A DNA stretch of 64,000 nt, taken from Alphaproteobacteria bacterium. Lineage in GTDB: Bacteria > Pseudomonadota > Alphaproteobacteria > CAAGCB01 > CAG-977. Numbering within the stretch: position 1 is the first letter of the stretch; each line of letters begins with the position of its first letter. This document shows, in pieces, positions 1 through 64,000 of this stretch. The translations under genes were made by a program, and so were the position numbers. The notes below the pieces were generated by a model that was not told the origin of the DNA, did no database searches, and saw nothing but the letters and a program-made list of their open reading frames with translations. Where the stretch lies: assembly GCA_017616015.1 (NCBI GenBank), contig JAFZYY010000015.1:23787-87786 (forward strand). The letters are read 5' to 3'.

Positions 1-1687
1 ACAAAGCGCCCTGATGTTTCAGCAACGACGCACCGATAATGGAATCCGCCGCGCCGAATGCGATTGCTTTGATGCGGCTTTTTCCGTTGCGGCCGACCAA
101 AGAACAGGAAACATGCCCGGATCCGACCACACGAACAGAAGAAACCGCCACGTCCGGTATGGCAAAACGCGGTTCCGGATTGCCTTCTCCAAACGGTTCC
201 ATCGCCGTTAACGTTTGAAGCAACTGCCCGCCGACGGCGCCGATGTCTATCACGGAATCAATGCGATAATCCGGCGCAGGCTGCTTTTCGCAACGATGCG
301 TCTGAAAATAATCTTCCAAAAACTTTTGAAATTCTTCCGCCCGATCAATCTTTAACGAAAAACCTGCCGCCATGGCATGACCGCCACCCGCCGTTAATAT
401 CCCTTTTTCTTTGGCGGCCAAAACAGCCGCCCCCAGATCCAGGCCTTCCACGGATCGCCCGGAACCGCGCAATTCATCGTCGTCCAGCGCCATAACCAAA
501 GCCGGAATGTGATAGCGTTCTTTCAGTTTGCCCGCGATAATCCCGACGACGCCGGGGTGCCACCCTTTTCCGTAAACGAAAACGAAAGAACGATGACTGT
601 CCGAACTTTCAATCTGCCCGATTGCCTGTTTGAAAATGTCTTCGCACATCTGCCGGCGCAGAACATTAAGCTCTTCGAGTTTTTCGGCAATTTCAGCCGC
701 TTCCGTTTCGTCTTCGGCGCACAACAGTTTCATGCCCAAAGACGCGCTGCCAATCCGGCCGCACGCGTTCAGACGGGGGCCTATCACGAAACCTAAATGA
801 TACGCTGTCGGTTTGTTTTTAATCTTGGATAAATCGCTTAAAACGCTTAAGCCTTTATTTTTGCGCTGCGCCATAACGGACAGTCCCGTTTTAACGAACA
901 ATCTGTTCAGGCCTCGCAGCGCCATAACATCGCACACCGTCCCCAAAGCGACCAAATCCAGAAAATCCATCAGTTGAGGTTCGGGAATCCGCGCATAGAA
1001 CCCTTTTTCGCGCAACAGACGGTTCACCGCTATTACGGTCATAAAAACAACGCCGACCGCCGCCATCTGACGGCAGGGATTATCCAAAGGTTCGTCAATC
1101 CGTTTCGGATTAACGACGGCGGTGACTTCGGGCAGGCGAACGTCTTGTTCGTGATGATCCAACACAACGACATCTACTTTTTGCCGCGTTAAAAGCGCCA
1201 ATTCATCAAAAGCAGACGTTCCGCAATCCGCCGTAATGACCAAAGAAACGCCCGCGTCTATAAATTCGCGCATAGCGGTTTCGCTGGGACCGTATCCTTC
1301 TTCGCGTTCCGGGATACGCGTTATGATGTCTGCCTTCAGTTCCGATAAAAACTGCGTCAGCAAAGCGCTGGACGTCGCGCCGTCAACGTCATAGTCGCCG
1401 AAAACGCCTATTTTTTCGTTATTCAAAACCGCTTGAGCAATGCGTTCCGCAGCCTTTTCCATATCGTTCAAAATATACGGATCCGGCAAATGATTTCGAA
1501 AAGACGGCTGTAAGAAAAAAGATACGTTTTCCGGTTTGACGTGACGAAGCGCCAATAAACGCGCGACGATTTCGGGCACACCAGACGCACGCACGATTTC
1601 GGCAACAATATCCGCCGGAACCTCCTGAGCCGCCCAAAACTGTGACGTCAGAGACTTTTCAACGCCCAAAGCCGCTTCTTTTTCCAT
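1..1687 (-). CDS. recJ: Single-stranded-DNA-specific exonuclease RecJ (3' end runs off the left edge of the window)
   Basis: Manual translation from ATG at 1687 gives MEKEAALGVEKSLTSQFW...HLPDPYILNDMEKAAERI. It contains the DHH-family motifs GDYDVDG, DCG, DHH and GGGHAMAAG. The ORF track misses it because there is no stop codon in the window. It lies directly downstream of hom. Confidence 0.93.
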   Translation of the reverse strand, partial: MEKEAALGVEKSLTSQFWAAQEVPADIVAEIVRASGVPEIVARLLALRHVKPENVSFFLQPSFRNHLPDPYILNDMEKAAERIAQAVLNNEKIGVFGDYDVDGATSSALLTQFLSELKADIITRIPEREEGYGPSETAMREFIDAGVSLVITADCGTSAFDELALLTRQKVDVVVLDHHEQDVRLPEVTAVVNPKRIDEPLDNPCRQMAAVGVVFMTVIAVNRLLREKGFYARIPEPQLMDFLDLVALGTVCDVMALRGLNRLFVKTGLSVMAQRKNKGLSVLSDLSKIKNKPTAYHLGFVIGPRLNACGRIGSASLGMKLLCAEDETEAAEIAEKLEELNVLRRQMCEDIFKQAIGQIESSDSHRSFVFVYGKGWHPGVVGIIAGKLKERYHIPALVMALDDDELRGSGRSVEGLDLGAAVLAAKEKGILTAGGGHAMAAGFSLKIDRAEEFQKFLEDYFQTHRCEKQPAPDYRIDSVIDIGAVGGQLLQTLTAMEPFGEGNPEPRFAIPDVAVSSVRVVGSGHVSCSLVGRNGKSRIKAIAFGAADSIIGASLLKHQGAL

Positions 1688-1690
1688 CGT

Positions 1691-2986
1691 TTAAAGCCGT
1701 TCAATCCGGATCATACAGGGTTTGCTGACAACGCTTTCCAACCCTTCAATCCGGCGCAAAGCAGAAACAACAGCTTTTTCTTTGGATTTATGGAAAGTCA
1801 TAATCAACGGCACGACACCGCCGGAAGTCTGGCTACGCTGAAGCATTGAAGCAATAGACACGTTTTCATCGCCTAAAATACGGGAAATATCCGCGACAAC
1901 TCCGGGACGATCGCGCACTTCGAAACGGACGTAATATTCGCCCTCCCGTTCGTCCAAAGAAACAACGGGAACCGGTTTGACTTCCTTATTCGCAACCGCC
2001 AACAACGGACCGCCGCGATGCATTGCCGCGTCCGCAATATCGGCCACAACGGCGGAAGCCGTCGGCCGTTCGCCCGCGCCACGCCCGACAAGCATGGAAT
2101 GGCCGACAAAATCGCCTTCGGTAATCACCGCGTTAAAAACGCCGTCCACATGGGCGATTTCCGCCGTCTGAGGAATCATGCACGGATAAACGTTTAAGGA
2201 AACGCCGTTGTCATAACGCCGTCCAACGCCCAACAATTTTATTCTGAAACCTAATTCTTCGGCAAAAGCAATATCCGCATCGGAAATAAAACGAATGCCT
2301 TCAATCGACATCGTCTTCAAATCAATCGGCATACCAAATGCCAGTGCGCCTAAAATGCAGGTCTTGTGCGCCGTATCAATCCCGTCAATATCAAAGCTCG
2401 GATCCGCTTCCGCATAACCTAATTTTTGCGCTTCGGCCAGAACAACATCAAAAGGCTTTCCCGTTTCGCGCATGACGGTCAGAATATAGTTGCAGGTTCC
2501 GTTCAGAATACCGTAAATTTCCGAAATTTTATTGCCGATCAAACCTTCCCGCAGCGCTTTGATAATCGGGATTCCGCCGGCGACCGCGGCTTCGTAGCCG
2601 AAGAAGACGCCTTTTTCTTCCGCCAGCTTTGCCAATTCGTTTCCGTGATGGGCTATCATCGCTTTGTTGGCAGTCACAAACCCTTTGCCCCGATTTAAAG
2701 CGGTCAGACAAATATCATGCGCTATGCCGTTTGCGCCGCCGATCAGCTCGACGATAACGTCTGCGTCCGCTTTTTCCGCCATTTCGCGGGCGTCCTGATA
2801 ACGCGCGACCGTTGCGGGCAACCCCAATTCGTCAAAACGGGCTTCGTTCAAATCCGACGCGGCAATCAATTCGATCGGCCGACCGCAACGTTTTAATAAA
2901 ATTTCTTTTTGTTCCAGCAATAATCTGGCCACACCGCCGCCGACAGTTCCCAAACCGGCGAGAGCAACACGATATACCTCTGACAT
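1691..2986 (-). CDS. hom: Homoserine dehydrogenase with C-terminal ACT domain
   Basis: Motifs GLGTVGGG, VTANKA, YEAAVAGGIP, GILNGTCNYIL, GYAEADP and GRGAG; ACT domain DRPGVVADIS. Confidence 0.97.
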   Translation of the reverse strand: MSEVYRVALAGLGTVGGGVARLLLEQKEILLKRCGRPIELIAASDLNEARFDELGLPATVARYQDAREMAEKADADVIVELIGGANGIAHDICLTALNRGKGFVTANKAMIAHHGNELAKLAEEKGVFFGYEAAVAGGIPIIKALREGLIGNKISEIYGILNGTCNYILTVMRETGKPFDVVLAEAQKLGYAEADPSFDIDGIDTAHKTCILGALAFGMPIDLKTMSIEGIRFISDADIAFAEELGFRIKLLGVGRRYDNGVSLNVYPCMIPQTAEIAHVDGVFNAVITEGDFVGHSMLVGRGAGERPTASAVVADIADAAMHRGGPLLAVANKEVKPVPVVSLDEREGEYYVRFEVRDRPGVVADISRILGDENVSIASMLQRSQTSGGVVPLIMTFHKSKEKAVVSALRRIEGLESVVSKPCMIRIERL

Positions 2987-2994
2987 AAAATCAC

Positions 2995-3813
2995 CTATTC
3001 ATCTAAAAAAATTTCAACGGAAGAATCGCTTTCGCTTAATTCCGGCTTCTTCAAAAGAATAACATCTTCCTGCGGCGGCATCAGAACAATTTTTTCCTGA
3101 ACCTCGGCGGGTTTAAGCAAAACAAAAGAAGCCTCTTCCTGATTTTTAACTCCTGTTTTTTCATTTTTCGAAACAGCAGGCGGCTTCAATAAAACGATAT
3201 TTTCTTCTTTTTCATGAGCGGGTTCAAAAGAAACACTTTTGCTGACAATTACTTCGTTCGAATCTGCGGACACGGTTAACGATGGCAAAGAATGGCCGGA
3301 CTCTTCCGCCTTTTTACCGGCAGGCGCGGAAACGACCTCGATCAGCTCAAGCTTTGTCGCTTTCGGCGCAATAATGCCGGACAGCATTTCCTCTTCCGAC
3401 ATTGCCTGAAATTCGTCTTTTTCCTGTTTTTTCACTTCCAGCGCCCGAACTTCCTGCGCTTCTCTGCGTTTCTGAGAACCGTATAAAACACCGGAGTCCG
3501 GCGCGTTAAGACCTTTGCGCAAAGATATTTTTTCTTTTGATCCGAAACGGCCGGCGTGTTCGTAAACCTGAACACGCTCTGATGGCTTGTCTTCTTTTTT
3601 CTTTACCGTTACCGCCGGAGAAGTCAAATTCAACATCTCGTCCACCGTCCGTCCCGGTTTATCGTCCGGCGTAACGGGAACCATATCGGGTTCGGGAACG
3701 ACAAAATTTTCCTCATATCCGTAAACAAGCGAATCTTCCGTAGAAGAACAAGCCCCGATCCCCAGGACAAAGGTTACCAAAACGATTCGCGCCGCTATTG
3801 AAAAAAACGTCAT
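2995..3813 (-). CDS. Hypothetical lipoprotein, low complexity, with repeated (I/V)xL(K/M)PP-like motifs near the C-terminus
   Basis: Signal peptide with lipobox IGA-C; 272-aa ORF co-oriented with hom, stop codon 8 bp upstream of the hom start. Confidence 0.65.
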   Translation of the reverse strand: MTFFSIAARIVLVTFVLGIGACSSTEDSLVYGYEENFVVPEPDMVPVTPDDKPGRTVDEMLNLTSPAVTVKKKEDKPSERVQVYEHAGRFGSKEKISLRKGLNAPDSGVLYGSQKRREAQEVRALEVKKQEKDEFQAMSEEEMLSGIIAPKATKLELIEVVSAPAGKKAEESGHSLPSLTVSADSNEVIVSKSVSFEPAHEKEENIVLLKPPAVSKNEKTGVKNQEEASFVLLKPAEVQEKIVLMPPQEDVILLKKPELSESDSSVEIFLDE

Positions 3814-3987
3814 ACCCGTTTACCTTAAATAAAATAAAACCGCTTTGATATTACAGGTACTTGTCCGAAAGAGCAAGCAAGACTTTATCGGCATAATTTT
3901 TCAGAAAACTATACAATCGACTTTCCTAAAAAATTATTTCTAAACAAATCGTTAACAAAAAAGACGTGGACAAATTAGACAAATATC

Positions 3988-4016
3988 TTGACTCGTCCTC
4001 AAAAGACTGCTATCCT
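3988..4016 (+). promoter_or_regulatory. Sigma70-type promoter for the adenosine deaminase gene
   Basis: TTGACT-17 bp-TATCCT with a TG extended -10. It is bracketed by the inverted repeat ACTCGTC (3991-3997) / GACGAGT (4017-4023). Confidence 0.5.
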
Positions 4017-4085
4017 GACGAGTTAAGAATGGATAAATGTACCAATTAAACAATCAGAGGGTGGGAATACCCCGGAAGGTGGACT

Positions 4086-5357
4086 ATGACAAACAAAGTA
4101 GATACAACGACTCTACCGAAAGTAACGTTGCATGAACATATTGAAGGCACCGTTACTCCTGAAATGGCGGCGAAACTGGCTCAGCGTCATCATGTGACTT
4201 TGCCGGACAACTTTGTTATGGCTGAAGGGCAATACGATAAAAAAGATTTCCCGAACGGTCGCTATGCTTACGATGAAAGCGATTTCTGGGCTTTCATCAA
4301 TACATATGACAGCGTTGCGGATATGATGCGCACGCCGCAGGACTATTACGACGTCACCAAAGATTATCTGAGCAAGAACGCGGCTGAAGGCGGCGTTTAT
4401 GCCGAATTAATTATCTCGCCGGCTCATATGGCAATGGAAGTCAATCCCGAAACGGGAAAAAGCGAACTGTCGGCCGCGCGTTATCGCGCCATGATGGACG
4501 CCATTGCCAAAGCGGCGCAGGAAGTCAAAGAAGAAACCGGATTGGAAACGCGCTTCATTGCGACGGGCGTGCGGAATTTAGGCGCGGAAAACGTTAAGCA
4601 GGTCGCGGAATTTATCCGTGACAATCCGCATTCCATGGTAACCGGTTTCGGCATTGCCGGAAACGAACGCGCCGGAGAATTTGATGATTTCGCGGAAGCC
4701 CTGGCTATTGCCAAAGGCGCAGGATTGAAGCTGGCTCTTCACGCCGGTGAAATTCGCGGGCCTGAAAGCATCAAAGACGCCATTCGTTTGGGCGCTTCCC
4801 GAATCGGACACGGAGTTTCCGCTCCGCAGGATCCCGAAGTCATGAAAATGTTGGCCGAGAAAAATATCATGGTTGAAGTCTGCCCGACGTCCAACCGCAT
4901 TTTGGTTACGGATTTAAAAGGCGACCTGGCCAACCACCCCGCTCGTATATTGTACGATGCCGGCGTGCGCATTTCTTTAAACCCTGATGATGCCGGCATT
5001 TTCGGTACGCATACTGGGAAAGAGCATCGCATCAGCGCCGAAAAATTCGGCTTCACAAAAGCGGAAATGATGGACATTACTTTATGCGCGATTGAAAATT
5101 CTTTCGCTGACGTTAAAACGCGCAAACAGCTTAAAGAAAACGTTTATAAAAAAATGTCCGAAGAAGACCGCAAAGAATTGCGTGATTTAGCAGCTAACGC
5201 GAAAAATCCCGTTTTAAAGAAACGCTTGGAAACGCGTGTGGCGGAAAGCGAGAAAGTCGCAAAAAAGCTTGAAATCCAAAAACGCCGGACAAAAGCTTTG
5301 AATTCCATAAAAGCGACAAAAATGGCAATAATCAACAAAAAATCGGCCACACGATAA
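4086..5357 (+). CDS. add: Adenosine/adenine deaminase with a ~70-aa basic C-terminal extension
   Basis: Metal and catalytic motifs LHEHIEG, HAGE, RIGHG, EVCPTSN and SLNPDD are intact. The extension after the catalytic barrel ends in ...KMAIINKKSATR. Confidence 0.9.
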   Translation: MTNKVDTTTLPKVTLHEHIEGTVTPEMAAKLAQRHHVTLPDNFVMAEGQYDKKDFPNGRYAYDESDFWAFINTYDSVADMMRTPQDYYDVTKDYLSKNAAEGGVYAELIISPAHMAMEVNPETGKSELSAARYRAMMDAIAKAAQEVKEETGLETRFIATGVRNLGAENVKQVAEFIRDNPHSMVTGFGIAGNERAGEFDDFAEALAIAKGAGLKLALHAGEIRGPESIKDAIRLGASRIGHGVSAPQDPEVMKMLAEKNIMVEVCPTSNRILVTDLKGDLANHPARILYDAGVRISLNPDDAGIFGTHTGKEHRISAEKFGFTKAEMMDITLCAIENSFADVKTRKQLKENVYKKMSEEDRKELRDLAANAKNPVLKKRLETRVAESEKVAKKLEIQKRRTKALNSIKATKMAIINKKSATR

Positions 5358-5363
5358 GAAATG

Positions 5364-5393
5364 AAAAAAACCGCTGAAAATCAGCGGTTTTTT
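5364..5393. terminator. Bidirectional intrinsic terminator
   Basis: A7-CCGCTGA-AAA-TCAGCGG-T6 between convergent genes. Confidence 0.85.
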
Positions 5394-5426
5394 ATTGCCT
5401 AAACACTATACGCGTTTAATAGAGAG

Positions 5427-6332
5427 TTATTCCTTTTCCGGAGTATATTCCAAAGGCGGTTCGTCTTTAAACTTATCCACCCACAGCATAATGTGCTTTT
5501 GAAGCTGCAGTTCTATTGCGGACTTATCTTTAATCTTCTCTTTAAACCGTTCTTCAAAGCTTTTTTTATGCAGACGACAAGGCGATAATTTAGAAAATGA
5601 AACAAAATATTTAATATGACGCAACGCCGTATTGCCGAAGTGTAATTTATCTTTGACTTTAAAACGTCGGGATTCCGCGTCTGCAGCATACCTGCTTGTC
5701 AGCATAAAATCGACTTCGCCGGAAAGCAATTTACGAAAAGCGCTTTCCGCACCGTCAACGACTTCCAACTTTGTATCCGTCGGCAAAGATCCGCGAATTA
5801 ACGGCTCTATGACTTCTTCCCGGCGGATAACGCCCTTCAGTCCTTTCAGCTCGGAAAGATCCCGGACATCAATGGTCTTAGTATTTCTGGACACGACAAT
5901 AAAAGGATTACCGAAATACGCCGGATAAACATAATCCTGACCGGATTTCGCTTCATCGACATAATACGTTATAAACGAAAAAGCCGTATTGCCGCGCAAC
6001 AAAGCTTTTTGCGTTTGCTGAAAATCATCGAAAACAATATTTTTCATTTTCACGATCTTCAATTCATCAGCCGTTTCTTTCACAAGATCGACAATCAAAC
6101 CTTTATATTCTTCCTGCCTGTCTTGCGGATCCGGGACTCCCTCATTTATAACTTCAGTCCACGAAAACGGCGGATAATTCTTAATGCCTACGATTGAAAA
6201 CCGCCGATCCGATTCTTCTCCCCCGCAAACAATCAGAGGATCTTTTCCTCTTCTTGCCGGAGCCGCATAAACCTGAACACTACAAAGAAGCAAACAGAAA
6301 AAAATCATCGAACAAAACTTAAATCGCTTCAT
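5427..6332 (-). CDS. Periplasmic amino-acid-type substrate-binding protein (SBP family 3)
   Basis: Signal peptide from MKRFKF (6332; the ORF track extends to 6461). Motifs NYPPFSW, YKGLIVDL, DLSELKGLKG and LLSGEVDF. Confidence 0.8.
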   Translation of the reverse strand: MKRFKFCSMIFFCLLLCSVQVYAAPARRGKDPLIVCGGEESDRRFSIVGIKNYPPFSWTEVINEGVPDPQDRQEEYKGLIVDLVKETADELKIVKMKNIVFDDFQQTQKALLRGNTAFSFITYYVDEAKSGQDYVYPAYFGNPFIVVSRNTKTIDVRDLSELKGLKGVIRREEVIEPLIRGSLPTDTKLEVVDGAESAFRKLLSGEVDFMLTSRYAADAESRRFKVKDKLHFGNTALRHIKYFVSFSKLSPCRLHKKSFEERFKEKIKDKSAIELQLQKHIMLWVDKFKDEPPLEYTPEKE

Positions 6333-6472
6333 TTTATGTTTCCTTTGAAAAAGAATTTGCGAAAATCGCTCGTCTCTTATTATTTTTAATAATTTTCTCC
6401 GTTTTAGTAAAGATTTTTGATTTTTAATTCGGATTCGGTTATCATTCCCATATTCATTCAAGGAGTTTTATT

Positions 6473-6889
6473 ATGACCGACAATCCCTATATGACCGCAG
6501 AAGCGTCCGCGTTGCCGCAAAACGAACTGGAAGCCAGAGCCCTTGTCCGGACGGCGTCCCGCCTGAACAATATTAAAGAACATTGGCCCGTAACGACAGA
6601 AGAACTTAACGAAGCACTGGATTTAAACCGAAAACTGTGGACGATTCTGGTCACCGGTGCAACGGAAGAAAGCAATCCTCTTCCGCTTGAAATCAAACAA
6701 AATATTTTCAATTTAGCCCATTTTATTTTCAAACATACCTTCGCCGTCATGGCAAAGCCTTCGGCTCAGTCTCTGGAAATACTGATCAGTATTAATATGA
6801 ATATCGCGCGCGGTTTGAACGAGCAAAGTCTGCGCCGCGCCCAACAACAGGAAGCGGAACAAAACGCGGAACAAAAGCCTGTCGAATAA
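6473..6889 (+). CDS. flaF: Flagellar biosynthesis regulator FlaF family protein
   Basis: ELEARAL...ALDLNRKLWT...NPLPLEIKQNI...LISINMNIARGL matches the FlaF pattern; GGAG RBS. Confidence 0.85.
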   Translation: MTDNPYMTAEASALPQNELEARALVRTASRLNNIKEHWPVTTEELNEALDLNRKLWTILVTGATEESNPLPLEIKQNIFNLAHFIFKHTFAVMAKPSAQSLEILISINMNIARGLNEQSLRRAQQQEAEQNAEQKPVE

Positions 6890-6909
6890 AAGCGAAACGG
6901 AGAGTTTAT

Positions 6910-7600
6910 AAAAGTGACCCCCGCGTAAAACGCGGGGTTCTTTCTTGACGGGCATAGCCCTCATGCTACTGGCTACGCCTAAACGGCGTTTTGTTTGGTC
7001 TGGTGCGAGCAATTTGTTACTTACTACCCGTAAACGGGTCTGATATGTCCAGCGTCAGCTGATCTGATGCGGCGTCTTCTTCCAGTTGATGTTGGATATA
7101 TTCGGTTATCTTCTTTGTATTTTTCCCGACCGTATCCACATAATATCCTTTGCACCAGAATTCTCTGCTCCGGTATTTGTATCTGATATTACTCCATTGT
7201 TCATAAATCAGCAGACTGCTTTTTCCTTTCAGAAATCCCATAAATCCGGCCACACTTATCTTCGGTGGTATTTCGACCAACATGTGTATATGATCAGGAC
7301 ACGCTTCCCCTTCCAGAACATTTACTCCTTTCCATTTACATAATTTCCTTAGCATTTGGCCTATTTCGTATCGTTTCTCCCCGTAAAACACTTTGCGGCG
7401 ATACTTTGGGGCAAATACCACGTGATATTTACAATTCCATGTTGAATGTGATAGCGTATGCATATCATTCATATTGATTACTCCTTTGACTGCAATGCTC
7501 GTCGGTTCACCAGACCTCCTGCATTGTACCAAAGGAGTTTTTTTCTGCGCATAGCTATAAGCTTTTCTGAACCACGCGCCTAGCGCGTGGTTTTCGGGTT
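6910..7600 (-). mobile_element. IS200/IS605-family element (IS200 type, tnpA only); ends approximate
   Basis: Y1 transposase flanked by subterminal hairpins CCCCGCGT-AAA-ACGCGGGG (6919-6937) and AACCACGCGC-CTA-GCGCGTGGTT (7570-7592). An RBS-sequestering inverted repeat lies at 7480-7538. Confidence 0.88.
7017..7472 (-). CDS. tnpA: IS200-family Y1 (HUH) transposase
   Basis: HSTWNCKYHVVFAPKYRR, HUH motif DHIHML, KGKSS, FWCKGYYVDTVG and catalytic Tyr in YIQHQ; start at MNDM (7472) behind AAGGAG. Confidence 0.96.
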   Translation of the reverse strand: MNDMHTLSHSTWNCKYHVVFAPKYRRKVFYGEKRYEIGQMLRKLCKWKGVNVLEGEACPDHIHMLVEIPPKISVAGFMGFLKGKSSLLIYEQWSNIRYKYRSREFWCKGYYVDTVGKNTKKITEYIQHQLEEDAASDQLTLDISDPFTGSK

Positions 7601-7608
7601 ACAAAAAA

Positions 7609-8586
7609 TCAGGTCACTTCCGTCACTGCGCGGATATTGCCTTGACGGTTAATTTGAACGACACGCAGTTTATCATGCATTTCCGCTATTGTTTTCTCAC
7701 GATCGATTGTCGGATAACAGTGCAGAATACGGTCGGTAAACGCCTTATACGCCGCTTCGGAATTTTCCGCGTGAATTGTCGCAAAGCAGTTATCGTGCCC
7801 GGATCCCATCAATTCCCATAAAGCGCCCGCGTTCGCCGTTGAAATTTCACCGCCGATAATCGCGTCCGGCGTAAAGCGCACGACCAGGTCGATCAGCTTC
7901 GGATACGTCATCGTATTCGTTTGTTCGGTACGCGATAACACCAAATGAACGTGATTGGGGTGAGGCACGATCAATTCTCGGGTATCTTCAATCGTAATCA
8001 CGCGTTTGTGAGAATCCAAAATCGTCAGCAGATTGTTCAAAAAAGTCGTTTTACCGGTTGCCGTCGCACCGGAAACCAGAATGTGATCGCCGCGCTTAAT
8101 AGACAGAATTAAACGTTCGTAAGGGTCTTCCGGATTTTCGACTTCCTTCAGCTTATTAAGCTTCTGAAGACGTTCCCCTGACTTCAAACCGTAGTCCCCC
8201 AAGCCGAATTTAACATCGTCCGAATGCACACGGACGCACATGGCAATACCGCCGGTCAGGTCTTCGTTATCATACATAACGTTTTTGCCGGCTATTCCGG
8301 TAAAACGGTGATCTCCCGGCAATGTCGCATAAACCGTCGGGGATCCTTGTTCGGGATCGAACGGCAATTCAAAGGTATTGGCAATGATATGCATGATATC
8401 CGTCAGATACGTTCTGGATAAATTCTTATCCTGCTGACAGGCCCACGGATGCGCTCTGCGACCGCGCAGACGCAACCAGATTTCGTCCGGTCTGTTAATG
8501 GAAATTTCTTCAACATTATCCTGTTCGTACCAATACGACAAATAACGCAAAGTTGATTTTAATACCTGAAAAGAATCTGAACTCAT
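7609..8586 (-). CDS. virB11: Type IV secretion ATPase VirB11
   Basis: EISINRP, Walker A SGATATGKTT, Asp box TIEDTREL, Walker B PDAIIGGE and His box GH...TIHA; directly downstream of virB10. Confidence 0.9.
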   Translation of the reverse strand: MSSDSFQVLKSTLRYLSYWYEQDNVEEISINRPDEIWLRLRGRRAHPWACQQDKNLSRTYLTDIMHIIANTFELPFDPEQGSPTVYATLPGDHRFTGIAGKNVMYDNEDLTGGIAMCVRVHSDDVKFGLGDYGLKSGERLQKLNKLKEVENPEDPYERLILSIKRGDHILVSGATATGKTTFLNNLLTILDSHKRVITIEDTRELIVPHPNHVHLVLSRTEQTNTMTYPKLIDLVVRFTPDAIIGGEISTANAGALWELMGSGHDNCFATIHAENSEAAYKAFTDRILHCYPTIDREKTIAEMHDKLRVVQINRQGNIRAVTEVT

Positions 8587-8603
8587 ATTCTCATTCCCAA
8601 TCT

Positions 8604-11600
8604 TTAAAATAAATCCGGAACAGGTTCTTCCTGTTGCTGTTGTCTTTCCTGCATCTGTCTTTGCATTTCTTCCTGTTGTTTCCTCAGCTGCTGTTGCTGT
8701 TGTTGCCGCTGCCGATCCTCATCGGTTTCAACCAAGACAGATCTCTTTGGCTGTTGCTGTCCTCCGTAAGTATTATAGTACATTTGTTGTTGCTGTTGCA
8801 TATTAGCCGGGCTGTTCGGATTATTCGGATCGCCCTGAGCGCCCGGATCCTCCGGTTGGTTCGGATAACCGCCGCCGCTTTCGCTTGAAGGAATATTAGG
8901 ATCTTCGTCAGGTACCAGAACGCCGCTGCCTTTATTTTTGACGCTATTGCCTTCTTCATCTTCAACTTCGCTACGCAGCCATAAGTCCTGTTTGGCGAAA
9001 ACTGTGATGCGCGTTCCGGCCGGAACGAATAAACGCGTTTGAATTTTAGACGTTTCTCCCATAATATCATCAAAAATCAGCTGCATTGTCTGACCAAACT
9101 TCGTACGCGCATCTTTTGCCGCCTCCTGCCGACCGGACAAAGCGATTTCGCCGGCCTCACCTACGGTAGGTTTATCGGGCGAAGCCATCATCCACAAAAG
9201 CGCAGAAGTAATGGTAGACTGCAATAATGGCAAACCGTATTTTTTAACCAGCTGTCTGTCCATATAAGCGCCAAGCCCGCCGCGGCCGGAAGCATCGCCA
9301 CTGACACTGTCGCCGAAACTGAAAGCCGCACCGTCCGGACGGATTAAACGCGTCCATTTAACCTCCACTTTTGTTGCGGAACCCGGTCCATCAGCAGCAG
9401 ATCCCGACATTTCACCAATCAGACGACTGCCTGCGGGAATAATGATTTTTCGGCCGACTTCCGAGTAAATATTACGTTCAACAATCGCAGAGACAGGAAC
9501 ATCCGACTGTCCCGTATCAATGGATCGCACAATAACCGCAGGAATGGCTTTATCCGCTAAAATCATGTTTTCCATTTTAACCCGATACGAGGAAATATTT
9601 TTGCCGATTCCTAAATCCGTCCAGTTTGAGGCTCTTTTCTGCTTGCGCAACAAATCTTCTTTTTCCGGAATAGCCCCCGATCCCATACCCGGACGTATCT
9701 GTCTGCGATAAGCCATTTGCATACTACGCAATTGTTTAATTTTAACGGGATCATAACGTTCTCCTTTGCCTGTTCCGCCGCCCAGTCCCAGGTTTTTCCC
9801 CTGATAAATATATTTGGAAGGATCGAAAGTACCGAAAACAGATATTTTACTGTCGTTGACCGTTCCCTCTTCTTCCGGATCTTTGACAATATAATCGTTG
9901 ATGGAACCGGTAACGTTTCCGTTCACATCAACAATTGTTCCGTCCGGCAAAACACGGCCGATCACATTACCGTTTTCATCAACAAAAGTGCCGTCAGGCA
10001 ACAATGTTCCTATACGCTTTCCGTCTTTTCCGAAAACAAACCGCCCGCCTTTGGGTTTAGTTGTGCCGGACGACGACGACATTGTCAATTTTCCGCCATG
10101 CCACGTTCCCAAAACATTGCCGTCAGCGTCAATAATTTCTCCGTTGGCATTAATACGGCCGACAACATTGCCGCTCAAATCCACAACCGTACCGTCAGCC
10201 GTGATAACGCCGACAATATTGCCGTTGGCGTCGCGCACAGCTTCGCCTTCAACAGCGCGGCCGATCACGTTTCCGTTCATATCGACAATCGTTCCGTCAG
10301 GCAACACCCGACCGATAATATTGCCGTCTTTGTCACGGACATAACCGTCGTCGCCGATTATACCCAAAAACTTGCCGTCGCGTCCGATAGCCATACGAAC
10401 ATTTTTATCGGCCTGAGCAGGAGCAAAACCTTTAACCTGCCCGATTTTATTGCCGTTCATGTCCACAACGGTTCCGTCAGGAAGCATTTTGCCGATAATA
10501 TTGCCTTTCAAATCGACGACTGTTCCGTCCGGCAGAACACGGCCGATCACATTGCCGTTTTCATCATAAACCAAACGTTCCTGTTCTCCGTCATCATCGG
10601 TTTTTGCCAACAGATTTCCTTTTGAGTCAACAACACCGCCTGTCAGCAAAGCCCGACCGATCACGTTGCCGTTCAAATCAACGACCGTTCCGTTCGGTTG
10701 CATTTTACCGATAATGTTACCGTTTTCATCACGCAGGAAACCATCGGCGTCGACAATTCCCAGGAATTTGCCGTCAGGACTGAAAACGGCGCCTTTGGGA
10801 TAGACTTTTCCGATGACATTTCCCTTTAAGTCAACAACCGTTCCGTCCGGCAAAACCTGACCGATAACATTGCCGTCTTTATCACGGATCAAACCGTCGG
10901 CGCCGACAATACCCAAAGGCTTTCCGTCTGGGCCGTAAACCGTTTTTCCGATCAAACCTTTCGGGAATAACGAACCGTCTTCGTTAATACTGATCAAAGA
11001 AATCGTGCACAGGTGAGCTCCGGCATTGCTCAATGCCTGGCCGGTAGCCAGCAAACGCCCCAAAACCTGTTTCTTTTCATCAATAATCGTACCGTCGAAA
11101 TGGACTGTTCCGACGACTTTATTCTTTATGTTTTTACATTCTTCCCCGACAGGAACGACACGTCCTAAAAATTTCTGATCATCGCTTAAAACGCGCATAG
11201 AGGCAGTAACATAGCCGACTTCCTGTCCCTGATCGTCTTGCACGCGTCCGCGGGGCAGAACAGTTCCTACGATTTTGCCGTCCAAAGAAATGACACGCTG
11301 TCCGGACGGCACCAAAACGCCGATAGTATTGCCGTCAAGCCCTTTTATCTCTTTGTTGTCCGTAATCGTTCCGACGGAACCGCCGCCTTCCGGATTAACG
11401 CCGTAAGATCCGCCCACAACATGAGCAATGATATTTCCTTGCGTATTCACCGCATATTTCATATCGGAAGCGACACCGATAACTTTTTTACGCTTATCCG
11501 TAACCGCGCCGCTTATTGTCAAACACCCCAACACATTGCCCTGACTGTCCAAAGCTTCGCCGTTAGCAACCACCCTTCCGATGATGTTTTTGCCCGGTCC

Positions 11601-14600
11601 TGACACCTGACCTTTAGGAACGATACGTCCCAATCGTTTGCCGTTCTGGTCTCTGACCAATCCTTCCAAATCGACGCAGCCTATTTCTTTTCCTTTGGAA
11701 TCGATCGCTTTTCCTTCGACTGTCATCTGCCCGACTATTCCGCACGAATCGTCTATAATGGATTCTCCGCTTAACGCCAGACCGATTTGAGTGTTTGAAG
11801 AATTAATTAATGAACGGTCGTAATTAAGCCGACCGATATTTTGTCCGGCTTTATCAATGATATGTCCTTGATCATTAATGACACCCAACACCTGACAGCG
11901 CGGACCGACGGGAATGGCGTTGACGATACCTTTTCCGATTACGATATTCTTGTCGTCAGTAATTGTATCGTCGGCCTGAAGATTGCCCAGCAATTTATTG
12001 GATCTCGTTTCTCTGAGCTGCCCTATCGAATTAAGTCTTCCGATAACTTCGTTTTTAAAGTTCAATCCCAAACCGTCTTTAACGGAATAGCCGATCACGC
12101 TACCGTCCAAAGAAACAACCGTACCGTCCGGCAACATTCTGCCGATCGCCCTGCCGTTAAAGTCCACAACCGTACCGTCAGGCAAAATACGGCCGATCAC
12201 TTTGCCGTTTTCATCAAAAACAAGCTGATCGTATTCTCCCGCCATACCGATGACTTTGCCGTTTCTATCCACGACACTGCCGTCCGGCTGAACTTTTCCG
12301 ATTACCTTTCCTTCCAAATCGACAACCGTTCCGTCCGGCAAAACACGACCGATCACTTTGCCGTTTTCGTCATAAACAAGGCGTTCCAGCTGACCGATAT
12401 CCGCTTTGCCGATTGCGTTGCCTTCCAAATCGACAACCGTTCCGTCCGGCAAAACCTTACCGATCACTTTGCCGTCAAAATCGACAACCGTTCCGTCCGG
12501 CATAACACGGCCGATCACTTTGCCGTTTTCGTCATAGACCAAGCGCTCTGCCTGCGCATTGCCCGCTCTGCCGATAATATTACCGTTCGCATCTACAACG
12601 GTTCCGTCCGGCTGCATTTTGCCGATTTCTTTACCGTTAAAATCTACAACCGTCCCGTCTTCCAAAACACGACCAATCGGATTGCCGTTTTCATCGTAAA
12701 CCAAACGTTCCGGCTGTCCCGCTTTTCCGATCACGTTGCCGTTTTCGTCAACGACGGTGCCGTCCGGCTGCACTTTACCGATAGGCTTCCCTTTCAAATC
12801 CACGACGGTGCCGTCCGGCAGAACACGCCCGATCACATTGCCGTTTTCATCATAAACCAAACGCTCCAGCTGTCCGACACCCGCTTTGCCGATAACAGTG
12901 CCGTTCGAATCCACAACGGTGCCGTCAGGCAACACTTTTCCGATCGGATTGCCGTTTAAATCCACGACCGTACCGTCAGGCATAACACGACCGATCACCT
13001 TGCCGTTTTCATCATAAACGAACAAACCTCTTTCCGCCGCGCGGCCGATCACTTTATTGCTTTCTTCAACGACAGAGCCGCCCGCTCTATAGCGCATAGG
13101 CTTTCCGCCCGGGCCTAAAACAGGATTGCCGTCTTTGTCAACAATACTGCCGTCTAAACCGACATAACCGATAATTTTTCCGTCGGGTCCCATAATAGGC
13201 TGTCCGACAGGAATGACTTCCCCTATAATGCGGCCGTCTTTGTCAACAACCTGCCCGTTCAGATCCGCTTTGCCGATCACGCGTCCCGTCGCGTCAACAA
13301 CGGAACCGTCAGGCATAACGACACCTAAAATTTCTCCGTTCGGACCGATCACCTGGCGCATACCGACAAAAATCTTACCGACAACGGTATCCTTCTTATC
13401 CACGATTTCGCCGCTGGGCATTCTCAGATTTCCCAGATAACGTGCAGTTAAATCTATTGCCGTGCCGTCAGGAAGCAGACGACCGATTATCCGATTCGTT
13501 TTTATATCCAGAACATCGGCTTTGCGGGGAATAATCCCCCCGGAAATTGTATCTTTCTCTTTAACAAAGCCGCTGAGCGTAACGGTTCCGATAAAATCCG
13601 TTCCTTTAATATTCAGCGCTTTGGCAATAGAATCGCCGCGAGCGTAAAGTTCCGTTTTATTATTAACGGCAATTCCTTCCGGTAAAGCCGCGCCCAAAAA
13701 CTTTTTACTGCCGTCGACAAACAGAGAATCAGGACGCAAGCACCCTATCTTTTTGCCGGAAGAGTCATATAAAGAGCCGTCTTTATTCGCAACGCCCAAA
13801 AATTCGTCTTTACTGCTGATTGCGCGCGAAGCGAAAGCCACGCGGCCGAGAAAGTCTCCCTTGCTATCAACGAGCGCATCGTTCATTTGAATGTAGGCTT
13901 TACGTTTAAAGTTTTTATCAACAACACGACCGTCAATTAAAATATTTCCGACGGGATTGCATGCCTCTTTTAACGCTAAACCTTTATACGGAGCCACACG
14001 GGCAATCGTTTGTCCGCTCAGATCGACGATGCTACTGTCCGGCATAACACGGCCGTGTGTTTCCCCTTTTGCATTCGAAATCGTGCCGTCCGGCATAACC
14101 CAACCGACCGTGCGTCCGTCACGATCCAAAACGCCGCCGTAAGGCATTTCCATACCTACAACTTCGTTTTTAGAATCAAACGCCAGACCGCTGGGGTCCA
14201 TACAGCCCAGTATATTTCCGTTTTTGTCCTGTACTTTCCCGGATACGTCCATAATACCGGCAAGGCGTCCCTGATGATTCAATACGACGGACGAATCCAT
14301 AATCCGTCCCAAAACTACCTTTTTATCATCTAAAATTTCGCCGTTTGCCGTCAAATCACCGACAAAATCGCCCTTTGTCGTAAAGACATGCCCTTCAACG
14401 TTTGCATATCCCAGAGTAACGCAACCCGGAGCAATTCCCACGTCCTGTTTTGCCAAAGCACCTTCTATATTTCCGGCTTTGGATAAAAACGTCTTATCCG
14501 GTAAAATACGTCCTTTTATCTGCCCGTCACCGACAACCGAACCGTCCGGCATCACATGACCGATGACTCCGCCTTGATTGCCGATAACTGTTCCTTTGGG

Positions 14601-16148
14601 CAAGACAGCGGCTACGATTTCTTCGTCATCATTAATAACCGTTCCGTATGGTGTCAGACACCCTAAAGGCTCGCCTTTAAACGATACCGGTTTACCGTCC
14701 GTGTCAACTTTACCGACGATTTTGCCTTTCCAGTCGATTAACGCGCCTTCTTCAACATAACCGGCAATAGGATTTCCACCGAGATCGACAACGATATTCG
14801 AAGCCGTCAAACGCCCGACCTGACGGTTACTTGACATCACGGAACCGTCCGTACTGACTCTTCCGACTAATTTGCAGCCGGATCCGATAGCCAAACCTTC
14901 TTTAATAGCGCGGCCGATAATATTGCCGTCTTTATCCACAACCAAACCGTTGGGCAAAACACGACCGATAACATTGCCGTCCGCATCAACCACAGAACCG
15001 TCCGGCATCACAATACCCAACGGCTTGCCTGAAGAGTCCACAACCGTTCCCTGGCGAGCTACGGTACCGATGATATTACCGTCCGCATCAACGATCGTAC
15101 CGTCCGGATTAACAAAGCCGATAACATTGCCGTTTTCATCAACAACTCTGCCGTCCGGCAAAATCCGGCCGATAACGTTGCCGTTTTTATCATAAGCCAA
15201 ACCTGTCGTAATGGCCGCGCCGATCACATTATTGTTAAGATCGACTATTGTGCCGTCCGGCAAAGCATAGCCGATCAAACGGCCGTCTTTATCAACCACG
15301 CGTCCGTCGGGCAAAATTGTTCCCAGGATTTCGCCGTTTGGTCCGATAGCCAGCCTTTGCCCTTCCACAACGCCGATCACATATCCCTGATCATCAACGA
15401 CCGTGCCGTCTTCGCGCAAAGTCCCTATTCTTTTGCCGTCCAATCCGTAAACGACGCCGTTTTCGTCGGCATAACCGATCGGTTTGCCGTCAGGGCCTAA
15501 AATAACGCGGCCTTTTTTACGCAACTGATCAATCATTGATCCGCCGCCGCCACCCGGCGCTTCATCGCAAACGCCGCACAGGCTGGTATCAATAGCCATT
15601 GCGGAAATCGGAACGAGGACTTTCCGACCTATGCCGCCGAAAGTCTCGTCAACCCAACGAATAGCCAGATTGGACTGCATCGTGCGGGCGGTTTTCGGTT
15701 CCCAGCGAACAACAACGTTGCAGGTTACGTCTCCGGACAAGACGACGTCTTTGCGGCATTTGTTTTCCAGAATGAAACCTTCTTCCTGCTTGTTTTCAAA
15801 TTCGACGGACGTAATACCGATTTTACCGGAAGAAGCCGATAACGTTAAAGTACCTTCCGCTTCGGTTCCCAAAACGACCTGATCGAACCGCATGCTTTCG
15901 GGAGAAACAACCAATCTGACCGTCGGCGGTAAATCAAACGTATCCGTTTCACCTTTGGCAATGCCCGTAACACCGTCAGCTGACCCGTTAAATGCAATTT
16001 CGGCGTCTTTCTTTTGTTCTTCTCCTCCGCTCAGCAGTATAATAACCCCCATCAGAAACGCCAGCAGGGCAATAATCCCAACGATCAACAGCGTTCTGTT
16101 GGATTTTTTTAGATATTTGTCTGATGAGCTAAGTAATTCTTCGTTCAT
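8604..16148 (-). CDS. virB10: Giant VirB10/TrbI-family T4SS core protein (~2,514 aa): N-terminal TM, Ig-like domain, long beta-hairpin repeat region, VirB10 domain, Gln-rich tail
   Basis: C-terminal VirB10 motifs IPAVIVRSIDT, IPAGSRLIG, VKWTRLIRPDG, DASGRGG and VPAGTRITVF. The ATG at 16148 overlaps the virB9 stop (ATGA). It sits between virB9 and virB11. Confidence 0.88.
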   Translation of the reverse strand: MNEELLSSSDKYLKKSNRTLLIVGIIALLAFLMGVIILLSGGEEQKKDAEIAFNGSADGVTGIAKGETDTFDLPPTVRLVVSPESMRFDQVVLGTEAEGTLTLSASSGKIGITSVEFENKQEEGFILENKCRKDVVLSGDVTCNVVVRWEPKTARTMQSNLAIRWVDETFGGIGRKVLVPISAMAIDTSLCGVCDEAPGGGGGSMIDQLRKKGRVILGPDGKPIGYADENGVVYGLDGKRIGTLREDGTVVDDQGYVIGVVEGQRLAIGPNGEILGTILPDGRVVDKDGRLIGYALPDGTIVDLNNNVIGAAITTGLAYDKNGNVIGRILPDGRVVDENGNVIGFVNPDGTIVDADGNIIGTVARQGTVVDSSGKPLGIVMPDGSVVDADGNVIGRVLPNGLVVDKDGNIIGRAIKEGLAIGSGCKLVGRVSTDGSVMSSNRQVGRLTASNIVVDLGGNPIAGYVEEGALIDWKGKIVGKVDTDGKPVSFKGEPLGCLTPYGTVINDDEEIVAAVLPKGTVIGNQGGVIGHVMPDGSVVGDGQIKGRILPDKTFLSKAGNIEGALAKQDVGIAPGCVTLGYANVEGHVFTTKGDFVGDLTANGEILDDKKVVLGRIMDSSVVLNHQGRLAGIMDVSGKVQDKNGNILGCMDPSGLAFDSKNEVVGMEMPYGGVLDRDGRTVGWVMPDGTISNAKGETHGRVMPDSSIVDLSGQTIARVAPYKGLALKEACNPVGNILIDGRVVDKNFKRKAYIQMNDALVDSKGDFLGRVAFASRAISSKDEFLGVANKDGSLYDSSGKKIGCLRPDSLFVDGSKKFLGAALPEGIAVNNKTELYARGDSIAKALNIKGTDFIGTVTLSGFVKEKDTISGGIIPRKADVLDIKTNRIIGRLLPDGTAIDLTARYLGNLRMPSGEIVDKKDTVVGKIFVGMRQVIGPNGEILGVVMPDGSVVDATGRVIGKADLNGQVVDKDGRIIGEVIPVGQPIMGPDGKIIGYVGLDGSIVDKDGNPVLGPGGKPMRYRAGGSVVEESNKVIGRAAERGLFVYDENGKVIGRVMPDGTVVDLNGNPIGKVLPDGTVVDSNGTVIGKAGVGQLERLVYDENGNVIGRVLPDGTVVDLKGKPIGKVQPDGTVVDENGNVIGKAGQPERLVYDENGNPIGRVLEDGTVVDFNGKEIGKMQPDGTVVDANGNIIGRAGNAQAERLVYDENGKVIGRVMPDGTVVDFDGKVIGKVLPDGTVVDLEGNAIGKADIGQLERLVYDENGKVIGRVLPDGTVVDLEGKVIGKVQPDGSVVDRNGKVIGMAGEYDQLVFDENGKVIGRILPDGTVVDFNGRAIGRMLPDGTVVSLDGSVIGYSVKDGLGLNFKNEVIGRLNSIGQLRETRSNKLLGNLQADDTITDDKNIVIGKGIVNAIPVGPRCQVLGVINDQGHIIDKAGQNIGRLNYDRSLINSSNTQIGLALSGESIIDDSCGIVGQMTVEGKAIDSKGKEIGCVDLEGLVRDQNGKRLGRIVPKGQVSGPGKNIIGRVVANGEALDSQGNVLGCLTISGAVTDKRKKVIGVASDMKYAVNTQGNIIAHVVGGSYGVNPEGGGSVGTITDNKEIKGLDGNTIGVLVPSGQRVISLDGKIVGTVLPRGRVQDDQGQEVGYVTASMRVLSDDQKFLGRVVPVGEECKNIKNKVVGTVHFDGTIIDEKKQVLGRLLATGQALSNAGAHLCTISLISINEDGSLFPKGLIGKTVYGPDGKPLGIVGADGLIRDKDGNVIGQVLPDGTVVDLKGNVIGKVYPKGAVFSPDGKFLGIVDADGFLRDENGNIIGKMQPNGTVVDLNGNVIGRALLTGGVVDSKGNLLAKTDDDGEQERLVYDENGNVIGRVLPDGTVVDLKGNIIGKMLPDGTVVDMNGNKIGQVKGFAPAQADKNVRMAIGRDGKFLGIIGDDGYVRDKDGNIIGRVLPDGTIVDMNGNVIGRAVEGEAVRDANGNIVGVITADGTVVDLSGNVVGRINANGEIIDADGNVLGTWHGGKLTMSSSSGTTKPKGGRFVFGKDGKRIGTLLPDGTFVDENGNVIGRVLPDGTIVDVNGNVTGSINDYIVKDPEEEGTVNDSKISVFGTFDPSKYIYQGKNLGLGGGTGKGERYDPVKIKQLRSMQMAYRRQIRPGMGSGAIPEKEDLLRKQKRASNWTDLGIGKNISSYRVKMENMILADKAIPAVIVRSIDTGQSDVPVSAIVERNIYSEVGRKIIIPAGSRLIGEMSGSAADGPGSATKVEVKWTRLIRPDGAAFSFGDSVSGDASGRGGLGAYMDRQLVKKYGLPLLQSTITSALLWMMASPDKPTVGEAGEIALSGRQEAAKDARTKFGQTMQLIFDDIMGETSKIQTRLFVPAGTRITVFAKQDLWLRSEVEDEEGNSVKNKGSGVLVPDEDPNIPSSESGGGYPNQPEDPGAQGDPNNPNSPANMQQQQQMYYNTYGGQQQPKRSVLVETDEDRQRQQQQQQLRKQQEEMQRQMQERQQQQEEPVPDLF
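12085..13030 (-). repeat. Six tandem 52-54-codon repeats inside virB10 (ERLVYDENGxVIGRVxPDGTVVD...), each built from three ~17-aa subrepeats; another copy at ~10430-10580
   Basis: Visible in both protein and DNA (recurring ccgttttc[a/g]tc[a/g]taaac and accgttccgtccggc). Degenerate versions extend from ~9900 to ~15500. Confidence 0.9.
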
Positions 16149-17659
16149 TGCGTCCGCACAACCATACACGTCACCCCACGGCGACCTAATTGATTACATA
16201 ATTTATCCCCTGCTTCGATACTATCGACAGGCCCGATGCGCAAACGGAACATATCTTTAGCTTCACCTTCAGCAACGGTATCTATCGAATAGTACGGCTC
16301 GAAATTCCCAAGCAAATCCTTGTTTTTCCGGGCAATACCGTCCCATTTTTTCTCTAATGCCGAAATATCGCTGTCCGTGCCGAGCTCTATTGCAAAACCG
16401 CCTTCCGAAGAATTGCGATAAGAGCGAATATAGCTTTGACTCCTCGGTTGTTGCATAGAAAACTGCATGATTTGATTAGCGCTTAAGGTTCCGTTTGCCC
16501 CCATAGGCATCATCGTCATGCCGTTGTTCGGCATATTCCCCTGTGCCGTAGCGGAAACATTCCCATTATAACCGCCCGTCGTAATCATCGGACCGGGAGA
16601 CCATTTCGGCTGAACGGAAGCTTCGTATTCTACAAACTCCGTTCCGAAAGCGGGATCTTTTCTGATTTTCAGACACAGCAAACGCTTGCCGTTGCGCAAC
16701 ACCAAATCACCGATGCCTTCAACAACCATCAGTCGTCCGTTCGGTCCCCGCGTTCTGAAACCGACAGGAACTTCCGAGCCCTGAGAAAGCAAATTGACAA
16801 TCGGACGTTCCATCATCGTCAGCGCCTTCGGTCCGAAATCAATATACGTAAATATTTCATCACGCCACACACGTTCGGGAGCGATTTCCATATCCGCAGG
16901 ATTAGGAACGAAAACATCAATGTCAAACCGAAGTTTTTCGGGATCCACTTCCATATCGACCAACCAATCTTCCGTCGGATTCTTGGTTGTTTTTTTACCC
17001 GAGCCGGCAGAGCCGCCTTTTCCGCTAAAACCGCCGCCGAAACCGCCGCCTGAGGAAACCGTGCCCGAAGACGCCGGCGTCAGTCCGGAATCGTCGGGAA
17101 CGAATTTTGCGTCATTAACAAGAATATCCACGACGGAGTTTGTGATTCTGTCCGTATTGAACGTTTCGCTTCTGAGATAGAAAACATATCTGTTTCCGGA
17201 ACGACCGAAAACAATCATATTGGTGTCCATGCCGACCAAATCAACGGAAGCCGCAAAGATCATCAATGCGTTTGAAGCCACTTTCTGCGCGCCGAAAGCG
17301 CTTTCGTTGCCGATAAAAACGTTTTCAATCAATTCCCATGACGGAAAATTAACCAACGTGTGCATGCCTTCACGGATACGCAACGGCAAAACCAAATCCG
17401 GCGTCCAGTAATATCTGGAATATCCCGGTTTGGATTGACCTTCGCCCAAATGCTCCATCGGCTTGTTCCAGGCTTTTTGCTGCATGCCTACAGACCAAAA
17501 CGGCATATCTATTTCCGAATATTGCCCGTTTGATTGTTCAATCGCCGCGTCCATGGATTCTCTGGCAGCCGTTTGTTGTTGCGCCGAAACGGATTGAGAC
17601 ATCAGGCAACAAAAAACGGAAACAACTGTAAAAAGGCGGATTTTCAAATATCTTTTCAC
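16145..17659 (-). CDS. virB9: VirB9/TrbG-family T4SS outer-membrane core protein with a C-terminal SPOR-like domain
   Basis: Signal peptide. VirB9-like segments DTNMIVFGRSGNRYVFYL, IAPERVWRDEIFTYIDF and LVLRNGKRLLC. The C-terminus FAIELG...FRLRIGPVDSIEAGDKLCNQLGRRGVTCMVV is typical of alphaproteobacterial SPOR domains. Confidence 0.85.
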   Translation of the reverse strand: MKRYLKIRLFTVVSVFCCLMSQSVSAQQQTAARESMDAAIEQSNGQYSEIDMPFWSVGMQQKAWNKPMEHLGEGQSKPGYSRYYWTPDLVLPLRIREGMHTLVNFPSWELIENVFIGNESAFGAQKVASNALMIFAASVDLVGMDTNMIVFGRSGNRYVFYLRSETFNTDRITNSVVDILVNDAKFVPDDSGLTPASSGTVSSGGGFGGGFSGKGGSAGSGKKTTKNPTEDWLVDMEVDPEKLRFDIDVFVPNPADMEIAPERVWRDEIFTYIDFGPKALTMMERPIVNLLSQGSEVPVGFRTRGPNGRLMVVEGIGDLVLRNGKRLLCLKIRKDPAFGTEFVEYEASVQPKWSPGPMITTGGYNGNVSATAQGNMPNNGMTMMPMGANGTLSANQIMQFSMQQPRSQSYIRSYRNSSEGGFAIELGTDSDISALEKKWDGIARKNKDLLGNFEPYYSIDTVAEGEAKDMFRLRIGPVDSIEAGDKLCNQLGRRGVTCMVVRTQ

Positions 17660-17671
17660 GGGACACCTTCT

Positions 17672-18457
17672 TTATTCATTAGCACTTTCTATCGCATACC
17701 TGTCAACGGCAAAACCGAGCGGATTTTTCAATCGATCGACATATTTAACCTCACGCTGATCCTGCGTAAAGTATTTTACCGACAAACGAATACGCCAACG
17801 GGAAACGACGGGTTCTTCAGCTTCCGGCAACATATCGCGCGTTATAATATAAACCAACCATGTATTTTGGTTTCGGACAACGGATTCAATACGAACTTCA
17901 CGCGTTAGACCTTCCAGTTTGATTCTGGACAGCCAGTCTTTAACCGTCTTATTAAACTGATTATAAACCTGGGGAGATGACATCCAGCGCAAAGGACCGT
18001 CCGTTCCCCAACGGTAAGACATTTCATCAATATCCGAAATCATTGTATTGCGCAACAGAACATATTGGCGGATCATCGCTTCGGAAATAATGTCTTCCGC
18101 CGCCATATCCTTTGCCAAAGGCTGTATTTTAACCACCTGTTCGTCACGGTTCTGGAATGTCAGCAAAAACGGTTCCGCGCGCTTTAACGGCATTAAATGC
18201 AAGATAGCCAGAAGTAAAACCAAATTAACGCAAAGCGCAACGGCAGACACGATTGCAAACGCGCGCGCGGTCCACAGATAACGGCGTTCTCTGAGAGCGT
18301 CTACGGAAACTTCTTCCCGGCTGGAAGAACTTTGCCGCGGTGCCGCGGGCTTTTTTACACTGCTTTCGACTGCCGCGGCATTGCTTTTTGCCGGAACGGC
18401 TTTATTTTCCGCGTTCTTAACCGTAAGCTGCTGTTTTGATCTGGTTGGCTTTGGCAT
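17672..18457 (-). CDS. virB8: VirB8-family T4SS inner-membrane protein (second copy)
   Basis: One TM followed by LMPLKRAEPFLL, YVLLRN, MSSPQVYNQF and the C-terminal NPLGFAVDRY signature. Confidence 0.88.
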   Translation of the reverse strand: MPKPTRSKQQLTVKNAENKAVPAKSNAAAVESSVKKPAAPRQSSSSREEVSVDALRERRYLWTARAFAIVSAVALCVNLVLLLAILHLMPLKRAEPFLLTFQNRDEQVVKIQPLAKDMAAEDIISEAMIRQYVLLRNTMISDIDEMSYRWGTDGPLRWMSSPQVYNQFNKTVKDWLSRIKLEGLTREVRIESVVRNQNTWLVYIITRDMLPEAEEPVVSRWRIRLSVKYFTQDQREVKYVDRLKNPLGFAVDRYAIESANE

Positions 18458-18473
18458 ACTTATATTCTTTCAC

Positions 18474-18659
18474 TTATCCGTTAACCGACAGCCAGTCCGG
18501 CAAATCCGACGGGAGTTTCAACAACATGCAAGCACACGGAGAACGCTTCAGTTCCGAAATATCCGGACCGATGCCGACCGGTTCTTTTTCATAAATGGAA
18601 CACGCGCCTAAAACAGCACAGAGTCCAATCATAAAAATCGCTTGTTTCACTCTTTTCAT
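18474..18659 (-). CDS. virB7: Small lipoprotein, putative VirB7
   Basis: Lipobox LGA-C and ELKRSPCAC motif, located between two virB8 genes. GAGGGAG RBS before MKRVKQ (18659); alternative TTG start at 18674. Confidence 0.65.
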   Translation of the reverse strand: MKRVKQAIFMIGLCAVLGACSIYEKEPVGIGPDISELKRSPCACMLLKLPSDLPDWLSVNG

Positions 18660-18674
18660 TTTTTTCTCCCTCAA

Positions 18675-19391
18675 CTACTGTTTCTGTCCCGCCACATAAT
18701 ACTGCGTCACCGTAAATCCCATCGGATTGCGCAGTCGGGACGCCATCACAGCGTTTGACGCATAATACCGGAACTGTATTGTTGCCAGCCAGTGTTCAAT
18801 TTTCGGTTCACTGATATTGCTTTCGACCTTGCGCGTGTCAAAAAAGATCTGCCAACTGTTCCACCCTTCCTTAAAAATCCGTTTAATATCTGTATCAATC
18901 ATAATTTCGGGCGTTCCTTCTCTATCCATATCTCCGTCCGAAAAATACCTTCTGACTTCTTTGTTCACAAAAGCATCGTAGACTTCCCAAGTTGACAGAC
19001 GCTGCACCACGCCGCCGGGTCCCCACATAATCTGCATTTCACGGATATTCGGCAAAAAGTTGTTTCTGGCCGTCAGGTACTGACGAACAAACATTTCCGC
19101 CAGAATATCCATTGCCGGCATATCCGGGTGGAGCGGTTCAAAATAAGCCAGATTATCCGAAAATGTCGGAGCCGTCACCAAAACGGAAGAAACGTCCGCC
19201 TCTTTGGCGATATGAATCAAAGAAAGAGACAAAACGGAACAGGAAAGCACCAAAATAAAACACAGAACGTTGAAAAAACGCGACAGAAACATAAAAATGG
19301 CCAAACGCCCGCCTGTCGCCCGAGGCCTTTCAGAACCGGCGGTTTTATTGGTTTCCTGGCGAACAGACGCCTTTGACACACTTTTTTCCAT
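18675..19391 (-). CDS. virB8: VirB8-family protein (first, more divergent copy)
   Basis: One TM, FVRQYLTARN, LSTWEVYDAF and C-terminal NPMGFTVTQY; paralogous to 17672-18457. Confidence 0.8.
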   Translation of the reverse strand: MEKSVSKASVRQETNKTAGSERPRATGGRLAIFMFLSRFFNVLCFILVLSCSVLSLSLIHIAKEADVSSVLVTAPTFSDNLAYFEPLHPDMPAMDILAEMFVRQYLTARNNFLPNIREMQIMWGPGGVVQRLSTWEVYDAFVNKEVRRYFSDGDMDREGTPEIMIDTDIKRIFKEGWNSWQIFFDTRKVESNISEPKIEHWLATIQFRYYASNAVMASRLRNPMGFTVTQYYVAGQKQ

Positions 19392-19431
19392 TCTTTAATA
19401 GTGGCTCTATTTCGTTAAAAATACCTTTCCG

Positions 19432-19468
19432 ATTATAAATAAAGAGAGCTTTTTTTTAAACTCTCTTT
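19432..19468 (-). promoter_or_regulatory. Putative virB operon promoter overlapping a hairpin that may terminate rhlE
   Basis: Minus strand TTTAAA-17 bp-TATAAT (19460-19432); inverted repeat AAAGAGAG/CTCTCTTT at 19441-19468. Confidence 0.4.
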
Positions 19469-19516
19469 TATTTTTCTTTCTTATCTGATGATATTTCAAG
19501 CTCTCCCGAAAAAAAA

Positions 19517-20899
19517 CTACGATAATTTTACGTCGTTCATCATAAACGCAGGCATCGTTTTGCCAAAAGCGCTTTCTTTTTCAAAAGCTTTCGGAGCTAC
19601 TTCTTTTTTCCCGTTTTGTTTTTTTGGCTGAGGCTTCTTTTTTATCGTTTCCGTCTTGACAACCTTTTTTTCTTCTTTCGGCTCTGTTTTTTTGCTTTTC
19701 TGATTTTTTAAAATATGGGGAGCCGTCTTTTTTGCTTTTCCTCTTCGATGCTTTTTCGCTTCCGGCGCGGGATCCATTTCAACGGAAAAGCGCGACATTT
19801 CCTCTATTTTCTGCCCGATCATGTGTTCGATTGCGGCCAACGCCTTAAAATCCGCCGACGTGATCAGCATAAAAGCGCGCCCAGCGCGACCCGCCCGCCC
19901 CGTGCGGCCAATGCGGTGAATATAGTCCTCCGGATTGACGGGCACATCAAAATTAAAAACATGCGACACGTCCGGCAAATCCAATCCTCTTGCCGCAACA
20001 TCAGAGCATACAAGCAACTGAACATGACCGTCGCGAAAAGCGTTCATCGTTTCCGTGCGCTGTCCCTGTGCCATATCCCCGTGCAGAGCCGCTACGGAAA
20101 ACTTATGTTTTGTGAAAGACTTGAACAAAATATCAACGTCTTTTTTGCGATTGCAGAAAATCATCGCATTCTGTACGTTTTCCGAACGGATCAGATTACG
20201 TAGCACTTCACGTTTGCCGCGTTCGTTTGTTTTGACGATAAACTGTTCCACCGTATCAGCCGTCGACATCGGCGGATCCACACGGATTTCCACGGGAAAT
20301 TTCATAAACTTCTGAGCCAGCGCCTTGATTTCCGGCAACATTGTCGCGGAAAACAGCAGAGTTTGGCGCATTGTCGGCAACTTAGCGGCGATTTTTTCCA
20401 CATCGGGGATAAAACCCATATCCAACATTCTGTCCGCTTCGTCCAGCACGAACACCCGCACGTCGCGCAACAAAATCCGGCCACGTTCGCACAAATCGAT
20501 CATACGTCCCGGCGTCGCAATCAGCACGTCAACGCCGCGGGACAGAACTTTTTGCTGTTCGACCATGGACTCCCCGCCAATCAGTAGCGCCATGGAAAGT
20601 TTTTGATATTTGCCATACTGCTGAAAACACTCGGCGATTTGAGTCGCCAACTCGCGCGTCGGAGACAGGATCAGCGTTCTGGGCATCAGCGCCTTAGCCC
20701 GCCCGTTTGCCAACAGATCAATCATCGGCAATGTGAAAGCCGCTGTTTTTCCCGTTCCTGTTTGCGCAATTCCCATTACGTCATTGCGCTTTAATATCTC
20801 GGGAATAGCCTGTTCCTGAATGGGTGTTGGTTCCTGATAACCGACTTCGGCGACGGCTTTGAGTGTGTTCTGACTAAGTCCAAGATCTGAGAATTTCAT
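19517..20899 (-). CDS. rhlE: DEAD-box RNA helicase (RhlE-like)
   Basis: Q motif PTPIQ, AQTGTGKT, PTRELA, DEAD, SAT and HRIGRTGRAG; Lys-rich tail; start at MKFS (20899). Confidence 0.93.
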   Translation of the reverse strand: MKFSDLGLSQNTLKAVAEVGYQEPTPIQEQAIPEILKRNDVMGIAQTGTGKTAAFTLPMIDLLANGRAKALMPRTLILSPTRELATQIAECFQQYGKYQKLSMALLIGGESMVEQQKVLSRGVDVLIATPGRMIDLCERGRILLRDVRVFVLDEADRMLDMGFIPDVEKIAAKLPTMRQTLLFSATMLPEIKALAQKFMKFPVEIRVDPPMSTADTVEQFIVKTNERGKREVLRNLIRSENVQNAMIFCNRKKDVDILFKSFTKHKFSVAALHGDMAQGQRTETMNAFRDGHVQLLVCSDVAARGLDLPDVSHVFNFDVPVNPEDYIHRIGRTGRAGRAGRAFMLITSADFKALAAIEHMIGQKIEEMSRFSVEMDPAPEAKKHRRGKAKKTAPHILKNQKSKKTEPKEEKKVVKTETIKKKPQPKKQNGKKEVAPKAFEKESAFGKTMPAFMMNDVKLS

Positions 20900-20973
20900 T
20901 TTTGTATTTATATTCCATAAAAAGTGTGTCACGCTAACTTAATGCTTTATATACCGAAACAACGGACAGAACA

Positions 20974-21522
20974 ATGTTAATCAGCAAAACAGATTCATGC
21001 CTTCTTATTATTGACGTTCAGGAACGCTTAACGCCTTGCATGCACGAACCGCGCCGGATTATAGACGGCTGTTCCCGTTTGCTGAAAGGCGCAAACATTT
21101 TAAATGTTCCCGTCATAATCACCGAACAATACCCGAAAGGACTGGGACAGTCTTTTTTCGACATCAGAGAAGCCGCTCCGGAAACAGCGATCTACTTTGA
21201 AAAAACAAGCTTGTCCGCCGTTCGGGAAGAAGGATTTGCGAAACGTCTGGCTTCTTTAAACAAAAAGCAGATTGTCATTGCCGGCGTCGAAGAACATATT
21301 TGCGTTCTGCAAACCGCCGTTGAGCTGAAAGAAGCAGGCTACGACGTTTTTGTTGTCACGGACGCTTCGGGCAGTCGATCGCCGGAAAACGAACGGATCG
21401 CCGTCCAACGCCTGAAACAGGAAGGCGTTTTCTTAGCCGGTGTGGAAATGGTATTGTTTGAATGGCTGAGAAAAGCCGGCTCGCCCGAGTTTAAAGACAT
21501 TCAGAACAGATTGATTAAATAG
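20974..21522 (+). CDS. Isochorismatase-family (YcaC-like) hydrolase
   Basis: LLIIDVQERL, TEQYPKGLG and GVEEHICVLQT. Confidence 0.9.
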   Translation: MLISKTDSCLLIIDVQERLTPCMHEPRRIIDGCSRLLKGANILNVPVIITEQYPKGLGQSFFDIREAAPETAIYFEKTSLSAVREEGFAKRLASLNKKQIVIAGVEEHICVLQTAVELKEAGYDVFVVTDASGSRSPENERIAVQRLKQEGVFLAGVEMVLFEWLRKAGSPEFKDIQNRLIK

Positions 21523-21531
21523 GATTATTTC

Positions 21532-22239
21532 ATGAAACCCTCTATCGTTTTATTGCCGGCTCTGCTGTGCAACGCCGGTTTATTTATCCACCAGATCAAA
21601 TCTCTGGAAGCTTCTTACGATTTTTTCGTCCCCGAAACCGGATTGGAAACAGATGTCGGCGAGGCGGCGCGCCGGATTCTGCGTCAAACGCCGGATCGTT
21701 TTGTTTTAGGCGGCATTTCCATGGGCGGCTACATTGCTTTTGAAATTCTACGCCAGGCGCCCGAGCGCGTTGCCGGACTGATTTTAATGGATACAAACGC
21801 ACATTCGGATCCGCCCGCGACGCAGAAAAAGCGTGAAGCTATGATCGAAAAAGCCAAAACGGAAGGCATTGAATCCGTTATCGCTCACGCTTTACTGGAC
21901 ATTATTCTGCCGGCTCATCGCGATAATGAAATTATACGGCATATTTTGACGCACATGGCGCAAACAATCGGCGTCGAAAAATACGTCAATCAACAGACAT
22001 TAATCAAAACCCGGCCGGATTCAACGGATTTGTTGGCGCAAATTACCTGCCCTGCCATGATCATGGGCGGCGCGCAGGACGCTTTATCCCCGACGGAAGC
22101 TTTGGATAAAATAGCGGAACAAATTCCTAAAAGCATGCATGTCATCATTGAAAACAGCGGACATTTGCCGCCTATCGAAAATCCCGCCGCCGTCACGGCC
22201 GCCTGGCGCATATTTTTCGAACACGTCGGGATCTCTTAA
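21532..22239 (+). CDS. Alpha/beta-fold hydrolase
   Basis: GISMGG nucleophile elbow and SGHLPPIE His motif. Confidence 0.88.
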   Translation: MKPSIVLLPALLCNAGLFIHQIKSLEASYDFFVPETGLETDVGEAARRILRQTPDRFVLGGISMGGYIAFEILRQAPERVAGLILMDTNAHSDPPATQKKREAMIEKAKTEGIESVIAHALLDIILPAHRDNEIIRHILTHMAQTIGVEKYVNQQTLIKTRPDSTDLLAQITCPAMIMGGAQDALSPTEALDKIAEQIPKSMHVIIENSGHLPPIENPAAVTAAWRIFFEHVGIS

Positions 22240-22282
22240 GAATTTTTGAACTTTTCCGACTTAAAATAAAAAAATTCTTGTA

Positions 22283-22726
22283 ATGAAGAGGTTATTTTTC
22301 ATGCGCAAAATAATTATTATTTTTATATTGGCTTTTTTCCCGTTGAACACTTTTGCGGCAGAAGTAAATGATGCCGAAGACATGGGGCGTCTGGCCGGCG
22401 TCGTTTTAGCCTGTAATGCGCATAAAACTCTTTATCAGTTTGAAGAAATTATCAGTCGGTACTTCAGTAACACGTCTCCCAATGAAGACGTTGAAAAAGC
22501 ACTAATCAGAGATTACGCTCAGGCAAAAGCGAATTCTTTTTCGATTTACCGATATCGCAAAAATGATTGCGCTCAAACCATCAGAGAATTTTCTCAGATG
22601 CCGATTTTTAAATCGGAGCTTTATTCGGACGGATCTTTACGCCTGCCGGACGGAAAATTTCTCTACCCGCGAGGTCAGAGAAAACTGGCTAAAGGCGCGG
22701 AAAGAATTTATCCGTCCAACAGATAA
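22283..22726 (+). CDS. Hypothetical exported protein
   Basis: Signal peptide ending TFA-AE and two Cys (likely disulfide); the true start may be 22301. Confidence 0.6.
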   Translation: MKRLFFMRKIIIIFILAFFPLNTFAAEVNDAEDMGRLAGVVLACNAHKTLYQFEEIISRYFSNTSPNEDVEKALIRDYAQAKANSFSIYRYRKNDCAQTIREFSQMPIFKSELYSDGSLRLPDGKFLYPRGQRKLAKGAERIYPSNR

Positions 22727-22762
22727 AAAAACGGCGGCTTGATTTTTAAGCCGCCTTTTTTT
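22725..22762. terminator. Bidirectional intrinsic terminator
   Basis: A-run-GGCGGCTT-loop-AAGCCGCC-T7 between convergent genes. Confidence 0.8.
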
Positions 22763-22765
22763 GAT

Positions 22766-24037
22766 TTACCATTGCGGTAATTTCGGTTGCCGTTCCGCAG
22801 AAAACGGCACGCCTTCATTTAAAATCTTGGGAATAAACGGCGCGCGCAACCGGTAAGCGTCGGGCATTCTCGATCCCAACAACGGCCGCAGATACATTCT
22901 GAACGCGTCCGTCACGTCATTGCCTTCGGGCGTAATGAATTCGTCCGGCATTGTCCGCGTCTTTGCCGCGACCTGATCCAGAGGTATCAAATCGTAATCG
23001 CACATGTAAAAACCGATGCGCTTGATCGCGACCGAACCGTCCGTATTTCCCCACATTGCGAATTGAACGGCCTTTTCGCCGACTTCACGGGCTTCGCGCT
23101 GATCCACGTCGGAAACACAACCGACAAAAGAACGCTGCATATAGCCCAAAGTATCCGCGCGCACGCGCTGAATGCCGACTTTTTCCCGCAGGACTTGCGC
23201 CAAACTGTCGCCTAAAGCGCCTGAACCGGACAGCTGAATATTGCCGTGCGCGTCGCGATCGGTGTTCTTTGTCAGCTGAGTAATAATCGGCTGACCGGAA
23301 GCGTCGTGAATGCCTTCGCTGACAGCGACAACGCAACGGTCGTATTTTTCATAAACGCTCCGGACGTCCTGAGCAAATTTATCCAGATCAAATGTTCTTT
23401 CCGGCATATAAATCAAATGCGGCCCGTCGTCAGGGAACTTTTTCCCCATAGCGGCGGCGGCCGTTAAAAAGCCCGCATGCCGTCCCATCACGACGGCGAT
23501 CACCGTTCCGCCCAAAGCCCAACTGTCGCGATTCAATCCGACAAAAGCCTGAGACACATAGCGTGCGGCGGACGGATAGCCCGGGCAATGATCGTTATGC
23601 ATCAAATCGTTGTCGATTGTTTTCGGAATATGAATGCAACGGAGCTGATAGCCTTCTTTTTTGGCTTCTTCGCTGATGATACGCGTCGTATCCGCAGAAT
23701 CGTTTCCGCCGATATACAGGAAGTAACGAATATCATGCGCCTGCATCACGCGAAGCATCTGCTGACAATACTTCAAATCCGGCTTATCGCGTGTCGTCCC
23801 CAGAGCGGAAGAAGGCGTGCTCGCGACCATTTCCAGATTATGCGACGTTTCGCTGGACAAGTTGACCAGATCTTCGTTTACAATGCCGCGCACGCCGTGC
23901 ACCGCGCCGTAGACCAAATCCACGCGATTGAACTTGCGCGCTTCCAAAACGACGCCGACCAGAGACTGATTAATCACCGCCGTAGGGCCGCCGCCCTGAG
24001 CCACCAGCAGTTTTCCTTTTATTTTTTCATAGGGCAT
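22766..24037 (-). CDS. pfp: Pyrophosphate-dependent 6-phosphofructokinase
   Basis: QGGGPTAVIN, GGNDS (Asp at the PPi-specificity position), PKTIDND and MGRHAG. Confidence 0.88.
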   Translation of the reverse strand: MPYEKIKGKLLVAQGGGPTAVINQSLVGVVLEARKFNRVDLVYGAVHGVRGIVNEDLVNLSSETSHNLEMVASTPSSALGTTRDKPDLKYCQQMLRVMQAHDIRYFLYIGGNDSADTTRIISEEAKKEGYQLRCIHIPKTIDNDLMHNDHCPGYPSAARYVSQAFVGLNRDSWALGGTVIAVVMGRHAGFLTAAAAMGKKFPDDGPHLIYMPERTFDLDKFAQDVRSVYEKYDRCVVAVSEGIHDASGQPIITQLTKNTDRDAHGNIQLSGSGALGDSLAQVLREKVGIQRVRADTLGYMQRSFVGCVSDVDQREAREVGEKAVQFAMWGNTDGSVAIKRIGFYMCDYDLIPLDQVAAKTRTMPDEFITPEGNDVTDAFRMYLRPLLGSRMPDAYRLRAPFIPKILNEGVPFSAERQPKLPQW

Positions 24038-24171
24038 AAAAATCTCCTTAAATTATCAAATTATTTCTTCCAGTGTAGCAGTTTGAATATATTCGTCAAA
24101 CCGAAGAAAAAAAACGGCTGTATTTCCGTGTGCGAATCGCTGTTTTTTTTCGAACGACCCGCCGCGAAAAA

Positions 24172-25194
24172 CTAATTTTCGGAGGACGGAATGTTAATTA
24201 AATCAGCGTGCTGCAACAACGTCAGAGGCGGATACACCCCGAGCTTCTGAGCCGCTGTCATATTAACGACGAGCAAAGCGCGTTGAGGCGCTTCGATCGG
24301 AATATCATACGCCTGCGCTTTTCCTTTTAAGATTTCCAAAGCTTTTTTCCCCGCCAGCTGTCCTACGGTATAGTATCTGTGTACGAAAGAAAACAATGCA
24401 TTGTCATGACGCACCGCTCCTTCCGACGCGGAAAAGACGGGAATGGAAAAAGCCGCGGCCGTATCGATCAGCGCTTTTCGGTGAGCATTGACAAAAGCGT
24501 CAGGCCCCAAATAAATCAAGTCGACTTTTTTATCCGCCAATTCCGCGACCAAAGACGGAATTTTTTCTTTCTGCGGATAATTGTCTTTAGATACAGGAAG
24601 CGGCTTTTCCAAAAGATCGAATTTCATCAAAGACGCATACTGACGTAATTTGTCGACCGCGGCCTGAGCGTTTGTCTCCGCCGGATTATAAATAATCCCC
24701 AATCGCCGGAACGCGACGACTTGTCTGGCATATTGCAACTGCTCGACCAACGGCACCAGATGCATGACGCCCGTTATATTTCTGCCCTGCGCCGACAAAG
24801 ACGATACCAAACCGCTTTCCACCGGTTGAGAAACAACCATAAACAACGCGGGAATTGCGCCGTAATCGGCAACAGATTCACTGTTGTTTGTTCCCAGCAT
24901 TTCAACGGTTGCCAACGTTCCCCATGTCACCAACAAATCGGGGGATTTTTTTCGAATCTCGGCTTTTAATTCGGGGATTTTATCTGTTTTTTTATCCAAA
25001 TTACGCTGAATGATTTCAATATCTTCATGCGAAGCTTTCAGATAATCCGAAAACCCGCGGCATGCTTCTTCGCAACCGTTCCACAAAACAAAGTACACCT
25101 TTTGTTCCGCCGCTTTTGCCTGAAAGAAGGGGAAACACGCCAGAAAAAGCAACAGACTAAAAACCTTTTTCACGCACAAACCTTTCGTTGACAC
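24172..25194 (-). CDS. ABC-type substrate-binding protein (ABC_sub_bind family)
   Basis: Signal peptide; PVESGLV, GRNITGV, LGIIYNPAE, GQLAG and VNMTAAQKLG. Confidence 0.82.
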   Translation of the reverse strand: MSTKGLCVKKVFSLLLFLACFPFFQAKAAEQKVYFVLWNGCEEACRGFSDYLKASHEDIEIIQRNLDKKTDKIPELKAEIRKKSPDLLVTWGTLATVEMLGTNNSESVADYGAIPALFMVVSQPVESGLVSSLSAQGRNITGVMHLVPLVEQLQYARQVVAFRRLGIIYNPAETNAQAAVDKLRQYASLMKFDLLEKPLPVSKDNYPQKEKIPSLVAELADKKVDLIYLGPDAFVNAHRKALIDTAAAFSIPVFSASEGAVRHDNALFSFVHRYYTVGQLAGKKALEILKGKAQAYDIPIEAPQRALLVVNMTAAQKLGVYPPLTLLQHADLINIPSSEN

Positions 25195-26221
25195 CGATTT
25201 GAACCCAACCTATGGCCGCATTGGCGCTGTTAACAGGTTCTGCGGCATTGTAATACCCTTCCCGCAAAGATATTTTTCCGGTATACGGATCGGCTTCGAA
25301 CGCTTCCGCCGCCGAGCCCGTTTCATAAAGCACCCGTCCCGTTTTATCCGTAACAAGAATAAACAAAATTTCTTTATTTTTCTGACGGATTTGATCCAAA
25401 TACGTTTCTAATGCCGTTATGGAATCGAACGGCACGCCGTTTTGCACCGCTTGTCCCAACCGCGCGCTGATTTGTTCGGCAATCTGCTGCGTTTTAGTCG
25501 ACATTTCCTGCTTAATATTTTCATCAAACGCTTTAAACATTGAAACAAAGCTGAAATACAAAGCTAAAAGCAACAATCCCTGACAAAGAACGAACGCTAT
25601 TGCCAACTGAATTTTTTTGTTCTGAAATGTTGTTGCAACCAAAAAGCCGAAAAAATAAATAAAGAAACAAAAACCGGCTCCGATAGCGGCTAAGCGGACA
25701 GAATAATGAAAAGTCGTTTTGATCATTTTTTCACGGACGACTTCGCCGGATTCCGTTGTATATTGAGCGACCAGACACCCCGTATTTTCAGAAAATGCGT
25801 TTAAAAGAGGCATTCCCATCGTTTCTTTGTCTTTTTCCTTTTCGATGAAAACCGTATCGGAACGAACGCATTTTTGGCGCCAGGAAACAGGAGCGCTCTG
25901 CCCTGTCTGACCAACAAGAGTGCTGAAAAGAATTTTCCCCGTATTGGCGGAAAAAATCATGGCGGATAACAAATCTCTTTCGCTACGGGTGTAGTTTAAC
26001 AGTATTTTTTCCGCCGTTTTTAAGCCGGGCAACGCTTCGCCTTTATCCATTTCGACCTGCAACGCTTTATGCATATCCGTCAGAGCCGTTTCGATACGGG
26101 ATTCCCGAAGCGTATGCGACGCTTCTTCGTATTTCATAAAGTTCATTCCCGTAAAGGCGAACACGACGGCGCACCAAAACAATGATGCCAAAATCGTATG
26201 GCTTAAACTCATACTGCGCAT
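25157..26221 (-). CDS. Hypothetical membrane protein with two related Cache-like extracytoplasmic modules
   Basis: Three hydrophobic segments; internal similarity between IFSANTGKILFST and VTDKTGRVLYET; overlaps the SBP gene. Confidence 0.6.
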   Translation of the reverse strand: MRSMSLSHTILASLFWCAVVFAFTGMNFMKYEEASHTLRESRIETALTDMHKALQVEMDKGEALPGLKTAEKILLNYTRSERDLLSAMIFSANTGKILFSTLVGQTGQSAPVSWRQKCVRSDTVFIEKEKDKETMGMPLLNAFSENTGCLVAQYTTESGEVVREKMIKTTFHYSVRLAAIGAGFCFFIYFFGFLVATTFQNKKIQLAIAFVLCQGLLLLALYFSFVSMFKAFDENIKQEMSTKTQQIAEQISARLGQAVQNGVPFDSITALETYLDQIRQKNKEILFILVTDKTGRVLYETGSAAEAFEADPYTGKISLREGYYNAAEPVNSANAAIGWVQIGVNERFVREKGF

Positions 26222-26293
26222 AAATCCGACTTTCCGAACAGTGGTATACCACCGTCGGTTATACAGCCGTTATTGTAAAAAAATAATGAACGC

Positions 26294-28129
26294 TTAGTTC
26301 GGATATAACGGCGGAACGGGAATTTTTTCATCTTCAGCGTTCTTTTTTTCGTCAGGTCGGGCAAATTTAAATGCCAGCCATAAATCTTCTCCGTTCCATT
26401 CGTCCGGTTTGACCGCATACAACGCGCGGTTTAAACTGTCGGTTTCCTCTTTTAACGCCTCGCTGTTCAGCCGAGATGCCAATTCGGAAAGAGTTAAAGG
26501 AGAATTATCCGGCCAATGAATGCGCCCCCAATCCAGCAACGCCTGTTTTGCTCCTTCCGCCGATCCGGAGCGGCAAGCTTCTTTAAGCCGCTGAACCGCA
26601 GCAGAATCGTTTTTTTTCTTTTGTTCCGACAAAGAAACGGCGTCTTTTTTCTTAAGCATCAGGAAATAGAACAAAAGCCACAAACTCAGAACTACCGTCC
26701 CGCCGGCCACGATACCGGCAGCAAACAAAATAAAAGGCGAGTGATCGGCATGTTTTTTCCAAAAAGCCTGCGCAGCCTGCTGTTCCGCTGTATTTTCCGG
26801 CGGTTCGGAAAAAGCTTTGGCAAATTCCGATTCTTTTTTCACCGGCTCCTGTTGATCCTGTGAGGGTATCACAGTCGTTTGAACAGACGGCGGCTCAGCA
26901 ATAGAAGATTCCGGCGTATCATCTCCCGTCACGGTAATCGTGCGCGATGGCAAAACGGCTTTTTTCATTTTTCCCGTTTTGACGTCAAACCACGATATTT
27001 CTAACGGCGGTAAATCGATATTTCCCGCAACGGTGGGCATGAAAACTATCTGGCGCGTTTTCACCCCGACAATTCCTTCGTCGTCAAACAGGTTTTTGGA
27101 ATCCGTCTTTCCGGGATATTGCTTATACTTTTCGCCGTTTGCAAAAACCAAATCGGGAATCTGAGAATCCTGCACGCCGGAAGCCATCACGGTCACTGTT
27201 CTGGTCAAAGCTTCCCCCAACGCGATCGTTTGTTTCGGCGGCGTTAAATCTTCCGACACGGCGACATCGGTTGCCGGCAGCCAATAATTTCCCGCAACGG
27301 AAGCAGCCGGACGCACATTCAAAACAATGGGCTCCGATTGAACGACAATGTTTTTTTGTCCGAAAAAGCCCGAAAAAATACCGGTTCCGCCCATACCGAA
27401 AAGATCTTCTATTTCCTGCATTTTCGTATCGGGATCGCTGACGGATCCTCTGAACTGAGCCGGAGAAAGCTCCAACTTACCGCTTTTCTGAGCGAACAGC
27501 AGAAATTGATATTCCAATACATCATACGTTCTGGCGTGAATTTTTTCCCTGAATCGATTAACGTCCCCCCACTGTTCGACCGTGACGCCGTCTGCTTTGG
27601 GCGGAAGAACCGTTCCGTCCAAAAGAGGCGTTTGAACAAAAGAATACAAGCGCACCGTCAACGGAATTTGCTGACCGACGTACGGGTCTTTGTTTTCCAA
27701 CGTATAACGAACGAATACGTTCGGCTGTGCCGTCTGAGCTTTCTGACGGGCGACAGGATCATCGGGCAAAGCCTGACCGCCGGCAATAACCGTTAAGGTA
27801 ATCGGAGCCGTTTTTTCTTTTCCGGCCTGAATGGAAGGCAAAATAACTTTGCCCGTTTTTTTAGGAACCAATGTTAAAATGTTTTCGTTAAACGTTTGCG
27901 TTTTACCGTTAACATAGCTTGATTTGTAGCTTTTACGCTCCATTGTGATCAGAAAATCTTTGTTTAAAACGGAAATGTCGGGTTTCGCGCCGTTTCCGTC
28001 CTGACGCAAATAAAGCTGAAAGCTTTCACCTTCGGGAATAACCGTGCGGCTGACGCTGGCTTCAAAAGCAACGGCGTTGCGGCATAAGGCAAACATGACA
28101 AGAAATAAGAATAGCATTCTGTTTTTCAT
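26294..28129 (-). CDS. batD: BatD-family protein
   Basis: Signal peptide, repeated Ig-like BatD modules (PYVGQQI, WLPA, GEALTRTV, WFDV), a C-terminal TM and a PPLYP end; downstream of the VWA genes. Confidence 0.85.
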   Translation of the reverse strand: MKNRMLFLFLVMFALCRNAVAFEASVSRTVIPEGESFQLYLRQDGNGAKPDISVLNKDFLITMERKSYKSSYVNGKTQTFNENILTLVPKKTGKVILPSIQAGKEKTAPITLTVIAGGQALPDDPVARQKAQTAQPNVFVRYTLENKDPYVGQQIPLTVRLYSFVQTPLLDGTVLPPKADGVTVEQWGDVNRFREKIHARTYDVLEYQFLLFAQKSGKLELSPAQFRGSVSDPDTKMQEIEDLFGMGGTGIFSGFFGQKNIVVQSEPIVLNVRPAASVAGNYWLPATDVAVSEDLTPPKQTIALGEALTRTVTVMASGVQDSQIPDLVFANGEKYKQYPGKTDSKNLFDDEGIVGVKTRQIVFMPTVAGNIDLPPLEISWFDVKTGKMKKAVLPSRTITVTGDDTPESSIAEPPSVQTTVIPSQDQQEPVKKESEFAKAFSEPPENTAEQQAAQAFWKKHADHSPFILFAAGIVAGGTVVLSLWLLFYFLMLKKKDAVSLSEQKKKNDSAAVQRLKEACRSGSAEGAKQALLDWGRIHWPDNSPLTLSELASRLNSEALKEETDSLNRALYAVKPDEWNGEDLWLAFKFARPDEKKNAEDEKIPVPPLYPN

Positions 28130-29976
28130 TATCTTCTTCTCCCTTTGGTTAAATTACGACGACGGATCCGTTCGCGCAACAAACCGGACGGATCGTCTTC
28201 TATCACGCTCAACCATTGCATTTGTTCCTGTTTTTCCGAATCCTCCCGATCCTCTTTTTGCTCTGAAGGCTGCTGATCGCCATTTTTCGGCTGATTATTC
28301 TGCTCCTTTTTGATTTGCTGCCGATCCTGACCGGATTGAGCTTGCTGCTGATTTTGTTCCTTTTGTTGTTGGCTCTGTTCCTGTTTCTGTTGTTGATTCT
28401 GCTGTTGCTGATTTTGTTGCTGTTGCTGATTTTGTTGCTGCTGTTGATTCTGCTGTTGCGGTTCCTGCTTCTGCCGGTCTTGTTTTTGTTCGTTTTGTCC
28501 CTGTTGATTCTGATTCTGCTGCTGTTTTTGATCCTGTTGCTGATTTTGCTGCTGATTCTGTTGCTGTTGATCTTGTTGTTGCTGCTGATTCTGTTGTTGA
28601 TCCTGCTGATTGTTTTTCAGCCGGTCTTCCAGATATTTTTTATTAAAAGCGGCGTCTTCGTGTTTCGGTTCTTTTTCCAAAGCTTTCTTATACGTCTCAA
28701 TCGCCTGCTGATACTGTCCCGCCTGAGCCAAAGCGTTGCCCCGGTTATAAAGCTCTTCTGCCTGTGTCGCTTCTGTCAAAGCGGAAATCGCCGCCGGATA
28801 ATCGCCCGCTTTATAAGCCGCCGCGGCCTGCCAGTTTTTATCCTTGAATACATCGGGATTCAGCGGCTTTTCGCCGGCCGAAATACGCAAAGCCTCTTTT
28901 CTGTCCGGCCGCGTCCATAAATCGGAAAGAGACCATGCCCGAGCCTGTGCCGGCGCCAAAAAGACAAACAACAGCCAAACACCCAACCACCCTTTGCGGT
29001 ATCCGAAAGCTGCAAACGGCAATACAAAAATGCATAACACAGCTCCGAAATCTTTCCATGTATCCGCTTTTGCCTTTTCCTGTTCCGAAAAAAGCGGAGA
29101 AATTTCGCGAACCGGCAACGCGCTCAACAGTGCATCAATATCACGTTCGTCCAACGTTGCCCGTTGATACGAACCACCTCCGGCCTGCGCCGCTTTTTTC
29201 ATATTCTTTTCGGATAATCCCGACAAAACGGGCTTTCCCTGATGTGTCAGGAAAGTCCCGTCCGGCAGCTGCAAAGGCGCGCCGCGACTTGTTCCGATGC
29301 CTAAGAAGGAAACAGTATGTCCCGCCGCTTTGATTTTTTCGGCCGTTTTTACAATCTCGGCCAGGTCATTGTCGGCTACATATCCGCCAAGAACGATAAC
29401 CCGGCCGCCGGTTGATTTGGCCTGCGTCAACAAATCCAAAGCTTTTTCCAACGCCGTCGTCACGTTCGGCATATCCGCTCCCATCATACCGGCCTGCACC
29501 GTCGGCAGCTGATTATCGATAATATGTTTGTCCGTTGTCAGCGGCACGGCGACGAACGGATCGCGGTTATATAAAATCAAGGCGTTCTGACCGTCTTTTG
29601 TTTTCCGTAAAAAATCATGCATTTTAAAACGGGCGCGCTCCATGCGCGAGGGTTTGACGTCTTGCGGTGTCATCAATATCGAAATATCCAGAGCGTAAAC
29701 AGTATCCGTTCCTTTTTTAACAGCGGGCTGAGGCAATTTTTCCCATGTCGGTCCCGCCAGAGAGAGCAAAGCGACAGTCCACGCCCCTATTGTTAAGAAA
29801 AACGGCAGAAACAACCGCTTTCCGTTACCTTTAACCAACTGGAAACGAAGCAGAATACCGTCGCACAACTGCTGCCACAATCCCCCTTGCGAACGTTTGC
29901 TTTTCACAAAAAACAGCAACAAAAACGCCAGAAAACCCCAAAACCATTCCGGGCGCAAAAAATGAAATTCGTTCAT
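28129..29976 (-). CDS. VWA + TPR protein (BatB/BatC-like fusion) with Gln-rich linker
   Basis: FHFLRP, AGPTWE, DVKPSRMERA, VPLTTD, TPR YNRGNAL and C-terminal WL..IEDDPSGLLR. Confidence 0.87.
   Translation of the reverse strand: MNEFHFLRPEWFWGFLAFLLLFFVKSKRSQGGLWQQLCDGILLRFQLVKGNGKRLFLPFFLTIGAWTVALLSLAGPTWEKLPQPAVKKGTDTVYALDISILMTPQDVKPSRMERARFKMHDFLRKTKDGQNALILYNRDPFVAVPLTTDKHIIDNQLPTVQAGMMGADMPNVTTALEKALDLLTQAKSTGGRVIVLGGYVADNDLAEIVKTAEKIKAAGHTVSFLGIGTSRGAPLQLPDGTFLTHQGKPVLSGLSEKNMKKAAQAGGGSYQRATLDERDIDALLSALPVREISPLFSEQEKAKADTWKDFGAVLCIFVLPFAAFGYRKGWLGVWLLFVFLAPAQARAWSLSDLWTRPDRKEALRISAGEKPLNPDVFKDKNWQAAAAYKAGDYPAAISALTEATQAEELYNRGNALAQAGQYQQAIETYKKALEKEPKHEDAAFNKKYLEDRLKNNQQDQQQNQQQQQDQQQQNQQQNQQQDQKQQQNQNQQGQNEQKQDRQKQEPQQQNQQQQQNQQQQQNQQQQNQQQKQEQSQQQKEQNQQQAQSGQDRQQIKKEQNNQPKNGDQQPSEQKEDREDSEKQEQMQWLSVIEDDPSGLLRERIRRRNLTKGRRR
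28305..28615 (-). repeat. Gln/Asn-rich low-complexity CAG/CAA tract within the VWA-TPR gene
   Basis: Runs of QQQNQQQ. Confidence 0.85.
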
Positions 29977-30971
29977 AGCGCCCTCCTGTCCGTTAAAATC
30001 AAAAAAGCGCCCAAAACGCTGAGAATAAAAGCCGCCGCCAGAGGGTAGTAAAACAGCACTTTGACGGGACGAACAAAAATATCGTCGTTCTTTACGGGTT
30101 CCAACTTGTCAATTTCTTTATAAATCTCCAAAAGTTCCTGTGTATTCTTGGCTCTGAAATATTTGCCGCCGGTCTTCTGTGCAATTTCCTGCAACGATTT
30201 TTCATCAATATCGTCACTGCGCGAAAACGGCATCATACCGAACAGCCCTTCCATTTGCGTCATATCGGAACCGGCGCCGATCGTATAAACTTTAACGCCC
30301 ATCTTTTCGGCCAGTTCAGCGGCTTCCAACGGTTTCATTCTGCCCGCGTTCGCCGCGCCGTCCGACAACAAAACGATTACTTTGCTTTCGGCCGGAACGT
30401 CAATCATCGTCTTTAAAGCAATTCCCAAAGCGTCGCCGATCGCCGTCTGAGACCCCGCCATGCCGACGTCCGCTTCTTCCAACAAATCGGAAACGGTTTT
30501 TAAATCGTAAGTCAGAGGCGCGTATAAATAGGCTCTTTCCCCGAACAAAACTATTCCCACGCGGTCGCCTTCGCGCTGTCTGACAAAAGCGTCCGCAACG
30601 GCCTGAACCGCGTCCCAACGGCGCACAGGTCTGTTCTGTATGATGAAATCCGCTTCTTCCATCGATCCGGAAATATCCAGAACCAACATCAGGTTGCGCC
30701 CCTCGGAAGGAATTTTTGCCGGCGCTCCCGTCCATTGAGGGCCGGCCGCCGCCGTTACCAGCAAAATCCAGATCAAAGCGCCCAGAATCCGGCGGAGATA
30801 TAATTTCGATTTTCCGAATCTTGTCCCGCGCAAAGAAATCTTATCCATGTCGTCAAAAAAAGGAACTTTCAGCGCGTCTTCGTTTTTATCACTCGCCCGC
30901 GGCAAAACCGCCCGCATAAACAACGGCAGAGGTAACAGCACAAACATTACCGGAAGAACAAAACCCGTCAT
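29973..30971 (-). CDS. batA: VWA-domain protein (BatA-like)
   Basis: MIDAS DISGSM, GDRVGIVLFG, TAIGDAL, LLSDG and TGGKYFRA. Confidence 0.9.
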   Translation of the reverse strand: MTGFVLPVMFVLLPLPLFMRAVLPRASDKNEDALKVPFFDDMDKISLRGTRFGKSKLYLRRILGALIWILLVTAAAGPQWTGAPAKIPSEGRNLMLVLDISGSMEEADFIIQNRPVRRWDAVQAVADAFVRQREGDRVGIVLFGERAYLYAPLTYDLKTVSDLLEEADVGMAGSQTAIGDALGIALKTMIDVPAESKVIVLLSDGAANAGRMKPLEAAELAEKMGVKVYTIGAGSDMTQMEGLFGMMPFSRSDDIDEKSLQEIAQKTGGKYFRAKNTQELLEIYKEIDKLEPVKNDDIFVRPVKVLFYYPLAAAFILSVLGAFLILTDRRAL

Positions 30972-31450
30972 AGATTACGCTCCAACCATTTTTGAACCGA
31001 AGACAGCAAATGCTTTCCGCCTGAAAAATCCTGATCCGTCGGCGGCGGCGCATACGCCTGCATTGCTAAAAGATATTGATCCCGTTCGTTCAAATCGGCC
31101 CCCGTCCGTGTCAAAAACTCAGTCCATTCCGTTCCGTTCAGCTTTGCCGTTTTTTCCCGTCCGAAGCGATACAGCGCGACGCGACGCATCAAAACGGACA
31201 AAGCGCCCGCCAGCGCGGAAGTATCGCCACCCGTCAGAAAAGAACTTCGCGCCTCGTTAAACGCGGCGAAAGCTTCGCGCCGCCGTTTCAAACGCGGACT
31301 GTTATAAATTAAAAATCCCGTAACCGCCGCGCTTAAAACAACATAGAACACTATCCGCCACCCCGCTCCCAAAGGAAATATCCCATTTGGATATAACGGG
31401 CGAACGTATGACAGTAATTCTTCCCGACTGATTTCCGGCGGCAGAAGCAT
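30968..31450 (-). CDS. DUF4381-like Bat-operon membrane protein
   Basis: PLGAGW+TM, LMRRVAL and LNGTEWTEFL; its position upstream of batA is the usual one. Confidence 0.75.
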   Translation of the reverse strand: MLLPPEISREELLSYVRPLYPNGIFPLGAGWRIVFYVVLSAAVTGFLIYNSPRLKRRREAFAAFNEARSSFLTGGDTSALAGALSVLMRRVALYRFGREKTAKLNGTEWTEFLTRTGADLNERDQYLLAMQAYAPPPTDQDFSGGKHLLSSVQKWLERNL

Positions 31451-31626
31451 TTTTTATCCCTTTCCGGATATAAAAAGTAAGAGATTTGTCCGTGATAATC
31501 AAGATTACAAAATCTTTTATTTTAAATCCGCGCCGATATAAACAAAAAACACCTCCATATCCCTCTGGACAAAGTAACTTTTCTGGAGCAAAATAGAGGA
31601 AATTTTATTAAATAAGGAAAAAAGCC

Positions 31627-32238
31627 ATGCTGGATCTTCCGGAACCGTCGCGGGTTAACTCTGCCGCAGGACAACAAGACAAACAACGTTATATTAAAAA
31701 AATTGAAGACGTTCCCGCGCGTTATCGGGAACACCCCCGCTTTGACGAATTGTCCAGAGACCCTGCTCATAAAGGGGACAGACCGGAAAAAGTATTGCGG
31801 GAAGCCATGTCCGCTTTGGAAGCCGAAATGTCCGGCAAAGTTGCGGGTCCCGTTACGCGCGGAGATACCGGCTATATCGATTTTTATGACGGCGAAGGAT
31901 ACCCGTTCGACGTCAAGACTCCGCTGTCTCCGTCTCCCGGCGACAACTGGCAATTCAGCCCGTATCAGGTCGCGGACACAATATTGGATCAGCTGAAAAA
32001 AGATCACAAAAACAAACTTACTGGCGAAGAACAGCCCGTTGCCGTGTTATTGGACACGACCTATATGAAGGAAGAAGACCGAATCGAAATGTGGCGCGAA
32101 TTGCGCAAAATGACGAAAGAAAACCGCGGCATTCTCAAACGCATTTTTGAAGTCAACGTGCAGTTGGATCCGGAACCGAAGAAAAATCGTCTATCTCCTC
32201 AACAATTTGCTTTAATAGCAAAAGGAATGGGCAGATGA
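31627..32238 (+). CDS. Putative polymorphic-toxin-type PD-(D/E)xK nuclease domain protein with a C-terminal tail
   Basis: LSRDPAH...REAMSALEAE...GPVTRG...DFYDGEGYPFDVKTP...VLLDTT resembles restriction-endonuclease-fold toxin tips; AAGGA RBS. Confidence 0.55.
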   Translation: MLDLPEPSRVNSAAGQQDKQRYIKKIEDVPARYREHPRFDELSRDPAHKGDRPEKVLREAMSALEAEMSGKVAGPVTRGDTGYIDFYDGEGYPFDVKTPLSPSPGDNWQFSPYQVADTILDQLKKDHKNKLTGEEQPVAVLLDTTYMKEEDRIEMWRELRKMTKENRGILKRIFEVNVQLDPEPKKNRLSPQQFALIAKGMGR

Positions 32239-32381
32239 AGCGTCTGATTATTTGCTTTCTGGTTTTATTTTTAAGCTCCTGTGCTTTGCTTGACGACTTT
32301 TTTACCAGCGCGCAGATACAGCAAAAAGAGGAATCGGAATCCATTTTGCTTGCCTGCCAGAATCCGGGAAACACTTTATGA
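32235..32381 (+). CDS. Small 48-aa lipoprotein (not in the ORF track)
   Basis: MKRLIICFLVLFLSS-CALLDDFFTSAQIQQKEESESILLACQNPGNTL; ATGA overlaps with both neighbouring genes. Confidence 0.6.
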   Translation: MKRLIICFLVLFLSSCALLDDFFTSAQIQQKEESESILLACQNPGNTL

Positions 32382-32908
32382 AAAAGCTGATTGCCTTTGT
32401 TCTTTTTTTATCTTTAACGTCCTGTTCCCTGATTGAAGATTATCATCGCAAGGAAACGCCGTTCACGGAATTCGAAAAAGGAATAGCGGCGTTCAGCAGC
32501 GCCGATTATCCGAAAGCCATGAAATATCTGACCGGTCCCGCCGAAAGCGGCAATGCGGACGCGCAGTATATTATCGGAATGATTTATCTGTACGGCTTAA
32601 CCGACGTAAAGAATCTTTATATGGCGCAAAAATGGCTGACCATGGCCGCCGAGGAAGGACAGCAGGCCGCGCAGGAACAACTGGCGTTTCTTTACCGCAA
32701 CGAATATACGCCGCTCTATAACCCGATTACCGCGTACCATTGGTTCAGCGTCATTATTGAAGACAATCCTCAGCACCAGGAAAATATGGAAAATCTGGAA
32801 TGGGCTCTGCGCAGCCGCGGATTATTGAGGACGGCGCAAACTTTGCCGCAACCCAAAGAAAAAAGATATAAAGGCGTAAACTTTAATTCCCTGTTCCCGC
32901 TGAGATAG
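32378..32908 (+). CDS. Sel1-repeat lipoprotein
   Basis: Lipobox LTS-C; Sel1 repeats AESGNADAQYIIGMIYLYG and AAEEGQQAAQEQLAFLY. Confidence 0.82.
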   Translation: MKKLIAFVLFLSLTSCSLIEDYHRKETPFTEFEKGIAAFSSADYPKAMKYLTGPAESGNADAQYIIGMIYLYGLTDVKNLYMAQKWLTMAAEEGQQAAQEQLAFLYRNEYTPLYNPITAYHWFSVIIEDNPQHQENMENLEWALRSRGLLRTAQTLPQPKEKRYKGVNFNSLFPLR

Positions 32909-32909
32909 C

Positions 32910-34946
32910 TTAAAACCGCATCATTGTTTGTTCCAGCCGCCTGATTTCGTCACGCAAACGAGCGGCTTGTTCAAATTCCAGATTTTCGGCCGCTTTGCGC
33001 ATCTGCCGTTCCAGTTTGGCGATTGTGTCTTTCAGTTTCTTTTCGGACGAGAACAAGTCTTTTTCCTTGTCGTCCGGAAGTTTGTCAACGCCTTCTTTTT
33101 CACACAATTCCTGTAAAATATCGGCGATTTCACGCTGAATCGTTTTAGGTTTAATGTTGTGTTCCAGATTGAACTTTTCCTGCTTCTCGCGGCGGCGGGC
33201 GGTTTCGTCCAACGCCCGTTGCATTGACCCTGTGATTTTATCGGCATACAGAATGACGCGCCCTTCCGCATTGCGCGCCGCGCGCCCGATCGTCTGAATC
33301 AAAGATCGGTCGGAACGCAGGAAGCCTTCCTTGTCCGCGTCCAAAATCGCGACAAGCGCGCATTCCGGAATATCCAAACCCTCGCGCAAAAGGTTAATGC
33401 CGACCAGAACGTCAAACACGCCCAAACGCAAGTCTCTGACAATCTCGATACGCTCCAGAGTGTCAATATCCGAATGCATGTATCGCACTTTGACGCCGTT
33501 TTCCGCCAAATAGTCCGTTAAATCCTCCGCCATTTTCTTGGTCAACGTCGTAACGAGGACTCTTTGCCCCTTTTCCGCGCACGCCCGACATTCCGCCATT
33601 AAATCATCAACCTGTGTCGAAACGGGGCGGACTTCGCACAACGGATCAAGCAAGCCGGTCGGACGAATAATCTGTTCCGTAAATTCGCCCTGCGTCTGAT
33701 CCAGCTCCCACGGTCCGGGAGTTGCCGACACAAAGATCGTCTGCGGACGCATCTTATCCCATTCCTCGAATTTCAAAGGCCGGTTGTCCACACAGCTCGG
33801 CAGGCGAAAACCGTAAGTCGCCAATGTGCTTTTGCGATTAAAGTCGCCGCGGTACATTCCCCCGAGCTGCGGCACGGAAACGTGGCTTTCGTCAACGAAG
33901 AGCAAAGCGTCTTTCGGCAGATACTCGAACAAAGTCGGCGGCGGTTCCCCCGGCGCGCGTCCCGTCAGATGGCGGGAATAGTTCTCAATGCCTTTGCAGT
34001 GCCCCGTCGCTTCCAGCATTTCCAGATCGAAACGGGTGCGCTGTTCAAGACGTTCGGCTTCCAGCGGCTTGTTTTCGGAAGCGTAGTAAAACAGGCGTTC
34101 TTTGAGTTCCTGTTTTATCGTTTTCATCGCCTGAGAAAGCGCAGGCCGCGGCGTCACATAGTGACTGGCGGGGTAAACGGTGATTTCCTTCAGCTCAAGC
34201 TTTTTGACGCCCGTCAGGGGATCGAATTCGGAAATCGATTCCAACTCGTCGCCGAAAAAAGACAGCCGCCATGCCAAATCCTCATAATGCGACGGGAAAA
34301 TATCCAGCACGTCGCCTTTTAAACGGAATGTGCCGCGCGTGAAAGCCAGCTCGTTGCGCTGATATTGCAATTCGACAAGCTGACGGGCGAGATCGCGGAC
34401 GTCGTAAGACTCTCCGGCTTTGACGGAAAACGCCATCGACGAATACGATTCAACGCTGCCCAGACCGTAAATGCAGGATACCGAAGCGACGATAATCACA
34501 TCGCGGCGTTCGAGAATGTGCCGCGTCGCCCCGTGACGCATACGATCAATCTGTTCGTTGATCGCGGAATCCTTTTCGATATAGGTATCCGTGCGGGGAA
34601 TATAGGCTTCGGGCTGATAATAGTCGTAATACGACACGAAATATTCCACGGCGTTATCCGGAAAAAACGACTTCATTTCCCCGTACAACTGTGCCGCCAA
34701 AATCTTGTTCGGCGCCAGAATCAGCGCCGGTCGCTTCATGCGCTGAATGATCTGCGCCATCGTAAAGGTCTTGCCCGAGCCCGTCACACCCAGTAGCACC
34801 TGATTGCGCTCGCCCTTTTGCAGACCGTCGACCAACGACTGAATCGCTTCAGGCTGATCGCCGGCAGGCTCGTACGCCGACACCAGATGAAACTCGGCGG
34901 GCGTCGTGTCTTCCGGGTGTTCGTAAAGCGGCAAAATCGTATTCAA
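32910..34946 (-). CDS. uvrB: Excinuclease ABC subunit B
   Basis: [45 protein letters not shown] and a C-terminal UVR domain. Confidence 0.98.
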
Positions 34947-35009
34947 GGCTTTACCTTTAACTGATTAACCAATAATATGAATCGACACTATAAAGATAAG
35001 GGATTACAG

Positions 35010-36632
35010 ATGCAAAACAAATTAAAGTTTTCCGTCAACCTCGCAAAAAAAATATTTTTTTGCCGGGATACGGGAATTTTAACGCTGTGCCTGCTCGGAG
35101 CCGGATTGCTGTCTGTTTGTCTGGAACAGGAATTACTGTCCGATTTATTTATGTATCATTACTATAACGGTTTTGCTTTTTTGAACAACCGGCTGGCTTT
35201 TGATATAGCTCCGGGACAAGTCGCCACTTATTATAATCCGTTATTGGATACGGCCTGGTATTTGCTGAATAAAACTTTTTCGCAATATCCGTTCATGTTT
35301 GTTATGGGATTTCCGGCCGGAATCGCTTTGTTTCTTACTTATAAAATCGCCGATTTATTCTTTCCCGAACGTAAAAGCGTGTGGATTCCCGCGTGTCTGC
35401 TTATCTCTCTGACCGGCTTTTCCTTCTTTCGCCAAATCGGCACATGTTCGCATGAAATCACGCTGGCCTGTTTTGTTCTGGCGGCGCTTTATCTGTTATT
35501 AAAAAATCCGACAAAGTCGTTTCCGTATTTTATCGCGGGCGCTTTATTGGGAGCGGCCGCCGGACTTAAATTAACCGTTGCCGTTTACTGCGTTTCAACG
35601 GGAATAACGTTGATCTTATTTTACAAGAAACTGGAAAAGCCCAAAACTTTTATCGGACTGTTTATCCTGGGCGGATTAACCGGTTTTCTGGCGACAAACG
35701 GGTTTTGGCTGTGGACATTATGGAAAAACTTTCAAAATCCGTTTTTTCCTTTCTGGAACAAGATTTTCAAATCGCCTTATTTCTTTCATGAAAATTACGT
35801 GGACGACCTGCATTTATCTTACAGTTGGAAAAAGCTGCTGTTTCTGCCGTTCTGGATTTTTTCGGAAAATATCAGGAATTTAGCTGATCCCAAAAGCTTA
35901 ACCGGCAATATTTCCTTCTTTGACGCGCGTTGGGTTATCGGTTATTTTCTGTTATTCGGCTTTTTAATAAAATTGTTCAATCGGGATTTCCGCGCGAATG
36001 TTTCAGAAAAGACGCTGTTTATCGTAACTTTCCTGTTTATTTCTTACCTGACATGGCTTTTGTCATCACAAAATATCCGTTTCGCCGTTCCTGTTGAAAT
36101 GCTGTTCGGAATAGTTTTCATCAAAGCGCTGTCCCTTTGCCCTTATCCGAAAGGTTCTTTCAAAGAAGTCGCCGCGAATTCCGCTGTTTTTACCTTTTTC
36201 TTAATTCTTGTATTGACAGCTCCGTTTTCCGCGCCCTGGGGTGTATATTTTCGTTTTTCTGTGCCGGACAATGCCGTTTTGCCTAAAAACGCGCTGATTC
36301 TGACAAACGACACGCTTACCTCATACCTTGCGGCAACGCTTGCCGAACGCACAAACGCCAGAATAATCAACAGCTTTGGCAAAAGTAATGTAACTTACTC
36401 CGATTTTTCGGATTCAAACAGATTTTCGGAAGTCAAAAAAGAGCTTGTAGCACAAAATCGCTTTCCCGTGATTTCTTTACTATACCTTCCGAAAAACGAA
36501 GAACCGCAAAGGAAAAACAATTCGTGCTATCGGATCAAAACGGAAGAAAAGTTTATCCTTAATGAAAAGGCTCATTTTTTCTTGTGTTCCGAACCGGAAA
36601 TCATCAACAATATATTTTATAATGACCCTTAA
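35010..36632 (+). CDS. Polytopic GT-C-type membrane glycosyltransferase (DUF2029/GT87-like), copy 1
   Basis: Many TMs; D..YHYYNGFAF, TYYNPLLD, GLKLT and NPFFPFWNKIFKSPY; likely start 35010. Confidence 0.7.
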   Translation: MQNKLKFSVNLAKKIFFCRDTGILTLCLLGAGLLSVCLEQELLSDLFMYHYYNGFAFLNNRLAFDIAPGQVATYYNPLLDTAWYLLNKTFSQYPFMFVMGFPAGIALFLTYKIADLFFPERKSVWIPACLLISLTGFSFFRQIGTCSHEITLACFVLAALYLLLKNPTKSFPYFIAGALLGAAAGLKLTVAVYCVSTGITLILFYKKLEKPKTFIGLFILGGLTGFLATNGFWLWTLWKNFQNPFFPFWNKIFKSPYFFHENYVDDLHLSYSWKKLLFLPFWIFSENIRNLADPKSLTGNISFFDARWVIGYFLLFGFLIKLFNRDFRANVSEKTLFIVTFLFISYLTWLLSSQNIRFAVPVEMLFGIVFIKALSLCPYPKGSFKEVAANSAVFTFFLILVLTAPFSAPWGVYFRFSVPDNAVLPKNALILTNDTLTSYLAATLAERTNARIINSFGKSNVTYSDFSDSNRFSEVKKELVAQNRFPVISLLYLPKNEEPQRKNNSCYRIKTEEKFILNEKAHFFLCSEPEIINNIFYNDP

Positions 36633-36648
36633 AAGCAGACTTGGCACA

Positions 36649-38262
36649 ATGATAAAGAAAGACTCTTTTCGGAATATTTCAATTTGTCTGGCGTTTTTAA
36701 TCGTCGGCGGAATCCTGTCCACATTCTTAAAGACAGAGTTCCTTTTTGATTTTTTGCAATACCACTATTATAACGGCTTCGCATTCGTCAATAATCGGCA
36801 CAATATTGATTTGGGCGTCGCGGCGTTGCCCACATACTACAATCCGCTGCTTGACGCGGCGGCTTATCTTCTGATCCGTTTTTGCGGCGAAAATCTAAGC
36901 TTGTACTATTTTATAACGGGACTGCCGTTCGGTTTGCTGATGTTTATCTTTTTCAAGATATGTCTGCTGTTTTTTGATCCGGCGAGCATAAAAGGAAAAA
37001 TTCAAATCACATTCGCGGTTTTAATTGCGGCGACGGGATTCCACGTTTTTTCTCAAATAGGTTCGATTTCGCACGATATTTCCTCAAACGTCTTTATTTT
37101 GGCGGCCTTTTATCTACTGTTGCGAAAAGACAAAAGCTTTCTCGCCGCAGGTTTCTTACTGGGAACGGGAGCCGCCTTGAAACTGTCCGGCGTCATCTAT
37201 TGCGTTTCTTTCGGCATATCATTGATTTTAATGTATAAAAAGCTACCGGATCCTTTGAAAAACCTTTCCCGTTTTATTCTGGGCGGTTTTCTGGGATTTA
37301 TGGCTTTCAACGGTTTCTGGATGTATTTCTTATGGGAACAGTACCAAAATCCGTTTTTCCCGTTCTGGAATAAAATTTTTAAATCGCCTTACTATCTGCC
37401 GATCAATTACATCGACAAAATTGCTACGGAATATATGATCGCCGTTGATTTTATTCTCTATCCGTTCTATCTGGTTCTTCATTCGTCCGAATCAAACATC
37501 ATCGTCAACGCTGACGTTACGGACGCTCGTTTGGCGCTTTTATTTATAATCGGGTTCGGCGCCGTGTTTTTCTTTTTCAAAAAGAAAGAGCCGTTTTCCC
37601 CTGTCATGAAAGAAGCCGGCGTTTTTATGGCCGTGTCTTATATCGTTTGCCTTTTTTTATCGGCGCTGTCCCGATTTCTTATTCCGGTTGAAATGTTTGC
37701 CGCGATTGTTATCGTTTCCTGTTTTTCGCGTATAAAATATCCTCAGAAAACAATCACGGAAGGACTTTACTGGTCCGCCGCGATTTTATTGTGCTTTCTT
37801 TTGTTTTCCACGCCGTACTACTCCGATAGTTTCGGAAGAAGAACGGAAACGGAATTTTTAAAGGAAAAAATCACTTTGCCGGAAAAAACGCTTATTTACG
37901 GCTTCGGCGTTTTCGCCCCGGCCTTTATCGCGCGCCTGATGGAAACAAATCCTACCGCCGCGGGCATCGGTTTCCGCCTTGCCGAAAAGGGAAATTGGTT
38001 TCAAATAAATATGCCCGCCTATGGAAAAATGACTGAAATAACGCAGAAAATGAGGGAAGATTATCAAAATCAGGTCGCTTTTGTCACCGAAGCTCCCATA
38101 GCTACTCTTTTGCCGCCGCAGGGAGAAAAAGCCGTCATTCTTAAAGGCTGGCTTTGCGAACCGCTTTCAATAGCCGAAAGCTACAACCGCAATTTCAGAG
38201 AGTCTTTAAAACTTTGTTTCCCGCCGGAAATGAAAGAAAAAATCGTCATCGAAAGAAAATAG
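36649..38262 (+). CDS. Polytopic GT-C-type membrane glycosyltransferase, copy 2 (tandem paralogue)
   Basis: Same motifs as copy 1 (YHYYNGFAF, YYNPLLD, NPFFPFWNKIFKSPY); likely start 36649 or 36622. Confidence 0.7.
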   Translation: MIKKDSFRNISICLAFLIVGGILSTFLKTEFLFDFLQYHYYNGFAFVNNRHNIDLGVAALPTYYNPLLDAAAYLLIRFCGENLSLYYFITGLPFGLLMFIFFKICLLFFDPASIKGKIQITFAVLIAATGFHVFSQIGSISHDISSNVFILAAFYLLLRKDKSFLAAGFLLGTGAALKLSGVIYCVSFGISLILMYKKLPDPLKNLSRFILGGFLGFMAFNGFWMYFLWEQYQNPFFPFWNKIFKSPYYLPINYIDKIATEYMIAVDFILYPFYLVLHSSESNIIVNADVTDARLALLFIIGFGAVFFFFKKKEPFSPVMKEAGVFMAVSYIVCLFLSALSRFLIPVEMFAAIVIVSCFSRIKYPQKTITEGLYWSAAILLCFLLFSTPYYSDSFGRRTETEFLKEKITLPEKTLIYGFGVFAPAFIARLMETNPTAAGIGFRLAEKGNWFQINMPAYGKMTEITQKMREDYQNQVAFVTEAPIATLLPPQGEKAVILKGWLCEPLSIAESYNRNFRESLKLCFPPEMKEKIVIERK

Positions 38263-38286
38263 CTCTTTACGGAAAACCGCGACTAA

Positions 38287-39534
<1,248 letters not shown>

Positions 39535-39542
39535 AGTTTTGT

Positions 39543-41615
39543 TTGACTTCGCCTTTCATTCTGATTCGGGAAAAAGTTCTTTCCTTTCTAAACGCCGAAC
39601 TTGACCGGCTGACTTTATGGTTGCCGGTCGCGTTCGGAGCAGGGATCGGTTTTTATTTCTCGCTGTCCGCCGAACCGCTGTTATCAACGGGACTGGCGGC
39701 TTTTTTATGCGGCGGATTTTTATTGCGGGACACAAGAAAGAATCAAGCGCTCCGCCTGTTTGCCCTGTTTGTTTTCCTGTTCGTTTCGGGATTCTTTTTA
39801 ACGCAGGTTCGCACCAGAGCTTTAAGCGCGCCGCGCATCAAATATCCTTTGTCCGCCGTTCAAATCGCCGGAACGGTTGAAGATGTTTCCGATTTTTCCG
39901 AAGGCGCTCAGGTTACTGTCGGCAACGTCAAAATAAAATCCCTGGCCGGCTGGAAAACGCCGCGGAAAATCCGACTGACTTTGCCCGAAAACGTCCCTGT
40001 GCCGCAAACCGGCGATGAAATCGAAGCGGTTGCTTATCTGTCCGCCCCGAAAAATCCCGTCACGCCGACCGGATTTGACGCCGCCCGTCAGCTTTATTTT
40101 AAAAAAATCGGCGCAGTCGGAAGCCTTGAGGGAAATATTCAAATCGTCAAACCGGCAAAGACCTCCCCTCTTCGGGATAAAATCAACAAAAGAATTGATA
40201 CTGTTCTGCCCGACGACACACAGGGAATCGCGAAAGCTCTCGTCACCGGCGGATCAAAAAGCGTTCCGTCCGACATTGTTCAAACCTATAGAAACGCCGG
40301 CATCGCGCATATTCTGGCCGTATCCGGATTGCATATGTCTTTGCTGGCCGGTCTGATTTTCTTTGTAATCCGTTCCGTCCTGGCGTTAATCCCGAAAATC
40401 GCTCTGTACTACAATACGAAAAAAATCGCCGCCGGCATCGCTTTAATCGCCTGCGCCGCTTACCTGCATATTTCCGGAGCATCGTTTGCCGCGCAGAGAG
40501 CGTTTATCATGGTCGCGTTTGTTCTGATTGCCGCTTTGCTGAACAGACGGGCTTTATCCGTCGTTTCGGTTGCGTGGGCGGCTTTTTTCATTTTACTGTT
40601 CAAACCGGAAGCGATCCTGTCCGCCGGATTTCAGTTATCTTTTGCGGCCGTAACAACGCTGATTTGCGCTTATGAAAAAGGAAATAAAGAATACACGCGT
40701 TTCCTGGAAAAGCGCGAAGGCTTTTTGTTTTCTTTGCTTTCTGGCATTGTCGGCGTATTAATGGCCTCCGTCATCGCTTCCGCGGCCACGGCGCCTTTCG
40801 CTCTGTTCCATTTCAGACAACTTCCCCTCTATGCTGTTTTTATAAGCGCAATCGCAACAACGCTTACCGGTTTTTGGGTTATGCCCGCACTGACAATCGG
40901 TACGATACTGATGCCTTTCGACGCAGATAAACCGTTTTTGATTTCCGCTTCATACGGCATCAAAATCATCAATCGCATCGCCGAAACGGCCGCCGGCCTG
41001 CCGCACGCCGTTCTGTCCTGCCCGCCGATGCCCGTATGGGGATTAGCGTTCGCGGCTTTCGGCGGTTTGTGGTTTTGTTTATGGAAAGGGCGCGTCCGAC
41101 TGTTCGGACTGATGGCTTTCGCACTTAGTCTTGTTTCTCCTTTTCTTACAACCGTGCCGGACGTTTATGTCGGTTTAAGAACCGCCGCGTTCAGAAATAA
41201 TGACGGGCTTCTGGTTTTCAGAGAAAAACCATTGGATCGCCGCACCCGCCAAATCTGGTTAAACGAAAATCATCAGACGCGGCTTTTAACGACCGAATGC
41301 GCCTACGGGCTTTGCCTGTATGAAAAGAACGGTTATAAAATCGGCGTCGCAAATACCAAAATCGGCGCGTACGACGCCTGCGAAATGAAAGATCTGGATA
41401 TTCTGTTTATTACGGTGAACTTTGACGGACAATGCGCGGCGAAACGAAAAGTCACCCGTTCGGAACTGTCCGAAGCCGGCGTTTACATGCTGACGCTCGC
41501 GCCGGAAAAAATCATTGTCAAAACAGTTTCGGAAAACAAAGGCTTCCGCCCGTGGTCGACGTCTTACCCGTTCGTTTCGCTCATCGACGAATGGAAAGGC
41601 CTCAAGCCGCTTTAG
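39543..41615 (+). CDS. comEC: ComEC/Rec2 competence protein
   Basis: WLPVAFGAGI, AGIAHILAVSGLHM, QRAFIM and GFQLSFAAV. Confidence 0.92.
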   Translation: MTSPFILIREKVLSFLNAELDRLTLWLPVAFGAGIGFYFSLSAEPLLSTGLAAFLCGGFLLRDTRKNQALRLFALFVFLFVSGFFLTQVRTRALSAPRIKYPLSAVQIAGTVEDVSDFSEGAQVTVGNVKIKSLAGWKTPRKIRLTLPENVPVPQTGDEIEAVAYLSAPKNPVTPTGFDAARQLYFKKIGAVGSLEGNIQIVKPAKTSPLRDKINKRIDTVLPDDTQGIAKALVTGGSKSVPSDIVQTYRNAGIAHILAVSGLHMSLLAGLIFFVIRSVLALIPKIALYYNTKKIAAGIALIACAAYLHISGASFAAQRAFIMVAFVLIAALLNRRALSVVSVAWAAFFILLFKPEAILSAGFQLSFAAVTTLICAYEKGNKEYTRFLEKREGFLFSLLSGIVGVLMASVIASAATAPFALFHFRQLPLYAVFISAIATTLTGFWVMPALTIGTILMPFDADKPFLISASYGIKIINRIAETAAGLPHAVLSCPPMPVWGLAFAAFGGLWFCLWKGRVRLFGLMAFALSLVSPFLTTVPDVYVGLRTAAFRNNDGLLVFREKPLDRRTRQIWLNENHQTRLLTTECAYGLCLYEKNGYKIGVANTKIGAYDACEMKDLDILFITVNFDGQCAAKRKVTRSELSEAGVYMLTLAPEKIIVKTVSENKGFRPWSTSYPFVSLIDEWKGLKPL

Positions 41616-42393
41616 CACACATATTGTCGCGCAGATACGCCCAAGCGTCTTTGTTCGGCGCGGAGATCAAATGATTAGCTCCGACAAACGGCGTATAGTC
41701 GGTTCCGTCAACGTAAGCGGTATAACCGCCGGCCTCGGCATGAAGCATTATGCCCGCCGCGTGATCCCACGGTTTAATAATCTTGGAACGGTAAGCGGAA
41801 TAATGCGCCCCGCCGGAAATAATCATCATATAACCGAACGATGCGCTACCCCACCAAGCGGGTTGCGGCAAGCGGGAATCTTTAAAAGCGACGCGACGCC
41901 CGACCGAACCGGTCATCTGATAAAATTCCTTAACCTCGGCAACTTTCAGGCGCTTGCCTTCATACCACGCGCCGCTGCCTTTTTCGCCCATAATCATTCG
42001 TTTAAAGACGGGATTATACAGCCAGCCTGCCACCGTTTCGCCTTTATAGACCAAAGCGACAACCACGCCGATTTCAGAGCGTCCGTAAGCGAAATTCATT
42101 GTGCCGTCGATCGGATCAATCACCCAAACGGGCTGTTCCGCTTTCAGACAATTCAAAACAGTGGGATCCCGAAAAGCGGCTTCCTCGCCGACGACAAGAG
42201 CTTCCGGCAAAAGAGCTGTCAGTTCCGCCGTTAATCTTTTTTCGGTCTGTGTATCCGCCGTTGTCACGTAATCTTCCGAAGAATTTTTCGTATCGACATC
42301 GGATACAGACAAATGATTGAAACGGGGCAGGACTTCCTGTTCGGAAATCGTTTTAATAATTTCGGCCACCTGATGAAGATCGGGACTATGCAT
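41602..42393 (-). CDS. Inositol monophosphatase family protein
   Basis: VGEE, WVIDPIDGTMNF and PWDHAAG. Confidence 0.92.
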   Translation of the reverse strand: MHSPDLHQVAEIIKTISEQEVLPRFNHLSVSDVDTKNSSEDYVTTADTQTEKRLTAELTALLPEALVVGEEAAFRDPTVLNCLKAEQPVWVIDPIDGTMNFAYGRSEIGVVVALVYKGETVAGWLYNPVFKRMIMGEKGSGAWYEGKRLKVAEVKEFYQMTGSVGRRVAFKDSRLPQPAWWGSASFGYMMIISGGAHYSAYRSKIIKPWDHAAGIMLHAEAGGYTAYVDGTDYTPFVGANHLISAPNKDAWAYLRDNMCAKAA

Positions 42394-43669
42394 AAATCAC
42401 CTGTGGAAAGTTGTTTTGAAACTTTGCGGCGTCTGCAGGGTCAAGGCGGACACGCACATGGCAAATCTGATCTGCGTCATGACGTTCCAACACCTCGCCG
42501 ACACGATATAAATACGCTAAAGCGGCACCGTCGGCAACAGAAATATTGACATTAATCTCCAGACGTCCCGCCGCCAGAGACTTTTCCAACAATGCCAGCA
42601 AATCCGGGATTCCCTCACCCGTCACGGCGGAAATCAACACTTGCTTTTCCTGACGGGAAACCGCGCTTTGCAGAGCCGAACGTTCCTGTTTGTCCATCAA
42701 ATCGGATTTGTTCAAAACTTCGATTAATCCCTGATCAACCTGCTTTGACAAACCCAAAGCTTTCAGCACATTTTCGACATCGGCTTTCTGCGCCGTCGTG
42801 TCGGGGTGGGAAATATCCCGGATATGAAGAATCAGAGACGCTTCCAATACTTCTTCCAATGTTGCGCGAAAAGCGGCGACCAGCTCGGTCGGCAAATCTG
42901 AAATAAACCCGACCGTATCGGACAAAATAACCTGCCGCCCCGACGGCAGTTTCAACTGCCGCATCGTCGGATCCAGCGTCGCAAAAAGCATATCTTTGGC
43001 AAAGACGTTCGCGTTCGTCAGGCGGTTGAACAAAGTCGATTTGCCGGCATTCGTATACCCGACCAAAGCGATGACGGGAAACGGCACGCGCTGTCTGGCT
43101 TTGCGATGCAAGTGGCGGGTGCGCTTGACTTCCTCCAATTCTTTTTTCAGCTTGACGATGTTGTCGGTGATCACGCGGCGATCAAGCTCGATCTGCGTTT
43201 CGCCCGGACCGCCCAGAAAACCTTTGCCGCCGCGCTGACGCTCCAGATGCGTCCACCCGCGCACCAATCGCGAGCGCTGATAACTCAGATGCGCCAGCTC
43301 GACCTGAAGCACGCCTTCTTTCGTGCGGGCGCGCTCGCCGAAAATTTCGAGGATCAGAGCGGTGCGGTCGATGACTTTGCATTGCCACAGCTTTTCCAAA
43401 TTGCGCTGCTGAATCGGGGAAAGAGCCGTATTTACCACAGCCAGCGTGATTTCGTTTTCCTTAATGACGTCGCGGATTCGTTCAGCCGCGCCTTTGCCGA
43501 TATACAGCGCCGCGTTCAGCCGGCTTAATAAAACGGATTCTGCCGCAACGACGGTCAGGTCTATTGCGGCAGTCAGATTTTTAATTTCTTCCAATCCCGC
43601 CCGATCGGAACGTTCCGTGTCGGTTTTTCCCTTTAAGACGGGATTCAGAACAAAAGTCTTTTCAGACAA
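42386..43669 (-). CDS. hflX: Ribosome-splitting GTPase HflX
   Basis: GGPGETQIELDRR, GYTNAGKST, FATLDPT, DTVGF and NKSD. Confidence 0.97.
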   Translation of the reverse strand: MSEKTFVLNPVLKGKTDTERSDRAGLEEIKNLTAAIDLTVVAAESVLLSRLNAALYIGKGAAERIRDVIKENEITLAVVNTALSPIQQRNLEKLWQCKVIDRTALILEIFGERARTKEGVLQVELAHLSYQRSRLVRGWTHLERQRGGKGFLGGPGETQIELDRRVITDNIVKLKKELEEVKRTRHLHRKARQRVPFPVIALVGYTNAGKSTLFNRLTNANVFAKDMLFATLDPTMRQLKLPSGRQVILSDTVGFISDLPTELVAAFRATLEEVLEASLILHIRDISHPDTTAQKADVENVLKALGLSKQVDQGLIEVLNKSDLMDKQERSALQSAVSRQEKQVLISAVTGEGIPDLLALLEKSLAAGRLEINVNISVADGAALAYLYRVGEVLERHDADQICHVRVRLDPADAAKFQNNFPQVIYA

Positions 43670-43680
43670 AGACAGCTTTC

Positions 43681-43938
43681 CTATTTTGTTTCGGCTTCGG
43701 CTTCCGTTCCCTCTTCGTCAAACAAAGAAACGGGAACCGACGGCATAATCGTCGACACGGCATGCTTGTAAACCAGCTGCGTATGACCGTCGCGGCGCAA
43801 AAGCATCGAAAAATTGTCAAACCAGGTAATAATGCCCTGAAGCTTGACGCCGCAGATCAAATAAACGGTTACCGGTGTTTTTGTTTTCCGCAGGTGATTT
43901 AAAAACATATCCTGCACATTTTGATTTTTATCAGCCAT
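43681..43938 (-). CDS. hfq: RNA chaperone Hfq
   Basis: QDMFLN, GVKLQG and [10 protein letters not shown]. Confidence 0.97.
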
Positions 43939-43983
43939 TATCGTTCCCCTTGTTTAAAACCAAGCGCTTTCTTTCTAAATCAT

Positions 43984-44643
43984 TTAATCGCAAGAGTAAA
44001 GAACTGACAACAGTTCTTCGCAATTTTTTATCGTCAGCACATCGGAACCGTCTTTGTTTTCCTTAGCCATTCTGACGCGCAGGCAACCGGAAACGCGCGC
44101 GCATTCCATATCGGCGTCTCCGTCGCCCACAAACCAGACGGGAGCGGATAATTTTCCGTTTTCATACGCGATTCCGGTTCCTTCAAGCGCTTTAAAGACC
44201 GGATCGGCGGCCGGTTTATCACGTTCGGCGTCTCCCGCGCCGACAACGGAATAAAAATAAGACGACCACCCTAAATGATCTATTTCGGCGCGCAGAATCG
44301 AACTTGTTTTATTACTGACGATTCCGACGCAACCCGTTTTTTGAAAAGCAAGTTCGACGACTTCGCGCGCTTTGTCAAACGGAGTCAGCATCGTCAGGTG
44401 ATGCTCGCGGTAAGCGTCCAGATAGACCTGTTTGGCTTCTTCCCACTTATCGCCGAACAGATCGGGAAACGTTTCGCGCAAAGACAATCCCGTCAGTTTC
44501 TGATATTCCTCCATGGAATATTCGGGCAGACCGTAATGCGCCTGCAAAACGCAATACGCCTTATACAAAATCGGCGTCGTGTCCATCAGCGTGTTGTCCC
44601 AATCGAACAGAATCGCTTTCGGGGAAGGATATGTTACGATCAT
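43984..44643 (-). CDS. HAD-family hydrolase (phosphoglycolate phosphatase-like)
   Basis: FDWDNTL, SNK, KPAADP and VGDGDAD. Confidence 0.9.
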   Translation of the reverse strand: MIVTYPSPKAILFDWDNTLMDTTPILYKAYCVLQAHYGLPEYSMEEYQKLTGLSLRETFPDLFGDKWEEAKQVYLDAYREHHLTMLTPFDKAREVVELAFQKTGCVGIVSNKTSSILRAEIDHLGWSSYFYSVVGAGDAERDKPAADPVFKALEGTGIAYENGKLSAPVWFVGDGDADMECARVSGCLRVRMAKENKDGSDVLTIKNCEELLSVLYSCD

Positions 44644-46016
44644 TAGAAAAACTCCAGTCCGACGGAAAACATTTTTTCAACCTGCTTGACTGATTCCGCG
44701 TCAGCGAACAAAACAAGCCGATCGTCTCTTTCAATCACGGTATCGCCGCGCAACGGCAACGGCGTTCCGTCTCTGACAATCGCGCCGATAATCACGCCGG
44801 CAGGCAGACGCACGTCGCGCAGAGCTTTGCCCGCATATTCGAACGTGTCGAATACGTCGGCTTCCAAAACTTCGCACAACCCCGAACGAATCGAATAGGC
44901 CGCGTAAATCTTTCCGCGGCGGACGTGCTGTAAAATAGAGGACACCATAATGTCTTTCGGATCGATGATCACGTCAATTCCCAGATTGACGACCAACTGC
45001 GAATAAAGCGGCTTTTCAATCACGGAAACGGTTTGTTCCACACCGTACCTTTTGGACATCAGCGATGCCAGAATGTTGTTTTCGTCTTTCGAGCTGACGG
45101 CAATGACCGTTTCCACGATGTCGATGTCGGCTTCCTCCAATAAAACGGTATTCAGGAAATCTCCGTGAATGACGGTCGTATCGGTCAGCGTTTCGGCCAG
45201 AAACTTGGCGCGCTCCTCGTTCTCCTCAATCAAAGTCACGTGCATGTGAGACGCTTTCTCCAGATAGCTGGCCAGATACAGCCCGACATTATTGCCGCCC
45301 AGAATCAAAATGTTCTGCGCCCTTTCCTGATCGCGGCCGAACAATGTCAGAATACGGTGCACGGATTCGGACGGCACGATCACATACACGTCGTCACCCG
45401 CGCAAATGCGCGTGTTGCTGTCCGCGATGATCAGTTTTGAATCGCGCACCAGAGCCGCCACGACCGCATTCACGTCGGGAAAAAGCTCGGTCAACTGACG
45501 CAAAGGCGTATTGATCATCGGGCAAACGTCGTCGCAATGAATGCCTAAAAGATACACTTTGTCCATTGCCAGAGGAATGACTTCAAACGCGCCCGGCAAA
45601 GAAATGTTGCGCCGGATCGAACGCGCGATTTCGACTTCCGGCGAGATAACGACGTCAATCGGCAAAGCGTCGTGAGTATAAAATTTGCGCCATTTCGGGT
45701 TCGTGTATTCGTTCGACCGCAGACGCGCGATCTTCATCGGCACTTTAAACAGCGAGTTCGCCGCCTGACACGTCACCATGTTGACTTCGTCGGACTCCGT
45801 CACCGCGATCAGCATGTCCGCGTCCTGCGCGTTCGCCTGTTCCAGAACGGACGGATAAGATGCAAATCCGACGACCGGCCGCACTTCCATCGTCGAAGTC
45901 AGTTCCGTTAAAAGTTCCCCGTTCGTGTCAATCAAAACGACATCGTTGCCGTCTTCCGCCAAATAGCGCGCGATCGTCGATCCGACTCGTCCCGCGCCGC
46001 ATACGATTACTCTCAT
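44643..46016 (-). CDS. trkA: Trk potassium uptake protein TrkA
   Basis: Two RCK (TrkA-N/C) pairs; CGAGRVG, AVTESDEVN and VVISPE. Confidence 0.95.
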   Translation of the reverse strand: MRVIVCGAGRVGSTIARYLAEDGNDVVLIDTNGELLTELTSTMEVRPVVGFASYPSVLEQANAQDADMLIAVTESDEVNMVTCQAANSLFKVPMKIARLRSNEYTNPKWRKFYTHDALPIDVVISPEVEIARSIRRNISLPGAFEVIPLAMDKVYLLGIHCDDVCPMINTPLRQLTELFPDVNAVVAALVRDSKLIIADSNTRICAGDDVYVIVPSESVHRILTLFGRDQERAQNILILGGNNVGLYLASYLEKASHMHVTLIEENEERAKFLAETLTDTTVIHGDFLNTVLLEEADIDIVETVIAVSSKDENNILASLMSKRYGVEQTVSVIEKPLYSQLVVNLGIDVIIDPKDIMVSSILQHVRRGKIYAAYSIRSGLCEVLEADVFDTFEYAGKALRDVRLPAGVIIGAIVRDGTPLPLRGDTVIERDDRLVLFADAESVKQVEKMFSVGLEFF

Positions 46017-46318
46017 TTTCTTTTCCGTTTCCTGTACAGAGGCACAATCTCCGTTTTTTCTTTTTCAATCAACTTGTCGTCCAGATTCAACCGGCGCATT
46101 TTTTTCAGCAAAGTGTTCCGGTTCAACCCCAAAATTTTTGCCGTTTTCAGACGATTGCCCTGCGCGACTTCCAACGTGACGGAAATCAGGCGGCGTTCGA
46201 CTTCGTCGATCACAGCGTCATAGACGTTCGTCAGTTCCACCGCTTCCGCCGTTTTGGCATAAAAGCGACGCAGATACTTTTCCACGACCGCTCCCAATCC
46301 CTCATTTTGATTCGTCAT
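46013..46318 (-). CDS. Stand-alone Fis-type HTH protein resembling the C-terminal domain of NtrC
   Basis: VYDAVIDEVERRLI...GNRLKTAKILGLNRNTLLKKM; overlaps the dusB stop and the trkA start. Confidence 0.85.
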   Translation of the reverse strand: MTNQNEGLGAVVEKYLRRFYAKTAEAVELTNVYDAVIDEVERRLISVTLEVAQGNRLKTAKILGLNRNTLLKKMRRLNLDDKLIEKEKTEIVPLYRKRKRK

Positions 46319-47282
46319 GTTTCCCGCCGAAAAAATCCCGTATCAGAGCCCGCATTGCCTCCGGTTCGTCCGTTTCGTTGATTAAACGGCGAAACGCCGC
46401 GCTGCCCGTTAAGCCTAAAGAATACCACGCAATATGCTTTCGCGCGATAAAAACCGCCTTATGTCCGTAATATTTTTCCATTTCATCGAAATGGTCAAGC
46501 GCCAAAGCCCCCAAATCATCGACAACAGGCGGTTTTCCGCCGTTTAAAAAAGCGGAACACTCTGCCAAAACCCAAGGTTTTCCCAACAGTCCCCGCCCGA
46601 TCATCACGCCGTCGGCACCCGTTTCGCTTAAACATTGCTTTGCCTGTTCCGGCGTGCGGACGTCCCCGTTCGCAATCACGGGAATATCAAGCGCCCGTTT
46701 CAATTCCGCAACGGCGCCCCAATCCGCTTTGCCCGAATAGAACTGCGTCCGTGTTCTGGCGTGCAAAGTCACCGCCGTAGCGCCGGCGTCCCGCATTCTT
46801 TTGCCGAAATCCGAGTATGTCAGGGAATCCTCGTCCCAGCCCGAGCGAAACTTCACCGTCACGGGCAAACGGACAGCGGTGACGACGGCTCTGACGATTG
46901 ATTCCGCCAATTCGGGCGTATTCATCAGCGCCGCGCCGCCGCCGGCTTTGACAATCTTTGCGACGGGGCAGCCCATGTTGATGTCAATAAGCTGCGCGCG
47001 CTTCGTTTTTTCGACGATCCGAGCCGCTTCCGCCATAACGTCGGGCTTTGTCCCTTCCAGCTGCACGGCAACAGGCGCGTCCGTTTCTTCGCAAAGCGCC
47101 ATTTGCCGCGTCTGTTTGTGCGCATGAACCAAAGACGCCGCCAATACCATTTCCGTATGAAGCAACTCTTTGCCGAAGCGTCGGACTATCCGGCGGAAAG
47201 GAGCGTCCGTCACGCCTGCCATCGGCGCGCCGATAACGGGGGAAACGCTTAAATTTCCTATTTTTAACAAAGCGGACGTCAT
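46302..47282 (-). CDS. dusB: tRNA-dihydrouridine synthase B (NifR3)
   Basis: APMAGVTD, IDINMGCP, VTVKFRSGW, HARTR, NGDV, MIGRG and ARKHIAWY; start at MTSA (47282). Confidence 0.95.
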   Translation of the reverse strand: MTSALLKIGNLSVSPVIGAPMAGVTDAPFRRIVRRFGKELLHTEMVLAASLVHAHKQTRQMALCEETDAPVAVQLEGTKPDVMAEAARIVEKTKRAQLIDINMGCPVAKIVKAGGGAALMNTPELAESIVRAVVTAVRLPVTVKFRSGWDEDSLTYSDFGKRMRDAGATAVTLHARTRTQFYSGKADWGAVAELKRALDIPVIANGDVRTPEQAKQCLSETGADGVMIGRGLLGKPWVLAECSAFLNGGKPPVVDDLGALALDHFDEMEKYYGHKAVFIARKHIAWYSLGLTGSAAFRRLINETDEPEAMRALIRDFFGGKHDESK

Positions 47283-47351
47283 CTTCCTCTTTTCTAAAAC
47301 GAAAATCTGTTTTACTCTTGGTTTGGCAGAATTTAACAGGAGGGACAATCC

Positions 47352-48512
47352 ATGGTCAAGGGGGCTGTTATCATCGTCGCCGCCGGCAGAGGACACCGCT
47401 TCGGCGGGGAACTGCCGAAACAGTACAGAACGATCGGGGGACAGGCTGTTTTAAGGAAATCTCTGGCCGTGTTCTGCGCCCACCCGTCGATCCGGTACGT
47501 CCGCGCGGTCATTCACCCCGACGACACGGCGCTGTATCAATGCGCGGCGGAAGGTTTGCCCGTCCTGCCGCCCGTATTCGGCGGTCCCACCCGTCAGGAT
47601 TCCGTCCGTCTGGGATTGGAAAGTCTGAAAGAAGAAGCGCCCGACTTTGTGCTGATTCACGACGGGGCGAGACCGTTTGTCGATTTCGGCGTGATCAACC
47701 GCGTGATTGCGGAAATCAAAGAACATCAGGGGGCTATTCCCGCCCTGCCCGTCACGGACACGATCAAAGCCGGAACGACGGAAAACGGGAAAACGATCAT
47801 CACACGCACGGTGGATCGCGCGGGATTATGGCGCGTGCAGACGCCGCAGGGCTTCCCGTACGGGGAAATTCTCGCCGCGCACGAAGCCGTCAAAGGACAG
47901 GAGCTGACCGACGACGCCTGCGTCGCCGAAAAAGCCGGTATGACCGTCGTTCTGACAAAAGGCAGTGAGGACAACTTCAAAATCACGACGCAGGAAGATT
48001 TAGTTCGCGCCGAATTGCTGTTAAAAGGCAAAGGAACGGACATTCGCACGGCAACGGGTTTCGACGTGCACAAATTCTGCGACGGCTCTTTTGTCACGCT
48101 TTGCGGTGTTCAGGTGCCGCATGACAAAGGATTGGAAGGACACTCCGACGCCGACGTCGCTTTGCACGCGTTGACGGACGCTCTGCTGGGCGTTATCGGT
48201 TCGGGTGACATCGGACTGCATTTTCCGCCGTCCGACATACGCTGGAAAGGCGCTGATTCCGTGATATTCCTGAAACACGCCGTTTCTTTGGTGAACGGTC
48301 TGGGCGGCAGGATTTTGAATGCGGACGTTACAATCATCTGCGAACGCCCGAAAATCGGCGCACACCGTCTGGAAATGAGCGAAAAACTCTCGGAAATTTT
48401 AGGTGTTTCCGCCTCTCGCATCAGCATTAAAGCGACAACGACGGAACAGCTCGGCTTTACGGGACGCAAGGAAGGCATCGCCGCGCAAGCCTGCGTCAGC
48501 GTTTCTTTCTAA
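47352..48512 (+). CDS. ispDF: Bifunctional IspD/IspF
   Basis: AAGRGHRFG, PKQY, IHDGARP and QTPQGF, followed by GFDVH, HSDADV, GDIGLHFP and KATTTE. Confidence 0.96.
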   Translation: MVKGAVIIVAAGRGHRFGGELPKQYRTIGGQAVLRKSLAVFCAHPSIRYVRAVIHPDDTALYQCAAEGLPVLPPVFGGPTRQDSVRLGLESLKEEAPDFVLIHDGARPFVDFGVINRVIAEIKEHQGAIPALPVTDTIKAGTTENGKTIITRTVDRAGLWRVQTPQGFPYGEILAAHEAVKGQELTDDACVAEKAGMTVVLTKGSEDNFKITTQEDLVRAELLLKGKGTDIRTATGFDVHKFCDGSFVTLCGVQVPHDKGLEGHSDADVALHALTDALLGVIGSGDIGLHFPPSDIRWKGADSVIFLKHAVSLVNGLGGRILNADVTIICERPKIGAHRLEMSEKLSEILGVSASRISIKATTTEQLGFTGRKEGIAAQACVSVSF

Positions 48513-48524
48513 AAGGAAAAATCC

Positions 48525-49265
48525 ATGCCCGTCAAAAAATACGACGTCATTTTCAGTCTGGGAGCCGCCTGCCTTTGTTCACAAATGCTGCGCAAAAAGA
48601 ATTTGCAGTTCTGTTCTTATCCTTTCGACTGGATAGCGGGCGGAGATTTTGCTTTTCGCATTGATTTGCTTGTTTCCGGTTTCAAAGACTTTTTCAACAA
48701 AGAGGATTTGGCATTCACCGGCGAACAAAACGGCAGTGAAACACACCCGTGCGAAATCTGCCTGAACAAAAGAACGGAAATGAAATTTCCCCACGATTTC
48801 CCGACGGGCGTCGATTTTGAAACGGCCTGGCCGGAAGCCAACGAAAAATACGCCCGCCGCATCAAACGGCTGATTAACGACATCGAAAACGGCAAAGACA
48901 TTCTGATCGTTTACGTCATGCCGCCGAAGGAAGCCGTTGACTCCGACGCGGTTTTACGGGAATGCCATGATAAAATCGTCCGGCGTTTTCCGGATAAGAA
49001 CGTCGATATTCTGTATATTTCCTGCGCCGAAAAATATTCCGAAACAAACATCGGAGAACACGTCAGGAAAATCGCTTTCGACTTTGACCGCCCGGACGGC
49101 GTCCCGCCGTACGACGTCCGCAAATTAAGAACAGCCGTCAATAATTACCGGCTACGGCAGACACTGTCCGACCGGATACGGAATTTTAAATTCAAAATGA
49201 AGAAAAGAATCGGCCGTTGGAAAAAGAAAGCCTCGCGTTATTTGACTTTCCGCCCGTCGCTGTAA
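48525..49265 (+). CDS. DUF1796-like putative papain-fold cysteine peptidase
   Basis: FSLGAACL, SYPFDWI, FPHDF and KYARRIKRL. Confidence 0.72.
   Translation: MPVKKYDVIFSLGAACLCSQMLRKKNLQFCSYPFDWIAGGDFAFRIDLLVSGFKDFFNKEDLAFTGEQNGSETHPCEICLNKRTEMKFPHDFPTGVDFETAWPEANEKYARRIKRLINDIENGKDILIVYVMPPKEAVDSDAVLRECHDKIVRRFPDKNVDILYISCAEKYSETNIGEHVRKIAFDFDRPDGVPPYDVRKLRTAVNNYRLRQTLSDRIRNFKFKMKKRIGRWKKKASRYLTFRPSL

Positions 49266-64000: not shown

What the first reader, a model, noticed from the sequence alone, without database searches (positions are those of the whole stretch)
7609..19391. Chromosomal T4SS core with Rickettsiales-like gene order (virB8-virB7-virB8-virB9-virB10-virB11) in an apparent anaerobic gut alphaproteobacterium
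Seen: a tightly packed six-gene operon with duplicated virB8 flanking a small SPC-motif lipoprotein. There is no relaxase, integrase or other ICE gene nearby, and the flanks are housekeeping. Known: the Rickettsia rvh locus has the order B9a-B8a-B7-B8b-B9b-B10-B11-D4, with its other components scattered. Inference: a domesticated, non-conjugative protein-secretion system, heavily remodelled (giant VirB10, SPOR-fused VirB9), used for host interaction, predation or interbacterial attack. This is the best candidate in the window for an undescribed system.
Basis: partly seen in the sequence, partly recalled or inferred. Interest (0 to 1): 0.88.

Follow-up and report, generated by a model that had tools for sequence, protein, structure and literature searches.

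The report
Remodelled chromosomal type IV secretion system
Uncultured gut Alphaproteobacteria with small genomes all carry an inherited, non-mobile type IV secretion machine with a giant repeat-filled VirB10 and a cell-wall-anchored VirB9, which probably serves contact with other cells rather than plasmid transfer.

Summary
Window 7609-19391 (minus strand) holds a tight six-gene operon: virB8a, a 66-aa lipoprotein (VirB7-like), virB8b, virB9 fused to a SPOR domain, a 2521-aa virB10, and virB11. The rest of the machine lies elsewhere in the 2.09-Mb genome: virB2 and virB4 with five secreted proteins, three tandem virB6 paralogues, two virD4 paralogues, and a third solo virB8. The locus sits at the same chromosomal site in four genera of the family. 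Its hallmarks (B8-B7-B8, SPOR-VirB9, VirB10 of 1273-2831 aa built of beta-hairpin/beta-flower repeats) recur in several other families of small-genome gut Alphaproteobacteria. No relaxase is linked, and the only relaxase type found is patchy and mobile. The best plasmid VirB11 is 39.8% identical. The likeness to the Rickettsiales rvh system is real in layout (duplicated VirB8 around VirB7, multicopy VirB6, scattered islets). However, two rvh hallmarks tested here (VirB4 and VirB9 duplication) are not met and virD4 is unlinked. The nearest sequence relatives are Holosporales- and Rhodospirillales-labelled systems and a Sphingosinicella conjugative plasmid. My verdict is a domesticated, undescribed variant of the VirB/D4 T4SS. 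Its substrate and target remain unknown.

The parts
18675..19391 (-). virB8a: the divergent, faster-evolving VirB8 paralogue (238 aa, one TM helix at 43-61)
   Evidence: Pfam VirB8 34.2 bits. 30% identical to VirB8b, E 1.6e-22. TM helix. Longer branches than VirB8b in the tree.
18474..18674 (-). virB7-like lipoprotein (66 aa; lipobox Cys25; invariant K-x-SPCAC)
   Evidence: No Pfam or NCBIfam family. Alignment of 18 homologues. The same small gene lies upstream of virB8 in group B loci and in the Sphingosinicella plasmid.
17672..18457 (-). virB8b: the canonical VirB8 (261 aa, TM helix at 68-86)
   Evidence: Pfam VirB8 84.7 bits. The best PDB matches are Bartonella VirB8, E 7e-4.
16145..17659 (-). 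virB9 with signal peptide, Gly/Ser linker, C-terminal domain, a Q/M/N-rich linker and a C-terminal SPOR domain (residues about 451-502, i.e. 16154-16309)
   Evidence: Pfam CagX 50.2 bits and SPOR 24.3 bits. The SPOR tail is present in 15 of 15 group A VirB9 and in 0 of 4 group B VirB9.
8604..16169 (-). Giant virB10 (2521 aa): TM helix about 25-50; Ig-like 'choice-of-anchor D' domain 87-171; about 110 17-residue beta-hairpin units at residues about 220-2090 (9900-15512); TrbI barrel 2203-2398 (8976-9563); Gln-rich tail
   Evidence: An alternative ATG start at 16148 would overlap the virB9 stop by 4 nt.
7609..8586 (-). virB11 ATPase (325 aa; Walker A GATATGKT at residue 173)
   Evidence: NCBIfam TIGR02788 145.8 bits. 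Conserved catalytic columns. Walker motif.
19432..19460 (-). Promoter-like site (TTTAAA-17-TATAAT) in the 125-nt gap upstream of virB8a
   Evidence: Consensus scan, 10 of 12 matches. This is a pattern match only, not evidence of function.

Best explanation
This is the outer-membrane-core and ATPase operon of a complete, vertically inherited VirB/D4-type T4SS. It has been domesticated by a radiation of uncultured, small-genome, animal-gut Alphaproteobacteria. SHOWN: the genome encodes all main parts. These are VirB2 pilin, VirB4, three tandem VirB6 paralogues, the VirB7-like lipoprotein, three VirB8 paralogues, VirB9, VirB10, VirB11 and two VirD4 coupling proteins with intact Walker motifs. They are spread over at least five chromosomal sites, and none has a linked relaxase. 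INFERRED assembly: the ATPases and the VirB6/VirB8 paralogues form the inner-membrane platform. VirB7, VirB9 and the VirB10 C-terminal barrel form the outer-membrane core. The SPOR domain on VirB9 pins that core to peptide-free glycan strands of peptidoglycan. The roughly 1900-residue array of small beta-hairpin modules in VirB10, anchored in the inner membrane at one end and in the outer-membrane barrel at the other, builds an oversized periplasmic, or partly exposed, scaffold. It is likely to bind carbohydrate or the cell wall. INFERRED function: the two coupling proteins recruit protein substrates that are delivered by contact into another cell (a bacterium, protist or host cell), rather than moving a plasmid. 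The target and the substrates are unknown.
For: Completeness: VirB4, VirD4 x2, VirB6 plus two paralogues, VirB2, a third VirB8, Walker motifs. Vertical inheritance: full-length VirB9-SPOR occurs in 23 of 24 other family genomes, the exception being 89% complete. The flanks are the same in four genera. Both D4 types and VirB8c occur in 24 of 24. The families with two or three sampled genomes each form their own clade in the VirB11 tree. Breadth: VirB11 at 56-97% identity occurs in 20 further genomes across 11 families, out of 401 class-wide genomes. The best 80 named loci are all gut or animal MAGs. 991 clusters of giant VirB10 were found. Not conjugative in context: TrwC and MobA/MobL families gave no match, and one small PF03432 relaxase lies on another contig beside uvrD. 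That relaxase type is patchy (17 of 24), multicopy, up to 92-94% identical across genera, and sits beside separate conventional T4SS genes in relatives. Best plasmid VirB11 is 39.8% among 3857 matching records. Remodelling is conserved: SPOR in 15/15 and beta-flower repeats in 17/17 group A pieces, against 0/4 and 0/4 in the nearest chromosomal relatives. The repeat segment folds as all-beta hairpin modules (pLDDT 81.6). Its only local likeness is to Rhs/YD shells and to the beta-hairpin repeat (CROP) domains of clostridial toxins and the glucansucrase entries in the same list.
Against: No substrate, effector, target or expression datum was obtained. The nearest named relative is a conjugative-type plasmid system with a MobA/MobL relaxase. 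The VirB10 barrel scores best against ComB10 of a DNA-uptake system. Coupling proteins serve DNA transfer as well as protein transfer. Roles for the SPOR domain and the repeats are inferred from family annotations only. It is unclear how about 1900 folded residues per VirB10 copy fit in a periplasm. VirB1, VirB3 and VirB5 were not identified by any profile.
Confidence: 0.6

Rival explanations
1. It is a DNA-handling T4SS: chromosomal conjugation, DNA release, or DNA uptake as in ComB. It would give these gut bacteria gene exchange rather than protein delivery.
For: The VirB10 barrel scores best against ComB10 (NCBIfam 102.4 bits against 87.1 for VirB10; PDB 2bhv E 7e-18). The sister lineage in the VirB11 tree is a plasmid system with MobA/MobL, topoisomerase and primase genes. 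Two coupling proteins are conserved. ComEC is encoded in the window at 39543-41615. Small relaxases occur in 17 of 24 family genomes.
Against: No relaxase is linked to any of the T4SS loci. The relaxase type is patchy and mobile, while the T4SS is universal in the family. From recall, not from a call: ComB-type uptake systems lack VirB11 and VirD4, both of which are present and highly conserved here.
Confidence: 0.17
2. It is mainly an adhesion or surface-fibre organelle, comparable to Bartonella Trw or to the CagY-decorated Cag pilus. The VirB10 repeat array and the four small secreted proteins after virB4 would mediate attachment to a partner cell, with little or no substrate transfer.
For: The repeat array is huge and evolves fast: 43-60% identity against 96-98% for VirB11 within the family, with length 1273-2831 aa. 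Four signal-peptide proteins of 226-260 aa plus a 631-aa secreted helical-stalk protein follow virB4. One of the four has a VirB5-family look-alike cluster (a lead only). A partner-dependent lifestyle has been proposed for the related order Rs-D84 (PMC12306168, passages).
Against: Two coupling proteins and VirB11 are conserved with intact NTP-binding motifs. From recall: Trw lacks a coupling protein. The N-terminal TM helix and C-terminal barrel place the repeats topologically in the periplasm.
Confidence: 0.15
3. It is a decaying remnant of an integrated conjugative element, with no present function.
For: An IS200-like transposase gene abuts virB11. The system is split over several loci. In some families VirB10 is in two ORFs.
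Against: All six ORFs are intact, and the orthologues show no stops. VirB11 is 96-98% identical across genera. The synteny is conserved. The VirB10 split in two genera of one family has a conserved end (QEVAKNRRN*) with different stop codons, so it is a stable two-gene form. The transposase is not at that site in relatives.
Confidence: 0.03

Closest known systems
Rickettsiales vir homolog (rvh) T4SS
   Same: A duplicated VirB8 flanks VirB7 and is followed by B9-B10-B11; the R. typhi order is given in PMC4676284. One VirB8 copy evolves faster than the other (the same is reported for Rvh-II in that paper). VirB6 is multicopy and tandem: 3 copies here and 4-5 in four of the five other-family arrays fetched. 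The components lie in scattered chromosomal islets with no relaxase.
   Different: VirB4 and VirB9 are single-copy, and virD4 is unlinked and itself duplicated. VirB8 is present in three copies. VirB10 is giant and VirB9 carries SPOR; neither feature is among the rvh traits in the passages read. No match to RvhB8-II (4O3V) was found. A phylogeny against named rvh proteins could not be made.
Helicobacter pylori Cag T4SS (CagY, a giant VirB10 homologue)
   Same: A VirB10 homologue is enlarged to about 2000 residues or more by a long repeat region ahead of the C-terminal barrel. CagY chains of 1927 aa match the barrel only.
   Different: Similarity is confined to about 110 residues of the barrel (E 4e-6 to 5e-5). 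The repeats here are 17-residue beta-hairpins of the beta-flower/DUF3659 type. That CagY repeats are of another kind is recalled, not tested. No other Cag-specific component was seen.
Conjugative-type T4SS of Sphingosinicella sp. BN140058 plasmid p1 (NZ_CP035502.1)
   Same: This is the closest named relative. VirB11 is 39.8% identical, VirB4 37% and VirD4 33%. It is sister to the whole gut clade in the VirB11 tree, with 100/99 support but a long branch. It has the same SPCAC VirB7-like gene upstream of virB8.
   Different: It is plasmid-borne and has MobA/MobL, topoisomerase and primase genes. It has a single VirB8, a VirB10 of 548 aa, and virD4 linked. No SPOR was looked for on its VirB9 of 430 aa.
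Chromosomal B7-B8-B9-B10-B11-D4 systems of small-genome Alphaproteobacteria labelled Holosporales, Dongiaceae and Telmatospirillum ('group B' here)
   Same: VirB11 is 40-43% identical and VirD4 40-45%. They share the SPCAC VirB7 and enlarged multicopy VirB6-like genes.
   Different: They have a single VirB8 and a single VirB4 per system. VirB10 is 505-579 aa without beta-flower repeats, VirB9 has no SPOR tail, and virD4 is linked.

Membership tests
VirB/D4-type (P-type, MPF_T-like) T4SS | VirB4 ATPase | tested here: met
   PF03135 55.7 bits on contig C22 in an 826-aa ORF. Walker A GSTGQGKT and Walker B LIMIDE.
VirB/D4-type (P-type, MPF_T-like) T4SS | Core proteins VirB8, VirB9 and VirB10 plus VirB11 | tested here: met
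   All are over the Pfam cut-offs. All are far below the NCBIfam equivalog cut-offs, so they are divergent.
VirB/D4-type (P-type, MPF_T-like) T4SS | VirB6, VirB2 pilin and VirD4 coupling protein | tested here: met
   TrbL 38.9 bits; TrbC 28.8 bits against a cut-off of 27.9; T4SS-DNA_transf 194.8 and 125.5 bits.
VirB/D4-type (P-type, MPF_T-like) T4SS | VirB1, VirB3 and VirB5 | tested here: inconclusive
   No Pfam hit among the neighbours. VirB4 has two N-terminal TM segments, and a small TM ORF lies between virB2 and virB4. One secreted 226-aa protein has a 'VirB5 family' look-alike cluster, score 0.92 (a lead only).
rvh (hallmarks as listed in PMC11077975, Methods passage) | RvhB8 duplication | tested here: met
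   There are three VirB8 paralogues. Two flank VirB7. The third is solo on C10 and is conserved in 24 of 24 family genomes.
rvh (hallmarks as listed in PMC11077975, Methods passage) | RvhB9 duplication | tested here: not met
   A profile of 19 VirB9 sequences finds one VirB9 among 19,996 ORFs of the 98%-complete genome. The only other hit is a SPOR protein.
rvh (hallmarks as listed in PMC11077975, Methods passage) | RvhB4 duplication | tested here: not met
   One PF03135 match. phmmer with VirB4 finds only itself.
rvh (hallmarks as listed in PMC11077975, Methods passage) | Multicopy RvhB6 | tested here: met
   Three tandem polytopic paralogues of 739, 487 and 503 aa; pairwise E 7e-22 and 4e-6. 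In other families, arrays of 4-5 in four of the five fetched and 2 in the fifth, which lies on a 15-kb contig.
rvh (hallmarks as listed in PMC11077975, Methods passage) | No VirB5 analogue | tested here: inconclusive
   No profile hit. However, four secreted proteins of 226-260 aa follow virB4, and one has a VirB5-family look-alike.
rvh (hallmarks as listed in PMC11077975, Methods passage) | Islet order B8-II, B7, B8-I, B9, B10, B11, D4 | tested here: inconclusive
   The order B8a-B7-B8b-B9-B10-B11 matches. However, virD4 is on another contig and no second B9 is present.
rvh (hallmarks as listed in PMC11077975, Methods passage) | Proteins group with Rickettsiales Rvh proteins in a phylogeny | not testable with these tools
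   No named rvh sequence could be fetched. Indirect evidence: 4O3V (RvhB8-II) is absent from the PDB hit lists, and no name of a known Rickettsiales genus appears among the named rows. Six loci carry the submitters' label 'Rickettsiales bacterium'; these belong to the gut clade itself.
Plasmid/ICE conjugation system | Linked relaxase and residence on a mobile element | tested here: not met
   No relaxase was found on the window contig or on the other T4SS contigs. The chromosomal site is the same in four genera. Composition is not deviant.
Xanthomonas-type bacteria-killing T4SS | VirB7 with a C-terminal N0 domain, and effectors with XVIPCD domains (definition recalled) | tested here: inconclusive
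   The mature VirB7-like protein is only about 42 aa, so it has no room for an extra domain. XVIPCD effectors were not searched for, because no profile was at hand.

The most novel reading that the evidence does not exclude
The beta-hairpin array of VirB10, together with the SPOR-anchored VirB9 and the secreted proteins encoded after virB4, turns this T4SS into a large attachment-and-exchange organelle. Through it, partner-dependent, genome-reduced gut Alphaproteobacteria would dock onto other cells (bacteria, protists or epithelium) and take or deliver macromolecules. It would be a lineage-defining machine comparable in standing to rvh for Rickettsiales or Dot/Icm for Legionellales, built with a structural principle not seen in any solved T4SS.
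Probability: 0.17. Interest if true: 0.85.

Novelty: new variant of a known kind. Interest (0 to 1): 0.68.

Why it matters
These Alphaproteobacteria are widespread in human, livestock, rodent and insect guts. None of the related records found here is a cultured isolate, and how they live is unknown. For the related order Rs-D84 a partner-dependent life has been proposed without naming any machinery (PMC12306168, passages). A universally retained, highly conserved and oddly built T4SS is the most obvious candidate for how they touch other cells. For T4SS biology it offers three things. First, a further case of VirB10 gigantism beside CagY (DotG is recalled as another), built from a fold with no clear match among the solved structures searched. 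Second, a VirB9-SPOR fusion, for which one full-text search found no paper. Third, a second lineage with a duplicated VirB8 around VirB7 and multicopy VirB6. That last point bears on whether these 'rvh signatures' are ancestral or convergent.

Tried and rejected

2. Expression: no RNA holder was listed for window 9392-19391.

3. VirB7-VirB9 binding: complex prediction with the VirB9 C-terminal domain (228-350) and the mature lipoprotein (25-66) gave no verdict. The score was 0.07 against a mark of 0.32.

4. VirB10 repeat model against solved structures. Foldseek gave only local hits, with TM-scores mostly 0.10-0.21. The wide VIA search gave 0 chains with Z>=5.

5. The 631-aa secreted protein. 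It had no Pfam family and no Atlas hit. Its AF2 model was good (pLDDT 77.4, pTM 0.67), but no Foldseek match reached E<=0.001.

- The TLC family matched nothing in five group B genomes, but it also rang in no control genome, so this is uninformative.
- Genomes with tandem VirB6 triplets (G160, G311) proved to have ordinary contiguous B4...B8-B10-B11-D4 clusters.

7. Group B as rvh: rejected, because VirB4 and VirB8 are single per system.

8. Enterousia-like 0.9-Mb genomes. VirB11 stands alone at its locus. A TrbI-domain ORF of 833-843 aa lies elsewhere. This was not followed further.

9. Literature searches. None returned a paper on this system.
- RF32 + 'type IV secretion': 0 papers.
- Six-term search: 6 papers, none containing 'type IV secretion'.
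- 'Enterousia': 16 papers.
- VirB10 + VirB9 + 'SPOR domain': 0 papers.
- Six-term search on gut, MAG and VirB: 7 papers, none on this clade judging by title and abstract. The Hepatincola paper was read in passages only.

Full report
**Observation.** Gaps between them are 12-17 nt, or the genes overlap (translations).
- Pfam identifies VirB8 (34.2 bits), no family for the 66-aa protein, VirB8 (84.7 bits), CagX/VirB9 (50.2) plus SPOR (24.3), TrbI/VirB10 (103.8) plus Bflower_2 (481.3), Bflower (201.8), DUF3659 and RHS-repeat matches, and a T2SSE ATPase.
- NCBIfam names the ATPase VirB11 (145.8 bits). Every hit is far below its equivalog cut-off, so the system is divergent.
- The small protein has a lipobox cysteine and an invariant K-x-S-P-C-A-C motif in all 18 aligned homologues.
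- The flanks are housekeeping genes. The one exception is an IS200-like transposase gene directly downstream of virB11. It is single-copy in the genome and is not at that site in relatives.
- A promoter-like site lies in the 125-nt gap upstream of virB8a. It is a pattern match only.

**The rest of the machine.** The window is part of contig C31 of a 2.09-Mb assembly with 34 contigs, 98% complete.
- Contig C22 carries virB2, a small TM ORF and virB4 (826 aa, with two N-terminal TM segments). These are followed by four signal-peptide proteins of 226-260 aa and a 631-aa secreted protein.
- Contig C12 carries virD4a, two paralogous membrane proteins, two soluble proteins and three tandem polytopic VirB6 paralogues.
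- Contig C8 carries a second coupling protein, VirD4b (35% identical to D4a), among aminopeptidase, pentapeptide-repeat and flavodiiron genes.
- Contig C10 carries a third, solo VirB8 (44.9 bits) among housekeeping-looking ORFs.
- VirB4, both VirD4 proteins and VirB11 have Walker A motifs; Walker B-like motifs were found by pattern in VirB4 and VirD4a only.
- Profiles find only one VirB9 and one VirB4 in the genome.

**No linked relaxase.** The TrwC and MobA/MobL families gave no match. The one PF03432 match is a 347-aa protein on contig C4 beside uvrD.
- Its relatives occur in 17 of 24 other family genomes. They are often multicopy, at 36-94% identity, and reach 92% between genera.
- In several relatives they lie on the same contigs as a separate, conventional set of VirB9, VirB11 and VirD4 genes that are about 30% identical to the ones studied here.
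- So the relaxases belong to ordinary mobile elements, not to this system.

**Conservation within the family.**
- A full-length VirB9-SPOR orthologue (63-84% identity) was found in 23 of 24 other genomes of the family. The exception is 89% complete.
- Six related loci were fetched. Four, from four genera, show the whole six-gene operon at the same chromosomal site (the DEAD helicase/isochorismatase flank in all four, FlaF and its neighbour in three). VirB10 is 2218-2676 aa at 43-60% identity, and VirB11 is 96-98% identical.
- Of the other two loci, one is cut by a contig end and one is a 7.4-kb contig holding a second partial copy.
- VirD4a (79-91%), a D4b-type copy and VirB8c (47-73%) occur in 24 of 24.

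**Conservation beyond the family.** In a class-wide sample of 401 genomes, 52 have a VirB11 match at E<=1e-20.
- Twenty-one of them, in 11 families with genomes of 0.9-2.5 Mb, match at 56-100% ('group A', which includes the window's genome).
- Nine, in five families, match at 40-43% ('group B'). The rest match at 37% or less.
- Fourteen group A loci were fetched:
  - Eight show B8a-B7-B8b-B9-B10-B11.
  - One lacks a detectable B8a.
  - Two are cut by contig ends.
  - Three, from 0.9-Mb genomes, show VirB11 alone, with a TrbI-domain ORF of 284-843 aa elsewhere in the genome.
- VirB10 in these loci is 1930-2831 aa. In three genomes it is split into two adjacent genes. In two genera of one family the split has the same protein end but different stop codons.
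- In four genomes the homologue of the 631-aa protein lies directly upstream of B8a, and in one of them homologues of two of the small secreted proteins lie next to it. So at least part of the virB4-islet gene set is joined to the B8-B11 operon in other families. VirB4 itself was not found there by BLAST.
- The SPOR tail is present in 15 of 15 group A VirB9 and in 0 of 4 group B VirB9. Pfam detects SPOR in 14 of the 19 scanned. My regex matched 11 of 15, and the other four show the same tail with substitutions.
- Beta-flower matches occur in 17 of 17 group A VirB10 pieces and in 0 of 4 group B.
- Tandem VirB6-like arrays have 4-5 genes in four of the five other-family arrays fetched; the fifth, on a 15-kb contig, shows two.
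- These genomes are related to one another, so the counts are not independent.

**Who they are.** The best 80 (53-96% identity) are all MAGs. Their titles read uncultured Alphaproteobacteria, 'Azospirillum sp.', Candidatus Scatocola, Candidatus Enterousia or 'Rickettsiales bacterium'. Where the titles name a source, it is the human gut, chicken, ruminant, horse, mouse or another animal. A protein search found 991 clusters of giant (1386-4412 aa) VirB10 relatives. The best 120 all carry beta-flower plus TrbI domains. Where a name is given, it is only 'TrbI/VirB10 family', 'DUF3659 domain-containing' or 'hypothetical'.

**Relatives of the system.**
- Against 72,556 plasmids, VirB11 matches 3857 records, all below 60% identity. 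The best, at 39.8%, is Sphingosinicella sp. BN140058 plasmid p1. That locus has MobA/MobL, VirB4, an SPCAC VirB7-like gene, B8-B9-B10-B11-D4, a topoisomerase and a primase.
- A VirB11 tree was built from 39 rows with IQ-TREE. Group A is monophyletic (98/95). The Sphingosinicella protein is its sister (100/99, but on a long branch). Group B and two other chromosomal systems fall in the same larger clade (100/99). IncX, IncI2, Campylobacter, Xanthomonas pXCV2 and Rhizobium VirB11 fall in the other half.
- Group B loci have B7-B8-B9-B10(505-579 aa)-B11-D4, with a single VirB8 and a single VirB4 per system. A group B VirB11 is held under the name '[Holosporales bacterium]'. Its named relatives are Dongiaceae, Telmatospirillum, Rhodospirillaceae and Roseovarius.
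- All solved T4SS proteins are distant. The VirB10 barrel scores best against ComB10 (7e-18), then CagY. VirB8b scores best against Bartonella VirB8 (7e-4) and VirB8a against Brucella VirB8 (3e-5). VirB11 scores about 5e-15 against three VirB11 structures.

**Comparison with rvh.**
- The R. typhi order rvhB9-I, rvhB8-II | rvhB7, rvhB8-I, rvhB9-II, rvhB10, rvhB11 | rvhD4 is stated in PMC4676284 (passages).
- The rvh hallmarks (duplication of RvhB8, RvhB9 and RvhB4; multicopy RvhB6; no VirB5 analogue) are stated in PMC11077975 (Methods passage). Its Fig. S1 and the supplements were not seen.
- Met here: VirB8 duplication, multicopy VirB6, and the B8-B7-B8-B9-B10-B11 order.
- Not met: VirB9 and VirB4 duplication.
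- Differing from the R. typhi islet: virD4 is not linked.
- Open: the VirB5 question.
- In a VirB8 tree of 26 rows, the B8b copies form one clade (94/88) with B8c beside it (83/72, long branch). The B8a copies lie outside on branches about twice as long. Both paralogues recover the same family pairs, so the duplication predates the radiation.
- The solved RvhB8-II (4O3V) is absent from the hit lists of both copies.
- I could not fetch named Rvh sequences, so whether the shared layout is ancestral or convergent remains open.

**The giant VirB10.**
- Reading the sequence gives: a short cytoplasmic start; one TM helix at about 25-50; an Ig-like domain (choice-of-anchor D, 87-171); about 110 units of 17 residues (consensus x-x-P-D-G-T-V-V-D-x-x-G-N-x-I-G) from about 220 to 2090; the TrbI barrel at 2203-2398, with two helices in the place of the antenna (read from the sequence); and a Gln-rich tail.
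- Residues 1043-1365 form six 54-residue super-repeats. At DNA level this is a 162-nt unit, 5.7 copies, 74% matches. That is not a near-identical array.
- AlphaFold2 on this segment, with a 14-row alignment, gives an all-beta hairpin model (pLDDT 81.6, pTM 0.48).
- Foldseek finds only local likeness to Rhs/teneurin YD shells, clostridial CROP repeats and designed propellers (TM-scores mostly 0.10-0.21). The wide structural search finds no chain with Z>=5.
- The beta-flower families were defined from predicted structures. [quoted passage not shown] **Reading.**
- Shown: a complete, conserved, chromosomal VirB/D4-type system without a linked relaxase, with clade-specific remodelling.
- Inferred:
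  - SPOR anchors the outer-membrane core to peptidoglycan.
  - The repeat array forms an oversized scaffold between the two membranes, or a partly exposed one.
  - The two coupling proteins feed protein substrates to a contact-dependent channel.
- Rivals (DNA handling, adhesion only, decay) are weighed in their own sections.
- No expression data could be obtained, and the one complex prediction gave no verdict.
- I found no paper describing this system with the searches listed under Tried and rejected. The one comparative paper read on the related order Rs-D84 does not contain the word 'secretion'.

Noticed in passing
window 7017-7532 (-): An IS200-like Y1 transposase gene (Pfam Y1_Tnp, 127 bits) lies 76 nt downstream of virB11. 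It is single-copy in the genome and is not at this site in related genomes, so it is probably a recent insertion.
   Followed up: partly
window 52203-54521 (+): Three tandem paralogous type IVb pilin-like genes (212, 235 and 209 aa). They match the Pfam Bundlin, PilS and TcpA families and have a prepilin-like N-terminus. This would be a second surface-fibre system in the same window.
   Followed up: partly
window 39543-41615 (+): ComEC-type competence protein (Pfam Competence, 198 bits), flanked by two 550-aa ORFs that match no family (34977-38262).
   Followed up: no
window 26294-30971 (-): A Bat-like cluster: a BatD/DUF7939 protein, a VWA+TPR protein and a VWA protein in a row.
   Followed up: no
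G000:C10:33622-34365 (L189:1623-2366, -): A third, solo VirB8 paralogue among housekeeping genes. It is conserved in all 24 other family genomes searched.
   Followed up: yes
L064:5851-13994 (G080), L066:220-8274 (G251), L063:6918-16895 (G131): VirB10 is encoded as two adjacent genes: a TM-plus-repeats part, and a repeats-plus-barrel part. In G080 and G251 the first part ends with the same residues but a different stop codon, so the split is stable.
   Followed up: partly
L030 (G006:C31:1-7373): A second, more divergent partial copy of the B8a-B7-B8b-B9 cluster lies on a 7.4-kb contig of one related genome, which has 4% contamination. It may come from a co-binned strain.
   Followed up: no
G002:C2:18959-42524, G015:C19, G016:C3, G004:C3, G005:C8, G013:C64 (places listed): Several relatives carry an additional conventional T4SS (VirB9, VirB11 and VirD4 about 30% identical to the system studied) together with a relaxase. 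Some of the matches contain in-frame TGA or TAA stops. They look like ordinary integrated or plasmid conjugative elements, partly decayed.
   Followed up: no
L009:4468-6363 (-) = G000:C22: A 631-aa secreted protein conserved across the gut clade. It is predicted with good confidence to be a long helical stalk with a globular insert, and it has no significant Foldseek match among solved structures. In four genomes of two other families it lies directly upstream of virB8a.
   Followed up: partly
L007:9890-13910 (G000:C12): Between virD4a and the VirB6 array lie two paralogous membrane proteins (345 and 355 aa) and two soluble proteins (217 and 340 aa) that match no family. The 340-aa one stays next to the VirB6 array in three other families.
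   Followed up: no

Follow-up and report, generated by a model that had tools for sequence, protein, structure and literature searches.

VirB10 is, to our knowledge, the only subunit of type IV secretion systems (T4SS) that spans the envelope from the inner to the outer membrane, and it is thought to relay energy and contact signals across the envelope. The canonical VirB10, TrbI and ComB10 proteins are about 400 aa in length and include a short cytoplasmic tail, one transmembrane (TM) helix, a proline-rich extended periplasmic linker from the TM helix to the barrel, and a TrbI barrel with a helical insert. We know of two giant VirB10 proteins described before, CagY and DotG, whose extra length is for the most part structurally unexplained. 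The repeats of DotG are of the pentapeptide type. In the rvh systems of Rickettsiales, virB4 is duplicated, virB6 has proliferated and virD4 follows virB11.

CagY (Cag7) of Helicobacter pylori, with 1,927 aa, carries a membrane anchor, internal repeats and a C-terminal barrel; its repeats are described as alpha-helical modules, and the regions N-terminal to the barrel as forming a periplasmic ring (PMC9371333). DotG/IcmE of the Legionella type IVB system is presented as an enlarged VirB10-family protein with internal repeats, thought to span the envelope (bioRxiv 10.64898/2026.01.14.699567). For Rickettsia typhi, an islet with the order rvhB8-rvhB7-rvhB8-rvhB9-rvhB10-rvhB11 is reported (PMC4676284). 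The stand-alone beta-flowers (PF21784-PF21786, clan CL0395; Durairaj et al. 2023) are described as small single domains of ~96 residues that include lipoproteins and, according to that account, have no function assigned to them; their hairpins carry a semiconserved [DNEQ]xxG tip motif and form shallow barrels of 4-, 5- or 6-fold symmetry (PMC10584680).

The window, i.e. the whole stretch of 64,000 nucleotides analyzed, includes a single uninterrupted ORF of 2,514 aa at 8604-16148 (minus strand) for a VirB10 that is ~2,100 residues longer than the canonical protein. It shares with the canonical members the short cytoplasmic tail, the single TM helix, the TrbI barrel with helical insert and the position between virB9 and virB11. 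In contrast, an Ig-like domain and beta-hairpins replace the proline-rich linker, and a Gln/Pro-rich tail with a conserved PELF end is added. The genes of the operon and the segments of VirB10 are as follows, in the direction of transcription.

18675..19391, minus strand: second, divergent virB8 paralogue, 26% identical to the first virB8
18474..18674, minus strand: VirB7-like small lipoprotein ORF, 66 aa with lipobox LGAC, called from the sequence with no family match
17672..18457, minus strand: virB8, by profile match
16145..17659, minus strand: virB9 (CagX family) with a C-terminal SPOR domain, by profile match
8604..16148, minus strand: virB10, 2,514 aa, ATG at 16148-16146 and stop at 8604-8606
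16095..16148, minus strand: cytoplasmic N-terminal tail of VirB10, aa 1-18, with the conserved motif LSSSD.YLKKSNR
16029..16094, minus strand: single TM helix, aa 19-40
15579..15917, minus strand: Ig-like domain of ASH/HYDIN/choice-of-anchor-D type, aa ~78-190, with Cys131 and Cys143
15567..15578, minus strand: CxxC motif, C191 and C194, adjoining the Ig-like domain
9894..15536, minus strand: beta-flower hairpins, aa 205-2085, made up of ~110 units of 17 aa and containing 12 Cys
13329..15503, minus strand: fixed-length flower module, aa 216-940
12078..13028, minus strand: variable array 1, aa 1041-1357, six units of 52-54 aa forming three double units of 106-108 aa
10929..12068, minus strand: fixed-length flower module, aa 1361-1740
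9879..10928, minus strand: variable array 2, aa 1741-2090
9564..9893, minus strand: basic linker, aa 2086-2195, pI 9.7, with the conserved motif GERYDP...QLR
8976..9563, minus strand: VirB10/TrbI C-terminal barrel, aa 2196-2391, including a stretch that aligns to the helical antenna of ComB10
8607..8975, minus strand: acidic Gln/Pro-rich tail, aa 2396-2514, ending in conserved PxP(E/D)LF
7609..8586, minus strand: virB11 ATPase, by profile match

The sequence-only reading had assigned to this locus a VirB10 of ~2,514 aa consisting of a TM segment (~16040-16090), an Ig/ASH-like domain with two Cys, dozens of 17-aa repeats of beta-flower or DUF3659 type, a VirB10 domain (~8975-9570) and a Gln/Pro-rich tail. 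The order was recovered in full within one ORF, and each domain was found at or close to the proposed position, whereas two of the counts had to be raised, the Cys from two to four (C131, C143, C191 and C194) and the repeats from dozens to ~110.

The chromosomal operon, with the order virB8-virB7-like-virB8-virB9-virB10-virB11, resembles the rvh systems in its islet order, its duplicated and divergent virB8, the scattering of its islets and the failure to find VirB5. The position of virB10 between virB9 and virB11 was also observed at three other loci (L024, L025 and L037). Unlike the rvh systems, the genome gave one VirB4 and one VirB6 profile match, virD4 is not adjacent but lies on other contigs (which carry virB2/virB4, virB6/virD4 and a second virD4), and an IS200-family transposase gene follows virB11. 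The window VirB10 is almost certainly a subunit of a chromosomal, non-plasmid T4SS whose genes are scattered in islets of rvh-like order. By gene content the system is of type IVA and rvh-like, in contrast to the type IVB system of DotG.

The remaining genes of the window are housekeeping genes. Scanning for promoters and terminators gave no better result than shuffled sequences (24 against 17.6 ± 4.8, and 28 against 19.6 ± 4.9), and neither the Rfam nor the tRNA scan of the window had a hit. A site of the pattern TTTAAA-17-TATAAT (19460-19432), which lies upstream of the virB8 gene that comes first in the operon, is given as a lead only. Among the sequencing runs listed as containing the sequence, no RNA run was present. 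A plasmid origin was also considered and rejected: of the 1,708 matching plasmid records, none spans 80% of the C-terminal 422 aa; the eight plasmid matches listed are 26-38% identical.

The ORF listing extends virB10 to 8604..16169 (minus strand), giving 2,521 aa with a GTG start. All full-length orthologues, however, begin at the Met of MNEELLSSSD.YLKKSNR, and the start was therefore set at the ATG at 16148, which overlaps the virB9 stop codon as ATGA. The motif of the N-terminal tail is kept in all full-length orthologues and recurs in giants that are more distant as well as in P0068, a relative of 579 aa; its basic residues (KYLKKSNR) immediately precede the TM helix. Only within aa 19-40 did 19-residue Kyte-Doolittle windows exceed a hydropathy of 1.6 in the whole protein, and the window VirB10 is predicted to be bitopic, with a short cytoplasmic tail and one inner-membrane TM helix. 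The Ig-like domain of the window itself matches the ASH and choice-of-anchor D models below their cut-offs (PF15780, E 0.006, 17.1 against 27 bits; NCBIfam, E 2.1e-5, 25 against 45 bits), but the homologous domain of a short relative (L097:7296-9017) passes PF22544 with 30.2 against 25.5 bits. This homologous domain aligns to that of the window protein with both Cys included (E 1e-6 and 4e-8). The adjoining CxxC is invariant in 18 of 18 aligned sequences and was also found in the N-terminal half ORF of L096. A homology search with aa 1-215 returned eight proteins.

At the other end of the protein, TrbI (PF03743) matches nt 8976-9563 with 103.8 bits against a cut-off of 35, and ComB10 (2bhv) matches with 5e-18 over residues 23-233 of 246 (211 aligned). 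The sole PDB sequence relatives of the C-terminus are ComB10, CagY, TrwE and Xanthomonas VirB10. Both equivalog models were matched below their cut-offs (T4SS_VirB10 NF038091, 87.1 against 220 bits; T4SS_ComB10 NF038092, 102.4 against 300 bits), and by these scores the protein is a divergent member of the superfamily rather than an equivalog. In the tail (aa 2396-2514), Gln accounts for 22% and Pro for 10% of residues; the P, L and F of its end motif (PxPELF here) are invariant in 16 of 16 sequences. A proline-rich linker between TM helix and barrel was not detected, Pro being outside the six commonest residues in aa 41-78, in the flower region and in aa 2086-2190.

Between the two ends, the 17-aa period stood out in BLOSUM autocorrelation (peak of 0.72 at lag 17 against about -0.7 elsewhere), and 109 anchor motifs in 1,881 aa gave the count of ~110 hairpins. 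Bflower_2 (PF21785) matches 24 stretches with 481.3 bits against a gathering threshold of 38 (3.7e-147), Bflower (PF21784) with 201.8 against 25 bits, and DUF3659 matches too, in agreement with the repeat type proposed by the sequence-only reading. Of the Bflower_2 matches in the genome, 22 of 22 fall within virB10. The [DNEQ]xxG hairpin-tip motif occurs 135 times in aa 205-2085, a likeness to the stand-alone beta-flowers, with which the array also shares the hairpin family by HMM. The difference lies in the arrangement, a chain of ~110 hairpins here forming part of a secretion-system subunit. Super-periods of 51 and 106 aa, corresponding to three and six hairpins, were also detected by autocorrelation. 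The array is acidic (pI 5.1, net charge -34), and a hydropathy scan gave no evidence of an enclosed hydrophobic helix within it. PDB sequence searches with the first flowers and variable array 1 gave weak, non-specific matches (a flagellin hook motif, bactofilin, TRIM NHL, gluconolactonase and Rhs).

In the comparison of orthologues, length variation was confined to two segments. The fixed-length modules measure 724-730 aa (aa 216-940) and 372-380 aa (aa 1361-1740) in 17 of 17 orthologues, and are 50-88% identical across four genera, comparable to the barrel (62-78%), which suggests that the repeats are functional rather than junk. Variable array 1 ranges from 11 to 320 aa among orthologues (15, 108, 212, 230-246 and 320 aa) in steps of ~106 aa, the period with the strongest autocorrelation in this segment, where TRF periods of 162 and 318 nt were also found; variable array 2 ranges from 157 to 499 aa. 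The window VirB10 has 16 Cys, paired at regular spacings of 72-73, 51 and 43 aa, including 425/497, 576/649 and 730/803 in the first fixed module (72-73 aa) and 1418/1469, 1491/1542 and 1671/1714 in the second. Each of the 17 orthologues has 16 or 18 Cys, counted after the residues preceding the conserved Met were trimmed from two rows. One contig, from a run of another study, joins 12828 back to 10543 through a shared stretch of 35 nt, which could be a strain rearrangement; a joint from 10340 to 12736 in two runs was distrusted, its short side being only 21 letters.

The window protein is related to CagY through the barrel (6x6j, profile E 1.5e-9) and to DotG as an enlarged VirB10-family subunit with an internal repeat region, but the repeats differ from those of both. 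Instead of the alpha-helical modules encoded by near-identical, recombining DNA repeats that characterize CagY-type expansion, the array consists of 17-aa beta-hairpins, with DNA copies diverged to 60-89% mutual identity and a length constant within clusters, and no pentapeptide family was found among the matches of the window VirB10 at E <= 0.01. In a tree, all 51 flower-bearing VirB10 domains lie on one side of one branch (SH-aLRT 99). Together these results support the view, put forward in the sequence-only reading, that this VirB10 expanded independently of CagY and DotG.

The survey of VirB10 lengths showed the giant form in 28 of 28 genomes of the order, in a single frame wherever the contig suffices except in G013 (pieces of 1,658 and 261 aa). 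Of 401 genomes sampled evenly across the class, 19, from 10 families, carry it, with lengths of 1,280-2,838 aa, and each of the 21 long database representatives that were scanned matches both Bflower_2 and TrbI. The titles of related records, like the runs containing the sequence, point to human, mouse, horse and ruminant guts as habitats. Since the order TM-Ig-TrbI is present already in the nearest relatives of ordinary size (506-579 aa), the Ig-like domain is ancestral and the hairpin array was inserted once. Comparison shows an ancestor of ~550 aa with TM helix, Ig-like domain and barrel, and one lineage of small-genome, gut-associated Alphaproteobacteria that placed the array after the Ig-like domain, ahead of the barrel, and has retained it since. 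At three loci (L090, L093 and L096) the gene is split into an N-terminal and a C-terminal half. The C-terminal halves have a signal-peptide-like start, with SD-like GGAGG or GAGGAG at the junction, and likewise terminate in ..ALF or ..ELF; the putative products are an inner-membrane-anchored half and a secreted outer-membrane half. BLAST placement of the split point on the window protein was ambiguous, as the repeats match many places. A literature search found no publication describing a beta-flower giant VirB10.

Based on these features, we propose, with a probability of roughly 0.55, that the protein forms a periplasmic, disulfide-stabilized scaffold or collar built from one enlarged subunit. 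From the sequence, 18 residues of each chain are predicted to lie in the cytoplasm and one helix to pass through the inner membrane; all that follows would be in the periplasm, up to the C-terminal barrel, which would meet VirB9 and VirB7 at the outer membrane. Because solved T4SS cores are described as holding 14 or more VirB10 copies (PMC9371333), the array would place ~14 x 1,880 residues (~3 MDa) of disulfide-stapled beta modules around the channel, 14 being the copy number in other systems. The modules may pack laterally between adjacent protomers into a periplasmic collar or cage, giving an "expanded" T4SS from one enlarged subunit rather than from accessory proteins, in which the two fixed-length blocks would serve as a conserved frame and the two arrays, changing by whole modules, would set the size. 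As some relatives make the protein in two separate halves, the arrays would have to associate without a covalent link. Topology, paired Cys and natural split forms plausibly fit such a collar or stalk, which the sequence-only reading had also suggested. More tentatively, the array may act as a self-associating periplasmic "zipper", in which flowers of the outer-membrane core dock on flowers of the inner-membrane anchor, and at least 14 chains together form an adjustable cage or a hydrophobic-cored ring stack spanning the envelope.

The collar has to be weighed against other roles for the same array. The SPOR domain that ends VirB9 here and in several relatives suggests that anchoring to peptidoglycan may contribute to the role of the array or even account for most of it, the modules binding the wall or a membrane leaflet and fixing the machine in the sacculus together with VirB9, with no self-supporting collar. 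We know of no beta-flower for which a ligand has been demonstrated, but the families are placed in the Tubby clan, with lipid-binding members (PMC10584680). SPOR does not track the array, however, since it was not detected at E <= 0.001 in VirB9 of four of the eight other giant loci scanned (L092, L093, L094 and L096) and is present beside a flowerless VirB10 of 833 aa (L102); the acidity of the array also speaks against this tether, which we regard as unlikely. The big changes in length between species would suit a loosely constrained spacer or binding surface as well as a collar. The fold above the level of the hairpin could also differ from discrete beta-flowers, since YD/RHS models match the hairpins (YD_repeat_2x TIGR01643, 1.3e-36 in three stretches; RHS_repeat PF05593, 1.5e-25) and NHL/SGL propeller blades match weakly, with PDB matches to TRIM3 NHL (6.7e-4), gluconolactonase and two Rhs proteins (0.087 and 0.59). 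A YD/RHS-like sheet or shell, or NHL-like propellers, would change both shape and role. In favour of such a fold, the array has hardly any gaps, and outside variable array 1 it shows no clear linkers between domains. Bflower_2 is nevertheless far stronger, Bflower passes too, an Rhs core or toxin domain is missing, and the 51- and 106-aa super-periods together with length steps of ~106 aa are more readily reconciled with closed modules, each of a few hairpins, than with an open spiral, leaving the alternative folds rather improbable.

Exposure at the cell surface, as a variable adhesin or immune decoy of the kind proposed for the CagY repeat region, would agree with the shared order of membrane anchor, repeats and VirB10 domain, with the engagement of host receptors reported for CagY repeats (PMC9371333), with the variable length of two arrays among species, and with the join of 12828 to 10543 if this reflects strain rearrangement. 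Such exposure, however, needs two additional crossings of the outer membrane by an array that lies between inner-membrane anchor and outer-membrane barrel. The array is mostly of fixed length and 50-88% conserved, its length is stable within 90%-identity clusters (2,201 aa in 14 of 15 members listed; 2,265-2,266 aa in 12 of 14 members listed of a second cluster, the other two being fragments), and DNA repeats diverged to this degree are a poor substrate for frequent recombination. The "surface appendage" suggested by the sequence-only reading is for these reasons unlikely, and the adhesin or decoy very unlikely. A further alternative, named by the same reading, is that the long ORF stems from misassembly or consists of two fused genes. 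Short-read metagenome assembly can collapse or chimerize repeats, and a two-gene encoding of the same protein is known among relatives. Contigs from four runs in two studies, however, together cover 8000-17000, and neither base differences nor indels are listed for them, although one of the four runs may itself be the source. The repeat copies are diverged, the longest exact repeat is 34 nt, and no internal hydrophobic or signal segment is present in the window protein. ORFs of 1,280-2,684 aa were found in 31 of the 35 named public loci uninterrupted by a contig end, the orthologue alignment is colinear, and the giant form is universal in the genomes of the order surveyed, so that an artefact or fusion is extremely improbable.

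The collar reading apart, the flower-bearing VirB10 represents a third, independent route to VirB10 gigantism, taken with a fold that received its name as late as 2023 and is not known to have a function, and the giant form is fixed across at least 10 families of small-genome Alphaproteobacteria. The split-gene lineages provide a natural experiment on the need for a covalent link from the inner to the outer membrane. If the zipper is true, secretion machines would gain a new architectural principle and the orphan beta-flower fold its first function, and the two-gene forms would show that VirB10 can work without one covalent chain between the two membranes. The locus suggests that these poorly known, uncultured gut bacteria operate a large chromosomal secretion machine of the effector type.

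The giant virB10 gene occupies a minus-strand frame of 2,521 open codons (8604-16169) in the ORF listing, with GTG as the first codon. Since all full-length orthologues fetched begin with Met followed by NEELLSSSD.YLKKSNR or a near variant, the start was placed at the ATG at 16148, giving 2,514 aa, the length stated by the sequence-only reading, whose coordinates were correct, off by a few tens of bases at most. This ATG overlaps the stop codon of the upstream virB9 (ATGA), and 17 nt separate the virB10 stop from the virB11 start.

Operon of the giant virB10 and the gene behind it (window coordinates)
18675-19391, minus: divergent virB8, first gene of the operon
18474-18674, minus: VirB7-like 66-aa ORF with a lipobox, assigned by position and form only
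17672-18457, minus: virB8
16145-17659, minus: virB9 (CagX family) with a C-terminal SPOR (peptidoglycan-binding) domain
8604-16148, minus: giant virB10
7609-8586, minus: virB11, after virB10
7017-7532, minus: IS200-family (Y1) transposase gene, directly 3' of virB11

In Pfam, the region near the C-terminus matched TrbI/VirB10 at 103.8 bits (cut-off 35), and the middle of the protein matched mostly Bflower_2 (3.7e-147, 24 stretches) as well as Bflower and DUF3659, in agreement with the initial likening of the repeat to beta-flower or DUF3659 units. RHS_repeat also matched, MORN_2 and SGL weakly. The sole hydrophobic stretch is located at aa 19-40, and the tail behind the barrel contains 22% Gln and 10% Pro; the TM, VirB10 domain and Gln/Pro-rich tail first noticed by eye are thus all present, near the positions given. 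Behind this poorly conserved tail stands a conserved terminus, PxP(E/D)LF (8607-8624, minus), with P, L and F unchanged in 16/16 orthologues. A terminal Phe is reminiscent of the C-terminal signature of outer-membrane proteins, and this end could be such a signature or a docking peptide. A CxxC motif right behind the Ig-like domain (15567-15578, minus), invariant in 18/18 aligned sequences, could be redox-active, bind a metal or form a short disulfide.

Autocorrelation of the array (aa 205-2085, substitution matrix) showed a maximum at lag 17 (0.72), followed by lag 34 (0.17) and lag 51 (-0.07), the remaining lags being about -0.7. From 109 loose hairpin-end motifs in 1,881 residues, the array is estimated to hold about 110 hairpins. 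Super-periods were detected in the first block (aa 205-415; 51 aa, three hairpins) and in variable array 1 (aa 1041-1357; 106 aa), consistent with the periods of 162 and 318 nt identified by Tandem Repeats Finder. In the whole 2.09-Mb genome, all 22 Bflower_2 matches lie within virB10. Twelve regularly spaced Cys residues are present in the array, and the total per orthologue is 16 or 18 in 17/17, two rows having been trimmed of residues preceding the conserved Met. Such paired Cys would fit an oxidising periplasmic location.

Cysteine pairs of the array
425/497, 576/649 and 730/803: spacing 72-73 aa
1418/1469 and 1491/1542: spacing 51 aa
1671/1714: further pair

Alignment of 17 full-length orthologues from four genera indicated that the array is conserved under constraint. 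The blocks at aa 216-940 (724-730 aa) and aa 1361-1740 (372-380 aa) are of near-fixed length in 17/17, with 50-88% identity to the window protein per 50-residue bin (barrel, 62-78%). Length variation is limited to array 1 (11-15, 107-108, 212, 230-246 or 320 aa; a step of about 106 aa, or six hairpins) and array 2 (157-499 aa), the window protein carrying the largest array 1 of the 17, and length thus changes module by module. Within 90%-identity clusters length is constant, 2,201 aa in 14/15 listed members of one cluster and 2,265-2,266 aa in 12/14 of another, the remaining two being fragments, whereas within-strain churn has been described for cagY.

Whether the repeat region might be an assembly artefact or a fusion of two genes was raised together with the original reading. 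Breaks of public contigs coincide with short exact repeats, and in a second-study run one low-depth contig joins 12828 back to 10543 via 35 shared letters, a joint that may be a k-mer chimera, a gene conversion or a strain rearrangement. Against an artefact, the DNA repeat copies are only 60-89% identical to one another, the longest exact repeat being 34 nt (10543-10576 = 12829-12862), and contigs from two studies (four public runs, of which one run may be the window's own source) cover 8000-17000, no base difference or indel being listed. One copy of the 34-nt repeat lies in an array 2 unit and the other in unit 2 of array 1; the peptides there are identical for about 26 aa. The strongest argument comes from the orthologue comparison: the giant type was found in 28/28 genomes of the order, in one frame of 2,037-2,684 aa save where a contig end cuts it, with one exception. 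In this genome of the same genus (G013:C14:37170-37758), the frame is broken within the barrel into pieces of 1,658 and 261 aa, possibly a pseudogene or a sequencing error. Among named public records, 35 loci carry titles such as uncultured Alphaproteobacteria or Rhodospirillales with rumen, gut or faeces as the source, one title having an unrelated name; the 31 loci uncut by a contig end have frames of 1,280-2,684 aa. That the long ORF is an artefact is hardly credible.

Three relatives, belonging to three further families, encode the giant VirB10 by two adjacent genes.

Naturally split forms (relatives' loci)
L090:5024-13164: N-half of 1,141 aa, C-half of 1,571 aa
L093:2947-12921: N-half of 1,563 aa, C-half of 1,760 aa
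L096:4242-11306: N-side ORF of 796 aa, beginning within the Ig region; C-half of 1,557 aa, leaving the contig

The inner-membrane-anchored N-half consists of the N-terminal motif, TM, ASH-type Ig domain and flowers, and the C-half opens with a hydrophobic stretch resembling a signal peptide, continues with a conserved mature N-terminus (QEITAI.F.G, consensus from 15 sequences) and then carries flowers and barrel. The genes of a pair occupy different reading frames. In L090 and L093, an SD-like GGAGG or GAGGAG stands ahead of the second start, and the C-half ends with ..ALF or ..ELF. A fourth candidate locus (L095) is fragmentary. These lineages show that separate chains can carry the anchor in the inner membrane and the barrel in the outer membrane; if the machine still couples both membranes, the flower arrays would have to be held together non-covalently.

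Searching the full library with the C-terminal 422 aa gave 4,124 protein matches at E <= 0.001, of which 74 reached E <= 1e-30; the top matches include many proteins of 1,077-2,406 aa. Among the 28 scanned of 150 matches listed, all 21 long ones carried Bflower_2 and TrbI, and all seven of medium length (590-824 aa) TrbI alone. A survey of VirB10 lengths in relatives, also proposed at the outset, covered an even sample of 401 class genomes with a C-terminal profile: giant frames were found in 19 genomes (E <= 1e-75; 10 families; genome size 1.1-2.5 Mb; 1,280-2,838 aa, except for a 669-aa frame cut by a contig start). Frames of 508-833 aa were found in 10 more genomes of six families (E 1e-53 to 4e-32), and the other 372 had nothing reaching E <= 1e-30. 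A quick VirB10-domain tree by maximum likelihood was built from 139 rows (134 of the 150 matches and five orthologues; 16 matches without a complete domain were excluded). All 51 rows with at least eight upstream hairpin motifs lie on the same side of one branch (SH-aLRT 99), so that flower-bearing domains form a single group. This side additionally includes 19 N-terminally truncated fragments and two 'plain' rows, and the opposite side 60 plain and seven unclear rows. Inside the flower side is a four-row group of 625-824 aa, three of which (P0124, P0126, P0132) showed TrbI only in the Pfam scan. Twelve database representatives of 1,407-1,888 aa with a C-half-like N-terminus belong to one 21-row group (SH-aLRT 99). 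Short relatives (L097-L100, 506-579 aa) carry an Ig-like domain between the N-terminal hydrophobic segment and the barrel, above the Pfam cut-off in one (PF22544, 30.2 versus 25.5 bits), which aligns to that of the window protein including both Cys; P0068 (579 aa) shares its N-terminal motif. The simplest history would be a single insertion of the hairpin array into an ancestral TM-Ig-VirB10 protein.

The gene order is the same as in the Rickettsia typhi rvh islet, rvhB8-II / rvhB7, rvhB8-I, rvhB9-II, rvhB10, rvhB11, in the available text of PMC4676284, but there virD4 follows virB11 where the window has the transposase gene. In contrast to rvh, this genome has a single VirB4 match and a single VirB6 match. 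Its remaining T4SS genes are dispersed: virB2 and virB4 on contig C22, virB6 and one virD4 on C12 amid many ORFs without a Pfam match, and a second virD4 on C8. VirB3 was below its cut-off, and VirB5 was not found in the genome search. The second VirD4 lies directly behind a 443-aa pentapeptide-repeat protein (L077:7283-10876), possibly its dedicated substrate or adaptor. The C22 and C12 islets (L075, L076) are ringed by many 200-760-aa ORFs without a Pfam match, candidate T4SS parts or substrates, and a TcpQ-like protein. The VirB9-SPOR fusion occurs also in L024, L025, L037 and L088-L091 and next to a flowerless 833-aa VirB10 (L102); SPOR was not detected in VirB9 of L092-L094 and L096, and no paper in the collection searched combines VirB9 with a SPOR domain. 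Because the rest of the window is a housekeeping set (uvrB, uvrC, recJ, pfk, ispDF, PTS, Fe-only hydrogenase, rubrerythrin), the locus is taken as chromosomal and the organism as apparently anaerobic. Of 1,708 matching records in the plasmid collection, none spans 80% of the C-terminal 422 aa (identity 26-38% in the eight listed). The window also carries three tandem type IVb pilin-like genes (Bundlin/PilS N-terminal families; 52203-54521, plus) and a BatA-D-like operon (DUF4381, two VWA proteins, one with TPR, and BatD; 26294-31450, minus).

VirB10 spans the envelope in at least 14 copies per core complex. For modules of roughly 2.5-3 nm, a single-file strut would be longer than the periplasm, estimated at about 25-30 nm, and the modules therefore probably pack laterally into a collar or cage. 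We consider such a periplasmic scaffold of flower modules, predicted from sequence, slightly favoured (about 0.55). The array would be stapled by disulfides, the two fixed blocks would serve as a frame whose size would depend on the two variable arrays, and with fourteen copies the channel would be surrounded by about 3 MDa of extra protein. The available text of PMC9371333 places the CagY region immediately N-terminal to the barrel in a periplasmic ring, and that of bioRxiv 10.64898/2026.01.14.699567 regards VirB10 and DotG as signal transmitters. That the array is mainly a peptidoglycan or membrane tether is unlikely, a different fold above the hairpin level is somewhat less likely still, and exposure of the repeats on the cell surface appears improbable.

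The name beta-flower dates from 2023, when it was given to a fold of single-domain proteins without known function, according to the accessible part of PMC10584680. Among the papers listed by a search of main texts, in a collection with few subscription journals, none tied beta-flower, Bflower or DUF3659 to VirB10 or T4SS, nor was there a relevant one on secretion systems of the RF32 or CAG-239 lineages. As precomputed Pfam annotations of database proteins already contain the domain combination, it is unreported rather than undetectable. The independent expansion of VirB10 proposed by the sequence-only reading is upheld, with flower-bearing domains on one side of the tree: after CagY and DotG, the window VirB10 is a third giant VirB10, independent of the earlier ones.

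Follow-up and report, generated by a model that had tools for sequence, protein, structure and literature searches.

The window analyzed here is a 64,000-nt stretch of DNA from a gut alphaproteobacterium, the genome of which is 2.09 Mb and 98% complete. Within the window, a small gene lies between dusB and trkA (Table 1). It has its own ATG start codon and encodes a 101-aa protein with RKRKRK at the C-terminal end; its Shine-Dalgarno sequence is weak, and its public name is "hypothetical protein". Spacing is tight on both sides: the 3′ end of dusB overlaps the start of the small gene by 17 nt, and the stop codon of the small gene and the start codon of trkA share ATGA (a 4-nt overlap), such that 21 of the gene's 306 nt also belong to a neighbor. 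There are no genes between dusB and the small ORF, meaning that ntrB is absent from the locus. For dusB, the start was taken at the ATG giving MTSALL, which aligns with relatives. The ispDF left flank is also present at 7 further loci that were compared. The order of trkA followed by a HAD hydrolase gene is kept at 4 further loci of the family, and the two genes are probably part of one operon; terminator-like matches in the region are not in excess (4, with 7.7 expected). These coordinates and sequences confirm the ORF as an earlier note on this DNA had described it, and profile matches to ispDF, DusB, TrkA, the HAD hydrolase, Hfq, and HflX agree with that note's claim that both flanks are intact.

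Table 1. Genes and sequence elements around the small gene, in window coordinates
Feature	Position	Strand	Basis
hflX, right flank	42386..43669	-	Pfam GTP-bdg_N/M and HflX_C
hfq, right flank	43681..43938	-	Pfam Hfq, E 4.4e-30
HAD-family hydrolase, directly 3′ of trkA	43984..44643	-	Pfam HAD_2, E 5.1e-34
trkA	44643..46016	-	NF007031, 570.8 bits; sequence
Small gene, 101 aa, stand-alone NtrC-C-terminal/Fis-type four-helix HTH_8 protein with basic C-terminal tail	46013..46318	-	ORF, HTH_8
dusB (nifR3), tRNA dihydrouridine synthase B	46302..47282	-	Pfam Dus, E 1.5e-95; TIGR00737, 370 bits
Perfect AT-rich dyad TAAAAC-N8-GTTTTA, between promoter-like site and dusB ATG	47295..47314	.	Sequence
Sigma-70-like promoter match 5′ of dusB, consensus match only	47330..47359	-	9/12 positions
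ispDF, divergent from dusB, the common left flank of dusB-ntr clusters in Alphaproteobacteria	47352..48512	+	Pfam IspD and YgbB

The dusB leader contains two elements that recur in related genomes. The TTGACC and TAAATT hexamers of the promoter-like site are conserved across the family, and the dyad is kept, or nearly so, in the family loci. We consider the dyad a candidate operator or 5′-UTR element. Its only exact copy in the genome is the one in the dusB leader, and a whole-genome search found 31 one-mismatch copies versus 30 in the control. Because the dyad has no enriched copies elsewhere, no regulon is visible.

The small protein corresponds to the end of NtrC. It passes the cut-off for HTH_8 (PF02954; 46.6 bits versus 22, E 2.8e-12, residues 37–77), its residues 4–76 match positions 395–462 of TIGR01818, and its residues 5–79 align to residues 401–475 of a 484-aa NtrC, i.e., right after the AAA+ lid. 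Neither Response_reg nor the sigma-54-interaction AAA+ domain (PF00158) has a match in the 101 residues. Lacking a receiver and an AAA+ domain, and without an NtrB partner at the locus, the protein cannot activate sigma-54 promoters.

A predicted model of the protein (AF2, pLDDT 79.3) has helices at residues 8–23, 32–51, 56–63, and 67–76. The top Foldseek matches are all Fis (TMt 0.83–0.92, rmsd 1.2–1.6 Å; for gammaproteobacterial Fis, TMt 0.82–0.92 and rmsd 1.2–3.0 Å), although this match is not independent of homology because the input alignment for the model contained Fis sequences. Prediction of a homodimer gave a score of 0.68, compared with 0.00 for the best control, a pass that may be memory given that solved Fis dimers exist; contact agreement between runs was at least 87%, and partner pLDDT at least 72. 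Among proteins of solved structure, 20 of 30 pairs passed at the same mark, compared with 1 of 23 single chains. The protein is most likely a homodimer of the Fis type, and its likely function is to bind DNA as a dimer, independently of sigma-54. Helix A begins after only 7 residues, and no strand is assigned by DSSP, so the N-terminal arm of Fis is absent. In Fis, this mobile β-hairpin arm is needed for the stimulation of invertases. One DNA-contact arginine is changed as well. We take the DNA-contact residues in helices C and D of E. coli Fis to be N84, R85, T87, R89, K90, and Q74. Of the aligned residues in the small protein, N66, R67, T69, and K72 are conserved; R89 is replaced by L71 and Q74 by R56, and both changes run throughout the small proteins of the family. 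The recognition helix reads NRNTLL, with R for the second L in Fis, NtrC, and 13 of 14 other small proteins that were compared. DNA specificity, and even affinity, may therefore differ from those of Fis and NtrC.

The gene is not peculiar to the window genome. It was found in 23 of 24 relatives of the same family, which makes up the whole order, across four genera and with identity down to 52%; the dusB-small gene-trkA order was seen in 20 of 20 loci and then in 4 of 4 more (24/24 family loci examined). The small gene is fixed in the whole order. Its median dN/dS is 0.105 (91 genus pairs, of which 49 were usable; dS 0.7–2, near saturation), with 0.072 for the core and 0.22 for the tail. Within a genus, the small proteins are 68–93% identical and the DusB proteins 63–82%, i.e., the small protein is as conserved as DusB or better. 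The small gene is conserved and under purifying selection; it is not a remnant. The basic tail noted earlier is present in the window protein but is not universal, as genus g2 has 86-aa proteins without it.

The rest of the genome holds few traces of the Ntr system. No NtrC/NtrX-type activator was found in the 98%-complete genome; the one true sigma-54 activator there is flagellar and adjoins fliN/fliH-like genes. Only two HTH_8 domains occur in the whole genome; rpoN is present, and glnB-glnA is kept. NtrY_N has no match in the window genome, nor in any of the 28 genomes of the family. The loss of Ntr genes that the earlier note read from the locus thus extends genome-wide for ntrY and for an NtrC/NtrX activator, and is established at the locus for ntrB. 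A role for the small protein as a stand-in for a missing GapR was considered and set aside, since the genome has GapR along with six HU/IHF genes.

Arrangements with more of the ntr cluster are found in other lineages. Twelve genomes from 10 other small-genome alphaproteobacterial families have a small gene beside ntrY. In 11 of these genomes, the gene is directly after dusB, and in 9 it is followed by ntrX; counted by family, the numbers are 9 of 10 and 8 of 10. A small gene next to ntrY is the expected intermediate of a collapse of the cluster. The compared loci also include a canonical dusB-ntr cluster ending in trkA and a receiver-less NtrC of 363 aa. The suggestion that the locus could serve as a living model of how Fis arose gains from these finds, as far as intermediates are concerned. 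Two other loci, first read as small genes, were rejected because NtrC is frameshifted or fragmented there; they are outside all counts.

The small gene occupies the exact slot that ntrB-ntrC-ntrY-ntrX has in other Alphaproteobacteria, and sequence comparisons point to the same origin. For the 19 small proteins of the family, median profile scores are 88.1 bits for the C-terminal part of alphaproteobacterial NtrC, 56.1 for short Fis, 45.1 for gammaproteobacterial Fis, and 22.2 for NtrX, with the caveat that scores vary with profile depth (40 rows versus 13); the NtrC profile was built without any small protein. The window protein is 38% identical to alphaproteobacterial NtrC (median; range 32–43%), 27% to gammaproteobacterial Fis (24–35%), 25–38% to short Fis, and 20% to NtrX. 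The best 80 matches outside the family all come from Alphaproteobacteria; 78 of them lie outside stand-alone small genes, mostly in full-length NtrC frames. In the DusB tree, a starred split (100) separates all alphaproteobacterial rows from the gammaproteobacterial and short-Fis rows, and the sister of the family is a lineage with dusB-small gene-ntrY-ntrX (98, starred).

The tree of the HTH region (92–94 columns) says less. The small proteins of the family fall in a deep polytomy, with deep branches not resolved, and sit on a long stem of 1.25 changes per column, which makes their placement uncertain. AU tests did not reject a clade of these proteins with gammaproteobacterial Fis (delta lnL 15.2, p 0.187), a single clade of all alphaproteobacterial small proteins (p 0.189), or a single clade of the DusB proteins of all small-gene lineages (p 0.107). 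Among 473 candidates, no longer protein had a family-like C-terminus at E 1e-8, a result that weighs little. Because the HTH alignment cannot reject a sister relationship with gammaproteobacterial Fis, the case for an in-place origin draws on gene order, the profile scores, and the tree of DusB. On these grounds, the small gene was most likely derived in place from ntrC. The earlier note's claim of such an origin stands with that qualification. Its statement that the HTH of NtrC was kept is upheld by the TIGR01818 match and the score against the NtrC profile, and the two outcomes it had named as contrary, decay in relatives and nesting inside gammaproteobacterial Fis, did not occur.

Several other readings of the gene have to be weighed. 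It might be a decaying, non-functional remnant that is open by chance or through overlap with its neighbors. The gene is indeed small, overlaps both neighbors, and has a weak Shine-Dalgarno sequence and an uninformative public name. However, the ORF is open in 23 of 24 genomes at considerable divergence, its dN/dS is low even at near-saturated dS, it is conserved at least as well as DusB within a genus, and the overlaps cover little of its length. The selection data already refute this reading, to which we give almost no credence. A different source for the ORF would be the C-terminus of NtrX, because ntrX is directly 5′ of trkA in the canonical cluster: a single deletion that began at the end of dusB and reached into ntrX would put the NtrX HTH before trkA, the start of which is the one that the small gene overlaps. 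The profile scores and identities are far lower for NtrX than for NtrC, the C-termini of NtrX form their own starred clade (95–100) without the small proteins of the family, and a small NtrC-like gene coexists with ntrY-ntrX in nine other genomes. An origin from NtrX is already disfavored, and we regard it as very improbable.

Horizontal transfer is a further possibility. A dusB-fis pair, or fis alone, from a gammaproteobacterium or betaproteobacterium could have replaced the ntr genes. The best PDB sequence matches of the small protein are Fis (6m10, E 8.9e-10; E. coli Fis, about 1e-7), its top NCBIfam matches are both Fis models, the clade with gammaproteobacterial Fis survives the AU test, and dusB precedes every Fis examined (11 short Fis and E. 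coli). Against this, at the starred split DusB of the family groups with the alphaproteobacterial rows, beside an alphaproteobacterial lineage, both flanks are alphaproteobacterial (ispDF on one side, trkA-hfq-hflX on the other), and the NtrC profile is ahead by about 40 bits over gammaproteobacterial Fis and 32 over short Fis. Moreover, in the HTH trees, gammaproteobacterial Fis (85–92) and short Fis (86–88) each form a group that leaves out the small proteins of the family, and NF001659, the gammaproteobacterial Fis model, has no match in the window genome at E 1e-12. Transfer is improbable on balance. A further alternative concerns function rather than origin: the protein could be a specific repressor of nitrogen genes at NtrC operators (e.g., glnBA) and not a general architectural protein. 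In keeping with this, glnB-glnA is retained, the recognition helices of other alphaproteobacterial small proteins are NtrC-like, and NtrC both represses and activates in Caulobacter and Sinorhizobium meliloti, as reported for these species. The family-specific changes in the recognition helix and helix C and the added basic tail argue the other way, as does the finding of no dyad common to the dusB leader and other loci. We consider such a repressor unlikely; it overlaps with our preferred explanation and differs from it only in the breadth of its targets.

Our preferred explanation, which we hold to be probable as a whole, is that the small gene is what remains of ntrC at its original place and that its product is a Fis-like dimer that binds DNA without sigma-54. 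The starting point would have been a cluster with the order ispDF<>dusB-ntrB-ntrC-ntrY-ntrX-trkA. Deletion of ntrB and of the ntrC segments for the receiver and the AAA+ domain would have left a gene for the final ~80 residues that begins at a new ATG, and ntrY-ntrX would have been lost simultaneously or later, an order of deletions that we infer. The small gene would now be translationally coupled to dusB on its 5′ side and to trkA on its 3′ side. Its product, with two dimerization helices and a helix-turn-helix, would form a Fis-like homodimer that binds DNA as a repressor or an architectural factor independently of sigma-54, probably including autoregulation at the dusB promoter. DNA binding is presumed, as is any global role in the nucleoid, and dimerization is a prediction of the model.

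Morett and Bork reportedly proposed in 1998 that Fis arose when the NtrC of an alphaproteobacterial nifR3-ntrB-ntrC operon was cut down. We know of no living intermediates described for that proposal. The loci compared here supply a graded series, from the full cluster through a receiver-less NtrC and dusB-small gene-ntrYX to dusB-small gene-trkA, and the derivation of Fis from NtrC can now be tested, both comparatively and at the bench. They also extend Fis-type proteins beyond the Gamma- and Betaproteobacteria. Public annotation names the alphaproteobacterial small genes "hypothetical protein" or "GlnG"; such names mask both the spread of Fis-type proteins and the graded series, and falsely imply an Ntr response regulator in genomes without one. 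A literature search, with most subscription journals outside its reach, found no description of any alphaproteobacterial gene that is derived from NtrC, stands alone, and follows dusB. More tentatively, truncation of the dusB-linked ntrC to a free Fis-like DNA-binding dimer may be easy and may have happened repeatedly in shrinking alphaproteobacterial genomes, with gamma- and betaproteobacterial Fis arising by the same collapse and the lineage of the window going furthest, to a new, independent nucleoid-associated protein. If so, gamma- and betaproteobacterial Fis would require no special transfer event, and the lineage of the window would have lost all Ntr two-component genes, remodeled its DNA contacts, and added a basic tail.

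Among known systems, gammaproteobacterial Fis (E. coli dusB-fis; PDB 1ETY, 3IV5) is likewise encoded directly after dusB, has ~100 aa, and shares the four-helix core and C-terminal HTH, with a helix A/B dimer also predicted for the small protein. It differs in having an N-terminal arm and in being without the additional helix and basic tail of the small protein, and the flanks of the small gene are alphaproteobacterial; the small protein scores 47.5 bits against NF001659, which has a cut-off of 99. Short Fis (77–93 aa, NF002517 type), presumably the betaproteobacterial form, is likewise without a long N-terminal arm, and it follows dusB in 11 of 11 loci. NF002517 is the best NCBIfam match of the small protein (E 3.1e-13), at 50.1 bits with a cut-off of 122, but short Fis groups separately in the HTH trees, and its DusB is on the gammaproteobacterial side of the split. 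Closest in sequence is the C-terminal domain of alphaproteobacterial NtrC, which has in common with the small protein the layout of helices A–D and the position next to dusB and ispDF. NtrC has a receiver, an AAA+ domain, and an NtrB partner, all three of which are missing at the window locus, and signature residues are changed in the small protein. In S. meliloti, dusB-ntrBC is a single mRNA, and PdusB is repressed by NtrC (PMC10746234); in Caulobacter, the ChIP motif of NtrC is similar to that of E. coli Fis (bioRxiv 10.1101/2023.06.06.543975). A "Fis family" candidate nucleoid protein is reported for Zymomonas (PMC11162768). NinH of phage lambda (PMC7166090), a Fis mimic, is also a small Fis-like protein that is encoded on its own, away from the classical fis locus, and binds DNA as a homodimer, but it is phage-encoded and has no dusB linkage. 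A further group is formed by the small dusB-linked NtrC-tail genes of other small-genome Alphaproteobacteria (the 12 genomes and a Micavibrio MAG record), with the same collapse of ntrB-ntrC and 80–144-aa HTH_8 proteins. All 12 keep ntrY adjacent, and nine also keep ntrX, whereas the family of the window has lost ntrYX. The proteins of these other families stay near NtrC (median identity 43%, up to 70%); by comparison, the family of the window is a long branch, in which the basic tail was mostly gained.

The dusB gene, the 101-aa ORF that follows it (here the small gene) and trkA are tandem, overlapping genes. The small gene has its ATG start 17 nt ahead of the dusB stop codon, and its own stop codon overlaps the trkA start in an ATGA configuration. 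ORF calls and domain searches, which covered ntrB at this locus only, confirm what the earlier note had described: intact flanks, the loss of the Ntr genes, and a small ORF overlapping both neighbors. No ntrB is present between dusB and trkA, and NtrY_N was not found in the genome (2.09 Mb, 98% complete). The genome retains rpoN and glnB-glnA, and has a single genuine sigma-54 activator, adjoining fliN- and fliH-like genes, and only two HTH_8 domains in total. Downstream, the start of the HAD hydrolase gene shares one base with the trkA stop codon; the position of this gene between trkA and hfq is kept in four family loci fetched with wide flanks (genera g2–g4).

Features of the dusB-trkA locus (window coordinates)
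Feature	Position	Strand	Remark
ispDF	47352..48512		divergent from dusB
dusB	46302..47282	-	adjoins and overlaps small ORF
small ORF, 101 aa	46013..46318	-	HTH_8 by Pfam
trkA	44643..46016	-	downstream of small ORF
HAD-family hydrolase	43984..44643	-	between trkA and hfq
hfq, then hflX	after HAD hydrolase	-	right flank

The small ORF is a maintained gene, not a remnant. Of the 24 further genomes in its family (f1), 23 carry it, with 52–93% identity; the exception is 89% complete and in 220 contigs. This family makes up its entire order in our genome set (28 genomes, 4 genera), and NtrY_N is found in none of the 28. The order dusB-small gene-trkA holds in all 20 loci first fetched and in all four with wider flanks, which read ispDF<>dusB-small-trkA-HAD-hfq-hflX. 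Within the genus, identity is 68–93% for the small protein, 63–82% for DusB and 87–96% for TrkA. The dN/dS of the small gene (Nei-Gojobori) has a median of 0.105 (range 0.056–0.21) across the 49 of 91 pairs that were usable, the rest being saturated; it is 0.072 for residues 1–80 and 0.22 for the tail. Relatives thus show no decay. The basic tail pointed out earlier is present in the window protein and in most genera, but is missing from the 86-aa proteins of genus g2.

Where did the small gene come from? The earlier note proposed that it formed in place from ntrC, and we consider this likely. Across 19 f1 proteins, median scores are 88.1 bits for a profile built only from the C-termini of full-length alphaproteobacterial NtrC, 56.1 for short Fis, 45.1 for gammaproteobacterial Fis and 22.2 for alphaproteobacterial NtrX. 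Median identities of the window protein follow, at 38% to NtrC C-termini, 30% to short Fis, 27% to gammaproteobacterial Fis and 20% to NtrX. Residues 5–79 align to residues 401–475 of a 484-aa NtrC, immediately past the AAA+ lid. When species-representative genomes were scanned with the small protein, matching records were almost exclusively alphaproteobacterial; among the best 80 loci, 78 matches lay outside stand-alone small frames, mostly in full-length NtrC frames (five of the 78 were cut by a contig end). Derivation from the C-terminus of NtrX rather than NtrC has some appeal, as trkA comes directly after ntrX in canonical clusters, but it is disfavored by the low NtrX score and by the placement of NtrX C-termini in a separate starred clade in HTH trees.

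Trees qualify the in-place origin from ntrC. In a tree of the HTH domain (110 rows, 94 columns), the f1 proteins cluster together (99*), set off by a long stem (1.25), 13 of 14 other alphaproteobacterial small proteins group (91) with 37 alphaproteobacterial NtrC C-termini, and gammaproteobacterial Fis (85) and short Fis (86) each form their own group; deep branching is a polytomy. AU tests reject neither a clade of f1 and gammaproteobacterial Fis (p 0.187) nor one that unites every alphaproteobacterial small protein (p 0.189). Therefore, domain sequence alone neither proves in-place origin nor counts events. A tree of DusB (61 rows, 337 columns) gives a clearer picture: a 100* branch splits all alphaproteobacterial DusB, f1 included, from the DusB of gammaproteobacterial and short-Fis genomes, and f1 DusB and the DusB of G026, whose locus reads dusB-small gene-ntrY-ntrX, are sisters (98*). 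A single clade of DusB from all small-gene lineages is not rejected (AU p 0.107).

Other Alphaproteobacteria have intermediate arrangements. One genome (G032) has the canonical dusB-ntrB-ntrC-ntrY-ntrX-trkA. In twelve genomes from ten other families, all of 1.2–2.5 Mb (G026, G029, G344, G031, G215, G036, G039, G045, G141, G168, G194 and G075), an 80–144-aa HTH_8 gene adjoins ntrY; it lies directly 3' of dusB in 11 of the 12, and ntrX comes after ntrY in 9. In family f8 (L032/G031 and L158/G215), ntrY comes after the small gene but ntrX is absent from the fetched stretch; this NtrY may be an orphan kinase accompanied by a free HTH protein. Two named MAG records have the small gene directly after dusB, and one of them, labeled Micavibrio (placed under Bdellovibrionota by NCBI), has ntrY too. 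A MAG labeled Candidatus Paceibacterota holds an alphaproteobacterial-type dusB then a small gene; the label is probably a binning or labeling error. A different route of Ntr reduction is seen in G038 (L035 4152-5243), where a gene for a 363-aa NtrC-like protein with AAA+ and HTH_8 domains and no receiver is flanked by ispDF on one side and ntrY-ntrX on the other; dusB and ntrB are absent there. In L162 (2732-6744; G356, 67% complete) and L161 (2891-4663; G403), ntrC is split into several frames, as is ntrY in L162, through either ongoing decay or faulty assembly.

Metagenomes hold many small relatives, with 367 of 57–184 aa at E 1e-10 or better, some of which may be fragments; JGI annotates them as "GlnG" and NCBI as "hypothetical protein". 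Given these relatives and the series of intermediates, the phenomenon is a general one in Alphaproteobacteria with small genomes, and its most reduced and most diverged form is that of the f1 lineage. In a 1.84-billion representative library, the f1 type makes up just one cluster when matches are limited to E 1e-30 or better; this library also holds a few more distant small proteins with an NTLLKKMR-type helix and basic tail. Three proteins from other 50% clusters (P0180, P0182 and P0190) carry a recognition helix of f1 type (NTLL/NTFL-KKMR) and a tail rich in lysine and arginine; the type may extend beyond the order. Seven proteins of ~195–210 aa (P0187, P0189, P0193, P0195, P0209, P0210 and P0213) align to the small protein over two distinct stretches and may carry Fis-like domains duplicated in tandem within a single chain. 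Among 473 candidates, none was a long protein ending in an f1-like C-terminus (E 1e-8), which is weak evidence.

The small protein belongs to Pfam HTH_8 (residues 37–77, E 2.8e-12). Its top NCBIfam matches are two Fis equivalogs (50.1 bits vs. a cut-off of 122, and 47.5 vs. 99) and the NtrC C-terminus (43.2 vs. 558.6); none is near its cut-off, and the protein falls outside the curated Fis equivalogs. Nor is it an NtrC, since both the receiver and the AAA+ domain are missing. The AF2 model (pLDDT 79.3) has helices at 8–23, 32–51, 56–63 and 67–76, then a low-confidence helix (81–90) and the basic end. Its top Foldseek matches are all Fis (Pseudomonas aeruginosa 6m10; E. coli 1FIP/1ETY/3IV5; TMt 0.67–0.92, rmsd 1.2–3.0 Å), followed by NtrC-type DNA-binding domains. 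Dimeric DNA binding is likely. The predicted homodimer scores 0.68 (best control, 0.00); among proteins of solved structure, this mark is attained by 20 of 30 pairs and 1 of 23 single chains. Contact agreement between runs is at least 87%, partner pLDDT is at least 72, and the interface comprises residues 7–20, 29–51 and 61–65. Since Fis dimers are already solved, the prediction shows likeness, not proof. Aligned to E. coli Fis, the equivalents of N84, R85, T87 and K90 are kept; R89 to L, Q74 to R and the helix-B proline to R mark the whole f1 clade. Among the 14 other small proteins, that proline is kept in 12 and the recognition-helix arginine in 13.

Lacking an AAA+ domain, the small protein is unable to activate sigma-54 promoters, which leaves a role as repressor or architectural factor. 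Because the genome has GapR and six HU/IHF genes, the protein does not make up for any evident shortfall in nucleoid proteins. A global nucleoid role is possible but less likely than not. The dusB leader contains a perfect AT-rich dyad (TAAAAC-N8-GTTTTA, 47295-47314), placed after a promoter-like site and ahead of the ATG. Family loci keep it fully or almost fully; the genome has no second exact copy, and copies with one mismatch are not enriched elsewhere. The dyad is a candidate auto-operator; equally, it could be a leader or RNA element. In Sinorhizobium meliloti, dusB-ntrBC is a single transcript autorepressed by NtrC at PdusB (PMC10746234). In Caulobacter, NtrC acts as both activator and repressor; its motif is Fis-like, and it has sites that overlap GapR (bioRxiv 10.1101/2023.06.06.543975).

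A "Fis family" regulator appears in two papers on Zymomonas, as ZMO1124 in proteomics (PMC6190654) and as a candidate abundant DNA binder (PMC11162768). In the literature covered, which is incomplete, we found no description of alphaproteobacterial genes of this kind. The small gene and its relatives make testable the 1998 hypothesis of Morett and Bork that Fis derived from a cut-down NtrC of an alphaproteobacterial nifR3-ntrB-ntrC operon. The small protein probably works like the Fis core, binding DNA as an HTH dimer. It resembles Fis in predicted core fold and in gene position after dusB, but differs at the N terminus: Fis has an arm that activates invertases, whereas only 7 residues precede helix A of the small protein, which therefore lacks this arm.
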